Source of the DNA: a virus
Length of the DNA stretch: 64,000 bases
Virus record (IMG/VR): IMGVR_UViG_3300042305_002284
Location: 1-64,000 of that record
Strand: one strand, 5' to 3'
Below, one piece after another: positions 1 to 64,000 of this stretch (the first letter of the stretch is position 1; every line of letters begins with the position of its first letter). The notes under the pieces were generated by a model. It was not told the DNA's origin and made no database searches. It saw nothing but the letters and a program-made list of their open reading frames with translations. The position numbers were made by a program, and so were the translations under genes.

Positions 1-9
1 AAGAATAAG

Positions 10-228
10 ATGAAATACAATAAAAATGATATTGTTCTACTACATTTTAGAACAATAAAAGGAACAGAAACAAGAGTAGCAATAATCCAAGAAAAAGAAT
101 ATTCCGGAATAGTATATGGACAACCTGTATATAACTATTTTGTTCTTATGTGTGGAAAACCACAACCTGTATGGGCAAGAGAAGAAGAAATAATAGAAAA
201 GTTATATTCAGTCAATAACAATCAATAA
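10..228 (+). CDS. small hypothetical protein, SH3/KOW-like beta-barrel family
   Basis: 72 aa ORF with pattern YNKNDIV...VAII...YFVLMCG shared with neighbouring small ORFs. Confidence 0.6.
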   Translation: MKYNKNDIVLLHFRTIKGTETRVAIIQEKEYSGIVYGQPVYNYFVLMCGKPQPVWAREEEIIEKLYSVNNNQ

Positions 229-248
229 ACAATCAATAAACAATCAAT
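219..248. repeat. 11-bp tandem repeat CAATCAATAAA (~2.7 copies)
   Basis: seen directly between the first two ORFs. Confidence 0.8.
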
Positions 249-482
249 ATGAAAAATAATCAATGGGATGTTATAGAAATAGATAACTTTCTTGGACCAT
301 CTGTAATAGGAATAATAACAGAAGTATTACAAGATATAGAAGCATATTATGTTATTGTATGTGGTTCACCAGAAAGAGGACATGATATGCTGATATATGA
401 ACACGAGATAGTAGATAACATAACAAAGAATATACAGTCAAATAATAATCAAATAACCAGTATAAATAAACAGTATAAATAA
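249..482 (+). CDS. small hypothetical protein, paralog-like to 10..228
   Basis: 77 aa ORF, WDVIEI...IGII...YYVIVCG; 3' end runs into an AT-rich tandem repeat. Confidence 0.55.
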   Translation: MKNNQWDVIEIDNFLGPSVIGIITEVLQDIEAYYVIVCGSPERGHDMLIYEHEIVDNITKNIQSNNNQITSINKQYK

Positions 483-503
483 CCAGTATAAATAAACAAT
501 ATA
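451..503. repeat. 13-bp tandem repeat AAATAA(C/A)CAGTAT (~4 copies)
   Basis: seen directly. Confidence 0.75.
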
Positions 504-836
504 TAATCAGTATATATACAATCAAAAAACAACCCGTGAAAACCAACTGGATCACCGGATAGATAAAAGGAATGTTTTGATTTATTTACAGTGTTTCTGT
601 GTTTGTAGGTGATTTTTTACTGAAAATGGGAGGTATATAGCCCCCCACTTTCCCCTGTAAAATCAAGCACTTACAGTAAGTAGTTAATGTAAAACACAAA
701 AGCCAAAAATAAATAAAAATAAATAAATATACTATAAAAACACCTGCACTGGCAGTATAACACAGATCGTTGTATATTGCAAGCGGCACTGTATATACCG
801 GTATATATAGAACAAACACAACATAGCAGTATAGCC

Positions 837-1167
837 GGTTTTTGAACCGAAAAGGCAATACACCCTATACTGTAACCAACAAGTTCATTGGGCACTTATA
901 GAGAAACTGCACTGGAATGGATAATGGCAGTTTATAGGGCAAAAATGCAGAACACCTAAACTGCATTCTTTAAACCCAGGGATTTTTGAACCAAAATACA
1001 AATATGCCAAAAATGGGGTCAAAAATGGCACCGGGTTTATCCAAAAAGTGATGATCCTCTATAAGGAAACAGTGAAGTGTATTGCGCAACGGCTGTGCGG
1101 AGATATAATACAGATATTTTTAGATGGATTTTTGATCTAAAAACAATGGGGATTTTTGATCTAAAAA
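837..1167. repeat. four copies of G(A/G)TTTTTGA(A/T)CNAAAA, iteron-like
   Basis: copies at 837-853, 981-996, 1127-1143 and 1151-1167; the last two are identical with a 24-bp period; region has no convincing ORF. Confidence 0.65.
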
Positions 1168-1192
1168 AAGAAATATATTTAGTTCAAAACTC

Positions 1193-1468
1193 TTAATCCA
1201 AAAATGCTATATGGTGTTTGTTGGTATCCCGCTCTAATGCACGCTGTTGCATATATGCTCTTATAACACTGTATATATACAGTGACACCAAAGCAACATA
1301 ACCAACAACCAATAACCATATCATATTGAGCACCCCGATACCCGGTAACACAGTATACCCGATATGCCGGCATATAACAGCGTATACTGTTGCCGGCAAA
1401 ACAAGTATAGCATTCAGTATATACAGAACAGTATGTAGCGGCCATAACACCACCGTATACCATTCCAT
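1193..1468 (-). CDS. putative small membrane protein
   Basis: 91 aa hydrophobic ORF, downstream of the minus-strand promoter at 1705-1734. Confidence 0.4.
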   Translation of the reverse strand: MEWYTVVLWPLHTVLYILNAILVLPATVYAVICRHIGYTVLPGIGVLNMIWLLVVGYVALVSLYIYSVIRAYMQQRALERDTNKHHIAFLD

Positions 1469-1704
1469 ATATAACGCCAGTATAACACACTATCACCGTG
1501 CTGTCAATGATGGTGGTTATATGGCTGTATATATATGGGCAACACCTGGTGATATATGCCATACACTATATGCCGGCAATCATGGGTCTGTTATATATAC
1601 AGTATATAAAGAATAGATAATGCCGATAATGTATACAGTATATACTGCCCGTGATGGCAGTATTTTTTTTATATATATCTCCAAAATAGTGCGCACGATC
1701 CCCC

Positions 1705-1734
1705 ATTATCGCATATCCGGGATCAGTCTGTCAA
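1705..1734 (-). promoter_or_regulatory. sigma70-type promoter
   Basis: TTGACA-18-GATAAT with TGn extension; GATC in the spacer. Confidence 0.55.
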
Positions 1735-1770
1735 GTGACTGGCATCACACCCTGCGCTGCATTTTTCCCT

Positions 1771-1812
1771 TGCAAGATCTGTGCCAACGGAGGGGCTGGC
1801 ATGGTTTATGCT
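1771..1812. promoter_or_regulatory. sigma54 dyad 1 (back-to-back -24/-12 boxes)
   Basis: minus TGGCACAGATCTTGCA (1771-1786), 10-bp spacer, plus TGGCATGGTTTATGCT (1797-1812); both GG-N10-GC. Confidence 0.85.
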
Positions 1813-1838
1813 ATATGCCGGAAGTGGTAGGGGAGATA

Positions 1839-1880
1839 TGCAATAAGTATGCCAATCTCCCGCCTGGCACGGTTTTTGCA
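1839..1880. promoter_or_regulatory. sigma54 dyad 2
   Basis: minus TGGCATACTTATTGCA, 10 bp, plus TGGCACGGTTTTTGCA. Confidence 0.88.
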
Positions 1881-1921
1881 AGACATTTATTTGTGATCTA
1901 AATCACACAACCCCACTTGAC

Positions 1922-1948
1922 AAAAGAAAAGCCACCCTTGCGGGTGGC
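1922..1948 (-). terminator. intrinsic terminator of 1975..2370
   Basis: GCCACCC-loop-GGGTGGC followed by a U-tract on the minus strand. Confidence 0.8.
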
Positions 1949-1974
1949 CATTCAGTATATTGTGAAAGCCCTGA

Positions 1975-2370
1975 TCAGGCGGTCACAACGATACGACCAT
2001 CGTGAAAGGTGACAGTAGCCGTTTCACCCTTTGCAAGACCGAGGAGAGAAACAGGAAGGCGGATAAACTCATCCATCTCGCCAACCTTCTGAACCTTATA
2101 AGCGCGGCTGTCACCGACCTTTGCAGCGGGACGCCCACGGGCACCCGGCTCGTCATCTCCGAAGATCTCGGCGCGGAGAGCCACGAGGGCCGACTGCGTT
2201 TCCGGCTGGCTTGCAAGCAGATCACAAGCACTGTCAAAGGTTGCAGCCGCAATCTCGCTTCCGGGGCTGTTGTGAAGGCGGGTCACAGCCGCGACACCCT
2301 CCGTCAATGCCAGAAAAGCGACAGTCTGAGCGGTGACGCGAACCTTGCGAGCGGGAGTAGCGTTGGTCAT
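1975..2370 (-). CDS. AT-hook + AbrB/MazE-like swapped-hairpin DNA-binding protein (paralog 1)
   Basis: start reassigned to ATG 2370 because the upstream ATG overlaps the -10 box; GARGRP then YKVQKVG...IRLPVSLLGLAKGETATVTFHDGRIVV. Confidence 0.75.
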   Translation of the reverse strand: MTNATPARKVRVTAQTVAFLALTEGVAAVTRLHNSPGSEIAAATFDSACDLLASQPETQSALVALRAEIFGDDEPGARGRPAAKVGDSRAYKVQKVGEMDEFIRLPVSLLGLAKGETATVTFHDGRIVVTA

Positions 2371-2434
2371 TGTCTCTGTCCTACAAGCGGCTTTGTCAAG
2401 TATCGGCGGTGCCGCGAACCCTTCCGATGAACCC

Positions 2435-2462
2435 ATTATAGCAGATCACATCGGCAGGTCAA
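2435..2462 (-). promoter_or_regulatory. sigma70 promoter
   Basis: TTGACC-16-TATAAT with TGn extension; CRP-type site centred near -71.5. Confidence 0.7.
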
Positions 2463-2518
2463 GCATAGCGTCTCCGCAGATCACCGATCACTATGATGGG
2501 GATCACATAGATCTGCCT

Positions 2519-2560
2519 TGCAAATAGTGTGCCAGCGGGAGCACTGGCATGGTTCTTGCA
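2519..2560. promoter_or_regulatory. sigma54 dyad 3
   Basis: minus TGGCACACTATTTGCA, 10 bp, plus TGGCATGGTTCTTGCA. Confidence 0.88.
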
Positions 2561-2587
2561 CGGTATATAATGATCGGCGATCTCATG

Positions 2588-2616
2588 TTGACAGAACAGA
2601 TCGGACAAGGTAGAAA
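2588..2616 (+). promoter_or_regulatory. sigma70 promoter, leaderless type
   Basis: TTGACA-17-TAGAAA, 6 nt, then ATG. Confidence 0.7.
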
Positions 2617-2622
2617 AAGAAT

Positions 2623-2793
2623 ATGCGATGCACTCATATGACCTGTTGGCAGTGTGAAGATGAAAAGGTTGCTAAACTGCAAAAGGAAAATGAAAGGCTG
2701 AAAACAATCATTCAAGGGCTGTTGGAAATCACACCGGATACACGACATGATGAGCCGATAGTGATTGACGCCATAGATGCACTAGATGATTGA
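2623..2793 (+). CDS. small hypothetical protein, 56 aa (below ORF-track cutoff)
   Basis: MRCTHMTCWQCEDEKVAKLQKENERLKTII...; Cys/His cluster then coiled coil; directly after a promoter. Confidence 0.65.
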   Translation: MRCTHMTCWQCEDEKVAKLQKENERLKTIIQGLLEITPDTRHDEPIVIDAIDALDD

Positions 2794-2808
2794 CGTCGGA
2801 AGCACACT

Positions 2809-2850
2809 TGCAAATAGTGTGCCAGCCGCGCCTCTGGCACAGATCTTGCA
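2809..2850. promoter_or_regulatory. sigma54 dyad 4
   Basis: minus TGGCACACTATTTGCA, 10 bp, plus TGGCACAGATCTTGCA. Confidence 0.88.
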
Positions 2851-2892
2851 TAGCAAAAACTTTGTGATGCCGGTCACACAGGGAAACTTGAC

Positions 2893-2920
2893 AAAACAAA
2901 ACCGGCCTCCGGGGCCGGTT
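2893..2920 (-). terminator. intrinsic terminator of 2944..3348
   Basis: AACCGGCC/GGCCGGTT stem with a minus-strand U-tract. Confidence 0.8.
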
Positions 2921-2943
2921 ATGCTATACACTGTATGTGTATA

Positions 2944-3348
2944 TCAGACAGTTACAACGATACGACCATCATGGAACGTGACAGTAGCCGTAGAACCCTT
3001 CGAAAGACCAAGCAGACTAACCGGGAGACGGATGAAAGGATCCATATCGTTCACTTGCTGAACCTTGTAGGAACGTGCATCGCCAACCTTTGCAGCGGGG
3101 CGACCACGCGCACCCGGTTCGTCATCGCCAAGCAGATCCGCACGGATGGCGGCAAGGGCAGACTGTGTTTCAGGCTGTGAAGCCAACAGATCAACCGCAC
3201 CGTCAAAGGTCGCTGCCGCGATCTCGTGTCCGGGCTTGTTGTGAAGCGAGGCGACGGCAGAAACACCCTCCGTCAGTGCCAGAAAGGCGACCTGCTGCGA
3301 CGTGATACGAACCTTGCGAACGGGAGCGGGAGCGTTGAGAGCCTTCAT
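2944..3348 (-). CDS. AT-hook + AbrB/MazE-like DNA-binding protein (paralog 2)
   Basis: colinear and highly similar to 1975..2370; RBS AGAGGT upstream. Confidence 0.8.
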   Translation of the reverse strand: MKALNAPAPVRKVRITSQQVAFLALTEGVSAVASLHNKPGHEIAAATFDGAVDLLASQPETQSALAAIRADLLGDDEPGARGRPAAKVGDARSYKVQQVNDMDPFIRLPVSLLGLSKGSTATVTFHDGRIVVTV

Positions 3349-3419
3349 GTGTTTACCTCTTGCAATGTCAGTCGGTTACAAGCGCCCCGTGGTGACTGAC
3401 AACCGCCCGGGACATGATC

Positions 3420-3448
3420 ACTATAGCCCGATCACACTCCCGTGTCAA
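3420..3448 (-). promoter_or_regulatory. sigma70 promoter
   Basis: TTGACA-17-TATAGT; CRP-type site 3478-3493 centred near -72. Confidence 0.8.
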
Positions 3449-3514
3449 CGGTTGCGGTGATAGCGATCGCCATGCAATGTGATCGGGCGCACAGGAAGAA
3501 AAGAAAATATCTCT

Positions 3515-3556
3515 TGCATAAAGTATGCCAGGGGGATGTTTGGCACGTTACTTGCA
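3515..3556. promoter_or_regulatory. sigma54 dyad 5
   Basis: minus TGGCATACTTTATGCA, 10 bp, plus TGGCACGTTACTTGCA. Confidence 0.88.
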
Positions 3557-3582
3557 AGGATATAACAATCTAACGACGGTGC

Positions 3583-3611
3583 TTGACAGAGATCAGATCG
3601 CCTGTTATAAC
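3583..3611 (+). promoter_or_regulatory. sigma70 promoter, leaderless type
   Basis: TTGACA-17-TATAAC, 6 nt, then ATG 3618. Confidence 0.8.
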
Positions 3612-3617
3612 AGTCCC

Positions 3618-3764
3618 ATGACGAACAAGACCGCACCTCGCAGCCTCTCCGACCTTGTCATCAACGACGACGCTTGGATCTGGCAGGATGACATGATCGT
3701 GTTTCAGGATGCCAGCGTCGACGCATACAAGGACGCATGGGCTGATGATATGAGCGACGATTGA
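3618..3764 (+). CDS. small acidic hypothetical protein, 48 aa
   Basis: MTNKTAPRSLSDLVINDDAWIWQDD...; bracketed by a promoter and a terminator. Confidence 0.65.
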   Translation: MTNKTAPRSLSDLVINDDAWIWQDDMIVFQDASVDAYKDAWADDMSDD

Positions 3765-3812
3765 TCGTTATAACATAGCCCGAAAGGGACAGCAATAGCG
3801 AACAATATATAT

Positions 3813-3840
3813 AAGCCCCGAACACAGGGGCTTCTTTTTT
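3813..3840 (+). terminator. intrinsic terminator
   Basis: AAGCCCC/GGGGCTT stem then T-tract. Confidence 0.8.
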
Positions 3841-3881
3841 GTCAATAGTGAATATGTGACAGGCATCACAAGAATGCCTAT

Positions 3882-3923
3882 TGCATAAACTATGCCAACC
3901 GGGCCGCTGGCACGGATATTGCA
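3882..3923. promoter_or_regulatory. sigma54 dyad 6
   Basis: minus TGGCATAGTTTATGCA, 10 bp, plus TGGCACGGATATTGCA. Confidence 0.88.
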
Positions 3924-3952
3924 ACCCATGCCAACCTGTTATGTGTTATGTG

Positions 3953-4270
3953 TCACAGATACTGTGCTTGACAAGCCGCACAAGCCGGCAAGTGCTGTCG
4001 CATCCGTCCCGCACTGATCTTGCGATTGCAGGGAAGCGTTACATGAACGCGATGCTTGCGACGCCCGGGAACCGGAGGGGTAATCAGTGAAATGCCGATA
4101 TTGACATTTCGAAAGTGATTGGCGCTAAACGTGTGCTCCTTATTCAGGCGCAGATTGAAGCTATTCTCATGAAGAAAAGCGTACCTGTGCCAGATCTGAA
4201 ACCCGACCATGAACCGGTCAATACGGACACGAAGGGAAGGGGTCTGTGAGGTGTTTTCGTTGTTTGTCAT
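3953..4270 (-). CDS. basic hypothetical protein
   Basis: start reassigned to ATG 4270 (MTNNENTSQ...), 6 nt after a -10 box. Confidence 0.6.
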   Translation of the reverse strand: MTNNENTSQTPSLRVRIDRFMVGFQIWHRYAFLHENSFNLRLNKEHTFSANHFRNVNIGISLITPPVPGRRKHRVHVTLPCNRKISAGRMRQHLPACAACQAQYL

Positions 4271-4276
4271 GGGATC

Positions 4277-4305
4277 ACTATATCCACAGATCACTAATGG
4301 CGCAA
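4277..4305 (-). promoter_or_regulatory. sigma70 promoter, leaderless, CRP class I geometry
   Basis: TTGCGC-17-TATAGT; TGTGA-N6-ACACA centred 61.5 bp from the ATG. Confidence 0.75.
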
Positions 4306-4358
4306 GCATGGATCACTTGCCGATGTGATCGGGAACACAAGAGAGAAAAAATATCTAT

Positions 4359-4400
4359 TGCATAAACCGTGCCAACCGGGCCGCTGGCATAGATATTGCA
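4359..4400. promoter_or_regulatory. sigma54 dyad 7
   Basis: minus TGGCACGGTTTATGCA, 10 bp (same spacer as dyad 6), plus TGGCATAGATATTGCA. Confidence 0.88.
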
Positions 4401-4441
4401 AGGGATTAATCTGTGACATACCTCACACTATAACACTTGAC

Positions 4442-4470
4442 AAAAGAAAACCCCGCCGATGATGGCGGGG
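4442..4470 (-). terminator. intrinsic terminator of 4489..4737
   Basis: CCCCGCC/GGCGGGG stem with a minus-strand U-tract. Confidence 0.8.
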
Positions 4471-4488
4471 CAGGAAAAGAATATATAT

Positions 4489-4737
4489 TCAGTCCCGGAC
4501 AGAACGCATATTGCGCACACACTGCACAGTGAGACGGCTCACATACACACGATAATCGGCATCGGCGTTGTGATCATTGTCACTGTCAATAGCAGCGCGG
4601 ATCTCCTGCCGCTCACTGTAACGAACGGAACGGCGGGTAGCAATCTTCACATGCCGCTTCCATGCACTACCGGGGCCAACACAGTTACGGCACAGACATT
4701 CACGAGCGATGTTTCCAGCGAGGTGTCGGGTGTTCAT
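4489..4737 (-). CDS. Arg-rich hypothetical protein with CxCxxC
   Basis: start reassigned to ATG 4737, 6 nt after a -10 box. Confidence 0.6.
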   Translation of the reverse strand: MNTRHLAGNIARECLCRNCVGPGSAWKRHVKIATRRSVRYSERQEIRAAIDSDNDHNADADYRVYVSRLTVQCVRNMRSVRD

Positions 4738-4743
4738 GGGTTC

Positions 4744-4772
4744 ACTATAATGGGAGATCACTAACAATGCAA
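4744..4772 (-). promoter_or_regulatory. sigma70 promoter, leaderless, CRP class I geometry
   Basis: TTGCAT-17-TATAGT; site 4791-4806 centred at -61.5. Confidence 0.75.
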
Positions 4773-4817
4773 GCACAGATCACTGATCACTATGACGGAG
4801 ATCACACACAGTGCTAT

Positions 4818-4859
4818 TGCATAAAGTGTGCCAGCGGAAGCCTTGGCATGATACTTGCA
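4818..4859. promoter_or_regulatory. sigma54 dyad 8
   Basis: minus TGGCACACTTTATGCA, 10 bp, plus TGGCATGATACTTGCA. Confidence 0.88.
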
Positions 4860-4905
4860 AGTGTATAACGCTGTGACCTGCATCACTGGCTGCATTGATC
4901 TGTGC

Positions 4906-4934
4906 TTGCATGATCTGATCGGGAGAGGTATAAA
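4906..4934 (+). promoter_or_regulatory. sigma70 promoter, leaderless, CRP class I geometry
   Basis: TTGCAT-17-TATAAA, 6 nt, ATG 4941; site 4872-4887 centred at -61.5. Confidence 0.75.
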
Positions 4935-4940
4935 AAAAGA

Positions 4941-5102
4941 ATGAACGAACAAGACAAGGTCATGAACGGCTTTTATAACCTTGCAATCATGCAAGCAATC
5001 CACAACCTTGGAAACGCTTATCTGTATGATGCGGTGGCGTTGGAAGACCTTAGAATGTTTGTCGATGCCCTTGAACAGTATGGCGAAGCGGGTGAAGCAT
5101 GA
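4941..5102 (+). CDS. small hypothetical protein, 53 aa (below ORF-track cutoff)
   Basis: MNEQDKVMNGFYNLAIMQAIH...; ATGA overlap with the next gene. Confidence 0.65.
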   Translation: MNEQDKVMNGFYNLAIMQAIHNLGNAYLYDAVALEDLRMFVDALEQYGEAGEA

Positions 5103-5317
5103 AAGATAATCTCCAGGATCTTGCAAAGATTGTTACACTGAGCGACGGAGAAACGTGGGACGTAGCTAGCAACACTGTAACTGTAAAGTTTCTAACATGG
5201 GAAGGTGAAGGAGCTTTGTTTGACGGTGGAAGGATTGACACAGTAGAACCAGAACACATTGTTACTGAAGTGTCACTAAAAGATCTTATCCGATGTTGGC
5301 TTGGCCGCGATACTTGA
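5099..5317 (+). CDS. hypothetical protein
   Basis: 72 aa, translationally coupled by ATGA overlap. Confidence 0.65.
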   Translation: MKDNLQDLAKIVTLSDGETWDVASNTVTVKFLTWEGEGALFDGGRIDTVEPEHIVTEVSLKDLIRCWLGRDT

Positions 5318-5346
5318 TCGCTGTATAACAAACACAAAGGAACATC

Positions 5347-5427
5347 ATGGAAACCTTTATCACTGCTGCTAACTTCTCTGTGTTACTTTCTTATATCGCT
5401 TGCATTGTAACCGCTTTCACTGTATAG
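5347..5427 (+). CDS. 26-aa hydrophobic peptide
   Basis: AAGGAA RBS; METFITAANFSVLLSYIACIVTAFTV. Confidence 0.4.
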   Translation: METFITAANFSVLLSYIACIVTAFTV

Positions 5428-5666
5428 TGTAGCCTATACTGACCCCTCCCTGTCGGAATGTATGTCCCTATGGGAGGGGGGTGGTGCCAGTGGGACCTTA
5501 GGTCCCCCGTGACACGCGGGAAAAATTTGTTAACTTCAGACTTTACGCACTGCGTTACAAACAGTAGCAATATAAAGCACACATTTTTCGAAAAATATAA
5601 AAAAGTTCTAAAAGTGTGGTGGGCAAAAAATTCCCCAAAAAATTTTGTCAGACTTTTGCTTTTTAT

Positions 5667-5709
5667 CTATTTATATAAGTCTCTATTTATATAAGTCTAT
5701 TGGTATAAG
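5667..5709 (+). promoter_or_regulatory. tandem CTATTTATATAAGT, putative phage late promoter
   Basis: two exact copies plus one degenerate copy upstream of ATG 5721; motif recurs before other genes. Confidence 0.55.
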
Positions 5710-5720
5710 AAGCAAAACAA

Positions 5721-7169
5721 ATGATAAAAGTAAAAATAAACAACAAGACATTACAAGAGGCACGAACAATACCAGTAAGCAGATATCTTGTTGAACAGTT
5801 GTCTGTGCTCTATAAAAAGGCATTCCTAAAACTTGTTGATGTATATATAGAGGACGAAATTGCCGGCGCTGATCGCGCCGGGAAAAAATTTTTCACAGAA
5901 CTCCGCAATAAAATTGAAGAAAAATACCCAGAAGCAAAAAGTGGTTCAATACCAATAGATAAAAACTTCCTATATGATTTATTGGCAAAAATGAATCGAC
6001 CAAACCGGTATGACAGGCACAAACAAATAAGTGAAATACCGATTGATACACTATTACAAATAATAAAAAACGATCCCGCTGATCCACTAAAACAGTTCTT
6101 GCGCGGGAAGATGGATACACGAACAGCAATCAATAGAATAAAAAAATATTTCCAGGAACGAGATATAGATAGTTTATCTATTGGCGTAGAGTTACAGAAA
6201 ACAGCGCAAGCCAATAATCACAACCTAACAGCAGAGCCCGGAGATGAAATTGAAACATACGCCGGTCTATACTTTGCAGAGAGTGGAACAATTGCCGTAA
6301 CCTTTGAAGCAGGTTTCTTTACAGGAACGATTATAACCGACGACAGTGGCCGGAGAAACAGAATATCGCCAAGACTTAGTCCAGCAGCCGGAAAGCGCCC
6401 AGAAACGATTATAGGCTATTTGGAAGATGAGTTGCGCGAACTCTCTGTATCTGTTCGCCATGAACTTCAACACTTTTATCAAAGTTTATTTTCAAAAGTA
6501 TTTGGTGTTGCTGATTTCAGGGCAGGTCTTCCGCCAAGACAGGTTATAAAGCGCCATCTCTCCGGAGATACACGCGATCCACATTTTTCTGATCCCATTG
6601 AAATGCAAACCGATATTCAAGATGAAGTTGATAAATTTACAACTGGTCTTGATGCACTAATGAACCAATATGGCGATCAACTTGCCGATAAACCAGAACA
6701 AATAAAAAATATAAAAAAAATAATGGTAAAAATATTTACTGGTTCTACACTCAACGATGCAGAACGAGATATAGAAAAAACTTATAAACTATACAGATAT
6801 GTTCAACCAAGCGAAACATTGCGAGATATAAAGTCTGTTGATAAGAGTGGAGAACTATATAGATATGCACTCCGAGTATTGAATAACTCTGTTGCCGATA
6901 TTTTCGGGGAATGTTTGGACGTAAGCAATATTATGAAATTAGATAATAAAAATAAAATAACTGTTTTGTTATCTGAAAACTCAACCCTTGTTGAGAATAT
7001 GTCAAAAGATGAAATCCGCAAACTTGTTCGTGATGAACTTGAAAAGTTGCTGCGAGATAAAGAAACCAAAAAAGAAATTGCCGATATTACCAAGAAAATG
7101 CTGAAAAAACTATACCGTGAACTTTCATTCAATAGCACACACATTGTTGATCAACTTGATATAAGTTGA
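5721..7169 (+). CDS. hypothetical protein with HExxH zinc-peptidase-like motif
   Basis: 482 aa, VRHELQH. Confidence 0.75.
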   Translation: MIKVKINNKTLQEARTIPVSRYLVEQLSVLYKKAFLKLVDVYIEDEIAGADRAGKKFFTELRNKIEEKYPEAKSGSIPIDKNFLYDLLAKMNRPNRYDRHKQISEIPIDTLLQIIKNDPADPLKQFLRGKMDTRTAINRIKKYFQERDIDSLSIGVELQKTAQANNHNLTAEPGDEIETYAGLYFAESGTIAVTFEAGFFTGTIITDDSGRRNRISPRLSPAAGKRPETIIGYLEDELRELSVSVRHELQHFYQSLFSKVFGVADFRAGLPPRQVIKRHLSGDTRDPHFSDPIEMQTDIQDEVDKFTTGLDALMNQYGDQLADKPEQIKNIKKIMVKIFTGSTLNDAERDIEKTYKLYRYVQPSETLRDIKSVDKSGELYRYALRVLNNSVADIFGECLDVSNIMKLDNKNKITVLLSENSTLVENMSKDEIRKLVRDELEKLLRDKETKKEIADITKKMLKKLYRELSFNSTHIVDQLDIS

Positions 7170-7171
7170 TA

Positions 7172-7567
7172 TCAAGTGTGTTTTAGTTCGTTCACGTATT
7201 CTATTGGCATTACTTTAAAAGGTGTTATTGTTTCCAAGATTTCCCAAACATTTACATTTCTGCCGTTTTTTTCTAATCTCAACATTTCTTCTTTTATAAA
7301 AGAATGTGCATCTCGGAAGTCACTGATTGATATTAAGAAGTCTGAATAGTTGTTATCAAGAACATAACTTTCATATTCTTCTTCATCGTGTAAGCATATT
7401 GATTGAAATTCAAAATTTCTGCTTGAAGCATATATCTCTGCTGATTTTTTGCTTTTGAATGCTTTTGTTGGGATATTTGTATCATATCCCATAAACTCTT
7501 GTTGATCGTATATAACAAGATATATTCTTTTCAGTGTCTTTGGCTTGCGAGAAGTTAATTTTTTCAT
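7172..7567 (-). CDS. hypothetical protein
   Basis: 131 aa ORF with CTATTTA upstream on the minus strand. Confidence 0.7.
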   Translation of the reverse strand: MKKLTSRKPKTLKRIYLVIYDQQEFMGYDTNIPTKAFKSKKSAEIYASSRNFEFQSICLHDEEEYESYVLDNNYSDFLISISDFRDAHSFIKEEMLRLEKNGRNVNVWEILETITPFKVMPIEYVNELKHT

Positions 7568-7606
7568 TTCCGTGTGTTATTATAAATAGTTATAGCATAT
7601 TTATAA

Positions 7607-8107
7607 ATGAATAAACGGAGTTTTATAACAATGAGAAAAAATCGCGATCCTTATCAAATGGGAAATGCAATAGAATATAACGAAGAGCCAGAATTGGCAG
7701 ATGCTATGCATTTTGATAAAAAACAACATGCACCTGGAAATCGCGAGGGTGGCTTCCGCGCCGGAACAATAGATAACGTGGCAGAAGGTGAGGATTCAGC
7801 TAGTTCAGTTCAAAATAGTGAAAAAGAACAAATCGATGCCATGCTTGAAGATTATAAAAATAAAATAAAAACTGCTGTTTCGGCTCGTCTTCTTGGTAAG
7901 CCGACAAAACTAAAAATGTCTGGCAATAAAAAACTTATCGGTCAGATTGTAAAACTTATAAAAATGGAAACAGATTACCTGAACAGCATTATGTCTGGTC
8001 AGGGTGCTGACGCCCCGATACTCATCAAGATGAAAGCAGAAATAGATCAGGAAGCAAACATGCTTGATAGAATGCTTGGAACCACTGATTTTTGGCCTTT
8101 CAAATAG
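7607..8107 (+). CDS. hypothetical protein
   Basis: 166 aa ORF. Confidence 0.75.
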   Translation: MNKRSFITMRKNRDPYQMGNAIEYNEEPELADAMHFDKKQHAPGNREGGFRAGTIDNVAEGEDSASSVQNSEKEQIDAMLEDYKNKIKTAVSARLLGKPTKLKMSGNKKLIGQIVKLIKMETDYLNSIMSGQGADAPILIKMKAEIDQEANMLDRMLGTTDFWPFK

Positions 8108-8116
8108 GAATACAGC

Positions 8117-8407
8117 ATGAAAAACGATAATAAAATTCTAATGGAAATGATAGAACAAGAACTATCAAATACTTCTGAACAGTCAAGAGTTGAAAAACAC
8201 GATCATGAAGGCAAAATGGCCAAGGGAGAACTTCGTGATATGATAAAAAATGCTATATCCTTATATAAAAAATTAGACGACAACGACGAGCTTCCTGGCT
8301 GGATTTCTTCATATATTTCTCTTGCCACCGATTATATTCATACTGTTTCTCAATACATGGCAGAAGACGATCAGTTGGCAAACAGAGAAGAAGAGACAGA
8401 TTTTTGA
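8117..8407 (+). CDS. conserved phage hypothetical protein
   Basis: DHEGKMAK...ELPGW...A.DYI..V..Y pattern seen in large T4-like phages. Confidence 0.75.
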   Translation: MKNDNKILMEMIEQELSNTSEQSRVEKHDHEGKMAKGELRDMIKNAISLYKKLDDNDELPGWISSYISLATDYIHTVSQYMAEDDQLANREEETDF

Positions 8408-8426
8408 ACAACATTTGCATCAGGAC

Positions 8427-8455
8427 TTGACATCGGAACGATTCGCAGGTAGGTT
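8427..8455 (+). promoter_or_regulatory. sigma70-type promoter
   Basis: TTGACA-17-TAGGTT. Confidence 0.55.
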
Positions 8456-8473
8456 TGATTTGTGAGGCTATAA

Positions 8474-8746
8474 ATGAAAAAAATAATCAATTCTATCACC
8501 ATTGGCGACATCCTTGTTTACTGCCCTGTTGATATGGATTCAAAAAGGCACGACATAGCTATAATATACGATATAGAAAATATAACAATATATTCTTCTG
8601 TAAAAAGAAAAACAAAAACAAAAAAATATAAAATATTTTGGAATCGTTCTCGCATGACTGACGTGTATTCTGAGAATACTCTGATGAGAAAACTACAACA
8701 TACAATAAACTCAAAAAAATATTTATTTCTTGTAAAACATAAATGA
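8474..8746 (+). CDS. small SH3/KOW-like hypothetical protein
   Basis: IGDIL...IAII...YKIFW. Confidence 0.65.
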   Translation: MKKIINSITIGDILVYCPVDMDSKRHDIAIIYDIENITIYSSVKRKTKTKKYKIFWNRSRMTDVYSENTLMRKLQHTINSKKYLFLVKHK

Positions 8747-8979
8747 AAAGTAAAAAAGACAAACCACTCTATAAAGTTGGCGATTTATTTACAGAACTTG
8801 TAGATGGCTTGAATTTATCTCTTGGTTTAGTTACAAAAGTTGTTTATAGTAAAAATGAACAAGAATATATATATGTAGTAATGTGGAACGACATGTCGTG
8901 CGAAACTCAAATAAATGAGTTTATAATAAAATGGCGTATTGAAAATAAAATATTTGGATACTATCCTGTCGTAAAATAA
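8743..8979 (+). CDS. small SH3/KOW-like hypothetical protein
   Basis: YKVGDL...LGLVTKV...YVVMW. Confidence 0.65.
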   Translation: MKSKKDKPLYKVGDLFTELVDGLNLSLGLVTKVVYSKNEQEYIYVVMWNDMSCETQINEFIIKWRIENKIFGYYPVVK

Positions 8980-8982
8980 GGA

Positions 8983-9189
8983 ATGAAAATGAAGAAAAAA
9001 ATAGAACCTTTTAGAATGCTCGAGCTACATCTTCAATTTGAAAAACTTGAAGAAAAATGGGAAGATGTAAAAAAACAATACGAAAACGATCAATCAAACG
9101 CAGAAGAATATACTAACAAACTTATAAAACTAACGGCTGAAAAGATAAAAGTTTTATCTGAAATATACTCAATGGAAAGCGAAGCATAA
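8983..9189 (+). CDS. coiled-coil hypothetical protein
   Basis: 68 aa ORF within an operon. Confidence 0.6.
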   Translation: MKMKKKIEPFRMLELHLQFEKLEEKWEDVKKQYENDQSNAEEYTNKLIKLTAEKIKVLSEIYSMESEA

Positions 9190-9438
9190 GTGTTGGAATT
9201 CAAAAATATTTGTGTTGGAGATCTCTTGATACAAGAAGTCCCAGATCCATTAAATATAACTCAAAAAATAAACCGTAGAGGTATAATAATAGAAGTTTCA
9301 AATAATATTTCTACCATAGAATGGATGCCTGACGGAGAAAGTTATTTGCAGCAATATAAAAAAACTTCTATTTTAAATCTATCTTTGCGAAAAATGATAA
9401 TGGACGGCTATATAAAACATTACAGCGTCAGCAAGTAA
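9190..9438 (+). CDS. small SH3/KOW-like hypothetical protein
   Basis: VGDLLI...RGIIIEV...IEW. Confidence 0.6.
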   Translation: MLEFKNICVGDLLIQEVPDPLNITQKINRRGIIIEVSNNISTIEWMPDGESYLQQYKKTSILNLSLRKMIMDGYIKHYSVSK

Positions 9439-9490
9439 GCGTTTGCTCTCCGCGTCGCCGCGTGCTACTGTTGGCTTTCTCGGAGGTCAA

Positions 9491-10417
9491 ATGTCACTCT
9501 CGGTCTGCTGCCAGTGGCTTGAACCGCGCACAAAGCGCGATGGAACTATTGTATACGAAAACTCAATTGAAGAAAAGTTGCTTCAACTTGGTGCCTTCAA
9601 AAAAGGTAAATATACAGAAGAATATATCAAACAAGTTTATATAAACAATATCAACGAACTTATAAAGTTGATTCCAAAACTAAAAACAAATAATATCAAG
9701 TCTTTTCGTATGTCAAGCAATGTTTTGCCGTTGTTTGAGTTTTGTGAAAAGATTGCAAAAACACCTGAAATAACAAACCGGTTCCAAGTTCTTGGCAAGT
9801 TGTTTTTAGAAAACAATATTCGTGTTTCTTGTCATCCCGGACAGTTTGCTGTGATTAGTAGTGATAGCGATCAAGTTATCGCCAACAGTGTCAAAGAACT
9901 AAACTATCATGCTTGGATGTTTGAACAAATGGGTTTTGATAGAACTCCATATTATGCTATCAATATTCATGGCGGTAAAAGAGGAAACATTGAACGCGCT
10001 ATTGAAACCATTCTTGCTTTACCAGAAGCTACAAAAAGCCGGCTTACACTCGAGAATGATGAGAGTTCATACAGCGTATTAGAATTGCTAAAAATACACG
10101 AGAAAACAGGAACGCCAATCGTATGGGATAGTCACCACCATAGTTTCAACACCGGTGATATGAATTATGATGAAGCCTGCGAAGAAACAATGAAAACTTG
10201 GGGCAACATCAAGCCTCTTCAACATTTAAGTAATACAGAGCCTGGTCTTGAAACCGGTTCTTTTACTGAACGAAGAAAGCATAGTTATCATATTCATTAC
10301 ATACCAGAAAAACAAAAACAGGTTATGATGGAAAATATTGTAGATGTCGACATTGAAGCAAAAGGAAAAAATTTGGCAGTTATAAAAATGAAAAATGATT
10401 TTCCTGGTCTTATTTAG
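9491..10417 (+). CDS. uvsE: UV damage endonuclease (UVDE, TIM barrel)
   Basis: FRMSS, HPGQF, NIHGG, RLTLENDE, WDSHHH, H.S and IEAK.K motifs; start at ATG 9491 after GGAGG. Confidence 0.92.
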   Translation: MSLSVCCQWLEPRTKRDGTIVYENSIEEKLLQLGAFKKGKYTEEYIKQVYINNINELIKLIPKLKTNNIKSFRMSSNVLPLFEFCEKIAKTPEITNRFQVLGKLFLENNIRVSCHPGQFAVISSDSDQVIANSVKELNYHAWMFEQMGFDRTPYYAINIHGGKRGNIERAIETILALPEATKSRLTLENDESSYSVLELLKIHEKTGTPIVWDSHHHSFNTGDMNYDEACEETMKTWGNIKPLQHLSNTEPGLETGSFTERRKHSYHIHYIPEKQKQVMMENIVDVDIEAKGKNLAVIKMKNDFPGLI

Positions 10418-10422
10418 TAAAG

Positions 10423-10776
10423 GTGATGAATATGCTAAATAATCTACTTGCTTCGCTTGCTTTTACCTATGATATAAGAATATCACCAAAATATATTATG
10501 GAATCTATTATGGACGATGATGAAAAGAAAAAACAAGAAAACATTTCTTGGCAAGAATACATGCAAGAATATAACTATCAATATTCAGACTTTTTTACAG
10601 ATGAAGAAGATAGTGAGCATCCCTATTATGAAAATAGCACAGTATTTGCAAACCCATTTTGTAATAAATGCTCAGTAGAAACTTTAACTCTTATTGAAAC
10701 TACCGAACAAGAAACTTTTTTATCCAAATGTCCCAAATGTTGGACAACATATAAAACAAAAATTAACGGAGAGTGA
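10423..10776 (+). CDS. acidic protein with C-terminal zinc ribbon
   Basis: CNKC...CPKC; start uncertain. Confidence 0.55.
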   Translation: MMNMLNNLLASLAFTYDIRISPKYIMESIMDDDEKKKQENISWQEYMQEYNYQYSDFFTDEEDSEHPYYENSTVFANPFCNKCSVETLTLIETTEQETFLSKCPKCWTTYKTKINGE

Positions 10777-10777
10777 G

Positions 10778-11347
10778 ATGCTAAAAATAGGTGATTGGGT
10801 AGAAATAACTCCACAGTCTGATTTGCGTTGGGGAACGTGGACATCATCAAGAGATGTGTATGATAGTTTCCGATCAAGGATTGGTGTGATAGAAAATATT
10901 TGCGAAGACTACGAAAGAGATGGTCATTATTTATATTCTGTAAAAGTTGATTTTCCAAATGGACTAAACAATCTTCCCGCAGGGGAATATTACGAATGGT
11001 TTCGCGACTATCATCTTATTTTGTCTTCAAAATCAAGAGCAACTTTACACAGCAACATGATCCAAGTCGGCAATGAACTTCAAGAGTGGGAAGCTTTGAA
11101 GAAGAGAAAAACTGATGAAATTCTAAAAAAAGTATTCTGCCCACCAGAAGAAAATCTAAAACCTATTAGAAAAAAACAAGACGATCCAAATCAATGGGAA
11201 CTCAAAACACCTGTTGATAATGCAGATGGCAACTACGATATGTATTATGATTATTATAGTTATAGTGGAAGTTATTCAAATACTACTAATATAGATCATT
11301 ACTATTATATGGATCTGCTAGGAGACGATGACGATAAAAATACTTGA
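10778..11347 (+). CDS. hypothetical protein with N-terminal SH3-like domain
   Basis: MLKIGDWVEI...IGVIE...YSVKV. Confidence 0.65.
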   Translation: MLKIGDWVEITPQSDLRWGTWTSSRDVYDSFRSRIGVIENICEDYERDGHYLYSVKVDFPNGLNNLPAGEYYEWFRDYHLILSSKSRATLHSNMIQVGNELQEWEALKKRKTDEILKKVFCPPEENLKPIRKKQDDPNQWELKTPVDNADGNYDMYYDYYSYSGSYSNTTNIDHYYYMDLLGDDDDKNT

Positions 11348-11513
11348 TAAACCTTTTGAAGTTGGACAACTGGTTTATCTCACAACACGCGATCCACCAG
11401 AGATAGCAGTTATTGTAAAAGTAAAAAAACTTTTACGATTATATGATATACTTCTTCAAAAGGAACAGTTATATCTAAAAGATGTTCACGAAAACTATAT
11501 AAAAAAAATATAA
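11328..11513 (+). CDS. small SH3/KOW-like hypothetical protein
   Basis: FEVGQLVY...IAVIVKV...YDILL. Confidence 0.6.
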   Translation: MTIKILDKPFEVGQLVYLTTRDPPEIAVIVKVKKLLRLYDILLQKEQLYLKDVHENYIKKI

Positions 11514-11525
11514 AACAAAACACAG

Positions 11526-11560
11526 CCCCGATAAACTATTTATGTTTATCGGGGTTTTTT
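11526..11560 (+). terminator. intrinsic terminator whose loop is the TATTTA motif
   Basis: CCCCGATAAAC-TATTTAT-GTTTATCGGGG-TTTTTT. Confidence 0.8.
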
Positions 11561-11561
11561 C

Positions 11562-11993
11562 ATGTCTAAAATCGTTGTAAAGATACAAAATACAAAAACT
11601 TATCAAAGTGCGCATGTTGTTATAGTTCATGATGAAAATGTTCTTATTTTGAGAAGAAGTGAAAGCGATACTTGGATGCCTGGTCACTATGGTTTACCAG
11701 GAGGTAAAATAGAAACTGGTGAAGAGTTGCTACAAGGCGCTTGTCGCGAATGTAAAGAAGAAACAAATTTGGATATTTTTCCACAAGATTTAGTATTTTT
11801 GCCAAAATCCACCATTGATAATAATCACGCTTTCTTTTGCACTACAAAATATAACGGAAAAGTAAAGTTAGATTTTGAACACGATGATTATAAATGGATA
11901 AATCCAAAAAACCTGTCTAACTATAAAATAGTTCCAGATTTATTATCAATAGTTACAGAGGCTTGGGAGAAAATAAACAGTGTTCAAAGATAA
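11562..11993 (+). CDS. NUDIX hydrolase (MutT-like)
   Basis: Nudix box GGKIETGEELLQGACRECKEETNL. Confidence 0.92.
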   Translation: MSKIVVKIQNTKTYQSAHVVIVHDENVLILRRSESDTWMPGHYGLPGGKIETGEELLQGACRECKEETNLDIFPQDLVFLPKSTIDNNHAFFCTTKYNGKVKLDFEHDDYKWINPKNLSNYKIVPDLLSIVTEAWEKINSVQR

Positions 11994-12573
11994 ATTCATT
12001 CAATTTTTTTATAAATTTACTTGGTTTTCAATGTTTTGGTATTCTTTTACTATGTTTTTTTCAAAAAAACTAAAAAAATGCCCCATTCCAATATATAATA
12101 ATGTTGAAGAAATAACAAAAACATTAAGAAAAGGGGCTCTATACAAGTATGATATTATTGCTGGTATAAGAAGCGACTATCTTATTCATCCTTCCGTCAT
12201 TCAATGTCGTTTGGAGAATAGTGAAAAGTTTGGTGACTGTGATGATCATGCTATCTATTGGTGTGCAGCGCTAAAAAAATCAAAAATAGCAAAAAAAGTA
12301 TGGTTTTCTTTCTTCACAATGAAGGGTATCGGAGTGGATCAATCGTATTTTTCTCATGCCGTATGTGTTTTTACAGATAATGAAGATAAAATGTATTGGT
12401 GTGACTACAAAAATCCAAAAAATATTGAAAAATTTAGTGATTTTCAAAAAGAATCCGCAAATAAGTACGGAAACGAACCGGTATGCTCTGTCATGTGGGA
12501 AGTCGTTGACGTGAAAGATGATGATACACCAGTGTTTGGAAAAATAACTCGTATTTTACCGGAAAAAATATAA
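11980..12573 (+). CDS. transglutaminase-like cysteine peptidase fold protein
   Basis: GDCDDHA...HAVC...D triad; N-terminal hydrophobic stretch. Confidence 0.6.
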   Translation: MFKDKFIQFFYKFTWFSMFWYSFTMFFSKKLKKCPIPIYNNVEEITKTLRKGALYKYDIIAGIRSDYLIHPSVIQCRLENSEKFGDCDDHAIYWCAALKKSKIAKKVWFSFFTMKGIGVDQSYFSHAVCVFTDNEDKMYWCDYKNPKNIEKFSDFQKESANKYGNEPVCSVMWEVVDVKDDDTPVFGKITRILPEKI

Positions 12574-12577
12574 AAAT

Positions 12578-12802
12578 ATGCATAAAATAAAAATAATACT
12601 AAAAGAATCGGAAAAGATAAAAGGCGGAATTGGTGATAAAAGACCAGATAACGATTTTGATGCTGAACAACTAAAAAATGGTATAAAAGTTGAAATGGAA
12701 CACACAGGTGATCCAAAAATTGCTAAAGAAATCGCAAAAGATCATTTGACGGAAGATCCTAATTATTATAAAAAACTAAAAAAAATAGAAAAACATGGAT
12801 AA
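12578..12802 (+). CDS. DUF5661-like conserved viral protein
   Basis: GIKVEMEHT.D..AKEIA.DHL.EDP.YY. Confidence 0.7.
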   Translation: MHKIKIILKESEKIKGGIGDKRPDNDFDAEQLKNGIKVEMEHTGDPKIAKEIAKDHLTEDPNYYKKLKKIEKHG

Positions 12803-14021
12803 TACACCGAAAACAACAATAGACCCAACTATTCTGTCGCCAAAAAGCGATTTGTATCCAAAATTTTGGGATACGAATACGAAAAAACTAAATGATAATA
12901 TCAGAATAAAGTTGAAAGAAATAGCAGAGAATTTTGTAAAAGGTTTTGATTATCCTATAAAAATAAAAGACATTATTCTTACTGGTTCAATAGCAAACTA
13001 TAACTGGACTCGGTATTCCGATGTTGATTTACATGTATTGGTTGATTTCAGTGAAATACCAGACGAATACATGGACGCTTTTAGAGACTATTTTGATGCA
13101 AAGAAGCAAATATGGAATAAAACTCACAATATTTCTATTATTGGACACGAAGTAGAAATATATATACAAGATAGCAACGAGCCGCACTATTCTACTGGTG
13201 TCTATTCGATCACGAATGATAAATGGAATACAGAACCAGTATTTACTAAGCAAGATATTGAATACGAAGAAGTTTCTGAAAAAACTGAACATTTTGTTGA
13301 TCAAATAAATAAAGTGGCAAAACTTTTTGCTAAACAAGATTTCCAAAAAGCAAAAATCGGTGCTGATAATATTAGAAATAAAATAAAAAAATATCGTCAG
13401 GCTGGACTAGAAAAAGATGGCGAATATTCAACTGAAAATCTTGTATTCAAGATGTTGAGAAATGGTGGATATTTAGAAACTTTATCTAATCTAAAAATTC
13501 AATCAGTAGATCGTGAAATGGGAATAGAGGAAGAAATATTTGCCTTACAAAATACACTAGAAGAGGCTAAAAAAGATGCTTGTTATTATAAAGCAAAAGC
13601 AAAATATAAAGTCTGGCCAAGCGCTTATGCGAGTGGTTACCTGGTTAGGTGTAGAAAGAAAAAAGGCAAAATAAAAGAGGAAGAGTTGGAAGAAGAAATA
13701 GAACTTGATGAAGAAATAATAGAAGAACTATCTCAACTTGACGAAAAAGATACTTTCTCAAAAGAAAAAGAAAGTGGCTTGCACGGCTGGTTTTCTCGTC
13801 AAGGTGGTAAAGGAAAAAGTAAAGGCTGGGTAGATTGTAACACTTGTCGCAAAGATAAAAAAACAGGCAGAAAAACCTGTAAAACCTGTGGTCGTGGCGA
13901 CGGCGAAAAGCGAAGCAAATATCCTGCTTGTCGTCCAACACCATCAGCGTGCACAAAGGCTGGCACAAAAAGAAAAAAGAGTTCTAAACCAGTTTCTTGG
14001 AAATCTAAAAAGGAAGAATGA
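12795..14021 (+). CDS. Pol-beta superfamily nucleotidyltransferase fused to a basic Cys-rich C-terminal domain
   Basis: TGSIANYNW...SDVDLH; C-terminal WPSAYASG and YPACRP segments after an acidic linker. Confidence 0.8.
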   Translation: MDNTPKTTIDPTILSPKSDLYPKFWDTNTKKLNDNIRIKLKEIAENFVKGFDYPIKIKDIILTGSIANYNWTRYSDVDLHVLVDFSEIPDEYMDAFRDYFDAKKQIWNKTHNISIIGHEVEIYIQDSNEPHYSTGVYSITNDKWNTEPVFTKQDIEYEEVSEKTEHFVDQINKVAKLFAKQDFQKAKIGADNIRNKIKKYRQAGLEKDGEYSTENLVFKMLRNGGYLETLSNLKIQSVDREMGIEEEIFALQNTLEEAKKDACYYKAKAKYKVWPSAYASGYLVRCRKKKGKIKEEELEEEIELDEEIIEELSQLDEKDTFSKEKESGLHGWFSRQGGKGKSKGWVDCNTCRKDKKTGRKTCKTCGRGDGEKRSKYPACRPTPSACTKAGTKRKKSSKPVSWKSKKEE

Positions 14022-14022
14022 A

Positions 14023-14781
14023 ATGAAAAGTTATCTAACTGAATGGAAAAAATTCAAAAATAAAACAATACAAGAAAGCGTTGAATCAGCCGAAGTAGCA
14101 CTACAAAATTCTAAAGCAAAACTGGAGGGTGCCAAAAAACAAAAAGAAGCCGCTGAACTAGGATTGAAGTTAGCTCAACAAGAAGTTTCTGTCAATCAAG
14201 ATGTTTTAGAAAGAGAAAAACAAATAGAAATGTCTCAAACTGCGATTCCAAATACTGGACCGGCAACAACCGGTACCACCGGAACCACTGCAACAAAAAT
14301 GGAAGAAGCAAACAATATGAGTTTTGGTGGTCTTGCTGACGGATCAGTTGGAAACGTTCCATATTCAGTTCTTGACGAAGAAGAACTTACAGAAGAAGAA
14401 ATGGAAGAAGCTTCTGGCTGTCACGAAGGAATAGATGAAGCAGGAAGAAGTTGTCAATTAGAATTAGAATATGAAGAAATGGAAGAAGAAAAGCAATGCA
14501 ATGAATGTCGTGATTGCACTATGTGCGGTCTTCTTACAGAAGCAAAATATAAAGGCAGAACAGTAAAACTAAACAAACCAATGCGTGGAGATGTAAAAAA
14601 ATTCAAAGTGTTTGTGAGAGATCCAAGCACAGGGAATATAAAGAAAGTTAATTTCGGCGATAAAAAGATGAGAATCAAAAAAAGCAATCCAAAACGTCGT
14701 AAATCATTTAGAGCCAGACACAACTGTGCCAATCCGGGTCCAAAAACAAAAGCTCGGTATTGGAGTTGTCGTAAGTGGTGA
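14023..14781 (+). CDS. conserved T4-like phage protein with basic C-terminal domain
   Basis: KKVNFGD...RRKSFRARHNC...ARYWSC; start at ATG 14023. Confidence 0.75.
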   Translation: MKSYLTEWKKFKNKTIQESVESAEVALQNSKAKLEGAKKQKEAAELGLKLAQQEVSVNQDVLEREKQIEMSQTAIPNTGPATTGTTGTTATKMEEANNMSFGGLADGSVGNVPYSVLDEEELTEEEMEEASGCHEGIDEAGRSCQLELEYEEMEEEKQCNECRDCTMCGLLTEAKYKGRTVKLNKPMRGDVKKFKVFVRDPSTGNIKKVNFGDKKMRIKKSNPKRRKSFRARHNCANPGPKTKARYWSCRKW

Positions 14782-14794
14782 TTTTTGATATAAA

Positions 14795-16669
14795 ATGAAA
14801 AAAACAACGGAAACGATATCTCGGCTGATATCAGATCAAATTATACTTGAAACAAAAAGTGGAAGTGTAAAATTTTCTACAGATATTTCTGGTAAACTTT
14901 ATATCGGTGGCTATAAATCACCAGGATATTCTGACACTCTCATAATAGATGTTGTAAACAACTGCATTACTGCTTCTTGTTTATCGGTTGGAACTATTTC
15001 TGCCTCACAATATATTGGACCGATTAGTGGCAGCGGCGGCGGTGGTGGCAGCGGCAGTGCAACGCCAGGATTACCAAACAATTCAGTGCAATACAATAAT
15101 GCTGGTGATTTTGCTGGCTCTTCAAACCTAACATTCAATGGAACAATTCTTTCCGGAACACAGGCAAGTTTTGTTGGTATAACTGCTTCACTAAACGGAA
15201 ACGCGTCGACTGTTACAAATGGTGTTTATACAACTAATATTTCATCCTTCGCAACAACAGGTGTGACTGCCGGAAGTGGTCTAACTGGCGGAGGCACAGT
15301 AGGTGTTCTAACTGTAAATGTTGGTGCTGGTGATGGAATATCGGTAGCAGCCGATTCTGTCGCTGTTGACAATACAGTTATAAGAACAACTGGTAATCAA
15401 ACAATAGGTGGTTTGAAAAATTTTTCAAGTTATATTACCGGTTCAATCACTGGTAGTGATGCTAAGTTTACAACTATTTCCGGATCGCATACCGGTTCTG
15501 GCGCCGGTTTGTTTGGAATACCAAATTCAGGTCTTGTAAATAATTCAGTAACTGTTGGCACAACAACAATATCTCTTGGAAGCAGTGTCACAACAATACA
15601 AGGTATATCAGTTATAACTGGTTCAACAGTAACCGGTTCAATTGCTCTGTTCACAACCGTAACCGGCGCTATAGGAGTTCCACTTGGAAATTTGGCATCA
15701 CCATCATTTTCATTTATTGGCGATCCAAATACTGGAATATATTCACCCGCAGCAGATAATATATCTTTTGTAGAAGGAGGAACAGAAGCAATACGAATTG
15801 ACAGTAACGCAAGAGTTGGAATTAACACCAGTTCTCCAAATTTTACTCTTGCCGTATCGGGAACTCTTGGAGTAAGTGGAAGTACAAATCTTTCCACAAT
15901 TAGTGGAACAACAGCACAATTCACAACAATTACTGGCTCTACAATTGTATCAACAACTGAATTACCAAGTTTTATTGCTATAAATACTTCTTCAAATGGA
16001 GTTCATAGGTTGCTAATAAGCCAGTCTTCTGCTGCAGATAATGGTATAAGAATAACTGCTCCTGGAGCTACCATGAATATTTATGGTAGTACTGGAAATA
16101 TTGCAAATATAGAAACAACCAGTGCGTACCAGTTTGGTAATCTAACATCTGTTGCAGAAAACGGAACTGTATGGGCTGGCAGATCGGTTGTTTTGCGTTC
16201 TCACGATAATGCATCTCTTGGTAGTATCATTAATTTTATTGGCTCAACAGAAGTTATGAGAGTCCGTGGTGGATCAAATCTTGATGTTGTTATTTCTGGT
16301 ACAAACAACTCAACAGGTCAAGGACGCCTGCGTTTTTTAAATAGTGGTTCAGCAGCATTCCCACTGATAACTCAAATAAACGATACTAATACCGGTCTAT
16401 ACTTTCCAGGTGCAGATACAGTTGCTTTCAGTACAAATGGAACTGAAAGATTAAGAATAACTGGCAGTGGAGATATAGTAACTACAAGTATATTATCTGG
16501 GACAACAGCACAATTTACAACAATAACAGCATCAAATATAACCGGAACAATAAATTTCTCAGCAAGTAATCCAACACATTGGTCTGGTTCTGCTCCAACA
16601 ACAGTAGGAAGTGCCATAAATAGAATAGCAGCAGCAATATATTCTGGCATAACAGGTTCTATTGCTTGA
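14795..16669 (+). CDS. tail/head fibre-like structural protein
   Basis: Gly/Ser/Thr-rich; QYNNAG.FAG, GNQTIGG.K.F and repeated NTG.Y.P.AD...F...GTE..RI fibre motifs. Confidence 0.75.
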   Translation: MKKTTETISRLISDQIILETKSGSVKFSTDISGKLYIGGYKSPGYSDTLIIDVVNNCITASCLSVGTISASQYIGPISGSGGGGGSGSATPGLPNNSVQYNNAGDFAGSSNLTFNGTILSGTQASFVGITASLNGNASTVTNGVYTTNISSFATTGVTAGSGLTGGGTVGVLTVNVGAGDGISVAADSVAVDNTVIRTTGNQTIGGLKNFSSYITGSITGSDAKFTTISGSHTGSGAGLFGIPNSGLVNNSVTVGTTTISLGSSVTTIQGISVITGSTVTGSIALFTTVTGAIGVPLGNLASPSFSFIGDPNTGIYSPAADNISFVEGGTEAIRIDSNARVGINTSSPNFTLAVSGTLGVSGSTNLSTISGTTAQFTTITGSTIVSTTELPSFIAINTSSNGVHRLLISQSSAADNGIRITAPGATMNIYGSTGNIANIETTSAYQFGNLTSVAENGTVWAGRSVVLRSHDNASLGSIINFIGSTEVMRVRGGSNLDVVISGTNNSTGQGRLRFLNSGSAAFPLITQINDTNTGLYFPGADTVAFSTNGTERLRITGSGDIVTTSILSGTTAQFTTITASNITGTINFSASNPTHWSGSAPTTVGSAINRIAAAIYSGITGSIA

Positions 16670-16688
16670 ACTAACCTATTTATATCAT

Positions 16689-17255
16689 ATGAATATAGAG
16701 CGTATAAAGAACCTTATAAGAGCATTTTATCCTTATGCTAAAACAAATCTTGGTTTTACAGAACCAGTAAAAATACGCTATATAACAAATGATATAAATA
16801 ACTATAAAGATCCTTTTGGTAAAACTGCTTACTATAATCCAGAACAAAAATGTGTTACATTATTTATACTCAATAGACATCCAAAAGATATTTTACGCTC
16901 CTTTGCCCACGAACTCACACATCACGCTCAACATTGCCGTGGAGATATATCTCACGACGTATCAACCGGTGAAGGATATGCACAAAAAGATCCACACATG
17001 CGCTCAATGGAAGAAGAAGCATATATGGAAGGTGGAATGCTTGTAAGAGACTGGACTGATACTTTACAGGAAAGTGAGAAAGAAATGCTTTTAGAAAACG
17101 AAGACAAACAACACAAAGATGTTGAAAGAACTAAAAAAACCTTGCGTGACAATGAAGAAATAGTTGACATGTTTGAAGAACGAAGAAATAGGTTGAATAA
17201 AAAACTTATGGATAAATTTATCAAACCAACCAAGAAAGAAGGAAACATAGAATGA
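16689..17255 (+). CDS. HExxH zinc-peptidase-like protein
   Basis: LRSFAHELTHHAQ...EEEAY; ATG 6 nt after TATTTA. Confidence 0.7.
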   Translation: MNIERIKNLIRAFYPYAKTNLGFTEPVKIRYITNDINNYKDPFGKTAYYNPEQKCVTLFILNRHPKDILRSFAHELTHHAQHCRGDISHDVSTGEGYAQKDPHMRSMEEEAYMEGGMLVRDWTDTLQESEKEMLLENEDKQHKDVERTKKTLRDNEEIVDMFEERRNRLNKKLMDKFIKPTKKEGNIE

Positions 17256-17551
17256 CCTCGCCAAGACAAAGAAAGAAAAGAGCAGCATTTTTAGCAAAGC
17301 AAAAAGTTGCTGAAATGGTAGATACAATACCTGTAGTTGTTGCGCCAGTTGTTGCAACCCAACCCGAACAAGCGGTTGCAACATCGGCACCGCATGTGGT
17401 AGTATCGGCGTCTGTCGTCGCCGACACATCGATGTCCAAACCGAAGAAACTTGGAAGCAAGAAAGTTGAAGCAGAAGCAAAAGAAGAAAAATCACAAGAT
17501 CAAGTTGTAGAACAAAACAAAACAGAAGTCAAGACTGAAACAAAGGAATAA
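17252..17551 (+). CDS. low-complexity hypothetical protein
   Basis: 99 aa ORF, ATGA overlap. Confidence 0.6.
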   Translation: MTSPRQRKKRAAFLAKQKVAEMVDTIPVVVAPVVATQPEQAVATSAPHVVVSASVVADTSMSKPKKLGSKKVEAEAKEEKSQDQVVEQNKTEVKTETKE

Positions 17552-17555
17552 AAAT

Positions 17556-20500
17556 ATGGGCGGAAAAGCCGGTCACATGAAGCATTTATATGAAAATCCA
17601 GAACTGACTTTTGGAGAAATAAAACAAATCTTCAAAAAAATAAATGATGGAAAAATGCTTGTTACTGAAAAGATTGACGGTCAGAACTGTCTTGTATCTT
17701 ATTCTGTAACAGAAGGCAGGATAAAAGCCGCTCGCAATAACAGCCACCTTGCCAAGGGTGGTCTTTCTGTTGAAAATATTTCAGAACTTACTGATGTTGC
17801 TGATTTTCAGCAATCACTTGTTGAAGCACTTTCTTCTTTTGAAGAAACAGTAAAAAAACTTTCAATAGAAGAACAAATAGATATATTTGGTCCCAATACA
17901 AACTATTATTTCAATACTGAAATACAAGATCCAAACAACAAAAACATCCTTTTATATGAAAACAAAAAGATATGTATTCATAGATCAGGTCATCTTCTAA
18001 ATAATAAATATAATAATATTATTACAGAAGAGATCCTATCAGATCAGTTTCGAAAACTTGAAGAAACTATCAATAAACAAACTGTTATAAATGAAACTGT
18101 AACAGATAAATTTATTGTATCAATCAATCCTATCAGAAAACTTGAACCTGTAAAGAACAAAAATTGTTATACAGAAGCAGTAAATAAACTAAATAAAGAA
18201 ATATTGACAAACAAACTTACTGATAGTAGTAGTTTGGCTGAATATATTCTATCAAGAATGGATAGTATTTTAGAAGAAAAGATACCAGAACTTCCAAAAG
18301 AAGCAAAAATAGTTCTTCTAAAAAGACTAATGAAAGTAAAAGAAATAACTGCTAAAAATGTTTATAAAGTTCTAAATGAAACAAACAACTCTCACTTGAT
18401 TGAGAAAGTAAAAAATATTATTGATAGTGAGAATAAACTACACAAAACCTGTATCAATCCAGTAGAAGAAATAGTAACTGAATACGGTGCCGAGGTTCTC
18501 AGCGAGTTTGCTTCATCAAATATCAAAGATACAATAACCGAATCAAATAGAATAAAAACAAGACTAAAAGAAATATTTGATATAGTCAATATGTCAAATG
18601 ATCTTCCAGCAAAAGAGTTTGTAAATAATCAACTTTCCAGAATGAAAAACCTTGACAAAGTCAATATAACTTGTGAAGGTATTGTTTTTAAGTTCAATGG
18701 TGATGTTTATAAAATGACTGGTTTCTTTTCTCCACTCAATCAGATCCTTGGTATGACAAAGTTTGCTCGTGGCAATATACAACCAATCAATATTGTTACT
18801 GAAAAAATCAGTAACAATAAAACAGCAGTTCTTTCTTGGGGTCGTTTCAATCCGCCAACAATAGGTCATGAAATAGTTTTCAAAACAGCCAGCGATCTTG
18901 CGGAAAGCAATAATGCTGACTTTTTTATTATTCCATCAAAAACAGTAGATAAGAAAACCAATCCACTGACATTTGAAGAAAAAGTAAAATATCTAAACAA
19001 ACTATTCCCAGAATATAAATCAAATGTTGTAACGGATGAAAGCATAAAAACTATTTTTGAAGCAGCAAAATATTTTCATCAAAATGGATATACAAATCTA
19101 AAAATAGTTGTTGGCTCTGATCGTAAAGAGCAATTTGAAGTTCTAAAAAAATATAATAATAAAGAATATGTTTTTGAAAATATTGAAATATTGTCAGCAG
19201 GAGAGCGTTTAGATGAAGGCGAAAGTGCAGCCAGTATGTCGGCAAGTAAGATGCGAGAAGCTGCAACACAAGGCGATATAGGCTTTTTTATGAAGGGTAT
19301 TGCTGGTCGTATGGAACTTGACGAAGGTGTTGAGTTGATGAATCTTATCCGTTCCAGAATAGAAATTGTTGATGATGGCAAAAAAAAAGTTTTGGAACCT
19401 ATCTCCCGTTCTTCACTGGATGAAGTTATTAGAAAATCTGGCACTAAATGGTGTTTATTTTCTAAAAAGAAAACTAAAGATGGAAAAAGAAAAAAACTCG
19501 GCTGTTATCCAACTCGTGCTGGTGCAGTAAAAAGAGAGAAACAAGTTCAGTATTTCAAGCACATGAAAGAAGAGCAAGAACTGGAAGAAATATCAGCAGC
19601 AGGAGGCGGTGGTCTTCACGGTGCGCCGAGCACAGATAAGCAAGAAGAAAATATTTTTTTACAAAGACCTGGAGTTGGTTCTGGGTTTACTTATCAATCC
19701 CGTTTTGGTTCTTCTCAGAAACGCGATGACGATGATTCTATAAGTAAAAAAGAAAAAATAAAAATACTATTTAGAGAAGAGGAACAATATATGGTTGATA
19801 GAAAAGATTTTCTTGAAGAAATACAACTTCGCAAAATAATAAGAGAAGGTATAAAGAAAAAAATAAAAGAAAGAGAAGAAAGTGTTCTAAAAGAAGAACA
19901 ACAACTTCGTTTGGTTATTCGCAAACTTCTTAACGAAAAACAAAAAGATGAACCAAGGCACGCAAATACCGGTATCAATCTACTAAAAGACCTACTAAAA
20001 ACTATTGTTCCTTCAATAGAAGATGATTACAAAGATCTAACAACAAATCCAGAACAAGTAAAATCATTTAGAGCACACCTTCTAAATGGAGTAATAAATG
20101 TTTTCAAGTCTGCTGACGGCCTCCAAGGACAACCAGAAGCAAGAGCAGAAGAAATAACAGAGCAAGAAGTGGTTGATCCAAATCAGCCAACCGATCCGAG
20201 ATTTATTCCAATCAAAAAGCCACAAGTAGTAAAACAAGAACCAGTAGACACATTTACCATACAAGGCTTGGACAGAACCGGTGCCAATGTTGCTAAAACA
20301 ACTTTTCGAAAAATAGAAAATAAGATAAAAAATACATATGAAAATCTCACAGATCCAAAAGATCGTGAAATGTTCAAAGACTATCTTATTACCAATCTAA
20401 AACTTCATATGGATATTTTTGATAACGATATGAAGGGTAGCGTGAAAGAGCCAACAACGCCAGAATACGAACAAGAAAAAGGCAAACTGGATACACAACA

Positions 20501-20558
20501 AGACGCGACCGCACCAGAAATGGCGGGTTCCACAGAAAAACCATCTCCACAAATGTGA
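17556..20558 (+). CDS. multidomain protein: KxDG ligase-like N-terminus + HxGH cytidyltransferase-like domain + unknown C-terminus
   Basis: GHMKH...TEKIDGQN...EGIV; GRFNPPTIGH, VVGSDR, MSASKMR. Confidence 0.8.
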   Translation: MGGKAGHMKHLYENPELTFGEIKQIFKKINDGKMLVTEKIDGQNCLVSYSVTEGRIKAARNNSHLAKGGLSVENISELTDVADFQQSLVEALSSFEETVKKLSIEEQIDIFGPNTNYYFNTEIQDPNNKNILLYENKKICIHRSGHLLNNKYNNIITEEILSDQFRKLEETINKQTVINETVTDKFIVSINPIRKLEPVKNKNCYTEAVNKLNKEILTNKLTDSSSLAEYILSRMDSILEEKIPELPKEAKIVLLKRLMKVKEITAKNVYKVLNETNNSHLIEKVKNIIDSENKLHKTCINPVEEIVTEYGAEVLSEFASSNIKDTITESNRIKTRLKEIFDIVNMSNDLPAKEFVNNQLSRMKNLDKVNITCEGIVFKFNGDVYKMTGFFSPLNQILGMTKFARGNIQPINIVTEKISNNKTAVLSWGRFNPPTIGHEIVFKTASDLAESNNADFFIIPSKTVDKKTNPLTFEEKVKYLNKLFPEYKSNVVTDESIKTIFEAAKYFHQNGYTNLKIVVGSDRKEQFEVLKKYNNKEYVFENIEILSAGERLDEGESAASMSASKMREAATQGDIGFFMKGIAGRMELDEGVELMNLIRSRIEIVDDGKKKVLEPISRSSLDEVIRKSGTKWCLFSKKKTKDGKRKKLGCYPTRAGAVKREKQVQYFKHMKEEQELEEISAAGGGGLHGAPSTDKQEENIFLQRPGVGSGFTYQSRFGSSQKRDDDDSISKKEKIKILFREEEQYMVDRKDFLEEIQLRKIIREGIKKKIKEREESVLKEEQQLRLVIRKLLNEKQKDEPRHANTGINLLKDLLKTIVPSIEDDYKDLTTNPEQVKSFRAHLLNGVINVFKSADGLQGQPEARAEEITEQEVVDPNQPTDPRFIPIKKPQVVKQEPVDTFTIQGLDRTGANVAKTTFRKIENKIKNTYENLTDPKDREMFKDYLITNLKLHMDIFDNDMKGSVKEPTTPEYEQEKGKLDTQQDATAPEMAGSTEKPSPQM

Positions 20559-20595
20559 TCTTTACAGCCAATATCTTTTGTGATAAAACCAGCAT

Positions 20596-20889
20596 ATGAA
20601 AGATTATGTTGCAATAGCAAAAGATATTGGCTTGCTTGTAAGAGAAAAACAAGAAGCATATGGTGATAGTTTTTCAAAAAGTGAAGAAATAATAAAAGTT
20701 TTATATCCAAATGGAGTAAAACCAGAAAACTATCGTGATCTCTTAACAATCACCAGAATAATAGATAAACTGTTTCGTATAGCAACCAGAAAAGATGCAT
20801 TTGGAGAAAGTCCTTATCGCGATATTGCTGGCTATGCTTTGTTAGGGATAGCAAGTGACCTGGAAGAAAAAAAGAAAAGTCAAGGGTAA
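20596..20889 (+). CDS. nucleotide-modification-associated helical protein (DUF1599/DUF6378-like)
   Basis: K.EAYGDSF...DKLFRI...DIAGYA. Confidence 0.65.
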   Translation: MKDYVAIAKDIGLLVREKQEAYGDSFSKSEEIIKVLYPNGVKPENYRDLLTITRIIDKLFRIATRKDAFGESPYRDIAGYALLGIASDLEEKKKSQG

Positions 20890-21223
20890 ATACGAACAGT
20901 ATTCTTTCTCAAAAAAATTGAGGAGAGACAACAAAACATCAGATCAGTTTGAGATAATGCTGAATTCTCTAACATTAGAAGAATTGATAGCATTGAAACT
21001 TGAATTAGCAAACAAAGCAGCGGGAATGCCTATTTATGGTTTTCCAATATACAAGGCGATGAAGCATGTTGTCAAAGCAGCAGTCCTGATGTATGCTGCA
21101 TCTGCGACCAGATCAGAGCGGGAAGCCGCTGCTTTTCTAGGGATCACAAGATTGGAATACAGAACCTATATAAGGGACTATAATATTCTAAACTATTTTG
21201 AAGAGGATAACAAAAATGACTGA
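20855..21223 (+). CDS. protein with C-terminal Fis-like HTH
   Basis: EAAAFLGITR...IRDYNI. Confidence 0.6.
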   Translation: MTWKKKRKVKGKYEQYSFSKKLRRDNKTSDQFEIMLNSLTLEELIALKLELANKAAGMPIYGFPIYKAMKHVVKAAVLMYAASATRSEREAAAFLGITRLEYRTYIRDYNILNYFEEDNKND

Positions 21224-21485
21224 AACAACACAAACACAAACAGAAACCGTAGAACAATCAGACGGCGGCATAGTGCAACTGGCAGAAACAGTTGTTGCCA
21301 CGCCACCAGTAACAGGTGAAGGCGAAGGTGAGGTAGTTACTACCGAAACCTCAACAGTAGAAGTTGTAGATGGAGACACTTCGGTAACAGCAACCGGCGA
21401 AACACCACTTGCTCTTACTGTTGCTGCTGCTCTTGGTCTGGTTCTTCTGCTTGGACTGGCAGCTAAAAAGTTTTTACTGAAATGA
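21216..21485 (+). CDS. acidic protein with C-terminal membrane anchor
   Basis: Thr/Glu-rich then ALTVAAALGLVLLLGLAAKK. Confidence 0.65.
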   Translation: MTETTQTQTETVEQSDGGIVQLAETVVATPPVTGEGEGEVVTTETSTVEVVDGDTSVTATGETPLALTVAAALGLVLLLGLAAKKFLLK

Positions 21486-21502
21486 TAAACTAAGCAACGA
21501 AC

Positions 21503-21625
21503 CCTGTTCCGGAAGGCACAGGTCTGTGAGGTAACACTAATAATTCTAGAAAAATTATTGTTACCAAACTGAGGTGTAAGTGTTCTACGCAGTTATAAAG
21601 GCGATAGTGGTAGCCTCATGAACAC
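21503..21625 (+). ncRNA. candidate structured RNA (two hairpins + pseudoknot)
   Basis: GGAA-capped hairpin; GGTAACA/TGTTACC hairpin; TGAGG/CCTCA and CTAC/GTAG helices crossed by GTGTTC/GAACAC. Confidence 0.4.
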
Positions 21626-21638
21626 CCACTCCATTTAA

Positions 21639-21713
21639 GGCGGGTTAGTTAAACGGTTATAACGCTTGGCTTTCACCCATGTATCGCGGGTTCGATTCCC
21701 GCACCCGTCACCA
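21639..21713 (+). tRNA. trnE: tRNA-Glu(TTC)
   Basis: GGCGGGT/ACCCGTC acceptor, loop CTTTCAC, TTCGATT, CCA. Confidence 0.9.
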
Positions 21714-21729
21714 AGTTTTTATTATTTGT

Positions 21730-21816
21730 GGAAGGATAGTCAAGTGGCTTACGACACCGGATTACTAACCCGGCATAGGGTAAAACCTATCGAGAGTTCG
21801 AATCTCTCTCCTTCCT
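21730..21816 (+). tRNA. trnS: tRNA-Ser(ACT), atypical
   Basis: GGAAGGA/TCCTTCC acceptor, loop TTACTAA, long variable arm; no encoded CCA, T discriminator. Confidence 0.75.
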
Positions 21817-21822
21817 TTGTAT

Positions 21823-21899
21823 GGGCCTGTAGTTAAAGTGGCGATAACGCGAGCCTTGCACGCTCGAGTCGAGACTTCGATTTGTCTCCGGGTCCACCA
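21823..21899 (+). tRNA. trnA: tRNA-Ala(TGC)
   Basis: G3:U70 pair, loop CTTGCAC, CCA. Confidence 0.9.
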
Positions 21900-21926
21900 A
21901 AAATTGTTCTATGACTATTTACTAAT

Positions 21927-22520
21927 ATGAAAAACTCACCTGTCAGTTTTTTACAGTTAGTTCAAAAGGACTGTTTAGAAAACGGAGTAGAGTTGGTTTT
22001 TCACCCAGACACAGAAATAAAACTTTCAAAAAGAATATCAGTAGCTGGTTATTGGTCTGATTACGATAAAGAGCTTCAAGTCGCTGTAATGAATCCAGAA
22101 TGGCTTGTAATTCTGGCACATGAATATGGTCATTTTTGTCAGTGGAAAGAAAAAAAGTTTGTTGACAAAAAAACAATAGATGCATATAACATGTTTGACG
22201 AATGGATAGAAAAAGAAATAGAACTTGACGATCTAATGATAGAACAGATGATTACTCTAATACAGAAATGTGAACTTGACTGCGAAAAGCGAGCGTTGAA
22301 GTTTATAAAAAAATACAAACTTTATTTTGACTACGAACTTTACATACAAAAATCTAATAGTTATGTTTTAGGATACGAAGCAGTAAAAATAAAAAGAAAA
22401 TGGTTTGTTGTTTCTCCTTCAAGAGTGAAGTCTGTCTGTAAGAATATGCCCAAAACTTTTACAAAGATACTGAAACCAACAAACAAGCAACTCAAACTAA
22501 TGTTGAAAAAATGTTTTTGA
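21927..22520 (+). CDS. HExxH zinc-peptidase-like protein
   Basis: LAHEYGHFCQ...ELDCE. Confidence 0.7.
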   Translation: MKNSPVSFLQLVQKDCLENGVELVFHPDTEIKLSKRISVAGYWSDYDKELQVAVMNPEWLVILAHEYGHFCQWKEKKFVDKKTIDAYNMFDEWIEKEIELDDLMIEQMITLIQKCELDCEKRALKFIKKYKLYFDYELYIQKSNSYVLGYEAVKIKRKWFVVSPSRVKSVCKNMPKTFTKILKPTNKQLKLMLKKCF

Positions 22521-22532
22521 AACGAGAAAATA

Positions 22533-22775
22533 ATGTATAGTTTATATGTGTTTATGGATAGATATACAAAACATATTCTTCCTCCTCTTTTAGTTGAAAA
22601 AGACTGTGGAAGATATTTTGTAGAAAACAATATTTCTGGTCGTGTTTATCTTGTAAGGGGAAGTTTTGAAGATATTTTCAAATTTATCAAAGCACATAAT
22701 GAAATATGGCTTGGCTTCCACGATGTATCCACAGAAGATAATTTAGTTTTAGAAAAATGGGTAAGACCTCAATAA
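22533..22775 (+). CDS. hypothetical protein
   Basis: 80 aa ORF within an operon. Confidence 0.55.
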   Translation: MYSLYVFMDRYTKHILPPLLVEKDCGRYFVENNISGRVYLVRGSFEDIFKFIKAHNEIWLGFHDVSTEDNLVLEKWVRPQ

Positions 22776-22791
22776 AGAAAGCGAGAAACAT

Positions 22792-23037
22792 ATGTCAGAA
22801 CAAACAAAGCAACAGCACAAAGACGGTCCTCCTTGGGATTCAGTGCGAACCTTCTCAACATTTGAAGAAGCACAAGTGTTTCGCGATACCTGCCAGAAAC
22901 ACAAAGAACTGCAAGTAAAAGTAAAAAAATATGTCAACAATATTGGAGAAAGCGTTTTTGTTGTGAAAACAAGACGAGATCCAAGTTTTATAACAGAGGC
23001 TGTAAAAGAAAAGAAAAAAGACAAAAATAAAAAATGA
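22792..23037 (+). CDS. hypothetical protein
   Basis: 81 aa ORF followed by a terminator. Confidence 0.65.
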   Translation: MSEQTKQQHKDGPPWDSVRTFSTFEEAQVFRDTCQKHKELQVKVKKYVNNIGESVFVVKTRRDPSFITEAVKEKKKDKNKK

Positions 23038-23043
23038 AAAAAG

Positions 23044-23065
23044 AACCCGGAGAGATCCGGGTTTT
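23044..23065 (+). terminator. intrinsic terminator
   Basis: AACCCGGA-GAGA-TCCGGGTT-TT. Confidence 0.7.
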
Positions 23066-23072
23066 GACTTGC

Positions 23073-23101
23073 TTGACTTCACGTCGCACATCGTGTAGGT
23101 T
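23073..23101 (+). promoter_or_regulatory. sigma70-type promoter
   Basis: TTGACT-17-TAGGTT with TG immediately upstream of the -10. Confidence 0.55.
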
Positions 23102-23117
23102 GTCAATGGAGTAGTTT

Positions 23118-23687
23118 ATGATGACAGTGGAAAAAGTTGATTCACTACTAAAAAATAGTGTTATAGAAGAGATAAAAAATCGTATTACAAAGCATCACGA
23201 ACTTTATGATAGTAAAATAACTTCTACACTGTGGGAAGAGATACTTCATAAATCATTCATAAAAAATAACATGAACTCAAACTGGAATATGTATGGTCAC
23301 CAGTCAGGTTCAGATGTAGAATGTGAAGGTGTGCAAATATCTTGCAAGTCTGGAATAATAAAGGGAAAGAAAATAAAAAAACTTTCCATATCTTCTTACA
23401 GAACAACTGCACTGAAAACGATAGAAGAAAAAATCACTTATCTTGATAAGCAACACGAAGATATAATATTTTCTCTTGTATTTGATAATGAAAGATATAA
23501 AATATTTACATTTATTCAGCCAAAAGTCGGTCCATTAGAATGGACTGAGACAAAAAGCCAGTGGAAGGCAATAGATAAAGAAATATGGAATGAGTTCAAA
23601 ATTTCCAAAAGTATGTCAGATCAGTTTTGGATGAATCTCAGTATTGATAACTGGGAAAAGTGGGGAATAAAAGTTTATGATCTATGA
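23118..23687 (+). CDS. putative restriction-endonuclease-like PD-(D/E)xK protein
   Basis: WEE...SDV...QISCKS pattern; overlaps a DNA methyltransferase gene. Confidence 0.5.
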   Translation: MMTVEKVDSLLKNSVIEEIKNRITKHHELYDSKITSTLWEEILHKSFIKNNMNSNWNMYGHQSGSDVECEGVQISCKSGIIKGKKIKKLSISSYRTTALKTIEEKITYLDKQHEDIIFSLVFDNERYKIFTFIQPKVGPLEWTETKSQWKAIDKEIWNEFKISKSMSDQFWMNLSIDNWEKWGIKVYDL

Positions 23688-24663
23688 CTTTCTAAATGTA
23701 AGAAACAGCCTACGTAATCTCACAGACACCGACTTTGAAAGCAAGGTAGAACAACTTGCCGAAGAACTTGTTGATGTTGATTATAAAACAAAATATTCAG
23801 AAGACCAACTAAAAAAAGATTGGGCTGCTCTAAAAACATACAATACTGAAAGCAGCAATACTGCTTCCACTGTGCGTGTTGGCATGAAACTATGCGAACA
23901 TTTTTTTCCAAACTTTTATAATATCAAGAACTCCAAAGGTGTAAGTTTTGCAAGTTCATGGAATAAAGAAAACCTGGTAAAGATTCTGAAATGGAATAGA
24001 AAAAGTCACTCAACTCCTTATCTTTCAGAAATAAAAAGAGGAGTATACTTTTGCACTGGTCTTACTAAAAACACCATGTTCAGGCCACACTTGGCAAAAA
24101 CAGTTGTTTCGTATTTTCCAGGAAATACAGTATTAGATCCGTGTGCTGGTTGGGGTGGTCGCATGTTGGGAACTTTTGCGGCAGGAAAAAAATATATTGG
24201 TTTTGAACCAAATCAAGAAACATATGCAGGTCTAAAAAACCTTGCTGATTTCCTTGGAGAAAAACCAATCCTGCACAACACAGGAGCAGAAAAAATCAAC
24301 AAGCATGTGGGTCAACTTGTTGATATTGTTTTGACTTCTCCACCATATTTCAATCTTGAAGTTTATAGTGATGAAAAAACTCAATCAGAAAACATGTATT
24401 CCACATATGAAGAGTGGAAAGACAAGTGGCTGGCCGATGTTATACATCAAGTAACTGATTGTCTGAGCGAGACAGGTGTTTCTTGCTGGAATGTGCACAA
24501 TGTAGGAAAAATGAATATGATTGAAGATGTAAAAAAGTTGCATGAAAAATATAGACTTATCCCAGTAAAAACTTTTTCTCTTACTTCATCAAAACGACAA
24601 GCAAACCAGACTGTATCAAAAAATGAAAAAAATGCTGATGTAACGGTTTGCTATCGCCGCTGA
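23677..24663 (+). CDS. DNA amino-methyltransferase (N4-C or N6-A)
   Basis: motif I VLDPCAGWGGR followed by motif IV TSPPY. Confidence 0.88.
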   Translation: MIYDFLNVRNSLRNLTDTDFESKVEQLAEELVDVDYKTKYSEDQLKKDWAALKTYNTESSNTASTVRVGMKLCEHFFPNFYNIKNSKGVSFASSWNKENLVKILKWNRKSHSTPYLSEIKRGVYFCTGLTKNTMFRPHLAKTVVSYFPGNTVLDPCAGWGGRMLGTFAAGKKYIGFEPNQETYAGLKNLADFLGEKPILHNTGAEKINKHVGQLVDIVLTSPPYFNLEVYSDEKTQSENMYSTYEEWKDKWLADVIHQVTDCLSETGVSCWNVHNVGKMNMIEDVKKLHEKYRLIPVKTFSLTSSKRQANQTVSKNEKNADVTVCYRR

Positions 24664-24678
24664 TCCGCACCGCATGGC

Positions 24679-24707
24679 TTGACACGCCAGCAGATCGGTG
24701 CTATGAT
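24679..24707 (+). promoter_or_regulatory. sigma70 promoter for tRNA cluster
   Basis: TTGACA-17-TATGAT, TGn extension, GATC in the spacer. Confidence 0.75.
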
Positions 24708-24723
24708 GGGTACATGGTTACGA

Positions 24724-24800
24724 ACTCCTGTAACTCAGTTGGTCAGAGTGTCGCTCTTATAAGGCGAAAGTCGTGAGTTCAAATCTCACCGGGAGTACCA
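24724..24800 (+). tRNA. trnI: tRNA-Ile(TAT)
   Basis: ACTCCTG/CGGGAGT acceptor, loop CTTATAA, CCA. Confidence 0.88.
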
Positions 24801-24803
24801 TTT

Positions 24804-24880
24804 TGTCCGGTAGCTCAGTAGGTAGTAGCGCCTGACTGTTAATCAGGAAGTCGTTGGTTCGAACCCAACCCGGACAGCCA
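24804..24880 (+). tRNA. trnN: tRNA-Asn(GTT)
   Basis: TGTCCGG/CCGGACA, loop CTGTTAA, G73, CCA. Confidence 0.93.
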
Positions 24881-24893
24881 AACAGAGAATAAA

Positions 24894-25061
24894 ATGACAG
24901 AAAAAGAAAGCAAAGTTCAAATCATATCAACAGATACTTGGGCTGGAGCAGCAAAAGAATTTGCTAGACAGTTTGGAAGCGTAGCAACACTATTGATACT
25001 TGTTCTTACTGTGGGTCAATGCACTGACTGTATAGACATTTATCGGATTTTAGGAAAATGA
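24894..25061 (+). CDS. 55-aa membrane peptide between tRNAs
   Basis: MTEKESKVQII...VATLLILVLTVGQC. Confidence 0.5.
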   Translation: MTEKESKVQIISTDTWAGAAKEFARQFGSVATLLILVLTVGQCTDCIDIYRILGK

Positions 25062-25069
25062 AAGAAAAC

Positions 25070-25146
25070 GCCCTGTTAGCTCAGTGGATCAGAGCAAACC
25101 GTTTCTACCGGTCAGGTCGGGGGTTCGAATCCCTCACAGGGTGCCA
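25070..25146 (+). tRNA. trnR: tRNA-Arg(TCT)
   Basis: GCCCTGT/ACAGGGT, loop TTTCTAC, CCA. Confidence 0.9.
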
Positions 25147-25151
25147 AATAT

Positions 25152-25358
25152 ATGAATGAAAATAAAAAAGAAAGCAAAATACTGAAAGCCGTTTTGAATG
25201 CACATCGTGTTCTATCAAAAGCAAATAGAACAACGATAAAAGATATATCAAGACTCTGCGAATGTTGTATGAATGAATGGACATGGTTTTCAATAAAAGA
25301 AGAAAAACTGTGTGATGAGTGCTATAGGGAAAAATATGTCAAGACCGAAATGGGATGA
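25152..25358 (+). CDS. small Cys-rich hypothetical protein
   Basis: CECC...CDEC. Confidence 0.55.
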   Translation: MNENKKESKILKAVLNAHRVLSKANRTTIKDISRLCECCMNEWTWFSIKEEKLCDECYREKYVKTEMG

Positions 25359-25758
25359 AATATGGATCAGTTTAGCACTTCATGTATCGCAACGCTCACC
25401 TGATACAAGACTAAAAGTAGGTTGCGTTGTTGTTACAGAAGATAACTCATCAGTATTGAGTCTTGGATATAATGGAGATCAACATGGTGGAGCTAATAAG
25501 CCTGATAGCATGGAGCCGGGTAAAAGTGGATTCATCCACGCAGAAGCAAACGCTCTCATCAAAATGAACTTTGCAGATCACAGACAGAAAAAGATATATT
25601 TAACCCATTCACCTTGTTCTGTTTGTGCTCGTATGATAGTAAATGCTGGAATCAAAAAAGTTATATATTGCGACGAATATAGAGATACAAAAGGCGTAGA
25701 TATACTAAAAGATTCCGGTATAGTGGTAGAAAAATATGAAATGTATATGGCCAATTAG
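25336..25758 (+). CDS. dCMP deaminase
   Basis: R..WD, KVGCVV, GYNG, HAEANA, SPCSVC. Confidence 0.92.
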   Translation: MSRPKWDEIWISLALHVSQRSPDTRLKVGCVVVTEDNSSVLSLGYNGDQHGGANKPDSMEPGKSGFIHAEANALIKMNFADHRQKKIYLTHSPCSVCARMIVNAGIKKVIYCDEYRDTKGVDILKDSGIVVEKYEMYMAN

Positions 25759-25788
25759 GCCACTTGATAAACAAAAAGGAGTTATATT

Positions 25789-26103
25789 ATGTCAGATAAG
25801 CGTGAAATTGAACTAAATCTTGATCTTGAACTTCGTGCACGCGAAGATAATGAAGTTCTAAAACTCACTAAAACAGTTGAAGCAAACTTCGTTCCACAAC
25901 ACGGTATGGTTGTTATGGTAGACGAGATTCCATTCCGTGTAAAAACAGTTGCTCTCGCTAACTTGAGTGGTCTAAAACATGTTGCCTTTCCGGTCACTAC
26001 AAAAGGCATCAAGTTTATTTCTCGTACTGACACAGAAAAGGGACGAGACTGGTTTTCTACCAGAACTGAACACTTCAAGCGTCTTGGGTGGAAACTTATT
26101 TGA
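25789..26103 (+). CDS. hypothetical protein
   Basis: 104 aa, AGGAG RBS, terminator downstream. Confidence 0.75.
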   Translation: MSDKREIELNLDLELRAREDNEVLKLTKTVEANFVPQHGMVVMVDEIPFRVKTVALANLSGLKHVAFPVTTKGIKFISRTDTEKGRDWFSTRTEHFKRLGWKLI

Positions 26104-26116
26104 TAAATATTTGAAA

Positions 26117-26147
26117 AGAACTGCCCGATAAAACGGGCAGTTCTTCT
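26117..26147 (+). terminator. intrinsic terminator-like hairpin
   Basis: AGAACTGCCCG/CGGGCAGTTCT. Confidence 0.65.
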
Positions 26148-26159
26148 AAATGGTGTAAA

Positions 26160-26642
26160 ATGAAAATAAAAACCCTGCATGATGGAAAAGAAGTATGCCT
26201 AAAAGAAGTTCTGCGGGACAAACACGGTGTAAAATATCGTGTTGGATGCGACAGTCTAAATGTGAAAGAACACACCGTATTTATCACAACTCTTGTCGGT
26301 ATCAATCCAGAACACCGTGGTGCTTTTATACTTTATTCAAAAGAAAAAATAAATAAGATACAAGAACCACGCCTTCGTTTGTGGCAAGAAGTTGAAAAAG
26401 CAATAAACTTTGCCACACACCTACGCGAACAGATTGGTGTTGAGATAGAGTGTATTGACTTTGATCTAAACACAGACACTACATATGAGTCCAGTCGACT
26501 GGTTGCAAGCGCTCTTGGCTATGCCGAAGCAATGGGATTCAAAGCGTTTTGTAAGCCAAATGCTTTATATGCGATTTATGCTGCAGATTTTATAACACAC
26601 AAAAGCAACGATGCCTATAAAAGAAAAGGATTAGCAACATGA
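26160..26642 (+). CDS. RNase H-like YkuK family protein
   Basis: VGCDS, RLWQEV, D.N, KP.A..A.YAAD. Confidence 0.75.
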   Translation: MKIKTLHDGKEVCLKEVLRDKHGVKYRVGCDSLNVKEHTVFITTLVGINPEHRGAFILYSKEKINKIQEPRLRLWQEVEKAINFATHLREQIGVEIECIDFDLNTDTTYESSRLVASALGYAEAMGFKAFCKPNALYAIYAADFITHKSNDAYKRKGLAT

Positions 26643-27001
26643 AAAAAGTAAAAGATTTCTTTGTAAAAAATATGAAAAACATTATTGCGCTTATTAGTGG
26701 AGTTATCGTAGGCGCTTGTTTTATTGTTCTCGTGCTAACAATCCAACAGCGAGTGTCGCAGCAGCTATCTCAAAAAAACTCCAAAATAGCCTGTCATCAA
26801 GCATACAGGATGATGTGTGTTCAGGTCCATGCTTGCACCAGTTCGTCTGTTGCTGCTTGTGATAATTTTGTAGAGCAAACAAAACCATGCGAAGTAGAAG
26901 AACTGCCAAGTGAACAAGTTATTGAGCGATGCACAGAGCAACTTCGCCATGTAGAGTGTAGCGATGACCTTCCACCAACTTGTGGAACATTTATGGAGTG
27001 A
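26639..27001 (+). CDS. membrane-anchored Cys-rich protein
   Basis: N-terminal TM helix followed by a multi-Cys domain. Confidence 0.65.
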   Translation: MKKVKDFFVKNMKNIIALISGVIVGACFIVLVLTIQQRVSQQLSQKNSKIACHQAYRMMCVQVHACTSSSVAACDNFVEQTKPCEVEELPSEQVIERCTEQLRHVECSDDLPPTCGTFME

Positions 27002-27004
27002 CAA

Positions 27005-27520
27005 ATGAGAACAGAAACTCGCCGCGAAAGATACAACAACAAACAAAAACTCTCTGTTAGATTTCCAGTAGAGGTTGCTTGTATAAATTTTAGACACGAA
27101 CCAAATATTGGTTATGTGCTGAGAGCAGCAGCATGTTTTGGAGCAAGCAAAGTAAATTTGATAGGTTCAGCGCCAGAACCAAAGTATCTGCGTGAGATCT
27201 CCGGAACAACAAGTGATTTTATTGATATTTCAACTTTTTCTACTCCACATGATTTTTTGGAATATGCAAGAAAAAACGATATTCATATAGTCTCAGCAGA
27301 GATCACACAAGAGGCTAAAAATATTTATGATTACACTTTTCCAAAAAATAAAAAAGTTTGTATTGTTGTTGGTAACGAACAAACAGGAATCACAGCGGAC
27401 ATTCTCAAACACAGTGAAGTTGTGGAGATTCCAATGCCGGGAGTAGGCTACTGTCTAAACACTGCGGTTACTGCTCACATACTTCTATACGAATATACCA
27501 AACAAATGTCAGTATCTTGA
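27005..27520 (+). CDS. SpoU/TrmH-family RNA 2'-O-methyltransferase (minimal, TrmL-like)
   Basis: NIG..LR.A..FG, VGNE..G, IPM.G...LN.A. Confidence 0.9.
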   Translation: MRTETRRERYNNKQKLSVRFPVEVACINFRHEPNIGYVLRAAACFGASKVNLIGSAPEPKYLREISGTTSDFIDISTFSTPHDFLEYARKNDIHIVSAEITQEAKNIYDYTFPKNKKVCIVVGNEQTGITADILKHSEVVEIPMPGVGYCLNTAVTAHILLYEYTKQMSVS

Positions 27521-27545
27521 CAAAAAACAAGATCAGTGTTATGCT
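27517..27545 (+). promoter_or_regulatory. sigma70 promoter for tRNA-Leu
   Basis: TTGACA-17-TATGCT, TGn extension, GATC in the spacer. Confidence 0.7.
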
Positions 27546-27555
27546 GATCTCACAA

Positions 27556-27634
27556 GGGCACGTAGTCCAATTGGTCAGGAGACAGTTGACTTAAAATCAA
27601 TACAGTGTGGGTTCAAATCCCACCGTGCCTACCA
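27556..27634 (+). tRNA. trnL: tRNA-Leu(TAA) with short variable arm
   Basis: GGGCACG/CGTGCCT, loop CTTAAAA, A73, CCA. Confidence 0.88.
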
Positions 27635-27639
27635 CTTAT

Positions 27640-27843
27640 ATGTTACAACTCAATCCAATGATTCCTGTATATTCCCTCCGTCACAAGATGGAGGGATATG
27701 CTTTTTTAGTTATTGATTATTCGCAAGAACACGATTTACTATTTACTGTTGCTCTTGATAACGGTGAAATCTGGACCTTGTCAAATAAAGAAATAAGATT
27801 TTGTAAAAATATCTCTCTTGACAGAGAGACGGTTGCAAAATAG
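27640..27843 (+). CDS. conserved hypothetical protein
   Basis: MLQLNP.IPV...IDYSQEHDL...GEIW. Confidence 0.7.
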   Translation: MLQLNPMIPVYSLRHKMEGYAFLVIDYSQEHDLLFTVALDNGEIWTLSNKEIRFCKNISLDRETVAK

Positions 27844-28590
27844 TCACTTTATAGTATTTTTGATTATATCAATAAGTTTTGTATTTCTATTCTCTAATAC
27901 AACTTTTAGTTCTTCTTGGAAAGCAACTGTAAAAGTATAATCAACAAATGTTTTTGTTCTGGCATGACTAACACACATCATAATGTGTTGAAAGCCAACT
28001 ACACCACGGGATACTATTCCTATTATTTGCCACTTACTGTCAAATATAGGAGAACCGGAACTTCCTCCCATGCCAGTTATGCTATGAATATCAAGAGCAT
28101 GTTTTTCTTCTTTTAGAGTGATTTGTCCTTGATAGTGTCCTTCAAATGATAGCGACATATTTGGCGCGTGTATTCCCATTGGTGCCGCTATATTATAAAC
28201 TTTATCGCCTATTTCTGGTTGCGAATCGCTAACCTCTATAGCTGGCCAAGCAATAAAGTCTGTAACCAATATACACAAATCATCTTCATTTGAACGAATA
28301 AAGGTTATGATTTCATATTCTTTTTCATAATGATCTAAAACTCTCATAGCAACTGTGTTATCTTTGCAAATATGACCAGCAGTAAGAACAAGAGTTTTTT
28401 CATCAATATGATTGACGATTACACCAGACCCGGTGCTGATGTAGTCTTCTGTAAGGATTTCTATCTTTACAAAAGAAGTTCTTGGAGCATTTTTCATGGC
28501 GATGTTTTCACCAACAGTAACGCAACCACAACTGGCACAGAAAACCAGAAGTGTTATAATACCAATAAGTTGTTTGAAAAACTGCGTCAT
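27844..28590 (-). CDS. trypsin-like serine protease with signal peptide
   Basis: GSGV, LTAGH, DDL, GGSSGSP. Confidence 0.88.
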   Translation of the reverse strand: MTQFFKQLIGIITLLVFCASCGCVTVGENIAMKNAPRTSFVKIEILTEDYISTGSGVIVNHIDEKTLVLTAGHICKDNTVAMRVLDHYEKEYEIITFIRSNEDDLCILVTDFIAWPAIEVSDSQPEIGDKVYNIAAPMGIHAPNMSLSFEGHYQGQITLKEEKHALDIHSITGMGGSSGSPIFDSKWQIIGIVSRGVVGFQHIMMCVSHARTKTFVDYTFTVAFQEELKVVLENRNTKLIDIIKNTIK

Positions 28591-28650
28591 ATAAGTAACT
28601 ATATTGCCACAGCCTAAAAGACAAAAACAATATAAAAAGTTAGGAATAAA

Positions 28651-29967
28651 ATGAAAAAAATATTCGTGTTAGATACAAGTGTATGCCTTGCGAGCGCCAA
28701 TGCTGTATATAGTTTTGGCAAAGACGATGTCTGTATACCTCTAAAAGTTCTTGAAGAGGTTGATAAGCATAAAAATCGTCAAGATGGAGTTGGACAAAAT
28801 GCTCGCATGTTTATCAAAATACTTGATGAACTACGCGATAAGGGCTCTCTACAAGAAGGCGTAAGACTTCAAAAGGGAAAAGGTTTTCTCCGTTCAATTG
28901 CGTTCACTCAAACTGACTTTCCAACTGATTTGGACCTATCTGTCCCAGATCATGTTATTATTGCCACTGCTTTTGGAGCGGCAAAGGCTCACCAAGATAA
29001 AAAAGTGGTTGTTGTATCTCGCGACATAAATATGCGTGTTATCTGCGATTCCATAGGTCTTGGTTCGCAAGACTATGATGCCAATCAAGTTATAACAGAT
29101 AGTTCTGAACTTTATTCTGGTATCTGTGAAATGGTTGTTGATGATGAGTTTATTGAAAGACTATACAAAGGAGAAGAACTTTTTCTTGATGATGAGAAAA
29201 CAGATAAACTATTTCCAAATCAGTTTATAACTCTTGTATCAAACAAGAATGTGAATAAAACAGCACTCGCAAGGTTTTTGACGAAAGAACAACCTTTACG
29301 TCGTCTTGCTGAGTTCAAGGGTCGTCACAAAGTTTTTGGAGTTGAATCAAGAAACCGTGAACAAAGTTTTGCTATGGATCTACTAATGGACCCAAGCGTT
29401 CCTATTGTTAGTTTGGTGGGAAAAGCAGGTTCAGGTAAAACACTGTCAGCAGTAGCGGCTGGCTTGGCCCAGTTGCTTGAAAAAGGTTCTTATACTCGCC
29501 TTATAGTGTCTCGTCCTGTTCAGCCTCTAGGAAGAGATATTGGATTCCTTCCAGGAACATTAGAAGAGAAAATGATGCCTTGGCTAACTCCAATACAAGA
29601 TAACTTACAGTTTCTTCTTGGAAATGATAAAGCGACTTTGGAAGAATATATGAGAAGCGGAAAAATAGAAATAGAAGCACTAACTTATATTCGTGGTCGT
29701 AGCATAGCCAAAGCATTTATGATAATAGACGAAGCACAAAACCTTTCTGCCCACGAACTAAAAACAATTGTTACGCGAGTTGGAGAAGGAACAAAAATAG
29801 TTTTGACAGGAGACATAGAACAGATAGATAATGTTTATGTAAATGACACAAGTAACGGTCTTGCTTATGCAGTAGAAAAATTCAAACATTATTCTCTTGC
29901 TGGTCATGTGACTTTGAGTAAGGGCGAAAGATCGGCTGTCGCAAGCCTAGCAGCCAAAGTTCTTTGA
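28651..29967 (+). CDS. phoH: PIN domain-PhoH ATPase
   Basis: VLDTS PIN N-terminus; GKAGSGKT, GFLPG, RGRS, DEAQN, TGD..Q.D. Confidence 0.95.
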   Translation: MKKIFVLDTSVCLASANAVYSFGKDDVCIPLKVLEEVDKHKNRQDGVGQNARMFIKILDELRDKGSLQEGVRLQKGKGFLRSIAFTQTDFPTDLDLSVPDHVIIATAFGAAKAHQDKKVVVVSRDINMRVICDSIGLGSQDYDANQVITDSSELYSGICEMVVDDEFIERLYKGEELFLDDEKTDKLFPNQFITLVSNKNVNKTALARFLTKEQPLRRLAEFKGRHKVFGVESRNREQSFAMDLLMDPSVPIVSLVGKAGSGKTLSAVAAGLAQLLEKGSYTRLIVSRPVQPLGRDIGFLPGTLEEKMMPWLTPIQDNLQFLLGNDKATLEEYMRSGKIEIEALTYIRGRSIAKAFMIIDEAQNLSAHELKTIVTRVGEGTKIVLTGDIEQIDNVYVNDTSNGLAYAVEKFKHYSLAGHVTLSKGERSAVASLAAKVL

Positions 29968-29977
29968 GGAGATAAAA

Positions 29978-30226
29978 ATGGAAGATAGAGAAATAGAAGA
30001 AAAAGTAGTGGAAAAAGATAATCCACTAAAAGAAATGTTTGTTCAGTATGTTGGAGAAAAACTAAAACCAGAAAATGGCGAAGTAAATGTTGAAATGTGT
30101 GTGCAAGTATTAGCAGATGAGTTCCCAGACTTTTTATTACTTGTAGCGCAAGAAAACTTTTTTAGAGGATATCGTCAGTGTCTAGTCGACATGGAGAATG
30201 CGCCAAGTGAACAAAAAACAGAATAG
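29978..30226 (+). CDS. hypothetical protein
   Basis: 82 aa, GAGGAG RBS. Confidence 0.75.
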   Translation: MEDREIEEKVVEKDNPLKEMFVQYVGEKLKPENGEVNVEMCVQVLADEFPDFLLLVAQENFFRGYRQCLVDMENAPSEQKTE

Positions 30227-30893
30227 GTTTTTTAGATCTGGAAATCAGATCAAGTTGTTAGAGCAAACAATATTTGGCAGTGTCAATGTTATCCAACAGG
30301 AAACACTGCCAGATAATGTAAACATAAATAATATACTCAAAAAACTTGAAATAGTTATCCCAGAACACTTTATACAAAACCTTGATGGCATTTATATAGG
30401 AACATATAGTTTTTTATTAGACAGAGAACTGAATGCACAATATAAAGATGGCGTTATCTATGTTCTTGCAGATCAAGATAATGAAATGGATATATACGAT
30501 GATATTGTGCATGAAATAGCTCATTGCGTAGAGGAAACATATGGTGCAGATATATATGAGGACGGAGACTTGGAACAGGAGTTTTTACGCAAAAGGCGTC
30601 GTTTATTTGACATTCTGCGCTCCTACGGCTATACTGGTGGAATGCCCGAGGCCAAGTTTATGAATCCGGATTTTGATCCCAAATTTGATCAGTATCTGTA
30701 TTCAACTGTTGGCTATCCTGTATTAGCACAACTTGTACCGGATTTGTTTGTATCTCCATATGGTGCCACATCTTTGAGAGAATATTTTGCAAATGCTTTT
30801 GAACACTATTTTGCCCATAGAGGATACAAAAGAGTTCAAAATGTTTCACCATCTGTTTATGAAAAGATAGAAATGCTATTGGGCGATAACTGA
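30198..30893 (+). CDS. HExxH zinc-metallopeptidase-like protein
   Basis: VHEIAH...YG....REYFA. Confidence 0.7.
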   Translation: MRQVNKKQNRFFRSGNQIKLLEQTIFGSVNVIQQETLPDNVNINNILKKLEIVIPEHFIQNLDGIYIGTYSFLLDRELNAQYKDGVIYVLADQDNEMDIYDDIVHEIAHCVEETYGADIYEDGDLEQEFLRKRRRLFDILRSYGYTGGMPEAKFMNPDFDPKFDQYLYSTVGYPVLAQLVPDLFVSPYGATSLREYFANAFEHYFAHRGYKRVQNVSPSVYEKIEMLLGDN

Positions 30894-30906
30894 AAGAGGT
30901 ATCGTT

Positions 30907-31716
30907 TTGACAAGTGTAAATAAAAAACCAGATTATGTAAGTTTTTCTTCAATCAAAGATTGGAAGTTTTGTCCTTTTTACTACAAACTTACTCGCGTAG
31001 AAGGTATTGTTGCCGGCAGAGAATCGATACACACTGCTTTTGGCAAAGCACTTCATTCAACTTTGGAAAAAGTTTTCGCACAAGAAAAAGAAGATTCTTT
31101 TGATTATTCAAAAGACTTTTCAAACAACTTTCAAAAAGAAATATCCGCATTGGCAGAAGAGATAAGAAAAACAATATCAGAAAAAGATATAAACGATTTT
31201 GATGCACAAGGTAAAGAACTTGCATATCTTGCGCTTCCTGCTGCAAAAGAATATTTTGGTGATTTTGATTTCGTTTCAGCAGAAGAAAATCTGATGGAAG
31301 ATATTGAAGAATATAAAATAGATGACTTCAAGTTCAAAGGATATATTGATCTTGTTATTAGAACAAAAGCAGACAAAAAATATCACATTATTGATTGGAA
31401 AACTTGTAGTTGGGGATGGGAACCTCAAAAAAAGAGCGATGCCATGACAACTTATCAACTTACCTACTACAAGCATTTCTTCGCAAAGAAAATGAATACA
31501 AGCCCAGAAAACATAGAAACACATTTTGGTCTTCTAAAAAGAACAGCCAAAAAAGATAAAGTAGAACTATTTCGTGTTAGTAGTGGAGAAAAAAAAGTAA
31601 ATAATGCTCTTAAACTTTTACAAGAATGTGTACATAATGTTGACCATGAAAGGTTTGTGAAAAACAGACTGTCTTGTTCAAAGTGTGCTTTTCATAAAAC
31701 CTCACACTGTCCTTGA
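30907..31716 (+). CDS. RecB/Cas4-like PD-(D/E)xK exonuclease
   Basis: CP...G..LH, KGYIDL, IIDWKT, QL..Y, C..C.....C. Confidence 0.88.
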   Translation: MTSVNKKPDYVSFSSIKDWKFCPFYYKLTRVEGIVAGRESIHTAFGKALHSTLEKVFAQEKEDSFDYSKDFSNNFQKEISALAEEIRKTISEKDINDFDAQGKELAYLALPAAKEYFGDFDFVSAEENLMEDIEEYKIDDFKFKGYIDLVIRTKADKKYHIIDWKTCSWGWEPQKKSDAMTTYQLTYYKHFFAKKMNTSPENIETHFGLLKRTAKKDKVELFRVSSGEKKVNNALKLLQECVHNVDHERFVKNRLSCSKCAFHKTSHCP

Positions 31717-31725
31717 GGAAGTTTA

Positions 31726-32991
31726 ATGAGTAAAAAAATAAAAATATTAACTATAAGTGACCATATTTTGAGTCCCTCTGGTGTCGCTAATCAAACTCGC
31801 TATATTGTAGATTCAATGCTGAAAACTGGCAAATACCAGTTTATTTGTATTGGTGGAGCAGTAAAACACCAAGATTATAGACCACAAAAAACCCAAGAGT
31901 GGGGCGACGATCTAATAATATTACCTGTTGATGGCTATGGAACGCAAGATATTATAAGACAAGTTCTAAAACAACAAAAACCAGACATTCTTTGGTTTAT
32001 GACTGATCCAAGATTTTATACTTGGCTATGGGAAATAGAAGATGAAATAAGATGCAATGTTCCAATGGTTTATTATCATGTATGGGACAACTATCCTTAT
32101 CCAACATTCAATAATGCTTACTATCAATCAAATGATGTTATAGCAACAATATCAAAAGTAACAGACGACATTGTCAGAACAGTAAGTCCGGAAGTAGAAA
32201 CTCACTATATTCCTCACTGTGTAGATATGAATATATTTTGTAAAGTTCCAGAACAAAGTGTGATTGATTTTACAAAAAGAGTTTTTCCAAAAGATCTAAA
32301 TAAAAAATTTACAGTATTCTGGAATAGCCGAAATGCTCGTAGAAAAAACCCTGGCTCAATTGTATGGTGGTTTGCAGATTTTCTAAAACATGTTCCTGCT
32401 GGTTCTGCTCGTCTGCTAATGCATACAGATCCAAAAGATGTTCATGGGCCAGATCTTGAAGCGATAATAAACGAACTTGGTTTGACTAATGGTGAAGTCA
32501 TGTTTTCGCCAGCAAGAATAGGACCGCAAGATATTGCTATGATGTATAACCTTGCCGATGTAACTGTTAGTTTGAGCGATGCAGAGGGTTTTGGTCTTTC
32601 AACAATGGAAAGTCTTGCTTGCGAAACTCCAATCATTGTTCCAAGAACTGGCGGTCTACAAGAACAAGTAAAAGACAGTGATGGAAACCATTTTGGTATT
32701 GAGCTTCCAATAACGTCACAAATGATCGTTGGCTCTCAAGAAGTTCCATTTATTTATGAAGATCGTGTAAACAAAGAAGACTTTGTAAATGCTCTGCTAA
32801 AAATGTACAATATGAGCGATACAGAAAGAAAAGCACTTGGTGCAGCAGGAAGAGAACATCTAAATAAAAATTATGATATGGCAACACTTATGAACAAATG
32901 GGATGAACTCTTTACAAAAATACACAATGAGCGCGGTTCGTGGGAAAATAGAAAAGGTTACAGTCGTTGGACTCTAAAGGAGATAGCATGA
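31726..32991 (+). CDS. glycosyltransferase GT4
   Basis: RN..RK, AEGFGL...ESLACETP. Confidence 0.9.
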   Translation: MSKKIKILTISDHILSPSGVANQTRYIVDSMLKTGKYQFICIGGAVKHQDYRPQKTQEWGDDLIILPVDGYGTQDIIRQVLKQQKPDILWFMTDPRFYTWLWEIEDEIRCNVPMVYYHVWDNYPYPTFNNAYYQSNDVIATISKVTDDIVRTVSPEVETHYIPHCVDMNIFCKVPEQSVIDFTKRVFPKDLNKKFTVFWNSRNARRKNPGSIVWWFADFLKHVPAGSARLLMHTDPKDVHGPDLEAIINELGLTNGEVMFSPARIGPQDIAMMYNLADVTVSLSDAEGFGLSTMESLACETPIIVPRTGGLQEQVKDSDGNHFGIELPITSQMIVGSQEVPFIYEDRVNKEDFVNALLKMYNMSDTERKALGAAGREHLNKNYDMATLMNKWDELFTKIHNERGSWENRKGYSRWTLKEIA

Positions 32992-34256
32992 GAAAAAAAG
33001 TTATAGTTAGAGGTCCGGCCATGAGTATGTCTGGTTATGGCGAACAAACAAGGTTTGCTTTACGTTCCATGAGAGAACATGAAGATAAGTTTGATATATT
33101 TTTAGAAAATATTCCATGGGGAAGAACTGGATGGATAGCAGAAGAATCAGAAGAAACTCAATGGATTCAAATGCTCATGGCAAAAACCCATCATTATGCT
33201 CAACAACAGGGTCAGTTTGATATAAGTCTCCAAATAACTATTCCAAATGAGTTCGCAAAAATGGCTCCTGTAAATATTGGATATACAGCAGGCATAGAAA
33301 CAACAAAAGTCTCTCCACAGTGGATTGAAAAAGCAAAAATCATGGACAAAATAATTGTTGTTTCTAATCATTCAAAGCAAGTATTTGACAATACAGAATA
33401 CAAACTACAGAATCCACAAACCGGACAAATAATAGGCTTCCGAAACACGACTCCGGTAGAGGTAGTTCATTTCCCAGTAAAAATGGGAGAAAAAACAGAA
33501 ATAAATCTTGATCTAAAAACCGATTTCAACTTTCTTTCTGTCGCTCAATGGGGACCAAGGAAAAATGTTGAAGCAACGCTCGTATCGTTTCTAAGAGAGT
33601 TTGCAAACGATTCCGATCTTGGTCTTGTTCTAAAGTTGAATGTTGCAAAAAACTGCATTGCCGATAGACTGGTTTGTGAAAAAAGAATAAATAGCATTAT
33701 TAAAAATAATCCAAAAGCAAAATGTAAAGTTTATCTACTTCACGGCAATATGACAGATGCAGAAATGAGAAGTCTTTATGCTCATCCAAAAATAAAAGCG
33801 TTTGTATCAACAACTCATGGTGAAGGTTTTGGTCTTCCATTTTTTGAAGCTGCTGCAGCAGGATTGCCAGTTATTGCTCCAAAGTGGAGTGGTCACGTTG
33901 ATTTCCTTCTTGCTCCAATAAAAGAAGATGGCAAGGTACGAATGAGAAACCATTTTACAACTGTTGATTTTGATCTTGGGAATGTAAATAAAGAAGCAGT
34001 ATGGGACGGAGTTATTCAAGCAGATAGCCAGTGGTGCTTTGTAAAAGAACACAGTGTTATGGACGCTATGAGAAAAGTTCAAAAAAATCACGGTGCTGCT
34101 CTCGCTCAAGCAAGAAAATTGAAAGAGTACGTATTGGAAGAATTTGCTGAATATAAACAGATAGAAAAAGTGATTAATATTTTTAAAGATTATGTTAAAT
34201 CTGATGAAATAATGGATAATTGGCTTGCTTCAATCAATCAAGTGACTACATTATGA
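32988..34256 (+). CDS. glycosyltransferase GT4
   Basis: SGYG, RKN, HGEGFGLP..EA...GLPVI. Confidence 0.9.
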   Translation: MRKKVIVRGPAMSMSGYGEQTRFALRSMREHEDKFDIFLENIPWGRTGWIAEESEETQWIQMLMAKTHHYAQQQGQFDISLQITIPNEFAKMAPVNIGYTAGIETTKVSPQWIEKAKIMDKIIVVSNHSKQVFDNTEYKLQNPQTGQIIGFRNTTPVEVVHFPVKMGEKTEINLDLKTDFNFLSVAQWGPRKNVEATLVSFLREFANDSDLGLVLKLNVAKNCIADRLVCEKRINSIIKNNPKAKCKVYLLHGNMTDAEMRSLYAHPKIKAFVSTTHGEGFGLPFFEAAAAGLPVIAPKWSGHVDFLLAPIKEDGKVRMRNHFTTVDFDLGNVNKEAVWDGVIQADSQWCFVKEHSVMDAMRKVQKNHGAALAQARKLKEYVLEEFAEYKQIEKVINIFKDYVKSDEIMDNWLASINQVTTL

Positions 34257-35092
34257 AAAAATTAATTTTTATTGCTGACTATTTTGAAGATGAGATAATT
34301 GGCGGCGGCGAAAAATGTAATTCAGAAATAATTCAAAAATTGTCTAGCACTTTTGAAACAAAAGCAATCAAATCTTCACATATCAATTTAGAATTTTTAA
34401 AAAATAATAAAAATTCAACTTATATTATTGGAAATTTTCTTCTTTTATCTTTTGAATGTAAAGAATATCTACAAAATAATTGTAGATATTTTATTTATGA
34501 ACATGATCATAAATATTTAAAAAGTAGAAATCCTGCTTTATATAGAGATTATTTAATTCCAAAACAAGAGTTAATTAATTTAGATTTTTTTAAAAATGCA
34601 AAATTAATAATATGTCAAACAAATTTTCACGCAAACATTGTCAAAAAAAATTTAGAATTTGATAATATAGTATCTGCGTCGACTAATTTTTGGTCTAAAG
34701 AAGAAAAAAACATATTATTAAAATATTCTAAAACACAAAAAAAGAATATTGCTTTTATACTTGATACAAATATAGAACATAAAAATGCACTTGGTTCAAT
34801 AGAATATTGCAATAAAAATAACTTAAAATATTTTACTTTTCAAGATTTTAATTTTGAAAACTTTATTAAGAATATTAGTAAAGCTGATAAATTTATATTT
34901 TTTCCAAAAACCCCTGAAACATTTGGAAGAGTTGCAACTGAATGTAAAATACTTGGAATGAAAATACATACAAATGGTCTTTTAGGAGTTTCTCACGAAA
35001 ATTGGTTTAAAGAACTAAATGGAATTGAATTATTAAATTATATTGAAGAGTCAAATGATAAATTTTTATATTTCCTCAAGGAAAATTTATGA
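34253..35092 (+). CDS. GT-B fold glycosyltransferase-like
   Basis: GGGE, PETFGRV..E...LG. Confidence 0.7.
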   Translation: MKKLIFIADYFEDEIIGGGEKCNSEIIQKLSSTFETKAIKSSHINLEFLKNNKNSTYIIGNFLLLSFECKEYLQNNCRYFIYEHDHKYLKSRNPALYRDYLIPKQELINLDFFKNAKLIICQTNFHANIVKKNLEFDNIVSASTNFWSKEEKNILLKYSKTQKKNIAFILDTNIEHKNALGSIEYCNKNNLKYFTFQDFNFENFIKNISKADKFIFFPKTPETFGRVATECKILGMKIHTNGLLGVSHENWFKELNGIELLNYIEESNDKFLYFLKENL

Positions 35093-35832
35093 ACAAAAAT
35101 ATAACTGTTATTTTGAATATGTATAGGCGTCCTCAAAATATGAATATGCAAATAGCCTCTGTCAGACAACAAACTATAAAGCCAAATGAAGTATGGATTT
35201 GGAAAAATCACCATGACGACAATAAATCTGTTGATTTAAATACTTTTGACGTAGATAGAAGATTTAATAATGATTTTAACTGGAAATTTTATGGTAGATT
35301 CGCCGGAGCCATGTTGGCCCAGACAGAATACGTAGCAATATTTGATGACGATACTATCCCTGGAAATAAGTGGTTTGAAAATTGTTTGGATACGATATCA
35401 AAAGTAAATGGAATATTAGGAACAGCAGGGGTTATATTGAATTCTAATATGTATGTTGATCACGAGAGATGTGGTTGGCCATCACAAAATGAACAAATAA
35501 CTAGAGTTGATTTAGTTGGACATGCATGGTTTTTTAGAAAAGATTGGTTAAAATATCTTTGGATGGAAAAACCAGCTACATGGGAAAATGGAGAGGATAT
35601 ACATTTTTCATATCTTGCTCAAAAATATGGCAATATTGAAACATATTGTCCACCGCATCCAAAATCTGATAAGATGTTTCACGGATCTTTATTAGGAATG
35701 AAGCTTGGAACTGATTCTGTTGCTACCAGCAATAATATAACAATGTCTCATAAACAGTTTTTCTCTGAAAGAGATTTGTGTGTACAAAATGCAATTAATG
35801 GTGGATGGAAAACAGTAAGGAATATCAAATGA
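35089..35832 (+). CDS. glycosyltransferase GT-A/GT2-like
   Basis: N-terminal GT2 strand, DDD, GED motifs. Confidence 0.8.
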   Translation: MNKNITVILNMYRRPQNMNMQIASVRQQTIKPNEVWIWKNHHDDNKSVDLNTFDVDRRFNNDFNWKFYGRFAGAMLAQTEYVAIFDDDTIPGNKWFENCLDTISKVNGILGTAGVILNSNMYVDHERCGWPSQNEQITRVDLVGHAWFFRKDWLKYLWMEKPATWENGEDIHFSYLAQKYGNIETYCPPHPKSDKMFHGSLLGMKLGTDSVATSNNITMSHKQFFSERDLCVQNAINGGWKTVRNIK

Positions 35833-36830
35833 TTTTAATTTGTTTCGGAACAAGACCAGAATATATTAAAATAAAACCAATATTGCAAGAATTTAATAAA
35901 AATAAATTTAATAATTACAAGATTCTTTTCACTGGTCAACATCAAGACTTAATATCTTTAAACAATCTAGATGTTGATTATAAATTAGAAATCCAATCTG
36001 GTTCAAATAGATTAGATTCTATATTTTGTTCATTGTTGAATAATGAAAGTATATTTGAAAAAATAACTCACGTTTTAGTGCAAGGAGATACTGCTTCCGC
36101 AGCTGCATTAGCCTTGGCAGCATTTCATAGAAATATTAAAGTAATTCATCTTGAAGCCGGATTGAGAACACACGATATCAACAATCCATATCCAGAAGAA
36201 TTTTACAGAAGAATGATATCAAATATGTCTTCTATAAATTTTTGTGTATCAGATATTAATAGAGCTTGGCTAGAACAAGAAAAATGCCCAGGTATCAATC
36301 ATGTAGTGGGAAATACTGTTTTAGATAATTTAAAAAATATTCCAACATTTTATGAAAATAAAATACTCATAACTTTACATAGAAGAGAAAATCACGATAT
36401 AATGGATAAATGGTTTGTTGAATTTGAAAAATTAGCCAATCAATATCTTGATCATGAATTTTTTTTACCGATTCATCCAAATCCAAATGTTTTAAAACAT
36501 GCTCATCTGTTAAAAAAAATTCAAGTAATAGAACCACTACCTCACGTGGACCTAATCAACTATATGAGTAGATGTAAGCTGTTAATAACTGACAGTGGAG
36601 GCTTACAAGAAGAATCATCTTTCTTAAAAAAGAAATCAATAGTTTGTAGAAAGGCGACAGAAAGAGTGGAAGGGCTAAATACTTTTAGCTTCTTATGTAA
36701 AGAACCTAATGAATTAGAAGAACTATTTTCAGAACTATTAACAAGTTACAAAATTGATGATATATGTCCATACGGTAACGGAAATTCTTCAGAAGTAATA
36801 TATGATATTATCAAACAGTACATTTACTGA
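35829..36830 (+). CDS. wecB: UDP-N-acetylglucosamine 2-epimerase
   Basis: GTRPE.IK, TGQH, VQGDT, HLEAGLR, HRREN, TDSGGLQEE. Confidence 0.95.
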   Translation: MILICFGTRPEYIKIKPILQEFNKNKFNNYKILFTGQHQDLISLNNLDVDYKLEIQSGSNRLDSIFCSLLNNESIFEKITHVLVQGDTASAAALALAAFHRNIKVIHLEAGLRTHDINNPYPEEFYRRMISNMSSINFCVSDINRAWLEQEKCPGINHVVGNTVLDNLKNIPTFYENKILITLHRRENHDIMDKWFVEFEKLANQYLDHEFFLPIHPNPNVLKHAHLLKKIQVIEPLPHVDLINYMSRCKLLITDSGGLQEESSFLKKKSIVCRKATERVEGLNTFSFLCKEPNELEELFSELLTSYKIDDICPYGNGNSSEVIYDIIKQYIY

Positions 36831-37524
36831 GCATTTTTCTTTCTTTAAAAATAAAATTCTAAATAAAGAAAATTTTGCTTTTGCAAGATATGCAGATGGA
36901 GAAAAAATAATATTAGAAAATAATATTATATCTTTTAATACACAAGCATATGTTGTTGATAAGTGGACTTATAATAATAATAAAATTTTTTCAAAAGATT
37001 TAATGCAAACTTGTTATCACAAAGAAGATAACTATTATTATGCTATATCTTGTAAATGTTGTGATGAAAATGGTTCAAATTATTATAAAAAATTATTAGA
37101 AAACCATAATATAACTTATTCTAATTTATTTATAAATGCAAATTACAATAAATTTATAGAATTTATTAATAAATTAGACAGAGATGTTGTTGTTTTGGCT
37201 AATAAAAATTGTTTACAATCAAATTATCCTTTTAATGTAATACAAAAAATACCTATAGAAAATGACTGCGTAAATTGGTATGAATCTAACAAAACAACAA
37301 TTATAAAAGGAATGAGTTTGTTAGCAAATAAATATAAAAATACTTTATTTTTTATTAGTGCCGGACCACTTTCAGAAATTTTGATTCATAACTTGTTTAT
37401 AGTAAATCCTGATAATACCTATATTGACATTGGTTCGGCATTAGATATATATACTCACAATAAAATAACAAGACCATATCAAAATAAAAATAGTGAATAT
37501 TCAACAAAAGAATGTGTTTTATGA
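36802..37524 (+). CDS. GT-D fold-like glycosyltransferase
   Basis: ARYADGE...SAGP...IDIGS. Confidence 0.65.
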   Translation: MILSNSTFTEHFSFFKNKILNKENFAFARYADGEKIILENNIISFNTQAYVVDKWTYNNNKIFSKDLMQTCYHKEDNYYYAISCKCCDENGSNYYKKLLENHNITYSNLFINANYNKFIEFINKLDRDVVVLANKNCLQSNYPFNVIQKIPIENDCVNWYESNKTTIIKGMSLLANKYKNTLFFISAGPLSEILIHNLFIVNPDNTYIDIGSALDIYTHNKITRPYQNKNSEYSTKECVL

Positions 37525-38396
37525 TTACTTTTATAAATTTAGGAAAATATGGTCGGCTTGGTAATCAGTTATATCAGTATGCAGCATTAAAAAGTTGTTC
37601 TTTAAAAAATAAATATATTTGTAAAATACCGGATATATCGAATACGTATTGGCACGGTCAGAAATGTTTATTAAATAATTTTCAATTAACTTCTGAACTT
37701 TTAACACAAGAAGACATAAGTTCAATAAGACATGAAATTAGTGAACCTATTGGATTTACAGGAGAATATTTAAATATTTTAGAAAATATAAAAGATAACA
37801 CAAATATTAATGGTTTTTTTCAAAATACAAAATATTTTTTAGAATATGAAAAAGAAATTAAAAATGAATTTAATTTTAAAGAAGATTTATTAAGAAAAGA
37901 AATAGATTTTATTAATAATTTAAAAGAAGATAAATATGATTTAGTTTCTTTGCATATAAGAACCGGTGATATGACAGACGGAACAAATTCAATTTATAAC
38001 AAATATTATGGGAAACATCCTTTGGATAAGAATAGTGTTTTTGGAAATTATATTAATAATGCACTAGAATATTTTTCAGAATTAAAAAATATTAAAATAT
38101 TAGTTTTTGTTGGTGGTAGTAGAACAGGAGATGATTCTAGCGATATACGCATGGCAAAAAATTATTTTAATGATTCTAAATTTATTGTAAATGATTCAAA
38201 TGAACCTATGACTGATTTTATTCGAATAAGCTTATGTAATCATAATATAATAAGTTTTAGTTCTACTTTTTCTTGGTGGGCAGCATTTTTAAATAAAAAT
38301 ATAAACAAAACAGTAATATGTCCAAAAAATTTTCATATTGAAAAAAATACTTCTTGTAATAACTATTTTTATCCAAAAGAATGGATACAGATTTAA
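37512..38396 (+). CDS. alpha-1,2-fucosyltransferase-like GT11
   Basis: GRLGNQ, GFFQ, HIR.GD, STFSWWAA. Confidence 0.9.
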   Translation: MCFMITFINLGKYGRLGNQLYQYAALKSCSLKNKYICKIPDISNTYWHGQKCLLNNFQLTSELLTQEDISSIRHEISEPIGFTGEYLNILENIKDNTNINGFFQNTKYFLEYEKEIKNEFNFKEDLLRKEIDFINNLKEDKYDLVSLHIRTGDMTDGTNSIYNKYYGKHPLDKNSVFGNYINNALEYFSELKNIKILVFVGGSRTGDDSSDIRMAKNYFNDSKFIVNDSNEPMTDFIRISLCNHNIISFSSTFSWWAAFLNKNINKTVICPKNFHIEKNTSCNNYFYPKEWIQI

Positions 38397-39193
38397 AGGA
38401 ATTTAAAATGAAAGATAATAAAAATATAGAAGATGTAAAATCATATTGGAATAATAGACCATGTAACATAAGACATTCTTTTAAACAAATTGGTACAAAA
38501 GAATATTTTGATGAAGTAGAAAAAAAGAAATTTTTTGTTGAACCTCATATTATAACTTTTAGCGAATTCCAAAATTGGAACAATAAAAACGTTTTAGAAA
38601 TCGGATGTGGTATAGGTACTGCTGCCATAAATTTTGCTAGAAATGGAGCAAATTATACCGGTATAGAATTATCTGAAAAATCTTTAAATTTAACAAAAAA
38701 AAGATTTGAAGTATATTTTCAAAAGGGACAATTTTATTGTGGAAATGCAGAAAGTTTATCTTCTTTTTTACCACAATCGAAATATGATTTAATTTATTCT
38801 TTTGGAGTTATACATCACAGTCCAAATCCTGAAAAAATTATAAAAGAAATAAAAAACTACATGCATAAAGATTCTATATTAAAAATAATGTTATATTCTA
38901 AAAATTCTTGGAAAAACATAATGATTAATGGAGGGTTTGACCAGCCAGAAGCCCAATCTGGATGTCCAATTGCAATTACATATACAAAACAAGAAGTAAA
39001 AGAATTATTAAATGGTTTTGATATATTAGAAATAAAAAAAGATCATATTTTTTCTTATGATTTAGAAAGTTATAAAAATAATTTATATAAAAAACTTCCT
39101 TGGTTTGAAAGTATGTCAAAACAGCAATTTGAACATTTAGAAAAAAATCTTGGTTGGCATCTTTTAATAACTGCTAAATTAGGAGTTGATTAA
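38381..39193 (+). CDS. class I SAM-dependent methyltransferase
   Basis: VLEIGCGIG, YSFGVIHH. Confidence 0.88.
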   Translation: MDTDLKEFKMKDNKNIEDVKSYWNNRPCNIRHSFKQIGTKEYFDEVEKKKFFVEPHIITFSEFQNWNNKNVLEIGCGIGTAAINFARNGANYTGIELSEKSLNLTKKRFEVYFQKGQFYCGNAESLSSFLPQSKYDLIYSFGVIHHSPNPEKIIKEIKNYMHKDSILKIMLYSKNSWKNIMINGGFDQPEAQSGCPIAITYTKQEVKELLNGFDILEIKKDHIFSYDLESYKNNLYKKLPWFESMSKQQFEHLEKNLGWHLLITAKLGVD

Positions 39194-40269
39194 TGAATAT
39201 AGGGATTCTAGGAATAGGTAAATTAGGTTTATGCTTTGCACTAACGCTAGAAAGAGCAGGATATAATGTAATTGGTGTGGATATAAATAAAGACTATATT
39301 GAACAAATTAATAATAAGTCTTTAAAATCCTCAGAAGAAAATGTTGAAAATTATTTAAAATTAAGTAAAAATTTTTATGCTACAATCGACTTATTTTATG
39401 CGATTAATAATTGTAAAATATTATTTATCATAGTTGCTACTCCTTCTTTACAAAACGGCGAATACGATCACTCACAAATAGAATCATTAATCGATAAAAT
39501 TAAACTTTTAGGAAAACAAAAACAGGAAAAGCATTTAGTAGTTTGTAGCACTACAATGCCTGAATATTGTGATACTATTCAGGAAAAATTAAAAAATTAT
39601 AATTATACTATAAGTTATAATCCTGAATTTATAGCACAGGGAACAATTCTAAAAAATCAAGAAAAACCAGATATGGTTTTAATTGGAGAAGGTTCGCCAG
39701 AAGCTGGAGATATAATAGAAAGCATATATAAAAAGCATACTACAAATAATCCATCAATTCACCGTATGTCTCGTACAGAAGCTGAATTGTGTAAAATATC
39801 TCTTAATTGTTTTTTAACAACTAAAATTGCATACGCCAATATGATTGGAGATATTGCAATTCGCGCAAAATGCAATCCAGAAAAAATATTAAAAGCCATA
39901 GGCTCTGATTCTAGAATTGGAAGTAAATATTTAAATTATGGATATGGTTTTGGTGGTCCTTGTTTCCCTAGAGATAATAGAGCACTTTCTATATTTGCAG
40001 AAAATAAAAATATTGATGCAATTATAAGTAAAGCTAGTGATAAAAGTAATGAAAAACATTTAAATTATCAAATTGAAAATTTTATATCTGAAAATCAAGA
40101 CAAAACAAAACAAATTTTTTTTGATTACGTAACATATAAAAAAGAATCTATACTTCTTACAGAATCACAACAACTAAAATTTGCTATAGCTTTAAAAAAT
40201 TTAGGATATAATATAGTTATAAAAGATTCTCGAGAAGAGGTAATTAAACAATTAGAAAGTATATTATAA
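39193..40269 (+). CDS. UDP-glucose/GDP-mannose dehydrogenase family
   Basis: GIGKLG, NPEF, K...N, GFGGPCFPRD. Confidence 0.92.
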   Translation: MNIGILGIGKLGLCFALTLERAGYNVIGVDINKDYIEQINNKSLKSSEENVENYLKLSKNFYATIDLFYAINNCKILFIIVATPSLQNGEYDHSQIESLIDKIKLLGKQKQEKHLVVCSTTMPEYCDTIQEKLKNYNYTISYNPEFIAQGTILKNQEKPDMVLIGEGSPEAGDIIESIYKKHTTNNPSIHRMSRTEAELCKISLNCFLTTKIAYANMIGDIAIRAKCNPEKILKAIGSDSRIGSKYLNYGYGFGGPCFPRDNRALSIFAENKNIDAIISKASDKSNEKHLNYQIENFISENQDKTKQIFFDYVTYKKESILLTESQQLKFAIALKNLGYNIVIKDSREEVIKQLESIL

Positions 40270-40273
40270 TAAT

Positions 40274-40999
40274 ATGTTAAATATTAAAATACCACAAAAT
40301 ATAACAAATATTTGTATAGACGTTGGTACTTCTTGTAATGCTCCATTTTCTGCAGAAATCTTAAAAAAACAAAAAAATACCATAATATTTGGCTTTGAAC
40401 CAAATCCACAAAATGTTGAAAGTTTACATACTGGACATGGAAAAGCAATAGAAAAATGGATTTTAAATCCTAGAATATGTTTAAGTGAAAATGCTATATA
40501 TGATAACAACATAAAAGTATGTTCTTTAAGTGATAATAATAATATATTTGAAATATTCGAATATGCAATAGATGATGTTCAGGAAGAAACTTTTAAAAAT
40601 TTTTATTGTACTTCAGAAGAGAATACTGGCTGTTCTAGTCTAAAAAAACCAATTGAAAATATATTAAAAGTTTCTATTAAAAATAAAATAAATGTAAAAG
40701 TAATACCTTTATTTTATTTATTACAACAAATAGACTGGAAAAAATATAATTATATTGATGTTTTAAAAACAGATACCCAATCAAATGATTTAAATGTTAT
40801 TAAAAGTTGTAAAGATTATATTAAAAATATAAAATATATTCAGTCAGAATATCATACAGGTGGTCAATATGAGGATGAAGATTCTCGAGAACAAAGTTTT
40901 AATAATTTTGAAGAATATATGAAAAAATATGATTTTAATTTATTAAATAGAGATTCACATGATATTATTTATATAAATAAAAGATTTAATAATGAGTAA
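40274..40999 (+). CDS. FkbM-family methyltransferase
   Basis: IDVG, GFEPNP, LKTDTQ..D. Confidence 0.75.
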   Translation: MLNIKIPQNITNICIDVGTSCNAPFSAEILKKQKNTIIFGFEPNPQNVESLHTGHGKAIEKWILNPRICLSENAIYDNNIKVCSLSDNNNIFEIFEYAIDDVQEETFKNFYCTSEENTGCSSLKKPIENILKVSIKNKINVKVIPLFYLLQQIDWKKYNYIDVLKTDTQSNDLNVIKSCKDYIKNIKYIQSEYHTGGQYEDEDSREQSFNNFEEYMKKYDFNLLNRDSHDIIYINKRFNNE

Positions 41000-41855
41000 T
41001 TTATTTATATGCCATTCAAGTGATGCTGGAAATACTGAAGGTATTGGAGCAATGGTACAATATCAAATTTATACCTATGCTTTATCAAAAATTTTAAATA
41101 TTGGATTCGCTTTTAAGCCTTTTACTCGTATGCAACATTATCAATACTTTGATATAACACAAGAAAAATTTTGTTCTGATATAAATAATTTTTTTAATTT
41201 TCCAAATGATTTATCAGAAGAAGCTAAAGTAATTGATGTAAAATTAGATGATAATTTAATAAATCTTATCAGTAATTTTAGAACAAGTAATAATAAAATT
41301 TTATTTAATATAAAAGATGAATATTTTATGAAAAAAGCTGAACAATATTTAGATTATATAGAAAATTCAAATATATTAAACAATATTATAAAAAACATTA
41401 AAATTGAAGATAATTTAAAATATTTTAATAATGAATTTTTTAATATTTGTTTACACATTCGAAAAGCTACTATTACAGATTGCGATTTTTCACCTATAAG
41501 AGAACTTTTTGATCATCAATCTAAAGATAAAATAATCAATATTTTACAACAATCAATTAATAAATTTGCCAATAATGAACAATATAAAATTCATATTTAT
41601 TCACAAGGAAAGATAGACGATTTTGATTTTATTTTAAAAAATTTTAAAAATAATGTTATTTTTCACATAGACGAATATCCGATAGTATCGTTATATCACA
41701 TGATAAATTCTGATCTTTTAATTATGTCTAATAGTTCTTTTAGTTATATTGCTCATTTATTATCAAAAAATATAACTATAGTGAGAAATAATTTTTATCA
41801 TAGAACTTATAATAAAAATAAATATTTTTATGATTCAAGAGGAAATATAATATGA
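40992..41855 (+). CDS. fucosyltransferase-like (GT11/O-FucT fold)
   Basis: EGIGA..Q, LHIR, SNSSFSY. Confidence 0.65.
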   Translation: MSNLFICHSSDAGNTEGIGAMVQYQIYTYALSKILNIGFAFKPFTRMQHYQYFDITQEKFCSDINNFFNFPNDLSEEAKVIDVKLDDNLINLISNFRTSNNKILFNIKDEYFMKKAEQYLDYIENSNILNNIIKNIKIEDNLKYFNNEFFNICLHIRKATITDCDFSPIRELFDHQSKDKIINILQQSINKFANNEQYKIHIYSQGKIDDFDFILKNFKNNVIFHIDEYPIVSLYHMINSDLLIMSNSSFSYIAHLLSKNITIVRNNFYHRTYNKNKYFYDSRGNII

Positions 41856-42883
41856 ATAAAATAAAAACTGCTCTTATACTTGGAGCTGGCGGATTTATTG
41901 GTTCTCATCTTGTAAAAAGATTGAAAAAAGATGGATATTGGGTTTGTGGTGTCGATTTGAAAAAACAAGAATTTAGCGAAACACAAGCAGATTCTTTTAT
42001 TATTGGAGATTTGAGAAATCAAGAATTTGTTAAACAAATATTTCAAACTAAATTTGATGAAGTATATCAGCTAGCAGCAGATATGGGTGGTGCTGGATAT
42101 ATTTTTACTGGCGACCACGATGCAGATATTATGCATAATTCTGCTATAATAAATCTTCATGTTGTAGAACAGTGTATTAAAACTAAAGTAAAAAAAGTAT
42201 TTTATAGTTCATCTGCTTGTATGTACCCAGCTTACAATCAAGAAGATCCAGATAATCCAAAATGCTCAGAGGAAAGTGCATACCCAGCCGCTCCAGATAG
42301 TGAATATGGCTGGGAAAAATTATTTAGTGAAAGACTATTTCTTTCTGCTATGAGAAACTATGGATTACAAGTTCGTGTAGCAAGATTTCATAACATATTT
42401 GGCCCAGAAGGAACTTGGAGCGGAGGACGTGAAAAAGCACCCGCAGCAATGTGTAGAAAAGTCTCAGAAGCCAAAGATGGAACAGAAATAGAGGTTTGGG
42501 GAGATGGTAAACAAACACGTTCATTTTTGTTTATAGATGAATGTATTGAGGCTATTCGTAGACATATGGAAAGTGATTTTTCAGGACCGGTTAATATTGG
42601 AAGCGAAGAGATGGTTACAATAAATCAATTAGCTGAACTAGTAATAGGAATTTCTGGAAAAAATTTGAAAATAAAAAACATCTCAGGCCCAGTAGGAGTA
42701 CGCGGAAGAAATTCAGATAATCGATTAATTAGGCAAAAACTTGGTTGGGATTATAAACAACCTCTTAAAACTGGATTAGAAAAAACTTATTCTTGGATTT
42801 CTGAACAAGTAAAAAATAATCGTTATAGTGACAATAATCTTAAAATATTGTTAAAATTAGGAGATTTAGATGAACGAGAATAG
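41852..42883 (+). CDS. GDP-mannose 3,5-epimerase-like SDR
   Basis: GAGGFIG, LAADMGG.G, SSAC.YP, YGWEK, GREKAPAA.CRK, GVRGRNSDN. Confidence 0.9.
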   Translation: MNKIKTALILGAGGFIGSHLVKRLKKDGYWVCGVDLKKQEFSETQADSFIIGDLRNQEFVKQIFQTKFDEVYQLAADMGGAGYIFTGDHDADIMHNSAIINLHVVEQCIKTKVKKVFYSSSACMYPAYNQEDPDNPKCSEESAYPAAPDSEYGWEKLFSERLFLSAMRNYGLQVRVARFHNIFGPEGTWSGGREKAPAAMCRKVSEAKDGTEIEVWGDGKQTRSFLFIDECIEAIRRHMESDFSGPVNIGSEEMVTINQLAELVIGISGKNLKIKNISGPVGVRGRNSDNRLIRQKLGWDYKQPLKTGLEKTYSWISEQVKNNRYSDNNLKILLKLGDLDERE

Positions 42884-43208
42884 ACCATGGGGAAGTTATG
42901 AAATTTTATTAGAAGATGATAAATGTAAAGTTAAAAAGATTATTGTACAACCTGGACAAAAGTTATCTCTTCAAAGCCATGAAAAAAGAAATGAGTTGTG
43001 GAAAATAATAGATGGCGACGGCGAAGTGACATTGAATCAAGAAATAAAACCAGTTTTTGTTGGAAGTGTGATACAAATACCAGCAAAAATGATCCACAGA
43101 ATTGAAAATGTTGGTAACAAACCACTTGTTTTTATAGAAATACAAACCGGACAATATTTCGGTGAAGATGATATAAAAAGATACGAAGACCTATATGGGA
43201 GAGCGTGA
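42870..43208 (+). CDS. mannose-6-phosphate isomerase type II cupin domain
   Basis: RPWG, LSLQSH..R.E.W, IEIQTG.Y.GEDDI.R. Confidence 0.9.
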   Translation: MNENRPWGSYEILLEDDKCKVKKIIVQPGQKLSLQSHEKRNELWKIIDGDGEVTLNQEIKPVFVGSVIQIPAKMIHRIENVGNKPLVFIEIQTGQYFGEDDIKRYEDLYGRA

Positions 43209-43209
43209 A

Positions 43210-43416
43210 ATGAAACTAAAACTATCAGATCAGTCACTGGGAGCCATTATGATGGCATTACAAAACAGCCTACTAACACAAACAGATATTGTCCCAGTGC
43301 TAAAAGGCTTTGAATTGCTATCAGACGAAAATGGAGAACTGGTTGTCAGTAATCCTCCAACATTTCGTGCTTCATTGCCAGAAGAAGACGATATGCCACA
43401 GTTTGTAAGTGAATGA
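43210..43416 (+). CDS. hypothetical protein
   Basis: 68 aa ORF within an operon. Confidence 0.65.
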   Translation: MKLKLSDQSLGAIMMALQNSLLTQTDIVPVLKGFELLSDENGELVVSNPPTFRASLPEEDDMPQFVSE

Positions 43417-43417
43417 T

Positions 43418-43672
43418 ATGCCAAGATATGCATATCATTGTGAAAAGTGTAGTGGTAGTTTTGAATACTACCACTCTCTTTCTGAAAAAAAGACCGTTTG
43501 TGAAGTTTGTAACGAACAAACCTTATTAAAAGTTCCATCTTTTGGTGGTATTATCAAAAAAGAAGTGCAACAAAAAGTTGGCGCCATAGTGGATAACTAT
43601 ATTGAAGAAGCGCGAGAAGAAATACGACGAGAAAAAGAAGAGCTAAAAAAAGTTGAGTATAAACCTGAATGA
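43418..43672 (+). CDS. FmdB-like zinc-ribbon protein
   Basis: MPRY.Y.C..C...C..C. Confidence 0.8.
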   Translation: MPRYAYHCEKCSGSFEYYHSLSEKKTVCEVCNEQTLLKVPSFGGIIKKEVQQKVGAIVDNYIEEAREEIRREKEELKKVEYKPE

Positions 43673-44058
43673 TACTATTGATAATGTTATTGTTATTTTT
43701 TATTACTTCTACCATTTTGCTTGGTTGGTATTGTTATAAACTTACAAACAAACTTCTTTTTGTTTCCGAAAACATGGACGATCTATACGAAAGACTTGAA
43801 GAGTTTGACGAGCACATAAACTTTATTCATGAACTTGAAATGTATTATGGAGATGAAACTCTAAAAAATCTCATTCGTCATTCGCGCGATTTAAGAAACT
43901 ATATGTCAAAATACAAAGATATTATTGAGCTTGCTGGCGAAGAGGAAAATGATGACACAACAGAACAAGACAGCGAAACCGAAACAGAGGATAACAAGGA
44001 GGAGCAAGAAAAGTTCGTCTCCCCAGCAGGAAAAACAGTATTTTACCAAGGAACATGA
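43669..44058 (+). CDS. membrane-anchored coiled-coil protein
   Basis: N-terminal TM, acidic tail. Confidence 0.65.
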   Translation: MILLIMLLLFFITSTILLGWYCYKLTNKLLFVSENMDDLYERLEEFDEHINFIHELEMYYGDETLKNLIRHSRDLRNYMSKYKDIIELAGEEENDDTTEQDSETETEDNKEEQEKFVSPAGKTVFYQGT

Positions 44059-44701
44059 AGAAGCAATAATAGCATATACTCTTACAACAGATCCAAAAGT
44101 AAGACAAGACCTTTATCGCAGCCTTATAGGTCCAGCATTCAATGAAATGGTAAATAAAATAGTTTTTACATACAAGTTCAATACTCTTCCAAATATAGAA
44201 GAACTAAAAGACGAATGTAAAATATGGATCACCACAATATTAGACAAGTTTGATTCAGAAAAAGGCTCAAAGGCTTTTAGTTATTTTTCTGTAATAATAA
44301 AAAACTGGTTTATCCATAAAATCAAAAAAGTAAATCGTCAAAATAAAAAAGAAATGTTTCTTGACGAAATAACCGATAAAAACGAATATGAAAACGATAG
44401 TTTGCTTGTATATACAGAATATGAAACCACAAGAGAAGGTGAAGAGTTTTGGACCTATCTCTGGGGCGAAATAGAAGACTGGAAAGCATTAGACCTGAAG
44501 CCAAATGAAAAAAAGATATTAGATGCTATTTGTATATTGCTTGAAAACCCTGATGAAATAGAAATATTCAACAAAAAAGCAATCTATTTCTACATGCGCG
44601 AGATAACCGGTCTAAACACCAAACAGGTTGTCAACAGTCTAAACAAGATAAGACAAAAATACAAAGACTTCAAAAGAGAGTGGGATGATGGGGGAATGTG
44701 A
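43949..44701 (+). CDS. phage sigma factor, T4 gp55-like (late)
   Basis: YF......AI..Y; LDKFD.EKGSKAFSYF..I..N region-2 motif. Confidence 0.7.
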   Translation: MMTQQNKTAKPKQRITRRSKKSSSPQQEKQYFTKEHEEAIIAYTLTTDPKVRQDLYRSLIGPAFNEMVNKIVFTYKFNTLPNIEELKDECKIWITTILDKFDSEKGSKAFSYFSVIIKNWFIHKIKKVNRQNKKEMFLDEITDKNEYENDSLLVYTEYETTREGEEFWTYLWGEIEDWKALDLKPNEKKILDAICILLENPDEIEIFNKKAIYFYMREITGLNTKQVVNSLNKIRQKYKDFKREWDDGGM

Positions 44702-44738
44702 GATAACAAATATTTTTGTTTAGGAAATATTTATTATT

Positions 44739-45038
44739 ATGAAAAAGAAACTCTCTCGCGATGAACTCATACAGGTAGCAATAGATAACATAAACCAAGA
44801 TCGTGAATCGGCACAAGAACTGCTACAAGATGTTGCGTCCCACATTGGTCAACAAAAAGACAGATATGCTACTGTTGGCATGGTAGCAGCAAAATACCTT
44901 GAAACTCTTCAAAGATCAAACGAACAACTTGTAAAACTGATTGGCTTGATGAAGAAAGGCCAAGAGGACAAGTATGGCGACTTAGATCCAGCAGACAAAG
45001 AAAACCTCTATAACGAAATAGAGGAGACAGGTGAATGA
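44739..45038 (+). CDS. hypothetical helical protein
   Basis: 99 aa, TATTTA 5 nt upstream of the ATG. Confidence 0.7.
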   Translation: MKKKLSRDELIQVAIDNINQDRESAQELLQDVASHIGQQKDRYATVGMVAAKYLETLQRSNEQLVKLIGLMKKGQEDKYGDLDPADKENLYNEIEETGE

Positions 45039-46288
45039 CAAACACCATACAAAGAAATAAGCCAAAAAAAACAACAAATACAGTTGCACCTGCCGAAATG
45101 CAGCATCCGTATGCTGTGCAAGATTCTGTTGTTCCTGGTGCTCGCAATCTAAGTGAAACAATAAAGCTTCTAAACCAAAAAGGTTTTTCAAAAACAGTAG
45201 AAAATGCTACTGTTTTAGAAGTTATAAGTCCTCCTGATTCACAAGATGGAAAAACAAAATACATTCTTCCACATTTGAATATGGCTGATGGAAAGTATCT
45301 TGAAGGATATCTTTGTAAAATAAGACTCCCAGAAGATGTTGGTTCATTACCAGATCCGGAAGATATGTTTGGCGATGAAATCGCTGGATCAAGAGAAGTG
45401 TTTGAAAAAACAACACAAAATCAAGAGCAAAAAAAAATAAAACTTATAAACTATTTTGAAGCAGTAGCAAATCATAAAACATTTGCTCCATTAGATCCAA
45501 AAAATACTAAAAGACCCAAACCAAACTCAAAAGTAAGAGTTTACTGTTTTAGCGAACCACACATGACTGCTGGAAGTTCAATAGAAGGTTTCTACGAAAT
45601 AATAGATCAAGACGATTCTATTTTTGAACCAGGAAAACTAAATGCTTTGCTTGCAGATTTTCGTAGTTTTATAGATACAACTCAAACAGTTGTTCAGTCA
45701 ACAACAAACAATATCACTTCTTTTGTAGCACAAGTTTTTTCTTCTCAATCACAAGTTTCATCCCAAGATTTAGAACACGAAGATGAAAGAGGGCAGGAAA
45801 CTAGCGGTCAAATATTGACAGACGGAGAAATGCTGTCTGAAAACTTTTCTCTACAACAACTCACTATAAGCAGAAGTTTTCCCAATATAGATAATGCTCC
45901 AAACGATCAACAAAAAGAAAATCTAAGACTTTTAGCGAATGATGTTTTGGAACCAATAAGAAGACAGTTTGGAGAGTTGATCATTACAAGCGCGTATAGA
46001 AGCCCAGAACTCAATCAAAAAGTTGGTGGTTCAAGAACTGGCGATCATCCACGGGGAATGGCAGCAGATATTGTTCCTGTAACGGGAACAAAAAATCTTT
46101 TAGAAGTAGCAAACTGGATAAGGGATAATCTTGCATTCAAGCAACTTATATTAGAAATGTGGCGACCAGAAGCAAATCGCGGATGGATACATGTTAGTTA
46201 TGATAAAGCAAACAATAAAAAACAAGCATTTGAAATGTATAAAGATGAAAACGGGCAAACAAATTCAAGACCGCTGAAAAAGGCGTAA
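45035..46288 (+). CDS. baseplate-associated protein with C-terminal peptidase M15A domain
   Basis: LS.NFSL, ITSAYRS..LN..VGG....H..G.AAD, WIHVSY. Confidence 0.8.
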   Translation: MTNTIQRNKPKKTTNTVAPAEMQHPYAVQDSVVPGARNLSETIKLLNQKGFSKTVENATVLEVISPPDSQDGKTKYILPHLNMADGKYLEGYLCKIRLPEDVGSLPDPEDMFGDEIAGSREVFEKTTQNQEQKKIKLINYFEAVANHKTFAPLDPKNTKRPKPNSKVRVYCFSEPHMTAGSSIEGFYEIIDQDDSIFEPGKLNALLADFRSFIDTTQTVVQSTTNNITSFVAQVFSSQSQVSSQDLEHEDERGQETSGQILTDGEMLSENFSLQQLTISRSFPNIDNAPNDQQKENLRLLANDVLEPIRRQFGELIITSAYRSPELNQKVGGSRTGDHPRGMAADIVPVTGTKNLLEVANWIRDNLAFKQLILEMWRPEANRGWIHVSYDKANNKKQAFEMYKDENGQTNSRPLKKA

Positions 46289-46291
46289 CAA

Positions 46292-47203
46292 ATGACCAAT
46301 AAAGCAGAAGAACAAATAAAGAAAAAGTCTCAACTTAGTGCACCTATTTGGGTAAATACAAATAGACCAGGTTCTTATAACAATGCTCCAAACGAACAAG
46401 TATTACAAACAGAACTAAATGCTACAATAATACTTGGAGGAGCAACTAAAAATACTCCTGATATAGCAAAAACAAAAAATACCGCCACAATAACACTTGT
46501 TGCCGGCATGTCTACGGCAATAAAAGGCAAACAACCTCCATTGGATGCTGGAAAGTTAGAACTCAGCAATAAGTTTTATTACGATTCAGCAGTAATACAA
46601 ATAAGTGAAGAAACAAATGTAGATTCAAACTTTGGAGCAAGAATAGTAGATATAAATGCTCAAAACGCTTCTGCTGTTGCAATAAAAGCAGACGAAGTAA
46701 GACTTTTTTCTCGTGGCTCTTGTAAAATAATAACAGGAATAGATCAGATGGAAAAAGATCAGATTACAAAAGATCCAAATGGTCCATCTCATCCAAATAG
46801 AGATTTTAGTGGCATTCACCTGATAGCGAATAACGCAGTTGATGTTGAAGAACAACTACACCCATTAGTTCTTGGAAAAAATCTCGAGGAATTTCTAAAC
46901 AAAGTATTAGATGAGATACAAAATATACATGGAAAAATAAAAGAAGTTTTTGATGCACAAGCAGTAATAAATCAAGCATTAAGAGATCATACTCATATTT
47001 CTGATTTTACTGCTTCTCCGCTACCGCCATGGACAGATCCAAAAATGTTGGCATCCGTTGAACAAGGACAGATAAAAATAAATACTTTGACTGAACTTGT
47101 TACAACTACAAAAACTATTCCAAATATTGAAAATCTGCGAAATAACTATTTAGTAAAAAATCCTAACAAGTATATAAACAGTTATTATAACAAAACAAAC
47201 TAA
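46292..47203 (+). CDS. putative baseplate spike (gp5/gpV-like)
   Basis: beta-rich IKAD.VR, P.VLG, HxH (HTH) tip motif; baseplate context. Confidence 0.55.
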   Translation: MTNKAEEQIKKKSQLSAPIWVNTNRPGSYNNAPNEQVLQTELNATIILGGATKNTPDIAKTKNTATITLVAGMSTAIKGKQPPLDAGKLELSNKFYYDSAVIQISEETNVDSNFGARIVDINAQNASAVAIKADEVRLFSRGSCKIITGIDQMEKDQITKDPNGPSHPNRDFSGIHLIANNAVDVEEQLHPLVLGKNLEEFLNKVLDEIQNIHGKIKEVFDAQAVINQALRDHTHISDFTASPLPPWTDPKMLASVEQGQIKINTLTELVTTTKTIPNIENLRNNYLVKNPNKYINSYYNKTN

Positions 47204-47211
47204 TGTGACAA

Positions 47212-50200
47212 ATGATGAAAAACACTATATCAACAAGTTTCCGGATTGACCTGTCTACTATTGACCAAAAAATTGATAAACTTATAAAATTTTTACAGAA
47301 CTCATCTATCGATCTAAAAGATAGTGGTCTTGTTTTCAAATATACCGAACCAACTTACGAAACTATTGTAAGTTCTCTGCAAAATAGAAAATATAAAGAA
47401 ACATTATCAGAGTTTATTGATAATATATATGTAAACAGATTTCAGAATACAAAGCAAAAACTAATACAACAAGGAGTTGCTACCGAAACTGATTTTGTTT
47501 TTCCAACTCCAATGGATGATTTTGGTTCAACCTTTGATGCTTTTGCGGCAACCAATACAGATCCAAATAACTCAATATTGAATATATTGAATGTAAGGCC
47601 GTATAGGTTTTTGCAGGTTGATATTTTTGATAAAGAAGAAATAGAAACTTATTCTACAAACGCAGTATCAGTCATTTATGATATAAATAAACTTACTTAT
47701 TCAGTAAGCGTTCTTGATACAATAACAACATCATATGTTGATTCCCTAAATTTCAATTTTTCTTTTCGCAATTTTGCAAAAGAAGTTGAAGAAAAAGTAT
47801 TATTTATAAAAACAAAAGCACAAATACAACAAGAACAACAACCATTATCTGAACAACCGGTTGGCGATGCCCCGCCAAGTCCAGATGCAGAAGAACAGCA
47901 AGAATTTTTATTTTCACTGACTGGTGTTGTTGCAGGTGCGAATAATGCAATACAACTTATAAACATATATAATGAATCTTCTTTTCAAGATAGAAATAAG
48001 TTGGTACCATCCGGCGCGCAACAACTTCTAACAAAGTATCCACGAAGTGAAATAGCAAGTGTTGTAGGGCAAGATTTATATGATAATCAAATAGCAAACT
48101 TCAACGCAGACAAACAATACGATAGTAAAACAATAGAAACAGCAAAAATAAAAATTATTGATTATATTCTAAAAAATGAAATACAGCAAGTTTTAGAAGA
48201 AAAAATAAGTGCAACAAAGTTTCTAAATGATTTTAGATCAAAATATACTAACTATAACTTTTTTGAAGGCAGATTATTTGGAGACGGAATATCAAAAATA
48301 CTGCCAAAAGAAGAACTATTTTTTCGCTTGACTTACTTGCGTGAAACAGAAAACATAATAGTTCAACAACAAGAGCAACTATTTTCCAATCTAAATGTTG
48401 AATTTATAAACAGACAGTTTGCCTCTTTGCAAAGCGCTTTTGGACCAACTCAAAGAAACGATAAATTTGTTGCGATGATAGGCGGAACAGATATTGCTTC
48501 AAGCAAAAATGAGGTTGCCTTCTTCCAGCCAACAATACTTTCAATAATATCAAATATTGATTTTATATCTCTCAATATAAATGAAATTGATCCATTTTAT
48601 TGTCCTGTTCCACAAAGTTTACAGCCAAGTTTTAATGCACAAAAAGCCAACCTAAGACCAAGCGAATATGATAAAAATAATATTCAAAAATTTCGCCACT
48701 ATGTGGAATCAAACCCGGCAGCATTTACCCATATCACATTCCCAGACAAATATTTTATTCCTAACTTTCTTCGCGGTGCAGAAGACTTTTATGAATCAAG
48801 CAAGCAAACACTAACAAAAAATAAAATGGAACAAACTATACTCAGGTATAGTAAATACTATTATTCTGACGATTCTGAAACTCCTGCTGCCAATATAATA
48901 AGAGATCAAAATATAAGCAAGTTGTTGCAAGACTCTTTGCTTTATAATGGCTTTGGTCCTTATAATGTAAAGAAAAATTCTTTTTCTGATCCACTATCAA
49001 TAAAGCCAATAATAAACCAACTAAACAACCTATCAGAGAATGCCGCAGCACAAATTCAAAGTATTGTGTTTGCCAGAACAAACATAGCGTGCCTTCTAAA
49101 AGAGTTCCAAACCTGTTTTATGCCTCAAATGGGAAACTGCCGAGACATACTGCGGGGTTTTCGTTTTACTGAATTACAGCAGGTTATAGAAAGAGCATTT
49201 CCAAGAAGTATTTATTCAACCCTGTATGTTTCAATAGAACAGTTTCTTATTGACAATGCCAAGGATGAAAGAGAAAGAGCATTATTACGACAAATAAAAG
49301 ATATAGAAAAACAACTAAAAGATAGCGATAGAAAAGCAGTGGCTTTTGCCGAAATGGATAAAAGAAAAGAACCAGCCGAGGCTCTAAATATTTCAGATCA
49401 ACAGGTCGCTATTGGTGAAACAAACCTATCTCTTGAAGAACTTTATCAACAAAAACTTCAAGAATATAAAGAACTAAAACTAAATCAAGAAACCGCAGAA
49501 ACAACACAGCAAGATAAAATTGCTGCAAGAAGACAAATGCAGCCAGATGAATTGCAGCAAATAGATCAGTTTCTTGACTTTCTTGAAGAAAGAGGTATAA
49601 ATACCGATATACTTTGTAGTTTAGTTGATCTTTTCAATATAAGTCCAACATTTGGAACCATAACCTTACCAGAACTACCTCAATTTGATATTTACTCCGA
49701 AGTAAAACTTGGAGTAAACCTTGCTGTTGCGCAACTTATTATTGACACCATTGTTGCTTTTATAGTAAAAATACTTGAAGAACTTTTGACCTGTGGTGGA
49801 ATAAAAAATCTGCTATCTGCTGCAATAACAGGAGAGGCAGGTGACAGTGTTAGTGGTGCAGCCGCAGCAGCACTCAATCAACTATCTCGTAGTAGATTTG
49901 ATCTTGATGAATTCGTTGAAAAAAACCCACAAGTTGATCCGAATATATATGCAAGAGGTATGTCTGATATTGTAAATCGTTTACCAGAAAGCGTTACGGC
50001 GGAAGAAAATACTGCTTTTTTCACAACATTAGACTTTGGTTTTGGTGGAGAAATAAAAGTTGATGCAAAGACAAGAGCGCAAAGTATTTTGTTGAGTCCA
50101 AAAGCCGTGGCAACAACAGAAACAGAAGTAAAAATTGCCTTGGTTGGCCTTATTGATTCTCTTGCTCGTTTTCTGTCTCCTAATCAATTTATGGAACTTG

Positions 50201-53200
50201 TATCGGGTAATGCTGAAAAAAATACCATAACACAAGTATCCACATACATACAACAAAACCAGCCACAACTATCTTACCTGTCATCGCCAAGTATTGTTAG
50301 AAGTATGTTCTCATACATAGGAAGAATATCAGGACTTGATTCGGTGAGAAATGAACTTTTATCTGTTTCTACATTTTATATTACAAACAGACCAAGACAA
50401 GAACAACTTGTCTGCTTGGACCCTACATCTACTGAAATAATAGATGACGATAGAACATTAGATGACGATGGAACGTCAACTATTGTTGACTTCATTCAAC
50501 CAACACCTGATGATAAATACCGAGAGTTATTGGAAGAACTGCTAACTGCAAGTCCTAATACTCTAAAAAATAAAGTAGATGAAGAAATATTCAAACCACT
50601 ACTGATGGGTATGTTGCCAAATGGTAAAAAACTATCGTCTGTTGATAAGGCAAAAAAAAGTATAATAAAATCCGCTTTTGATATAACATCTAATGAGTTC
50701 AAAGAAAAAACAAACGATCTTTATTCAAAATTGGTTTATAAAAAACAAGTAACAAGAGAAGTAGAAAAAATAAAAAAAATAAAAAATGAAGAAGGTCAAG
50801 AAAACCAAATAGAAAACGAAGAATATAAAGACCTGGTAAACAAAGGTGGATATACCCCTGACTACTCGCAGCCAATAAATGTTACTGAAAAGAAGTATGT
50901 TTATGGTGGCTTATTTACTGAAAACTTTATAAAGAGTTCTAAAAATCTTGATATCTCATCTTCATTAGAGCAACTAAAAGTTTCTCTAAATGGAAATGTT
51001 GGATATAAAGACGATCAAGAAGAGCAAGTAAACTCCTCCCTTGGAAAAAAATGGAAATTTGAAAATACAATAAACACTACCGGTAGTGTTTATAAGTTCT
51101 TTGAAAATAATAGAGAAAAGTTTTCTTATATAACACCAACAACAGAAGCAAATATCTTATCGCAAACTCGTAATACAAGACAACAGTTCAATGCAGAACT
51201 AAAACTCTCTGTTGGTTCGGCTACAAACGGCAACATAAACGACCTACTATTCCAACAATATACAAATAAAGCATATTCTGACTTTATTTCTTTGATATAT
51301 GAAAAAATAACAAGTTTTATATCAAAAGATGGCTTGTTGCAACCAATGAACCTGGCTTCAATGAGTGGCGAAAGTTATATAACCGGAATAAGCAACAATC
51401 TGGCAGGAATATTTCCAGGTTTTGAAAACATAGCAAGTGCACTTGCTAACTTGCCGCCCATGGTAAGTCCTTTTGTTGATACACCGATGAAATATATAAA
51501 TTTCAGCCCAAAGCCAACAAGAGAACAAAAAAACAATAACATTGATCCTTCGCTTTATGGAAAACTTGAAGTAGAGCAGTTGGTATATAATATTTTAGAA
51601 AAAAGAGAAAAAGAAATAATAAACTTGAAAACTCTTCAAGAAGCATTGAAGGATGACGATAATAATATAAACTTTTCTCTAATAGACGGAATGTATTTCA
51701 GTTTGATAAGAGGTATTTGCATTGAACTCACCATGAGAGCAATATTCCCTCTAAGAGTTTTCAAGTTTGATAAAAGTATTATTGAAGATTTGATGATGCC
51801 AACTTATGGTTCGGATATTTTGTATGCTGAGATACAGCAATATGCTAACTCAATAAATAAAAGCAGCATGGTAGAACTAACCCAAAAGCATATCGCATAT
51901 CTACATGACTTTGTTTATGAATCAAAAATGTCAGCAGAAGAAAATAGCAAACTTTTCACAGAAATAAATGAAATAAAATCAAAAATAGTAAAACTTGAAG
52001 AAGACAAAGATATTGTTAGTTCGTATTATGGAAAGTTTTATACAACCATAAACTTATCTCAACAAGATAGGGAATACAAACAAAAACTAACAACATATTT
52101 GTCCTGTCTCAAACAAGAAATAGCACATTACAAAGAAAAACTTTGTAAGTTGCAAATGCGCAACCTCATATACAATGAAATGGTTGTGGTGTTGGATAAA
52201 CTATCTTATCTAACTTCAACAAATGAAAAAGTTAGATCAGAACTTGGAGTTGAATGTCAAGAAAGAGATAACAACGAACAACAAGTAAGTTTACAAACAC
52301 TTATAACCGATGCTCTTCTTCGTTCATCATTGCACGAAGTAACTTCAATCTTGCCGGCTGGCAATCTTTCTCTAAATACAAAAAATGAAGGAGCATTTTT
52401 ATCTTTACAAGATAAAAAGTTTGCCAATAGTATCAATCTTATTTTGGAACACTATGTAGAAGCTCCTTTCATAAAGACACAATACTCCTCCCAAAGACAG
52501 GAACAAATACAAAGAAAAAGTTTTGGAGTTATTACATTTTTACAGTTCCAAACACTTATACAAGCACTGCAACTTCGTGAAGATGAAAATATTGCACAAT
52601 ATTTTTCTGGTCCTTTGAAGTATGGGATGAGAATGATTTATGCTCCAAGCACAGCAATAACACAAGAAACCTCTGTTGAATATAGTGATACTGAAGGCTT
52701 GGATGCAACTTACCAAAATATAAAAAATCAAAATAAAAATAAGTTTATTATATTTGGAGACAACAATCAGAAAAGTGGTCTTGATTTTGTTCTTCAAGAA
52801 CAAACTCCTATAAATGAATATCAAAAAACATATTCTATACCATATCTAACAAATGCTGACACCGAAGGTAAAAGAAAACTTGGCCTAATAAATGTTTTTC
52901 CAATAGTGACAGAAGTTTTGGAACTATCCAGTATTGGCGTATCAACTGTTTCTCAGACAAAAGAGTTTATTACAGCCGTAGCAAATACGGATTCAAATAG
53001 ATACACCGATCTTTTGAAAGTAAGACTAAACTGTAACGGAAAACTAGCAAACTTCTACAAACTTCTCACAAACAACAATCTACTTTCAAATATGATGATT
53101 TTTTCAAGCATTGGAATACTTGGAAACGAAGAGATAAAACTAAACTTCTCGTCTCCAAGAACAAAGTTGATGAGTAGAATAGTAACAAAACTAACCTATA

Positions 53201-53703
53201 CTTATAGCGAAGACGACTTCGCTGAACTTATGGATAGATTTGGTTCTACTCAATATTTCAAAGAGTTCAACTCCGAACTTGCTTTGAAACTAAGTATAAG
53301 AGCGGCGATATATGTTTTACAATATTATTGTCAAATGACCGATCCAAATATAAGCATCGCTCTATTGATAAGAAATGCTATAAAAATAGCACTTAGCGTA
53401 GCGTCGCAAATACCTGGAACGCAAGGAAATATACCAAGCGAACTTCCCCTTCCTCTTACTCCATTGGCAATATATTCCATGGCTCAACTACCAATAACTG
53501 TCTTTGGTGTTCCTCCTGTCGGAATAGGTGTTGGACCTCCACTAACAATACCGGGTATGGTATTACTTGGTGCCGAAGCACTATTACTTGCTCTCGAGTT
53601 TTCTTTTGATATGGATGCAAACTCTAATAATGAAAAGATAAATAAAGAACTGAAAGACATGTGCTTTGATTTGGCAGGATATAAAAAATACAGTATTGAA
53701 TAA
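47212..53703 (+). CDS. very large hypothetical virion protein (2163 aa)
   Basis: uninterrupted ORF between spike and wedge genes. Confidence 0.8.
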   Translation: MMKNTISTSFRIDLSTIDQKIDKLIKFLQNSSIDLKDSGLVFKYTEPTYETIVSSLQNRKYKETLSEFIDNIYVNRFQNTKQKLIQQGVATETDFVFPTPMDDFGSTFDAFAATNTDPNNSILNILNVRPYRFLQVDIFDKEEIETYSTNAVSVIYDINKLTYSVSVLDTITTSYVDSLNFNFSFRNFAKEVEEKVLFIKTKAQIQQEQQPLSEQPVGDAPPSPDAEEQQEFLFSLTGVVAGANNAIQLINIYNESSFQDRNKLVPSGAQQLLTKYPRSEIASVVGQDLYDNQIANFNADKQYDSKTIETAKIKIIDYILKNEIQQVLEEKISATKFLNDFRSKYTNYNFFEGRLFGDGISKILPKEELFFRLTYLRETENIIVQQQEQLFSNLNVEFINRQFASLQSAFGPTQRNDKFVAMIGGTDIASSKNEVAFFQPTILSIISNIDFISLNINEIDPFYCPVPQSLQPSFNAQKANLRPSEYDKNNIQKFRHYVESNPAAFTHITFPDKYFIPNFLRGAEDFYESSKQTLTKNKMEQTILRYSKYYYSDDSETPAANIIRDQNISKLLQDSLLYNGFGPYNVKKNSFSDPLSIKPIINQLNNLSENAAAQIQSIVFARTNIACLLKEFQTCFMPQMGNCRDILRGFRFTELQQVIERAFPRSIYSTLYVSIEQFLIDNAKDERERALLRQIKDIEKQLKDSDRKAVAFAEMDKRKEPAEALNISDQQVAIGETNLSLEELYQQKLQEYKELKLNQETAETTQQDKIAARRQMQPDELQQIDQFLDFLEERGINTDILCSLVDLFNISPTFGTITLPELPQFDIYSEVKLGVNLAVAQLIIDTIVAFIVKILEELLTCGGIKNLLSAAITGEAGDSVSGAAAAALNQLSRSRFDLDEFVEKNPQVDPNIYARGMSDIVNRLPESVTAEENTAFFTTLDFGFGGEIKVDAKTRAQSILLSPKAVATTETEVKIALVGLIDSLARFLSPNQFMELVSGNAEKNTITQVSTYIQQNQPQLSYLSSPSIVRSMFSYIGRISGLDSVRNELLSVSTFYITNRPRQEQLVCLDPTSTEIIDDDRTLDDDGTSTIVDFIQPTPDDKYRELLEELLTASPNTLKNKVDEEIFKPLLMGMLPNGKKLSSVDKAKKSIIKSAFDITSNEFKEKTNDLYSKLVYKKQVTREVEKIKKIKNEEGQENQIENEEYKDLVNKGGYTPDYSQPINVTEKKYVYGGLFTENFIKSSKNLDISSSLEQLKVSLNGNVGYKDDQEEQVNSSLGKKWKFENTINTTGSVYKFFENNREKFSYITPTTEANILSQTRNTRQQFNAELKLSVGSATNGNINDLLFQQYTNKAYSDFISLIYEKITSFISKDGLLQPMNLASMSGESYITGISNNLAGIFPGFENIASALANLPPMVSPFVDTPMKYINFSPKPTREQKNNNIDPSLYGKLEVEQLVYNILEKREKEIINLKTLQEALKDDDNNINFSLIDGMYFSLIRGICIELTMRAIFPLRVFKFDKSIIEDLMMPTYGSDILYAEIQQYANSINKSSMVELTQKHIAYLHDFVYESKMSAEENSKLFTEINEIKSKIVKLEEDKDIVSSYYGKFYTTINLSQQDREYKQKLTTYLSCLKQEIAHYKEKLCKLQMRNLIYNEMVVVLDKLSYLTSTNEKVRSELGVECQERDNNEQQVSLQTLITDALLRSSLHEVTSILPAGNLSLNTKNEGAFLSLQDKKFANSINLILEHYVEAPFIKTQYSSQRQEQIQRKSFGVITFLQFQTLIQALQLREDENIAQYFSGPLKYGMRMIYAPSTAITQETSVEYSDTEGLDATYQNIKNQNKNKFIIFGDNNQKSGLDFVLQEQTPINEYQKTYSIPYLTNADTEGKRKLGLINVFPIVTEVLELSSIGVSTVSQTKEFITAVANTDSNRYTDLLKVRLNCNGKLANFYKLLTNNNLLSNMMIFSSIGILGNEEIKLNFSSPRTKLMSRIVTKLTYTYSEDDFAELMDRFGSTQYFKEFNSELALKLSIRAAIYVLQYYCQMTDPNISIALLIRNAIKIALSVASQIPGTQGNIPSELPLPLTPLAIYSMAQLPITVFGVPPVGIGVGPPLTIPGMVLLGAEALLLALEFSFDMDANSNNEKINKELKDMCFDLAGYKKYSIE

Positions 53704-53727
53704 CTAAATAATATAGGAAATGTATAA

Positions 53728-54120
53728 ATGGCTGGATTTGGACCAAAACTACCACTAAAACTCGGAACAGAACAGGGTTACACACTGATTTCTGATCTGA
53801 AAAATCTAAGTAAGCAAAACTTTTTGATGCTTCTCCTAACAAATCCTGGGGAAAGAATAATGGATAACAACTTTGGTGTTGGTGTTCGTAGGTTGTTATT
53901 TGAAAATAACAGTGCTCTATTTAGATCAAACTTTGAACAGAGGTTGAGAACCCAGGCGCAGGAATATGTTCCCTATATAACTGTTACAAATGTTGACTAT
54001 TCTAATAGTAATGAAGATGGATATCTGCTCAGTGTAAAAATAACTTACTTTATTGTTCCTCTTGGCGAACTTGTGAATGTAACAATAGAAGCAAATGGAA
54101 ACATTGTAAGTTCTTCATAG
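53728..54120 (+). CDS. baseplate wedge protein, gp25-like
   Basis: LLLTNPGERIM...FGVG...LLFE. Confidence 0.88.
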   Translation: MAGFGPKLPLKLGTEQGYTLISDLKNLSKQNFLMLLLTNPGERIMDNNFGVGVRRLLFENNSALFRSNFEQRLRTQAQEYVPYITVTNVDYSNSNEDGYLLSVKITYFIVPLGELVNVTIEANGNIVSSS

Positions 54121-54148
54121 TGTTCTATTTATAGTAGAGGAATACTTG

Positions 54149-55951
54149 ATGCCCAAAAAGAACATACCAATAGACTACTCAGCCAGAGACTTTCAAAGTA
54201 TCAAAAATGCTCTTGTAGAGCACGCTAAAAAATACTACCCAGATACCTACAAAGATTTTAGCGAAGTTGGCTTTGGCAGTTTGATGCTAGATACTGTTGC
54301 TTATATTGGTGATAATCTTTCTTTTTATTTAGACTATACAGCAAATGAAACCTTTTTGGATACGGCATCAGAGTTTGACAACATTCTCAAACTTTCAAAA
54401 CCTTTTGGATACAAATATAGCGAAAACCCATCATCGCACGGTATAGCAACATTTTATATACTTGTTCCAGCAAATAGTTTTGCGACAGCGCCAGATCCAA
54501 ACTATTTACCTATTCTAAAAAAGAACAGCACATTTACCAACAGAACTGGAACTTCATTTTCTCTTGTAGAGGATGTGTTTTTCAATAGAGAAGAAAATGA
54601 AGTTGTTGTTGGTTCCGTAAATGAAGATACCGGCTTGCCAGAAACATATGCCGTAAAAGCAAATGGTAAAGTTCAATCTGGATATCTTACACAGACCTTT
54701 TACGAAGTTGGCGAGTTTCAAAGATTTCTAAAAATACAAGTAAATATAGATTTCCTCACGGACATTATTTCGGTAACTGACGCAGACGGAAATGAATATT
54801 ATGAAGTTGATTATCTTAGTCAAGATATTGTATATCGTCCCATAATAAACAGAGATAATAACGACGAGAACTCCGAAGTAAAAAGCATACTAAAACCATT
54901 CTCTGTTCCAAGAAGATTTGTTGTTATTAGAGAAAGAGATAAAACATTTTTACAGTTTGGAACAGGCGATGCTTCGTCTGATACATACAACAGTGAGTTG
55001 GTTGATCCCGCTTCTGTGACAATAGATGTTTATGGGAAAAACTATGTTACCGATAAAGAGTTTGATCCAAATAATCTAATAAAAACTGATAAACTTGGTG
55101 TTGTTCCATCAAATACAACATTAAGAATAATAGTTAGAGCAAACACCTCAAATAATGTAAATACCGGTGCAGGAACCATTACAAGTGTTGGTAGCGCTAT
55201 ATTTGATTTTGGTGATACAAGAAATCTAAATGGAACCCTTGTAAACAATGTTCGTTCATCGCTTGAAGTAAACAATGAAGAACCAATCGTTGGAGATACT
55301 CCACAGGTAACACCAGAGGAGTTGAAGTTTAGAGTTTATAATACATTTGGTGCTCAAAATAGAGCAGTCACAGAAAAAGACTATGAAGCGCTCATGTATA
55401 ATATGCCACCGGAGTTTGGTAGTGTAAAAAGAGCAAGTATTGTTAGAGACTATAACTCTTTCAAAAGAAATATAAATATCTACGTAGTCTCGCAAGATTC
55501 CGCTGGAAAACTTACCAACTCAAATACCGTTCTAAAAGAAAATGTAAAAGTTTGGCTAAATAAAAACAAAATGGTGAATGATACTATTGATATTTTAGAT
55601 GCTAAAATAGTCAATCTTTCTATAAAGTTTAGTGTTGTTTCGGATATAGAGGCAGATAATGCAGAGGTTCTAAGAAACTGCATCTCTGCTCTTGAAACAG
55701 AATATTCAAAAACAAAGTTTATTGGCGAAGCGTTTTTTATAAGTGATGTTTACAATATTTTGAAAACTGTTCAAGGTGTAAATGATGTAAAAAATGTAAA
55801 AGTAGAACAAAAAAGTGGCATTGATTATTCTGATGTGTTTTTTGATATAAACCGTTTTATGTCAAGAGATGGTAGATATATAGAGGCGCCAAAAAATATT
55901 ATATTTGAAATAAAGTTTCCTCGTTCTGATATTTATGGAGAGATTAGTTGA
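54149..55951 (+). CDS. baseplate wedge protein, gp6-like
   Basis: DF.SIK..L, DF....G...LD..AY....LSFY, QFG.G, QNRAVT..DY. Confidence 0.9.
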   Translation: MPKKNIPIDYSARDFQSIKNALVEHAKKYYPDTYKDFSEVGFGSLMLDTVAYIGDNLSFYLDYTANETFLDTASEFDNILKLSKPFGYKYSENPSSHGIATFYILVPANSFATAPDPNYLPILKKNSTFTNRTGTSFSLVEDVFFNREENEVVVGSVNEDTGLPETYAVKANGKVQSGYLTQTFYEVGEFQRFLKIQVNIDFLTDIISVTDADGNEYYEVDYLSQDIVYRPIINRDNNDENSEVKSILKPFSVPRRFVVIRERDKTFLQFGTGDASSDTYNSELVDPASVTIDVYGKNYVTDKEFDPNNLIKTDKLGVVPSNTTLRIIVRANTSNNVNTGAGTITSVGSAIFDFGDTRNLNGTLVNNVRSSLEVNNEEPIVGDTPQVTPEELKFRVYNTFGAQNRAVTEKDYEALMYNMPPEFGSVKRASIVRDYNSFKRNINIYVVSQDSAGKLTNSNTVLKENVKVWLNKNKMVNDTIDILDAKIVNLSIKFSVVSDIEADNAEVLRNCISALETEYSKTKFIGEAFFISDVYNILKTVQGVNDVKNVKVEQKSGIDYSDVFFDINRFMSRDGRYIEAPKNIIFEIKFPRSDIYGEIS

Positions 55952-57375
55952 TGTCTATCAAAAGATATATAGCAGAAAAAGATACGATGATAACTGATGC
56001 TTACAAGCAGAATCAGTTGACTCGCGGAACAAATGCAAACATGGGCGCCTCCGATGTTCTTGAAATCTTTTCCATATATGGACAAGTAACAACAAGTTCG
56101 TATGAAAAAGCAAGAATATTAATACAGTTTCCCATTCAAAACATTATAAATGATAGAAATAATAAAACAATAGCAGTAAGTGGTAGTTGTCAGTTTATTC
56201 TCAAACTAAGCAACGCTTCACACAGCGAATCAACACCAGAAAACATTACTGTTTCCGTAGCAGCAGTATCTGGTGCGTGGGAAGAGGGTCACGGTCTCGA
56301 TCTTGAAGGATATACAGATGTTGGAGTTGCCAACTGGTTGAGCGCTTCTTCTACTGCCGCATGGGCTTCACAAGGTGGAGATACTTATGCCGGCTCAATA
56401 CAGCAAACTATTGTAGAAGTCACAGATGACCTTGAAGTCGACATAACAAGTTTTGTTGAAGAGTGGATCGGTGGAACTAGGCCAAATAACGGTTTACTTA
56501 TTTCTCTTGATGCCGCACTGGAAGCAGATACTCAATCTTATTATACTAAAAAGTTTTTTGCAAGAAGAAGTCAGTTTTTTTACAAAAGACCATGGATAGA
56601 GGCGAGAAGCAACAGTTCAGTAAAGGATAAAAGAAATAGTTTTTATCTTAGTAGTGATTTACTTCCCTCGGAAGATAATCTAAATACATTATTTTTATAC
56701 AATAGTGTAAGGGGTCAACTAAAAAACATACCATCAGTTGGCACAGGAACGCTACTGGTTAGAATGTATTCTGGCTCATTTGACGAAGGTCCGACCGGTC
56801 CTCCTCTTATCCTTTTGAACGGTCCCGGAACTGCTGTGACTGGCGGATATTATTCAACCGGTGTATATACAGCATCAGTTGGTCTTAGTGGCTCTTTTAC
56901 TTGTTTGTATGATGTGTGGCAAACATTTTCTGGCTCACAAATATATACAGGTTCAGCAATAGTTCCAGCAACATATGACCCGGCAGAAGTTCAAGATATA
57001 CCAGAATATGTTTTGACAATACCAACTCTAAAACAATCTTATAGAAGCAAAGAGTTAGCAAGATTCAGAGTAGATGTAAAAGAAAGGCAGTGGGATTCAA
57101 ACATATATCACATTGCGGCATATGAACCAGATAAAACAATAGTTGAAAATCTTTATTATAGAGTGATAAGGTTAGCAGATAACTATGAAGTTGTATCTTA
57201 TGGAACAGGTTCTACAAAGCACACTTTGACTTCTTACGATCTTGAAGGAAACTATTTTGATCTTGATATGAGTTTGTTTGAGTCAGGATATGCATATAAG
57301 TTGTATTTTGGTTTTGACTATAATGGTTCTTTTTATGAAATAAAACATACTTTCAAGTTTAGGGTTGATAAATAA
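55951..57375 (+). CDS. virion structural protein
   Basis: beta-sandwich pattern (RILIQF, WEEG.G, DIT..V..W, NNG); baseplate operon. Confidence 0.7.
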   Translation: MSIKRYIAEKDTMITDAYKQNQLTRGTNANMGASDVLEIFSIYGQVTTSSYEKARILIQFPIQNIINDRNNKTIAVSGSCQFILKLSNASHSESTPENITVSVAAVSGAWEEGHGLDLEGYTDVGVANWLSASSTAAWASQGGDTYAGSIQQTIVEVTDDLEVDITSFVEEWIGGTRPNNGLLISLDAALEADTQSYYTKKFFARRSQFFYKRPWIEARSNSSVKDKRNSFYLSSDLLPSEDNLNTLFLYNSVRGQLKNIPSVGTGTLLVRMYSGSFDEGPTGPPLILLNGPGTAVTGGYYSTGVYTASVGLSGSFTCLYDVWQTFSGSQIYTGSAIVPATYDPAEVQDIPEYVLTIPTLKQSYRSKELARFRVDVKERQWDSNIYHIAAYEPDKTIVENLYYRVIRLADNYEVVSYGTGSTKHTLTSYDLEGNYFDLDMSLFESGYAYKLYFGFDYNGSFYEIKHTFKFRVDK

Positions 57376-60300
57376 TGTCTATAAAAGATCTATTTGGTAA
57401 AAAATCTACAAAAATACTTTCTTCTACAAATCTTGAAGACCTATCTGCCGATGTTGAGTCGGAAGAATATGTCGTTCAAGAACTTGAAGAAAGAAAACTT
57501 ATAAAACCAGATATAGATTATACAGACCCTAAAAACTTTGCTTTCTATGGTTCGGCAAATAAATACTATACTGATGCGATAGAGGGAATAGCAAAAAAAT
57601 ATCCATATGATGGAAGTGCAGCAGAAAAAATAAAATGGAAAAAAGACTCATCCGATTTACAAAACTATATTTTTGACAATGAATATCCAAAAAATACCGG
57701 ATATATAAACATTGGTTATACATATGGCATAACCTCTTCTGTTTCAACAGATCAGTATTCAAATCCGATAACAAAAGAATATATTTCTGTAAAAGGCGGC
57801 CCAAATGCACCCATTGAAACAACTACAAAAACCTCTCAACTGTTCGGAACTTCAAATATTTTAGATGTATCCGAGAACAGAGAGAGCAATCTACTAATAG
57901 ATGGAAACAAAGGTCTGACCTTGGAGTTCTGGCTAAAAAAAGATAATATTAGTGGAAGCAAAAAGCAAGTAATATTTGATTTATGGAATAGTTCAAGTTT
58001 CGGCAGCGACTACGGCAGATTCAGAGCAGAAATACGTCCAGGAATATCTGGTGAAGAAAATAAAATATTTATTGAACTATCTTCTGGTTCAAATGGAGTT
58101 TTACAAACAAGTTTGGGACAAGGCTTATCCCTGAACAATGCTGAGTGGCAACATTTTTCCATATCTGCCATAAACTCTGGCAGTAACCTACAAATAAGAT
58201 TGTATAAAAATGGTATTCTAAACGATAGTGCTATAACAGGAAGTTCAATAGATAGAGTATATGGTCCAATGCTTGGCTGGATAGGTTCTCTTGGAGCACA
58301 AGTTAGCGGTGGCAATGCAGCGCTTGGTTATGGAAAACTTTCTGGCTCATTAGATGAGTTTCGTTATTGGAAGACAAAAAGAACAGAAAAAGATATTGCT
58401 CGCTATTGGTTTACAAATATAAACGGTGGAACCAATACAGATACAGCCAACACTGAACTCGGGGTCTATTATAAGTTCAACGAGGGTGTTTACAACACAT
58501 CATCAGTTGATACAAAATATGATAATAAAGTATTAGATTATTCTGGTCGTTTTTCAAATGGAGTTTGGACTGGTTATACTCTTGGTTCGCGCTCTACTTC
58601 TTCTGCGATAGTAGAGTCTGCGGCAGCAGAAACAGAACAAAAAGATCCTGTTATTTACTTATCTCATCCAGATGTTCAAAGTCTGCTGATAGAAAAACAA
58701 GAACTTGGAACCCTACACGACAATAATAACAGTGCCATGATATACTACACTATCCCAGCGTGGATAGTTGAAGACGATCAAGAAAACGATAGCAATAAAC
58801 TATACGAACTTACACAAATAATAGGTTCTTATTTTGACGAAGTCTTTATAAAAATAAAGCATCTTCCATCAATAAAAGAAGTGTCATACAAGAACGGAAG
58901 ACCTTTTCCCTATGCAATAAAACTACTTGAATCAATGGGCTTTGCCACACAAGATCTGTTTACAAACTCGAGCGTATTGGAAAATCTTGGAAATAGAAAC
59001 GAAACTTCTCTTTATGAAGATAGATTGTTCAATGTAAAAAATCATATATATCAAAACATATACAACAATCTTTCCTATATTCAAAAGAGCAAGGGAACAG
59101 AAAAATCAATAAGAAACCTATTGAGATGTTTTGGTGTTGATGAAGAACTTGTAAAGTTCAACATATATTCAAACGATTCCGTCTATACTTTTGATGACAA
59201 GTATCTCAATACATACTATAAAAAGAAAATCATAAACTTCAATGACCCAGACAGAGTCCAAGGTTCAGTTTACCAGATGACTTCAAGTCTTGACCCAAGT
59301 TCAACTTCGTTTATACAAGGAAACTTAGAACTTGCTTATCATGGCAGCACAATAGAGGCAGAGATAATAACTCCACTATCTTTTGCTCCTTCTGAAAAAC
59401 TTTATTTTCCTAAAAACTTTATAACTTCTTCTATATTTGGTTTACATTCAGCTAATCCGTCATCTCCTGGTAATACAACCTGGTTTGGTTCAGACCTTTC
59501 AAGTTTACAAGTATATTTGATAAAGCCTGAAATGGATTCGCCAGATGGATACTTCTATCTCACTTCCTCTCTTGGATTTACACTAACTTCTTCACTCATA
59601 AGAGATATTTATACAAATCAAAAATGGAATCTTTCTGTAAAAATAAAACACGAAAAATATCCAAATAGTCTAAAAGTTGTTGGGGGAACAACAGGAAGTT
59701 ATATTTTTGAGTTCCTTGCCATAAATACAATACAAGATTTTATACAAAATGAAATATCTCTTACTGCATCTGTAAGTCAAGCAGCCGGCGAGAACTATTT
59801 TGCCGATTCAAAGCGTCTTTATGTTGGCAGTCATAGAACAAACTTTACTGGTTCTATCTTGCAAAATAGCGATATAAAAGTTTCAAGCGTTAGATATTGG
59901 CTTTCATATCTTGAAGATGACATACTTAGACAACACGCGAAAGATCCAACAATATATGGCCCAGAATCGCCTATAAATAACTTAGAGACACTTTACAGTG
60001 GCGGTGTAGGGGAAATACCACAAAGCAAAACGTTAGCCTTACATTGGGATTTTAATCTTGTTACTGGTTCTGATAATGGAAGCGGAACAGGTCCATCAAA
60101 CACATTTGATGGAAAGTTTCAAGTAATAGATGTATCAAGTGCCTCTTTACCAAGCACATATGGCATAATAGGGCAAATAACAAATAATACTCATACAGGT
60201 CGCGGAGATTTCTTTTTTAGAAACAACAACGAAATGGTTGAAAACTCATATATCTCCATAGCAAAACACAGATTGCCGGAAAACTTGATGAGTTCTGATT

Positions 60301-61055
60301 TGATAAACATACTCCAAACAGATGATGAAATATTCACAAGAGATAGTAGGTCAATAAACTATTTCTTTGCCCTTGAAAAAAGTATGTATCAAACAATATC
60401 AGAGGAAATGATAAAGTTCTTTGGAACAATAACTGACTTCAATAATATTATTGGCAAGCCACAATACAGATACGAGAGAGAATATCGCGACTTGGTAAAA
60501 CTAAGAGAAATGTTTTTCCAAAATGTTTCAAACTCTCCGGATTTAGAAAAATATGTTGATTATTTCAAATGGATTGATACATCAATAACCAAAATGATAT
60601 ACCAACTTGTGCCAGCAAGTGCTGATTTTTCTCCAAATATTTCAGATGTAGTGGAAAGTCATGTTTTAGAAAGAAATAAATATGCTTGGAAACTTCCTTC
60701 CATTGAACTAGGCGCCGAGCCGCCAATAACTTCTGTAAAAACCATTGGACAACTAAAATATAACTGGAAATATGGCCACGCACCCATTCCGCTAAATCAA
60801 AATAGAAACTGTCTTTGGTGGAAAGAAAGAAGTGAAAGAACGCCAGAACTTGATGGTATATTCCAAGCGTTATCAAGTGCTTATAAAAGAAAGTTTACAG
60901 AAGTGGCACATCTCGGAACAGATATCCAAATAGAAGTAAATAAAAATCCAAGCAACTTGGATGTTATAAAACCTATAACAAAAATCGGTTCAGGTGGATA
61001 TTTAGAAATCGATATACTCAAAGTTATCGAGAAAAAAGATTGTTTGGACGAATAA
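57375..61055 (+). CDS. baseplate/tail protein with LamG-like domains
   Basis: TLEFWLK, WQHF, GSLDEFRYW; KSKGT..SIRNLLRCFG. Confidence 0.75.
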   Translation: MSIKDLFGKKSTKILSSTNLEDLSADVESEEYVVQELEERKLIKPDIDYTDPKNFAFYGSANKYYTDAIEGIAKKYPYDGSAAEKIKWKKDSSDLQNYIFDNEYPKNTGYINIGYTYGITSSVSTDQYSNPITKEYISVKGGPNAPIETTTKTSQLFGTSNILDVSENRESNLLIDGNKGLTLEFWLKKDNISGSKKQVIFDLWNSSSFGSDYGRFRAEIRPGISGEENKIFIELSSGSNGVLQTSLGQGLSLNNAEWQHFSISAINSGSNLQIRLYKNGILNDSAITGSSIDRVYGPMLGWIGSLGAQVSGGNAALGYGKLSGSLDEFRYWKTKRTEKDIARYWFTNINGGTNTDTANTELGVYYKFNEGVYNTSSVDTKYDNKVLDYSGRFSNGVWTGYTLGSRSTSSAIVESAAAETEQKDPVIYLSHPDVQSLLIEKQELGTLHDNNNSAMIYYTIPAWIVEDDQENDSNKLYELTQIIGSYFDEVFIKIKHLPSIKEVSYKNGRPFPYAIKLLESMGFATQDLFTNSSVLENLGNRNETSLYEDRLFNVKNHIYQNIYNNLSYIQKSKGTEKSIRNLLRCFGVDEELVKFNIYSNDSVYTFDDKYLNTYYKKKIINFNDPDRVQGSVYQMTSSLDPSSTSFIQGNLELAYHGSTIEAEIITPLSFAPSEKLYFPKNFITSSIFGLHSANPSSPGNTTWFGSDLSSLQVYLIKPEMDSPDGYFYLTSSLGFTLTSSLIRDIYTNQKWNLSVKIKHEKYPNSLKVVGGTTGSYIFEFLAINTIQDFIQNEISLTASVSQAAGENYFADSKRLYVGSHRTNFTGSILQNSDIKVSSVRYWLSYLEDDILRQHAKDPTIYGPESPINNLETLYSGGVGEIPQSKTLALHWDFNLVTGSDNGSGTGPSNTFDGKFQVIDVSSASLPSTYGIIGQITNNTHTGRGDFFFRNNNEMVENSYISIAKHRLPENLMSSDLINILQTDDEIFTRDSRSINYFFALEKSMYQTISEEMIKFFGTITDFNNIIGKPQYRYEREYRDLVKLREMFFQNVSNSPDLEKYVDYFKWIDTSITKMIYQLVPASADFSPNISDVVESHVLERNKYAWKLPSIELGAEPPITSVKTIGQLKYNWKYGHAPIPLNQNRNCLWWKERSERTPELDGIFQALSSAYKRKFTEVAHLGTDIQIEVNKNPSNLDVIKPITKIGSGGYLEIDILKVIEKKDCLDE

Positions 61056-61069
61056 GGTAGGAGAATATA

Positions 61070-64000
61070 ATGTCTGATTTCAACACAAGAGGTAAACTTC
61101 CGTTTACTATTGTTAGTTCTTCTGTGAATACCGGCTATGCTGCCGCTCTGACTGCAAGTGTTGGTCGCAATATAGACATTGTAAACAAACACAAAGACGA
61201 ATACGGACAGACAAAAGACTCTCCTGCACAAGGTCCATTTACAAATCAACATGTTGGTGGTAATCAACACCGCCATCAACCAATAAATACTGGAAATGAT
61301 AATCAGAATAACCGAGGAGAAGCATATATCGTATCTGCCTCTGCGGGAAGTATAAAAGTATATGGACCAGATATAAATGGTTTAGATAAACCAAGAAGTC
61401 TTCTAACTCGCGATAATACGGCCAAGTCTCCGGTAAATATAAAAAATATACAAACAAGTGGAAATATTGCTGGTAACTTTGAATACAACTATCAAGTTGT
61501 TCAAAGTGTTGGCCGCAGAACTACAAACAATCTCATAAACGATGGTTTTGAAGCAAGTGGAAGTCTAACAACAAAGTTCGTTTCAGGTTCTCATGAAATA
61601 TACACTCTTCCAAATATAACAAACAATAGTAAAAGTATATTTGTTGAGCGTTTCAATGCTCCCGGTGGAAAAGAAGAAAGTTCAAGAGGAGCACTTGATC
61701 GTGAAGGTGAAGAATTTTCGCCCAATAACTCTCTTACAACAAGAAACATAAAAGTCAGGCAGCCATATTATAATCAACTAACACAACATGCTGCACAGTT
61801 CAATAGTGGCAGCACAAATAAACTATTGCCAGACACAGGAATAACTGATGCCGTAACGGTTCATGGTGTAAACAGAAATACAATAGAAAAGGTTTTGACG
61901 TTTCCAGAAATAATGTCACAAAAATCAATATTGAGTGGCTCTTTGGCGACGGATTCTAACGATAACTTTGGTTTTTCTATTGCAATGAACTCCACGGGTG
62001 ATCGTGTGGTTGTTACTGCCTATACTGATGAGAAAATTAGTGGAAATTCTAACATTGGTTTGGCTTATGTGTTCATCAGTGGAACCGGTGGCTGGTCTGA
62101 ACAACACATATTAAGCGGTTCTTTGGCAACAGGTTCTTCAGATCAGTTTGGCGATTCCGTAGCAATGAATGCTGATGGCGACAGAATAGTCGTTGGTGCT
62201 ATTTTTGATGAAAAAAGTGGAAGTGCTAATAGTTCTGGTTTGGCTTATATATTCGTTAGTGGAACCGGTGGTTGGGCAGAACAACACATATTGAGCGGTT
62301 CATTGGCAACAGGTTCAAGCGATGGTTTTGGTAATTCTGTTGCTATCAATGCTACTGGTAATTGTGTCGTGGTAGGAGCTAGAAATAATGAAAAAAGTGT
62401 CATCACCGCTAGTTCTGGTTTGGCTTATATATTCGTTAGTGGAACCGGTGGTTGGGGAGAACAACACATATTGAGCGGTTCATTGGCAACAGGTTCTTTT
62501 GATTTTTTTGGCACTTCTGTTGCTATCAATGCTACTGGTAATTGTGTCGTGGTAGGAGCTAGAAGTGATGAAAAAATCAGTGGAAATAACAATACTGGTT
62601 TGGCTTATATCTTTGTCAGTGGAACCGGTGGTTGGGCAGAACAACACATACTGAGCGGCTCATTTGCTTTAGAGTCTGATGACTTTTTTGGCAATCACAT
62701 TGCTATTAATGCCGCTGGTGACAGAATAGTGGTTGGTGCTTCTTTTGATGAAAAAAATAGTGGAAATATCAATACTGGCTTGGCTTATATATATGTCAGT
62801 GGGGCAAGTGGCTGGACAGAGCAACAGATATTGAGCGGCTCTCTGTCGACAGAAAGTAGCAATCAATTTGGCTATTCTGTTGCTATCAATAATAGCGGAG
62901 ATCGCGTCGTTGTATCAGACACATATGATCTTGCGAGTGGTCAATCGGGTATTGTTTATCTGTTTGTTAGCGGAGCAAATGGTTGGACTCAAAGACATAT
63001 ATTTAGCGGTTCCTTATCAACAGAGCCAAATGACTTTTTTGGTTCTTCTGTTGTTATGAATGCTGCCGGTAGTCGTGTTGTGATAGGCGCAACAAGTGAT
63101 GAAAATATTATTGGAAATACCGAAACAGGTCTTGCTTATATATTTGATACAACGCAAGAAGAAGAAATAATCAATCTAACAACCCATGATAACTTCTGGG
63201 TTCAACACGCAATACCATCAACTGATCTAAGGTACAAATGGATTGCTGAATCTGTATCAAGCAGTCAACAACCAATACAATATCAAAGTTACAATCTGCC
63301 ATATTCAACAGGTAGTTTATATAACTCCAATGGAGCATATACTGACATATCTTTTGAACAAACAGGACCATTTGGCGATCATTTAGGTATAAGTGGCGCT
63401 ATTGATAAAGATGAAATGTTTACAAGCAATTATACAAATACAATGTATAGAGATAGAAAATATTTATTCTTTACAGCAAGCAATGACTGTTTTATAAATG
63501 CTTCAAGTATAGCGCAAGAAATATCTGAAAAAGACTTTTCTGTTTCTTTTTGGGTAAGTTTTCCAACCAGCGCAAGCAATGGAGAAAAAACACTATTAGT
63601 CTATTCTGGTTCTTCAACTCAAAATGAACTTGTAATGAATGTTAGTTCTTCGCTTTGCGGTCTTACAATATCAGGATCTCAAACAACAACAGAATATCAA
63701 CTTAGTTCAAGTTTATTAGATAGTTCTTGGCATTTAGTAACAGTAACAAGTGATGTTACAACGAGAACGCGAAGAATAACAACTGTTGCTGGCAGCGTTA
63801 TTGAAACAACATCATTCCCAACTGTTACAAATGTTTATTTAGATGGCGGCTTGGTTAGCAGAATTTCACAGCCAAATAAAATATTCAACCTTTCTCAAAT
63901 AACACTTTCAGTTGGTAGAGGTTCTGAACTTCAAGGTGGAAGTTTAGATGAAGTATATTTCTGGAATAAAGCTCTAACAGAGCAAGAGATAGTAGAAATA
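61070..64000 (+). CDS. large structural protein with FG-GAP beta-propeller and LamG-like domain (runs off the window end)
   Basis: ATG after GGAG; open frame to the window end, so absent from the ORF track; FG.SVA.N..G..VVVGA repeats; FSVSFW...WHLV...Y.DG...LDEV..W. Confidence 0.85.
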   Translation, partial: MSDFNTRGKLPFTIVSSSVNTGYAAALTASVGRNIDIVNKHKDEYGQTKDSPAQGPFTNQHVGGNQHRHQPINTGNDNQNNRGEAYIVSASAGSIKVYGPDINGLDKPRSLLTRDNTAKSPVNIKNIQTSGNIAGNFEYNYQVVQSVGRRTTNNLINDGFEASGSLTTKFVSGSHEIYTLPNITNNSKSIFVERFNAPGGKEESSRGALDREGEEFSPNNSLTTRNIKVRQPYYNQLTQHAAQFNSGSTNKLLPDTGITDAVTVHGVNRNTIEKVLTFPEIMSQKSILSGSLATDSNDNFGFSIAMNSTGDRVVVTAYTDEKISGNSNIGLAYVFISGTGGWSEQHILSGSLATGSSDQFGDSVAMNADGDRIVVGAIFDEKSGSANSSGLAYIFVSGTGGWAEQHILSGSLATGSSDGFGNSVAINATGNCVVVGARNNEKSVITASSGLAYIFVSGTGGWGEQHILSGSLATGSFDFFGTSVAINATGNCVVVGARSDEKISGNNNTGLAYIFVSGTGGWAEQHILSGSFALESDDFFGNHIAINAAGDRIVVGASFDEKNSGNINTGLAYIYVSGASGWTEQQILSGSLSTESSNQFGYSVAINNSGDRVVVSDTYDLASGQSGIVYLFVSGANGWTQRHIFSGSLSTEPNDFFGSSVVMNAAGSRVVIGATSDENIIGNTETGLAYIFDTTQEEEIINLTTHDNFWVQHAIPSTDLRYKWIAESVSSSQQPIQYQSYNLPYSTGSLYNSNGAYTDISFEQTGPFGDHLGISGAIDKDEMFTSNYTNTMYRDRKYLFFTASNDCFINASSIAQEISEKDFSVSFWVSFPTSASNGEKTLLVYSGSSTQNELVMNVSSSLCGLTISGSQTTTEYQLSSSLLDSSWHLVTVTSDVTTRTRRITTVAGSVIETTSFPTVTNVYLDGGLVSRISQPNKIFNLSQITLSVGRGSELQGGSLDEVYFWNKALTEQEIVEI
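61928..63150 (+). repeat. seven ~180-bp coding tandem repeats (FG-GAP blades)
   Basis: units start at 61928, 62108, 62288, 62468, 62648, 62828 and ~62999. Confidence 0.88.

Follow-up and report, generated by a model that had tools for sequence, protein, structure and literature searches.

Putative sigma-54 promoter pairs bordering small-gene cassettes in a GC-rich island of large lake phages

The window analysed here, a 64,000-nt stretch of a 124,360-bp virus record (IMGVR_UViG_3300042305_002284), belongs to a myovirus-like contig of about 0.33 GC. It harbors a GC-rich island that contains a series of small-gene cassettes and all eight copies of a 42-bp dyad (Table 1). Relatives carry the same island with the same backbone genes on either side, and its position in the genome is fixed across a family of large lake phages. 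The two F3 proteins of the island are paralogues, the first of which has an invariant RGRPAAK motif, and the second (P0002) has 208 metagenome relatives (E ≤ 0.001). The F4 ORF as listed opens at 3525, within dyad 5. As claimed in the original prediction, made from the letters alone, the genes already possess sigma-70 promoters: our scan confirmed them, with 11 of 12 positions matched, together with intrinsic terminators adjoining the genes. As read from the sequence, several cassette genes are leaderless and devoid of a Shine-Dalgarno sequence; for 3618-3764(+) and 4489-4737(-), the ATG lies 7 nt past the -10 hexamer. After each of the four terminators, the T-run is followed by a palindrome and then by a dyad. 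Perfect TGTGA-N6-TCACA palindromes number four in the 124-kb record, all in the island. Across the loci with a 10-bp gap, such sites are found at fixed distances, their separation from the centre of the dyad being 40-41 or 48-50 bp.

Table 1. Coordinates of the island, its dyads, genes and neighbouring signals in the window
Feature	Position	Strand	Remarks
GC-rich island	1200..5600		~4.4 kb; ~50% GC, about 0.41-0.62 in 300-bp windows
Dyad 1	1771..1812		Leftward sigma-54-type box 1771-1786, GC-rich 10-bp centre, rightward box 1797-1812; outer member of terminal double dyad
Dyad 2	1839..1880		26 bp from dyad 1, gene-free gap
Dyad 3	2519..2560		Flanked by divergent 1975-2370(-) and 2623-2793(+)
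Dyad 4	2809..2850		Flanked by 2623-2793(+) and 2944-3348(-), whose 3' ends converge
Dyad 5	3515..3556		Flanked by divergent 2944-3348(-) and 3618-3764(+)
Dyad 6	3882..3923		Flanked by 3618-3764(+) and 3953-4270(-), whose 3' ends converge
Dyad 7	4359..4400		Start of 3953-4270(-) on one side, 3' end of 4489-4737(-) on the other
Dyad 8	4818..4859		Flanked by divergent 4489-4737(-) and 4941-5102(+)
F3 protein, copy 1	1975..2436	-	ORF as listed; likely start 2370, downstream of promoter
56-aa small gene	2623..2793	+	Dyads 3 and 4 on its two sides
F3 protein, copy 2 (P0002, 134 aa)	2944..3348	-	
Small acidic protein, family F4	3618..3764	+	Shared DDxWxWxDDM motif
Basic Cys/His-containing protein, family F8	3953..4309	-	Likely start 4270
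Basic Cys-containing protein, family F5	4489..4776	-	Likely start 4737
Two small genes, families F14 and F10	4941..5317	+	Island edge, adjoining dyad 8
Intrinsic terminator of first F3 gene	1930..1949	-	
Equivalent intrinsic terminators	2900-2920(-), 3813-3833(+), 4450-4471(-)		
Sigma-70-type promoter for 2944-3348(-)	3420..3448	-	11/12 positions
Other sigma-70-type promoters	2435-2462(-), 1705-1734(-)		
Sigma-70-like promoters overlapping boxes	2544-2571, 3540-3569, 4375-4348		Promoter scan
Perfect TGTGA-N6-TCACA palindrome	1892..1907		Centre 40 bp from dyad 2 centre; between dyad 2 and terminator of 1975-2370(-)
Further perfect TGTGA-N6-TCACA copies	2863-2878, 3855-3870, 4412-4427		

The motif TGGCAY-N6-TGCW is matched 17 times in the window, against a mean of 0.51 and a maximum of 3 in 100 dinucleotide-preserving shuffles. 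All matches except a single unpaired one at 62509 form eight pairs, each consisting of a minus-strand box, exactly 10 bp and a plus-strand box, so that the eight dyads and 16 boxes of the original prediction are all present. Searching the whole record for TGCCA-N10-TGGCA returned nine places, namely the eight dyads and a site at 120069 lacking -12 elements, and TGGCA-N7-TGCW occurs 24 times, with 16 copies inside dyads; no box comparable to the dyad boxes was found elsewhere in the 124-kb record. Among the dyads the core is constant and the inner bases differ, the 10-bp centres being unlike one another within one genome, and the left/right asymmetry is uniform throughout the array. Many rightward boxes have T-rich spacers, which favour stable binding in sigma-54 boxes. 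The predicted gene context also agrees with the gene map: dyads 3, 5 and 8 separate divergent genes, dyads 4 and 6 lie where gene ends converge, and dyads 1 and 2 adjoin each other without a gene between, the leftward box of dyad 2 converging with the rightward box of dyad 1. Dyad 7, previously left unclassified, sits between a gene start and a same-strand 3' end. Two independent lake-water contigs from public runs matched the array with zero mismatches, one 2834-nt piece (X3) being identical over dyads 1-6 and one 1984-nt piece (X4) over dyads 5-8; among RNA runs, none contained the stretch.

Back-to-back pairs were present in all 23 related loci scanned, giving 143 pairs in total, with the most dyads (14) in the relative L022. 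The two halves are 10 bp apart in the window and six loci, 26-27 bp apart in 16 of the loci and 16 bp apart in a single locus. Of 96 distinct dyads, 47 have exactly 10 bp and 49 exactly 26 bp, and gaps of 9, 16 or 27 bp are rare variants. The 26-bp class is built round a conserved central palindrome, and the 10-bp and 26-bp forms are never mixed within one locus. As the spacing classes differ between loci and are uniform within them, the halves are kept while the centre is free to change. Across the window and 25 related loci, which together gave 224 distinct boxes, only the sigma-54 consensus positions are conserved, although this conservation is possibly overstated because the search fixed GG, A and GC and degenerate copies escape it. 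The positions left free by the search read Y at -27, T at -26, C at -23, Y at -21, R at -20, T at -14 and A/T at -11, and the spacer positions hold 0.4-1 bit. The resulting pattern, Y-T-(GG)-C-(A)-Y-R ... T-T-(GC)-A/T with the fixed bases in brackets, follows the sigma-54 consensus, and the spacer varies. The box elements thus appear to be under purifying selection, in line with the earlier suggestion of a selected sigma-54-like binding motif rather than recent duplicates. A hairpin reading of the dyad was rejected, given that the two arms do not co-vary: at seven variable positions their likeness is no greater than that of shuffled partners.

In the cassette maps each gap holds one pair. The segment 4359-4806, containing the F5 cassette, aligns to L009, L010 and L011 in reversed orientation relative to its flanks, with dyads 7 and 8 as its left and right joints; the F8 gene is also oriented opposite to its homologues in these loci. 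The segment 2561-2808 with the 56-aa gene is missing in the same three loci, where the bordering dyads lie about 25 bp apart, and cassettes are duplicated in L011. In these comparisons, inversion, insertion and duplication of cassettes all have their joints at dyads, and the dyads are the modules that mark the borders between the self-contained small-gene cassettes of the array. These joints, the GC-rich island and the 26-bp variant of relatives had not figured in the original prediction.

The orientation of the boxes was assigned on the basis of ORF families, which left 43 of 198 boxes unassignable and yielded 69 sense-facing and 63 antisense-facing boxes among 132 callable ones; another 23 are convergent, pointing at one another over 25-27 bp, and are still near consensus. 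Of the 12 specified consensus positions, the mean number matched declines from 10.96 for sense (n = 69) to 10.65 for antisense (n = 63) and 10.0 for convergent boxes (n = 23), and this gradient is small. A perfect TGTGA-N6-TCACA lies ≤45 bp downstream of 20 of the 63 antisense-facing boxes, compared with 7 of the 69 sense-facing ones. The consensus gradient and the placement of the palindromes are hints that the boxes may serve as promoters. However, half of the assignable boxes face no gene start, so the notion that each box drives its adjacent gene, which the original prediction had set against its own view, is not the whole story. Three records of 62%, 46% and 22% completeness yielded neither activator domains (PF00158 and PF14532) nor the sigma-54 DNA-binding domain (PF04552), and no upstream activator site was identified for the boxes. 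Likewise, a tyrosine integrase or serine resolvase was detected in neither the 124-kb nor the 83-kb record. Among the island proteins are conserved ones with basic or RGRP motifs.

By motif and arrangement, each dyad most likely represents a pair of divergent near-consensus sigma-54 (RpoN) -24/-12 promoter elements. We tentatively propose, with slightly less than even confidence, that these symmetric promoter pairs act as cassette boundaries resembling the promoter-early stem-loop (PeSL) repeats. The boxes would be bound by the host sigma-54 RNA polymerase, which would stay silent there until an activator acts. Each cassette would have an enhancer-dependent promoter on its upstream side, additional to its own sigma-70 promoter. 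As the module is symmetric, a neighbouring cassette, inserted or flipped either way, would keep such a promoter upstream. A box facing a 3' end would be the cost of this symmetry, and a CRP-family palindrome-binding protein at its start site probably restrains that box. The dyad would be the sigma-54 counterpart of the promoter/terminator repeats bounding shuffled genes of T4-type phages. Against this model, 63 of the 132 callable boxes are antisense; firing of the 23 convergent boxes would be senseless, yet they are kept near consensus; the searches above turned up neither an activator gene nor an upstream activator site; and two independent promoters do not require an exact 10-bp or 26-bp spacing. 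Moreover, as several cassette genes are leaderless and lack a Shine-Dalgarno sequence, a longer sigma-54 transcript might translate poorly.

The same pairs might instead keep one or two host sigma-54 holoenzymes per dyad in closed complexes that never initiate transcription. They would then build a boundary nucleoprotein complex with the neighbouring palindrome-binding protein or compete with nearby sigma-70 promoters, the output being occupancy rather than RNA. We regard such docking as unlikely, albeit worth serious consideration: boxes stay near consensus whatever they face (10.65/12 for antisense and 10.0/12 for convergent boxes), the inner spacing is rigid in both classes, palindromes lie directly downstream of boxes at fixed distances, sigma-70-like promoters overlap three boxes, and an activator gene was not found in the phage records. 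According to an E. coli study, the majority of sigma-54 sites are occupied by transcriptionally inactive holoenzyme, and sigma-54 is able to repress where its site overlaps another promoter (PMC4591121). In the same study, however, intragenic holoenzyme did not lower expression of the genes containing it and the authors consider roadblock repression effectively ruled out (PMC4591121), which weighs against docking and also against the roadblock insulators of the original prediction. In addition, the gap lengths of the two classes are 16 bp, or about 1.5 helical turns, apart, which leaves no conserved two-polymerase geometry common to both, and the consensus match is slightly better in sense-facing boxes.

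It is improbable that the array titrates sigma-54 and its bound core polymerase from the host sigma-54 regulon as the phage genome replicates. Such a sponge could exploit 16 near-consensus sites per genome here, up to 28 in L022, and the T-rich spacers associated with stable binding; as the E. coli report gives 135 mapped and at least 250 estimated sites (PMC4591121), a replicating phage could outnumber the host sites. Yet titration needs neither pairing, exact spacing, one pair per boundary nor fixed-distance palindromes, and has no evident benefit to the phage. Both the sponge and the DNA scaffold of the original prediction lack direct support and leave the rigid pair geometry and the one-pair-per-boundary layout unexplained. 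Similarly improbable is a coincidental likeness to sigma-54, with the boxes used by a phage protein, such as a small island DNA-binding protein, or by a cassette-moving recombination system. The inversion, insertion and duplication of cassettes at dyads would fit such a user, as would the conserved island proteins with basic or RGRP motifs, the uniform asymmetry of the dyads, and the single spacing class per genome expected from co-evolution with a trans-acting factor or concerted evolution; also in favour, the central palindrome of the 26-bp class must have another protein reader. However, the bipartite consensus match reaches positions outside the core, the two sub-elements differ in sequence, unlike half-sites of a symmetric dimer, and the arms do not co-vary. 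For recombination in particular, the 124-kb and 83-kb records showed neither a tyrosine integrase nor a serine resolvase, and centres varying within one genome are unfavourable for site-specific crossover.

The proposed promoter pairs share the bipartite GG-N10-GC motif and the extended consensus with bacterial sigma-54 promoters and with that of Pseudomonas phage YuA, for which sigma-54-dependent transcription and a sigma-54-like promoter whose start site has been mapped are described, a published precedent for phage use of the host sigma-54 polymerase (PMC10914365). The boxes are also intergenic, half of the assignable ones being sense-oriented upstream of a gene. Unlike those promoters, they always occur back-to-back at a fixed distance of 10 bp or 26 bp, and each boundary has a single pair; half of the assignable ones point into 3' ends, some converge across 25-27 bp, an activator gene or upstream activator site was not detected, and the genes already have sigma-70 promoters. 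The inactive or intragenic sites of E. coli are similarly near-consensus, conserved, not placed to drive a gene and presumably occupied by silent holoenzyme, but are scattered singly inside genes without measurable effect (PMC4591121), whereas the dyads are intergenic, paired, arrayed and tied to boundaries.

Also comparable are the PeSL cassettes in the hyperplastic regions of T4-type phages (PMC2839356, PMC4122927), where the repeats mediate shuffling of the cassettes they bound (PMC2839356). The earlier statement that no such phage element had been described holds insofar as no publication on paired sigma-54 arrays was found, but falls short in that YuA sigma-54 transcription (PMC10914365) and PeSLs (PMC2839356) are published. 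Both PeSLs and dyads are short conserved intergenic repeats with transcription signals beside small non-essential myovirus genes, and both coincide with insertion, deletion or replacement joints between related phages. The PeSL combines a sigma-70 promoter with a terminator stem-loop, whereas the dyad core is a symmetric sigma-54 pair with the sigma-70 promoter and terminator alongside; moreover, dyad symmetry accompanies cassette inversion, and the whole array forms a GC-rich island within an AT-rich genome. Integron attC sites and shufflon sfx repeats are imperfect inverted repeats that border cassettes gained, lost or inverted, as the dyads do. Unlike in those systems, neither the 124-kb nor the 83-kb record yielded an integrase or invertase gene, every cassette has its own promoter, and the dyad repeat, whose centre is variable, matches a polymerase-binding motif.

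Scanning the window with the pattern TGGCAY-N6-TGCW yielded 17 matches, against a mean of 0.51 and a maximum of 3 in 100 shuffles, which rules out a chance origin. Sixteen of the 17 are the halves of eight back-to-back pairs (dyads). In each, a box on the minus strand is followed, after a mostly G+C spacer of exactly 10 bp, by a box on the plus strand, and every one of the 16 halves keeps the GG-N10-GC doublet spacing within TGGCA ... TGC. The original prediction had placed eight such dyads at these very positions, and the shuffle-tested count together with the exact 10-bp gaps bears it out. In the whole 124,360-bp record, 16 of the 24 occurrences of TGGCA-N7-TGCW lie inside dyads, and TGCCA-N10-TGGCA occurs only once outside them. 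Further public lake-water runs contain pieces identical to the window (2834 nt over dyads 1-6 and 1984 nt over dyads 5-8) with zero differing letters, a comparison resting on contigs of X3, X4, X5 and X6, out of 24 runs in which part of the stretch occurs. These contigs showed neither joints nor variants, which is silent on rearrangement within the population. The identical pieces, along with independent contigs on which the island recurs with the same backbone genes on either side, rule out an assembly artefact.

Positions of the dyads and of neighbouring features (window numbering unless another record is named)
Position	Feature	Remark
~1200-5600	GC-rich cassette island	GC 0.41-0.62
1479-1700	Crowded short TATA / GTATAC-type repeats	Island edge, beside terminal double dyad
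1705-1734 (-)	Sigma-70-type promoter	Reads into the repeats at 1479-1700
1771-4859	Array of eight dyads	
1771	Dyad 1	
1839	Dyad 2	
2519	Dyad 3	
2809	Dyad 4	
3515	Dyad 5	
3882	Dyad 6	
4359	Dyad 7	
4818	Dyad 8	
1975-2436 (-)	F3 family gene	
2944-3348 (-)	F3 family gene	Encodes P0002 (134 aa)
2437-2518, 3400-3514, 4260-4358, 4740-4817	Promoter-side flanks crowded with GATCAC / GTGATC motifs	Each motif contains GATC
2544-2571, 3540-3569, 4348-4375	-24 element followed by a -10-like hexamer	Distance 16-18 bp
2561-2808	Insertion or deletion, 248 bp between dyads 3 and 4	56-aa gene; 25 bp between two dyads in L009, L010, L011
4359-4806	Segment opposite to its flanks relative to L009, L010, L011	Starts at first base of dyad 7, stops 12 bp before dyad 8
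31726-42883	Sugar-modification block	Part at 0.21-0.27 GC
43925-44701 (+)	ORF with weak sigma-70 region 2 match	Match at 44240-44338, E = 0.011, below cut-off
120069 (whole record)	TGCCA-N10-TGGCA outside dyads	Without -12 elements
7640-7860 (L007)	~200-nt unit with near-consensus sigma-70 promoter and intrinsic terminator	No convincing ORF
8200-8460 (L007)	TATA / GTATAC repeat stretch	Same kind and same place as in the window

The record, of which the window is the first 64 kb and which CheckV estimates to be 62% complete, belongs to a tailed phage of the myovirus type, with PHROG matches to baseplate wedge, tail fibre, endolysin and PhoH, seven tRNA genes and nearly all long ORFs on one strand. 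Even the nearest cultured phages are distant, with a baseplate protein about 29% identical to those of a Microcystis phage and Flavobacterium phages, and neither megablast of 1500-6500 nor tblastn of the island protein family F3 found a match in 50,697 phage records. Against a backbone GC of about 0.33, the GC-rich island contains all eight dyads. The 124-kb record has four perfect TGTGA-N6-TCACA palindromes, and they too all fall within the island. Each of its small genes has its own sigma-70-type promoter (three of them at 11/12 positions) and most have an intrinsic terminator. In at least two genes the ATG, as read from the sequence, lies 7 nt after the -10 hexamer; being leaderless, such genes offer no ribosome-binding site to a transcript that starts further upstream. 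The island proteins matched no Pfam family and no PHROG better than E = 0.03, and tRNAs were the only known RNA families in the window at the gathering threshold. Matches in genome collections were limited to two short MAG-binned contigs; one of the MAGs has rpoN, but these matches were not counted as host evidence. Across the whole 124-kb record, 37 of 73 long ORFs have a Shine-Dalgarno motif upstream; with the sigma-70-type promoters and intrinsic terminators, they would be compatible with a proteobacterium-like host. Elsewhere in the window, the sugar-modification block encodes two GT4 glycosyltransferases, a UDP-GlcNAc 2-epimerase, a GT11 transferase, a UDP-glucose/GDP-mannose dehydrogenase and an NAD-dependent epimerase, and part of it falls well under the backbone in GC.

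Relatives were fetched via the F3 protein P0002 and a 14-member family alignment, giving 2 IMG/VR loci, 21 metagenome loci and 2 short MAG contigs. For P0002 (paralogue P0001), metagenomes yielded 208 relatives at E ≤ 0.001, many of them 70-96% identical, and F3 homologues occur on contigs of up to 210 kb. A scan of the whole record and of these relatives upheld the predicted dyads, which lie entirely within the island in the window record and recur as back-to-back pairs in all 23 loci L007-L029 (143 pairs in total, 96 distinct dyads, several of the loci being the same phage assembled repeatedly). The inner gap is 10 bp in 6 loci, the class of the window. In 16 loci it is 26 bp, or 27 bp for three of the pairs, with a conserved palindrome at its centre, and in one locus it is 16 bp; the 10-bp and 26-bp forms are never mixed within a locus. 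The module is accordingly 42 or 58 bp long, and one locus, L022, carries 14 dyads. Relatives that retain their flanks hold a GC-rich island (0.51-0.63 in L007, vs 0.27-0.37 in its flanks) bordered by the backbone genes that also border it in the window, which excludes a chimeric island and indicates that it is a stable part of this phage family. Scanning IMG/VR with the exact 10-bp dyad pattern returned two loci, L005 and L006, possibly leaving out records near the window; L005 was discarded as a chance match inside a gene, without sigma-54-type boxes. Contigs of the relatives (L008, L033 and many short metagenome contigs) often start or stop at the island or consist of it alone, likely because repeats, strain-level cassette variation and the GC shift break assemblies.

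Several smaller features accompany the cassettes. The F3 proteins of the window are paralogues of 130-150 aa with an invariant, AT-hook-like G-x-RGRPAAK followed by FIRLPVSLLG. The F3 model (mean pLDDT 69.6) is confident in its N-terminal helical half and poor in its C-terminal half, and Foldseek returned nothing for it at E ≤ 0.001, nor did any PDB sequence score below E = 0.49; that F3 binds AT-rich DNA to counter host silencing of such DNA is speculation. The TATA / GTATAC stretch at the island edge could represent iterons, an origin or a structured leader. Some of the GATCAC / GTGATC motifs lie inside sigma-70 promoter spacers, which suggests an operator or methylation-sensitive control. 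Unrelated cassette proteins of the window and L007-L030 start alike (M-x-N-N/T-T/K-R/K ...), so that a shared 5' module seems to reach into the first codons. The ORF-less transcription unit of L007 is a candidate small RNA; an Rfam search of that locus gave a single sub-threshold match (E = 0.51).

To define the motif, we pooled 224 distinct boxes, using a search pattern that fixed only GG, A and GC, so that GG-N10-GC holds by construction in the relatives, and that is blind to degenerate copies. Positions left free or only loosely limited read as follows: Y before the box (100%), T (99%), C (100%), Y (100%) and R (99%), and in the 3' part T (70%), T (100%) and then A (83%) or T (17%). The spacer is T-rich, with seven positions carrying 0.4-1 bit. 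The extended sigma-54 consensus reads Y-TGGCAC-G/R ... T-TGC-A/T, and we take the conserved positions of the boxes to be its -24 and -12 elements. At the seven variable positions, the arms of a dyad match each other no more often than randomly re-paired arms do (for example, 0.06 vs 0.36 expected at one position of the 10-bp class), which rejects a hairpin or cruciform. Since the arms do not co-vary, the dyad is neither a hairpin nor a symmetric-dimer site, but two separate copies of a bipartite motif. Left and right boxes, in a common orientation, differ slightly and consistently in their spacers; thus the dyads are polar along the array. Judged by these motif positions, sigma-54 holoenzyme is most probably what reads the boxes, and a target other than sigma-54 is very unlikely. 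When preceded by T or C, the -24 element (TTGGCA / CTGGCA) also doubles as a -35-like hexamer, and at the three sites with a -10-like hexamer beyond it, there might be competition between sigma-70 and sigma-54 polymerases for a shared site.

Cassette maps of 12 loci, in which the genes of relatives were called as ORF families from all-against-all BLAST, revealed that nearly every gap between cassettes holds a single dyad, whereas the array ends in a double dyad whose two pairs are 25-27 bp apart. Alignment of the window with L009, L010 and L011, which are close relatives (nucleotide identity of about 72-86% in aligned segments), uncovered an inversion and an insertion or deletion, and L011 holds three cassette families in two copies each. 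The inversion, the indel and the duplication all have their joints at the dyads. Tyrosine integrase (PF00589) and serine resolvase (PF00239) domains were not found in the phage records G000 (124 kb) and G001 (83 kb), and even within a single genome the dyads do not share their 10-bp centre. Both observations favour general recombination between the repeated modules as the process that would move the cassettes, by analogy with promoter-early stem-loop repeats (PeSLs) of T4-type phages, for which recombination between repeats is proposed (PMC2839356).

In the model we put forward tentatively, at somewhat under an even chance, a dyad would supply an enhancer-dependent promoter to whichever neighbour faces it, and the backward-facing box would be gated by the adjacent CRP-type palindrome. 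Among 198 boxes in 11 loci, 69 face a gene start (sense), 63 a gene 3' end (antisense) and 23 another box at a double dyad (convergent), with 43 receiving no call. The mean consensus match, out of 12, declines slightly from 10.96 in sense (n=69) to 10.65 in antisense (n=63) and 10.0 in convergent boxes (n=23), and a perfect palindrome lies just downstream of 20 of the 63 antisense-facing vs 7 of the 69 sense-facing boxes; we counted both in favour of firing. In the 10-bp class the palindromes keep a fixed distance from the dyad centre (40-41 or 48-50 bp), close to +9 relative to the near promoter, a position from which a protein bound there would block that promoter. The cultured Pseudomonas phage YuA provides a precedent, depending on sigma-70 and sigma-54 and having one sigma-54-like promoter with a mapped start site (PMC10914365). 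Counted against firing, however, are the antisense orientation of half of the boxes given a sense or antisense call, the inner boxes of double dyads that face each other over 25-27 bp, and the exact 10- or 26-bp spacing, which two independent promoters do not explain; the leaderless genes count against it too. No conserved upstream activator site was recognised. Neither sigma-54 activator domains (PF00158, PF14532) nor the sigma-54 DNA-binding domain (PF04552) were found in G000, G001 and G002 (62%, 46% and 22% complete), and an activator could still come from the host. By gene order, G001 reaches about 67 kb beyond the island on the side missing from the window record; if G000 and G001 are collinear, their combined span would be about 190 kb, against an estimated total of 180-200 kb. 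The ORF with the weak sigma-70 region 2 match is a candidate phage late sigma factor.

Sigma-54 polymerase on a promoter stays silent until an ATP-driven activator acts. The dyads may instead be a DNA-encoded trap or boundary element, in which paired, never-firing sites park host sigma-54 polymerase at every cassette border, possibly with a CRP-family protein; we regard this as rather doubtful. If true, it would leave early genes freely invertible and exchangeable, or drain the host sigma-54 pool, and would make a silent closed complex a structural or regulatory part, a use not known to have been described for any virus. Pure docking, with occupancy by sigma-54 polymerase as the output itself, is unlikely, and the sponge envisaged in the original prediction is very unlikely. 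The accompanying idea of roadblocks between cassettes has lost ground, as genes of E. coli containing intragenic sigma-54 sites were unchanged in expression (PMC4591121).

In summary, the safest statement is that the dyads are symmetric sigma-54 promoter pairs serving as boundary repeats of a shuffling cassette array, similar to PeSLs but with another polymerase signal. If such a module is built into every early-cassette border of widespread lake phages, it would offer a natural system for studying structural and regulatory uses of silent polymerase complexes and the means by which exchangeable phage genes stay independent of those next to them; the combination of CRP-type sites with sigma-54 might further reveal how a phage couples early expression to the nutritional state of its host. 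We found no paper on such arrays or on phage sigma-54 arrays in the literature covered; sigma-54 promoter use by a phage (YuA) and PeSL shuffling are already known. Like PeSLs, the dyads are conserved intergenic repeats that border small genes, they occupy a variable part of a myovirus-type genome, and rearrangement joints between related phages fall in them. Unlike the PeSL core, a strong sigma-70 early promoter with a terminator stem-loop, the dyad core consists of two sigma-54-type boxes whose arms are unpaired at variable positions, and the dyads have sigma-70 promoters and terminators next to them instead of within them. attC and sfx sites differ in needing a cognate integrase or invertase and a shared crossover core, neither of which was found for the dyads (recombinases sought in G000 and G001). 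The idea of regulatory repeats as shuffling joints, which had covered sigma-70 signals as well as insertion and deletion, is extended by this finding to sigma-54 and to inversion.
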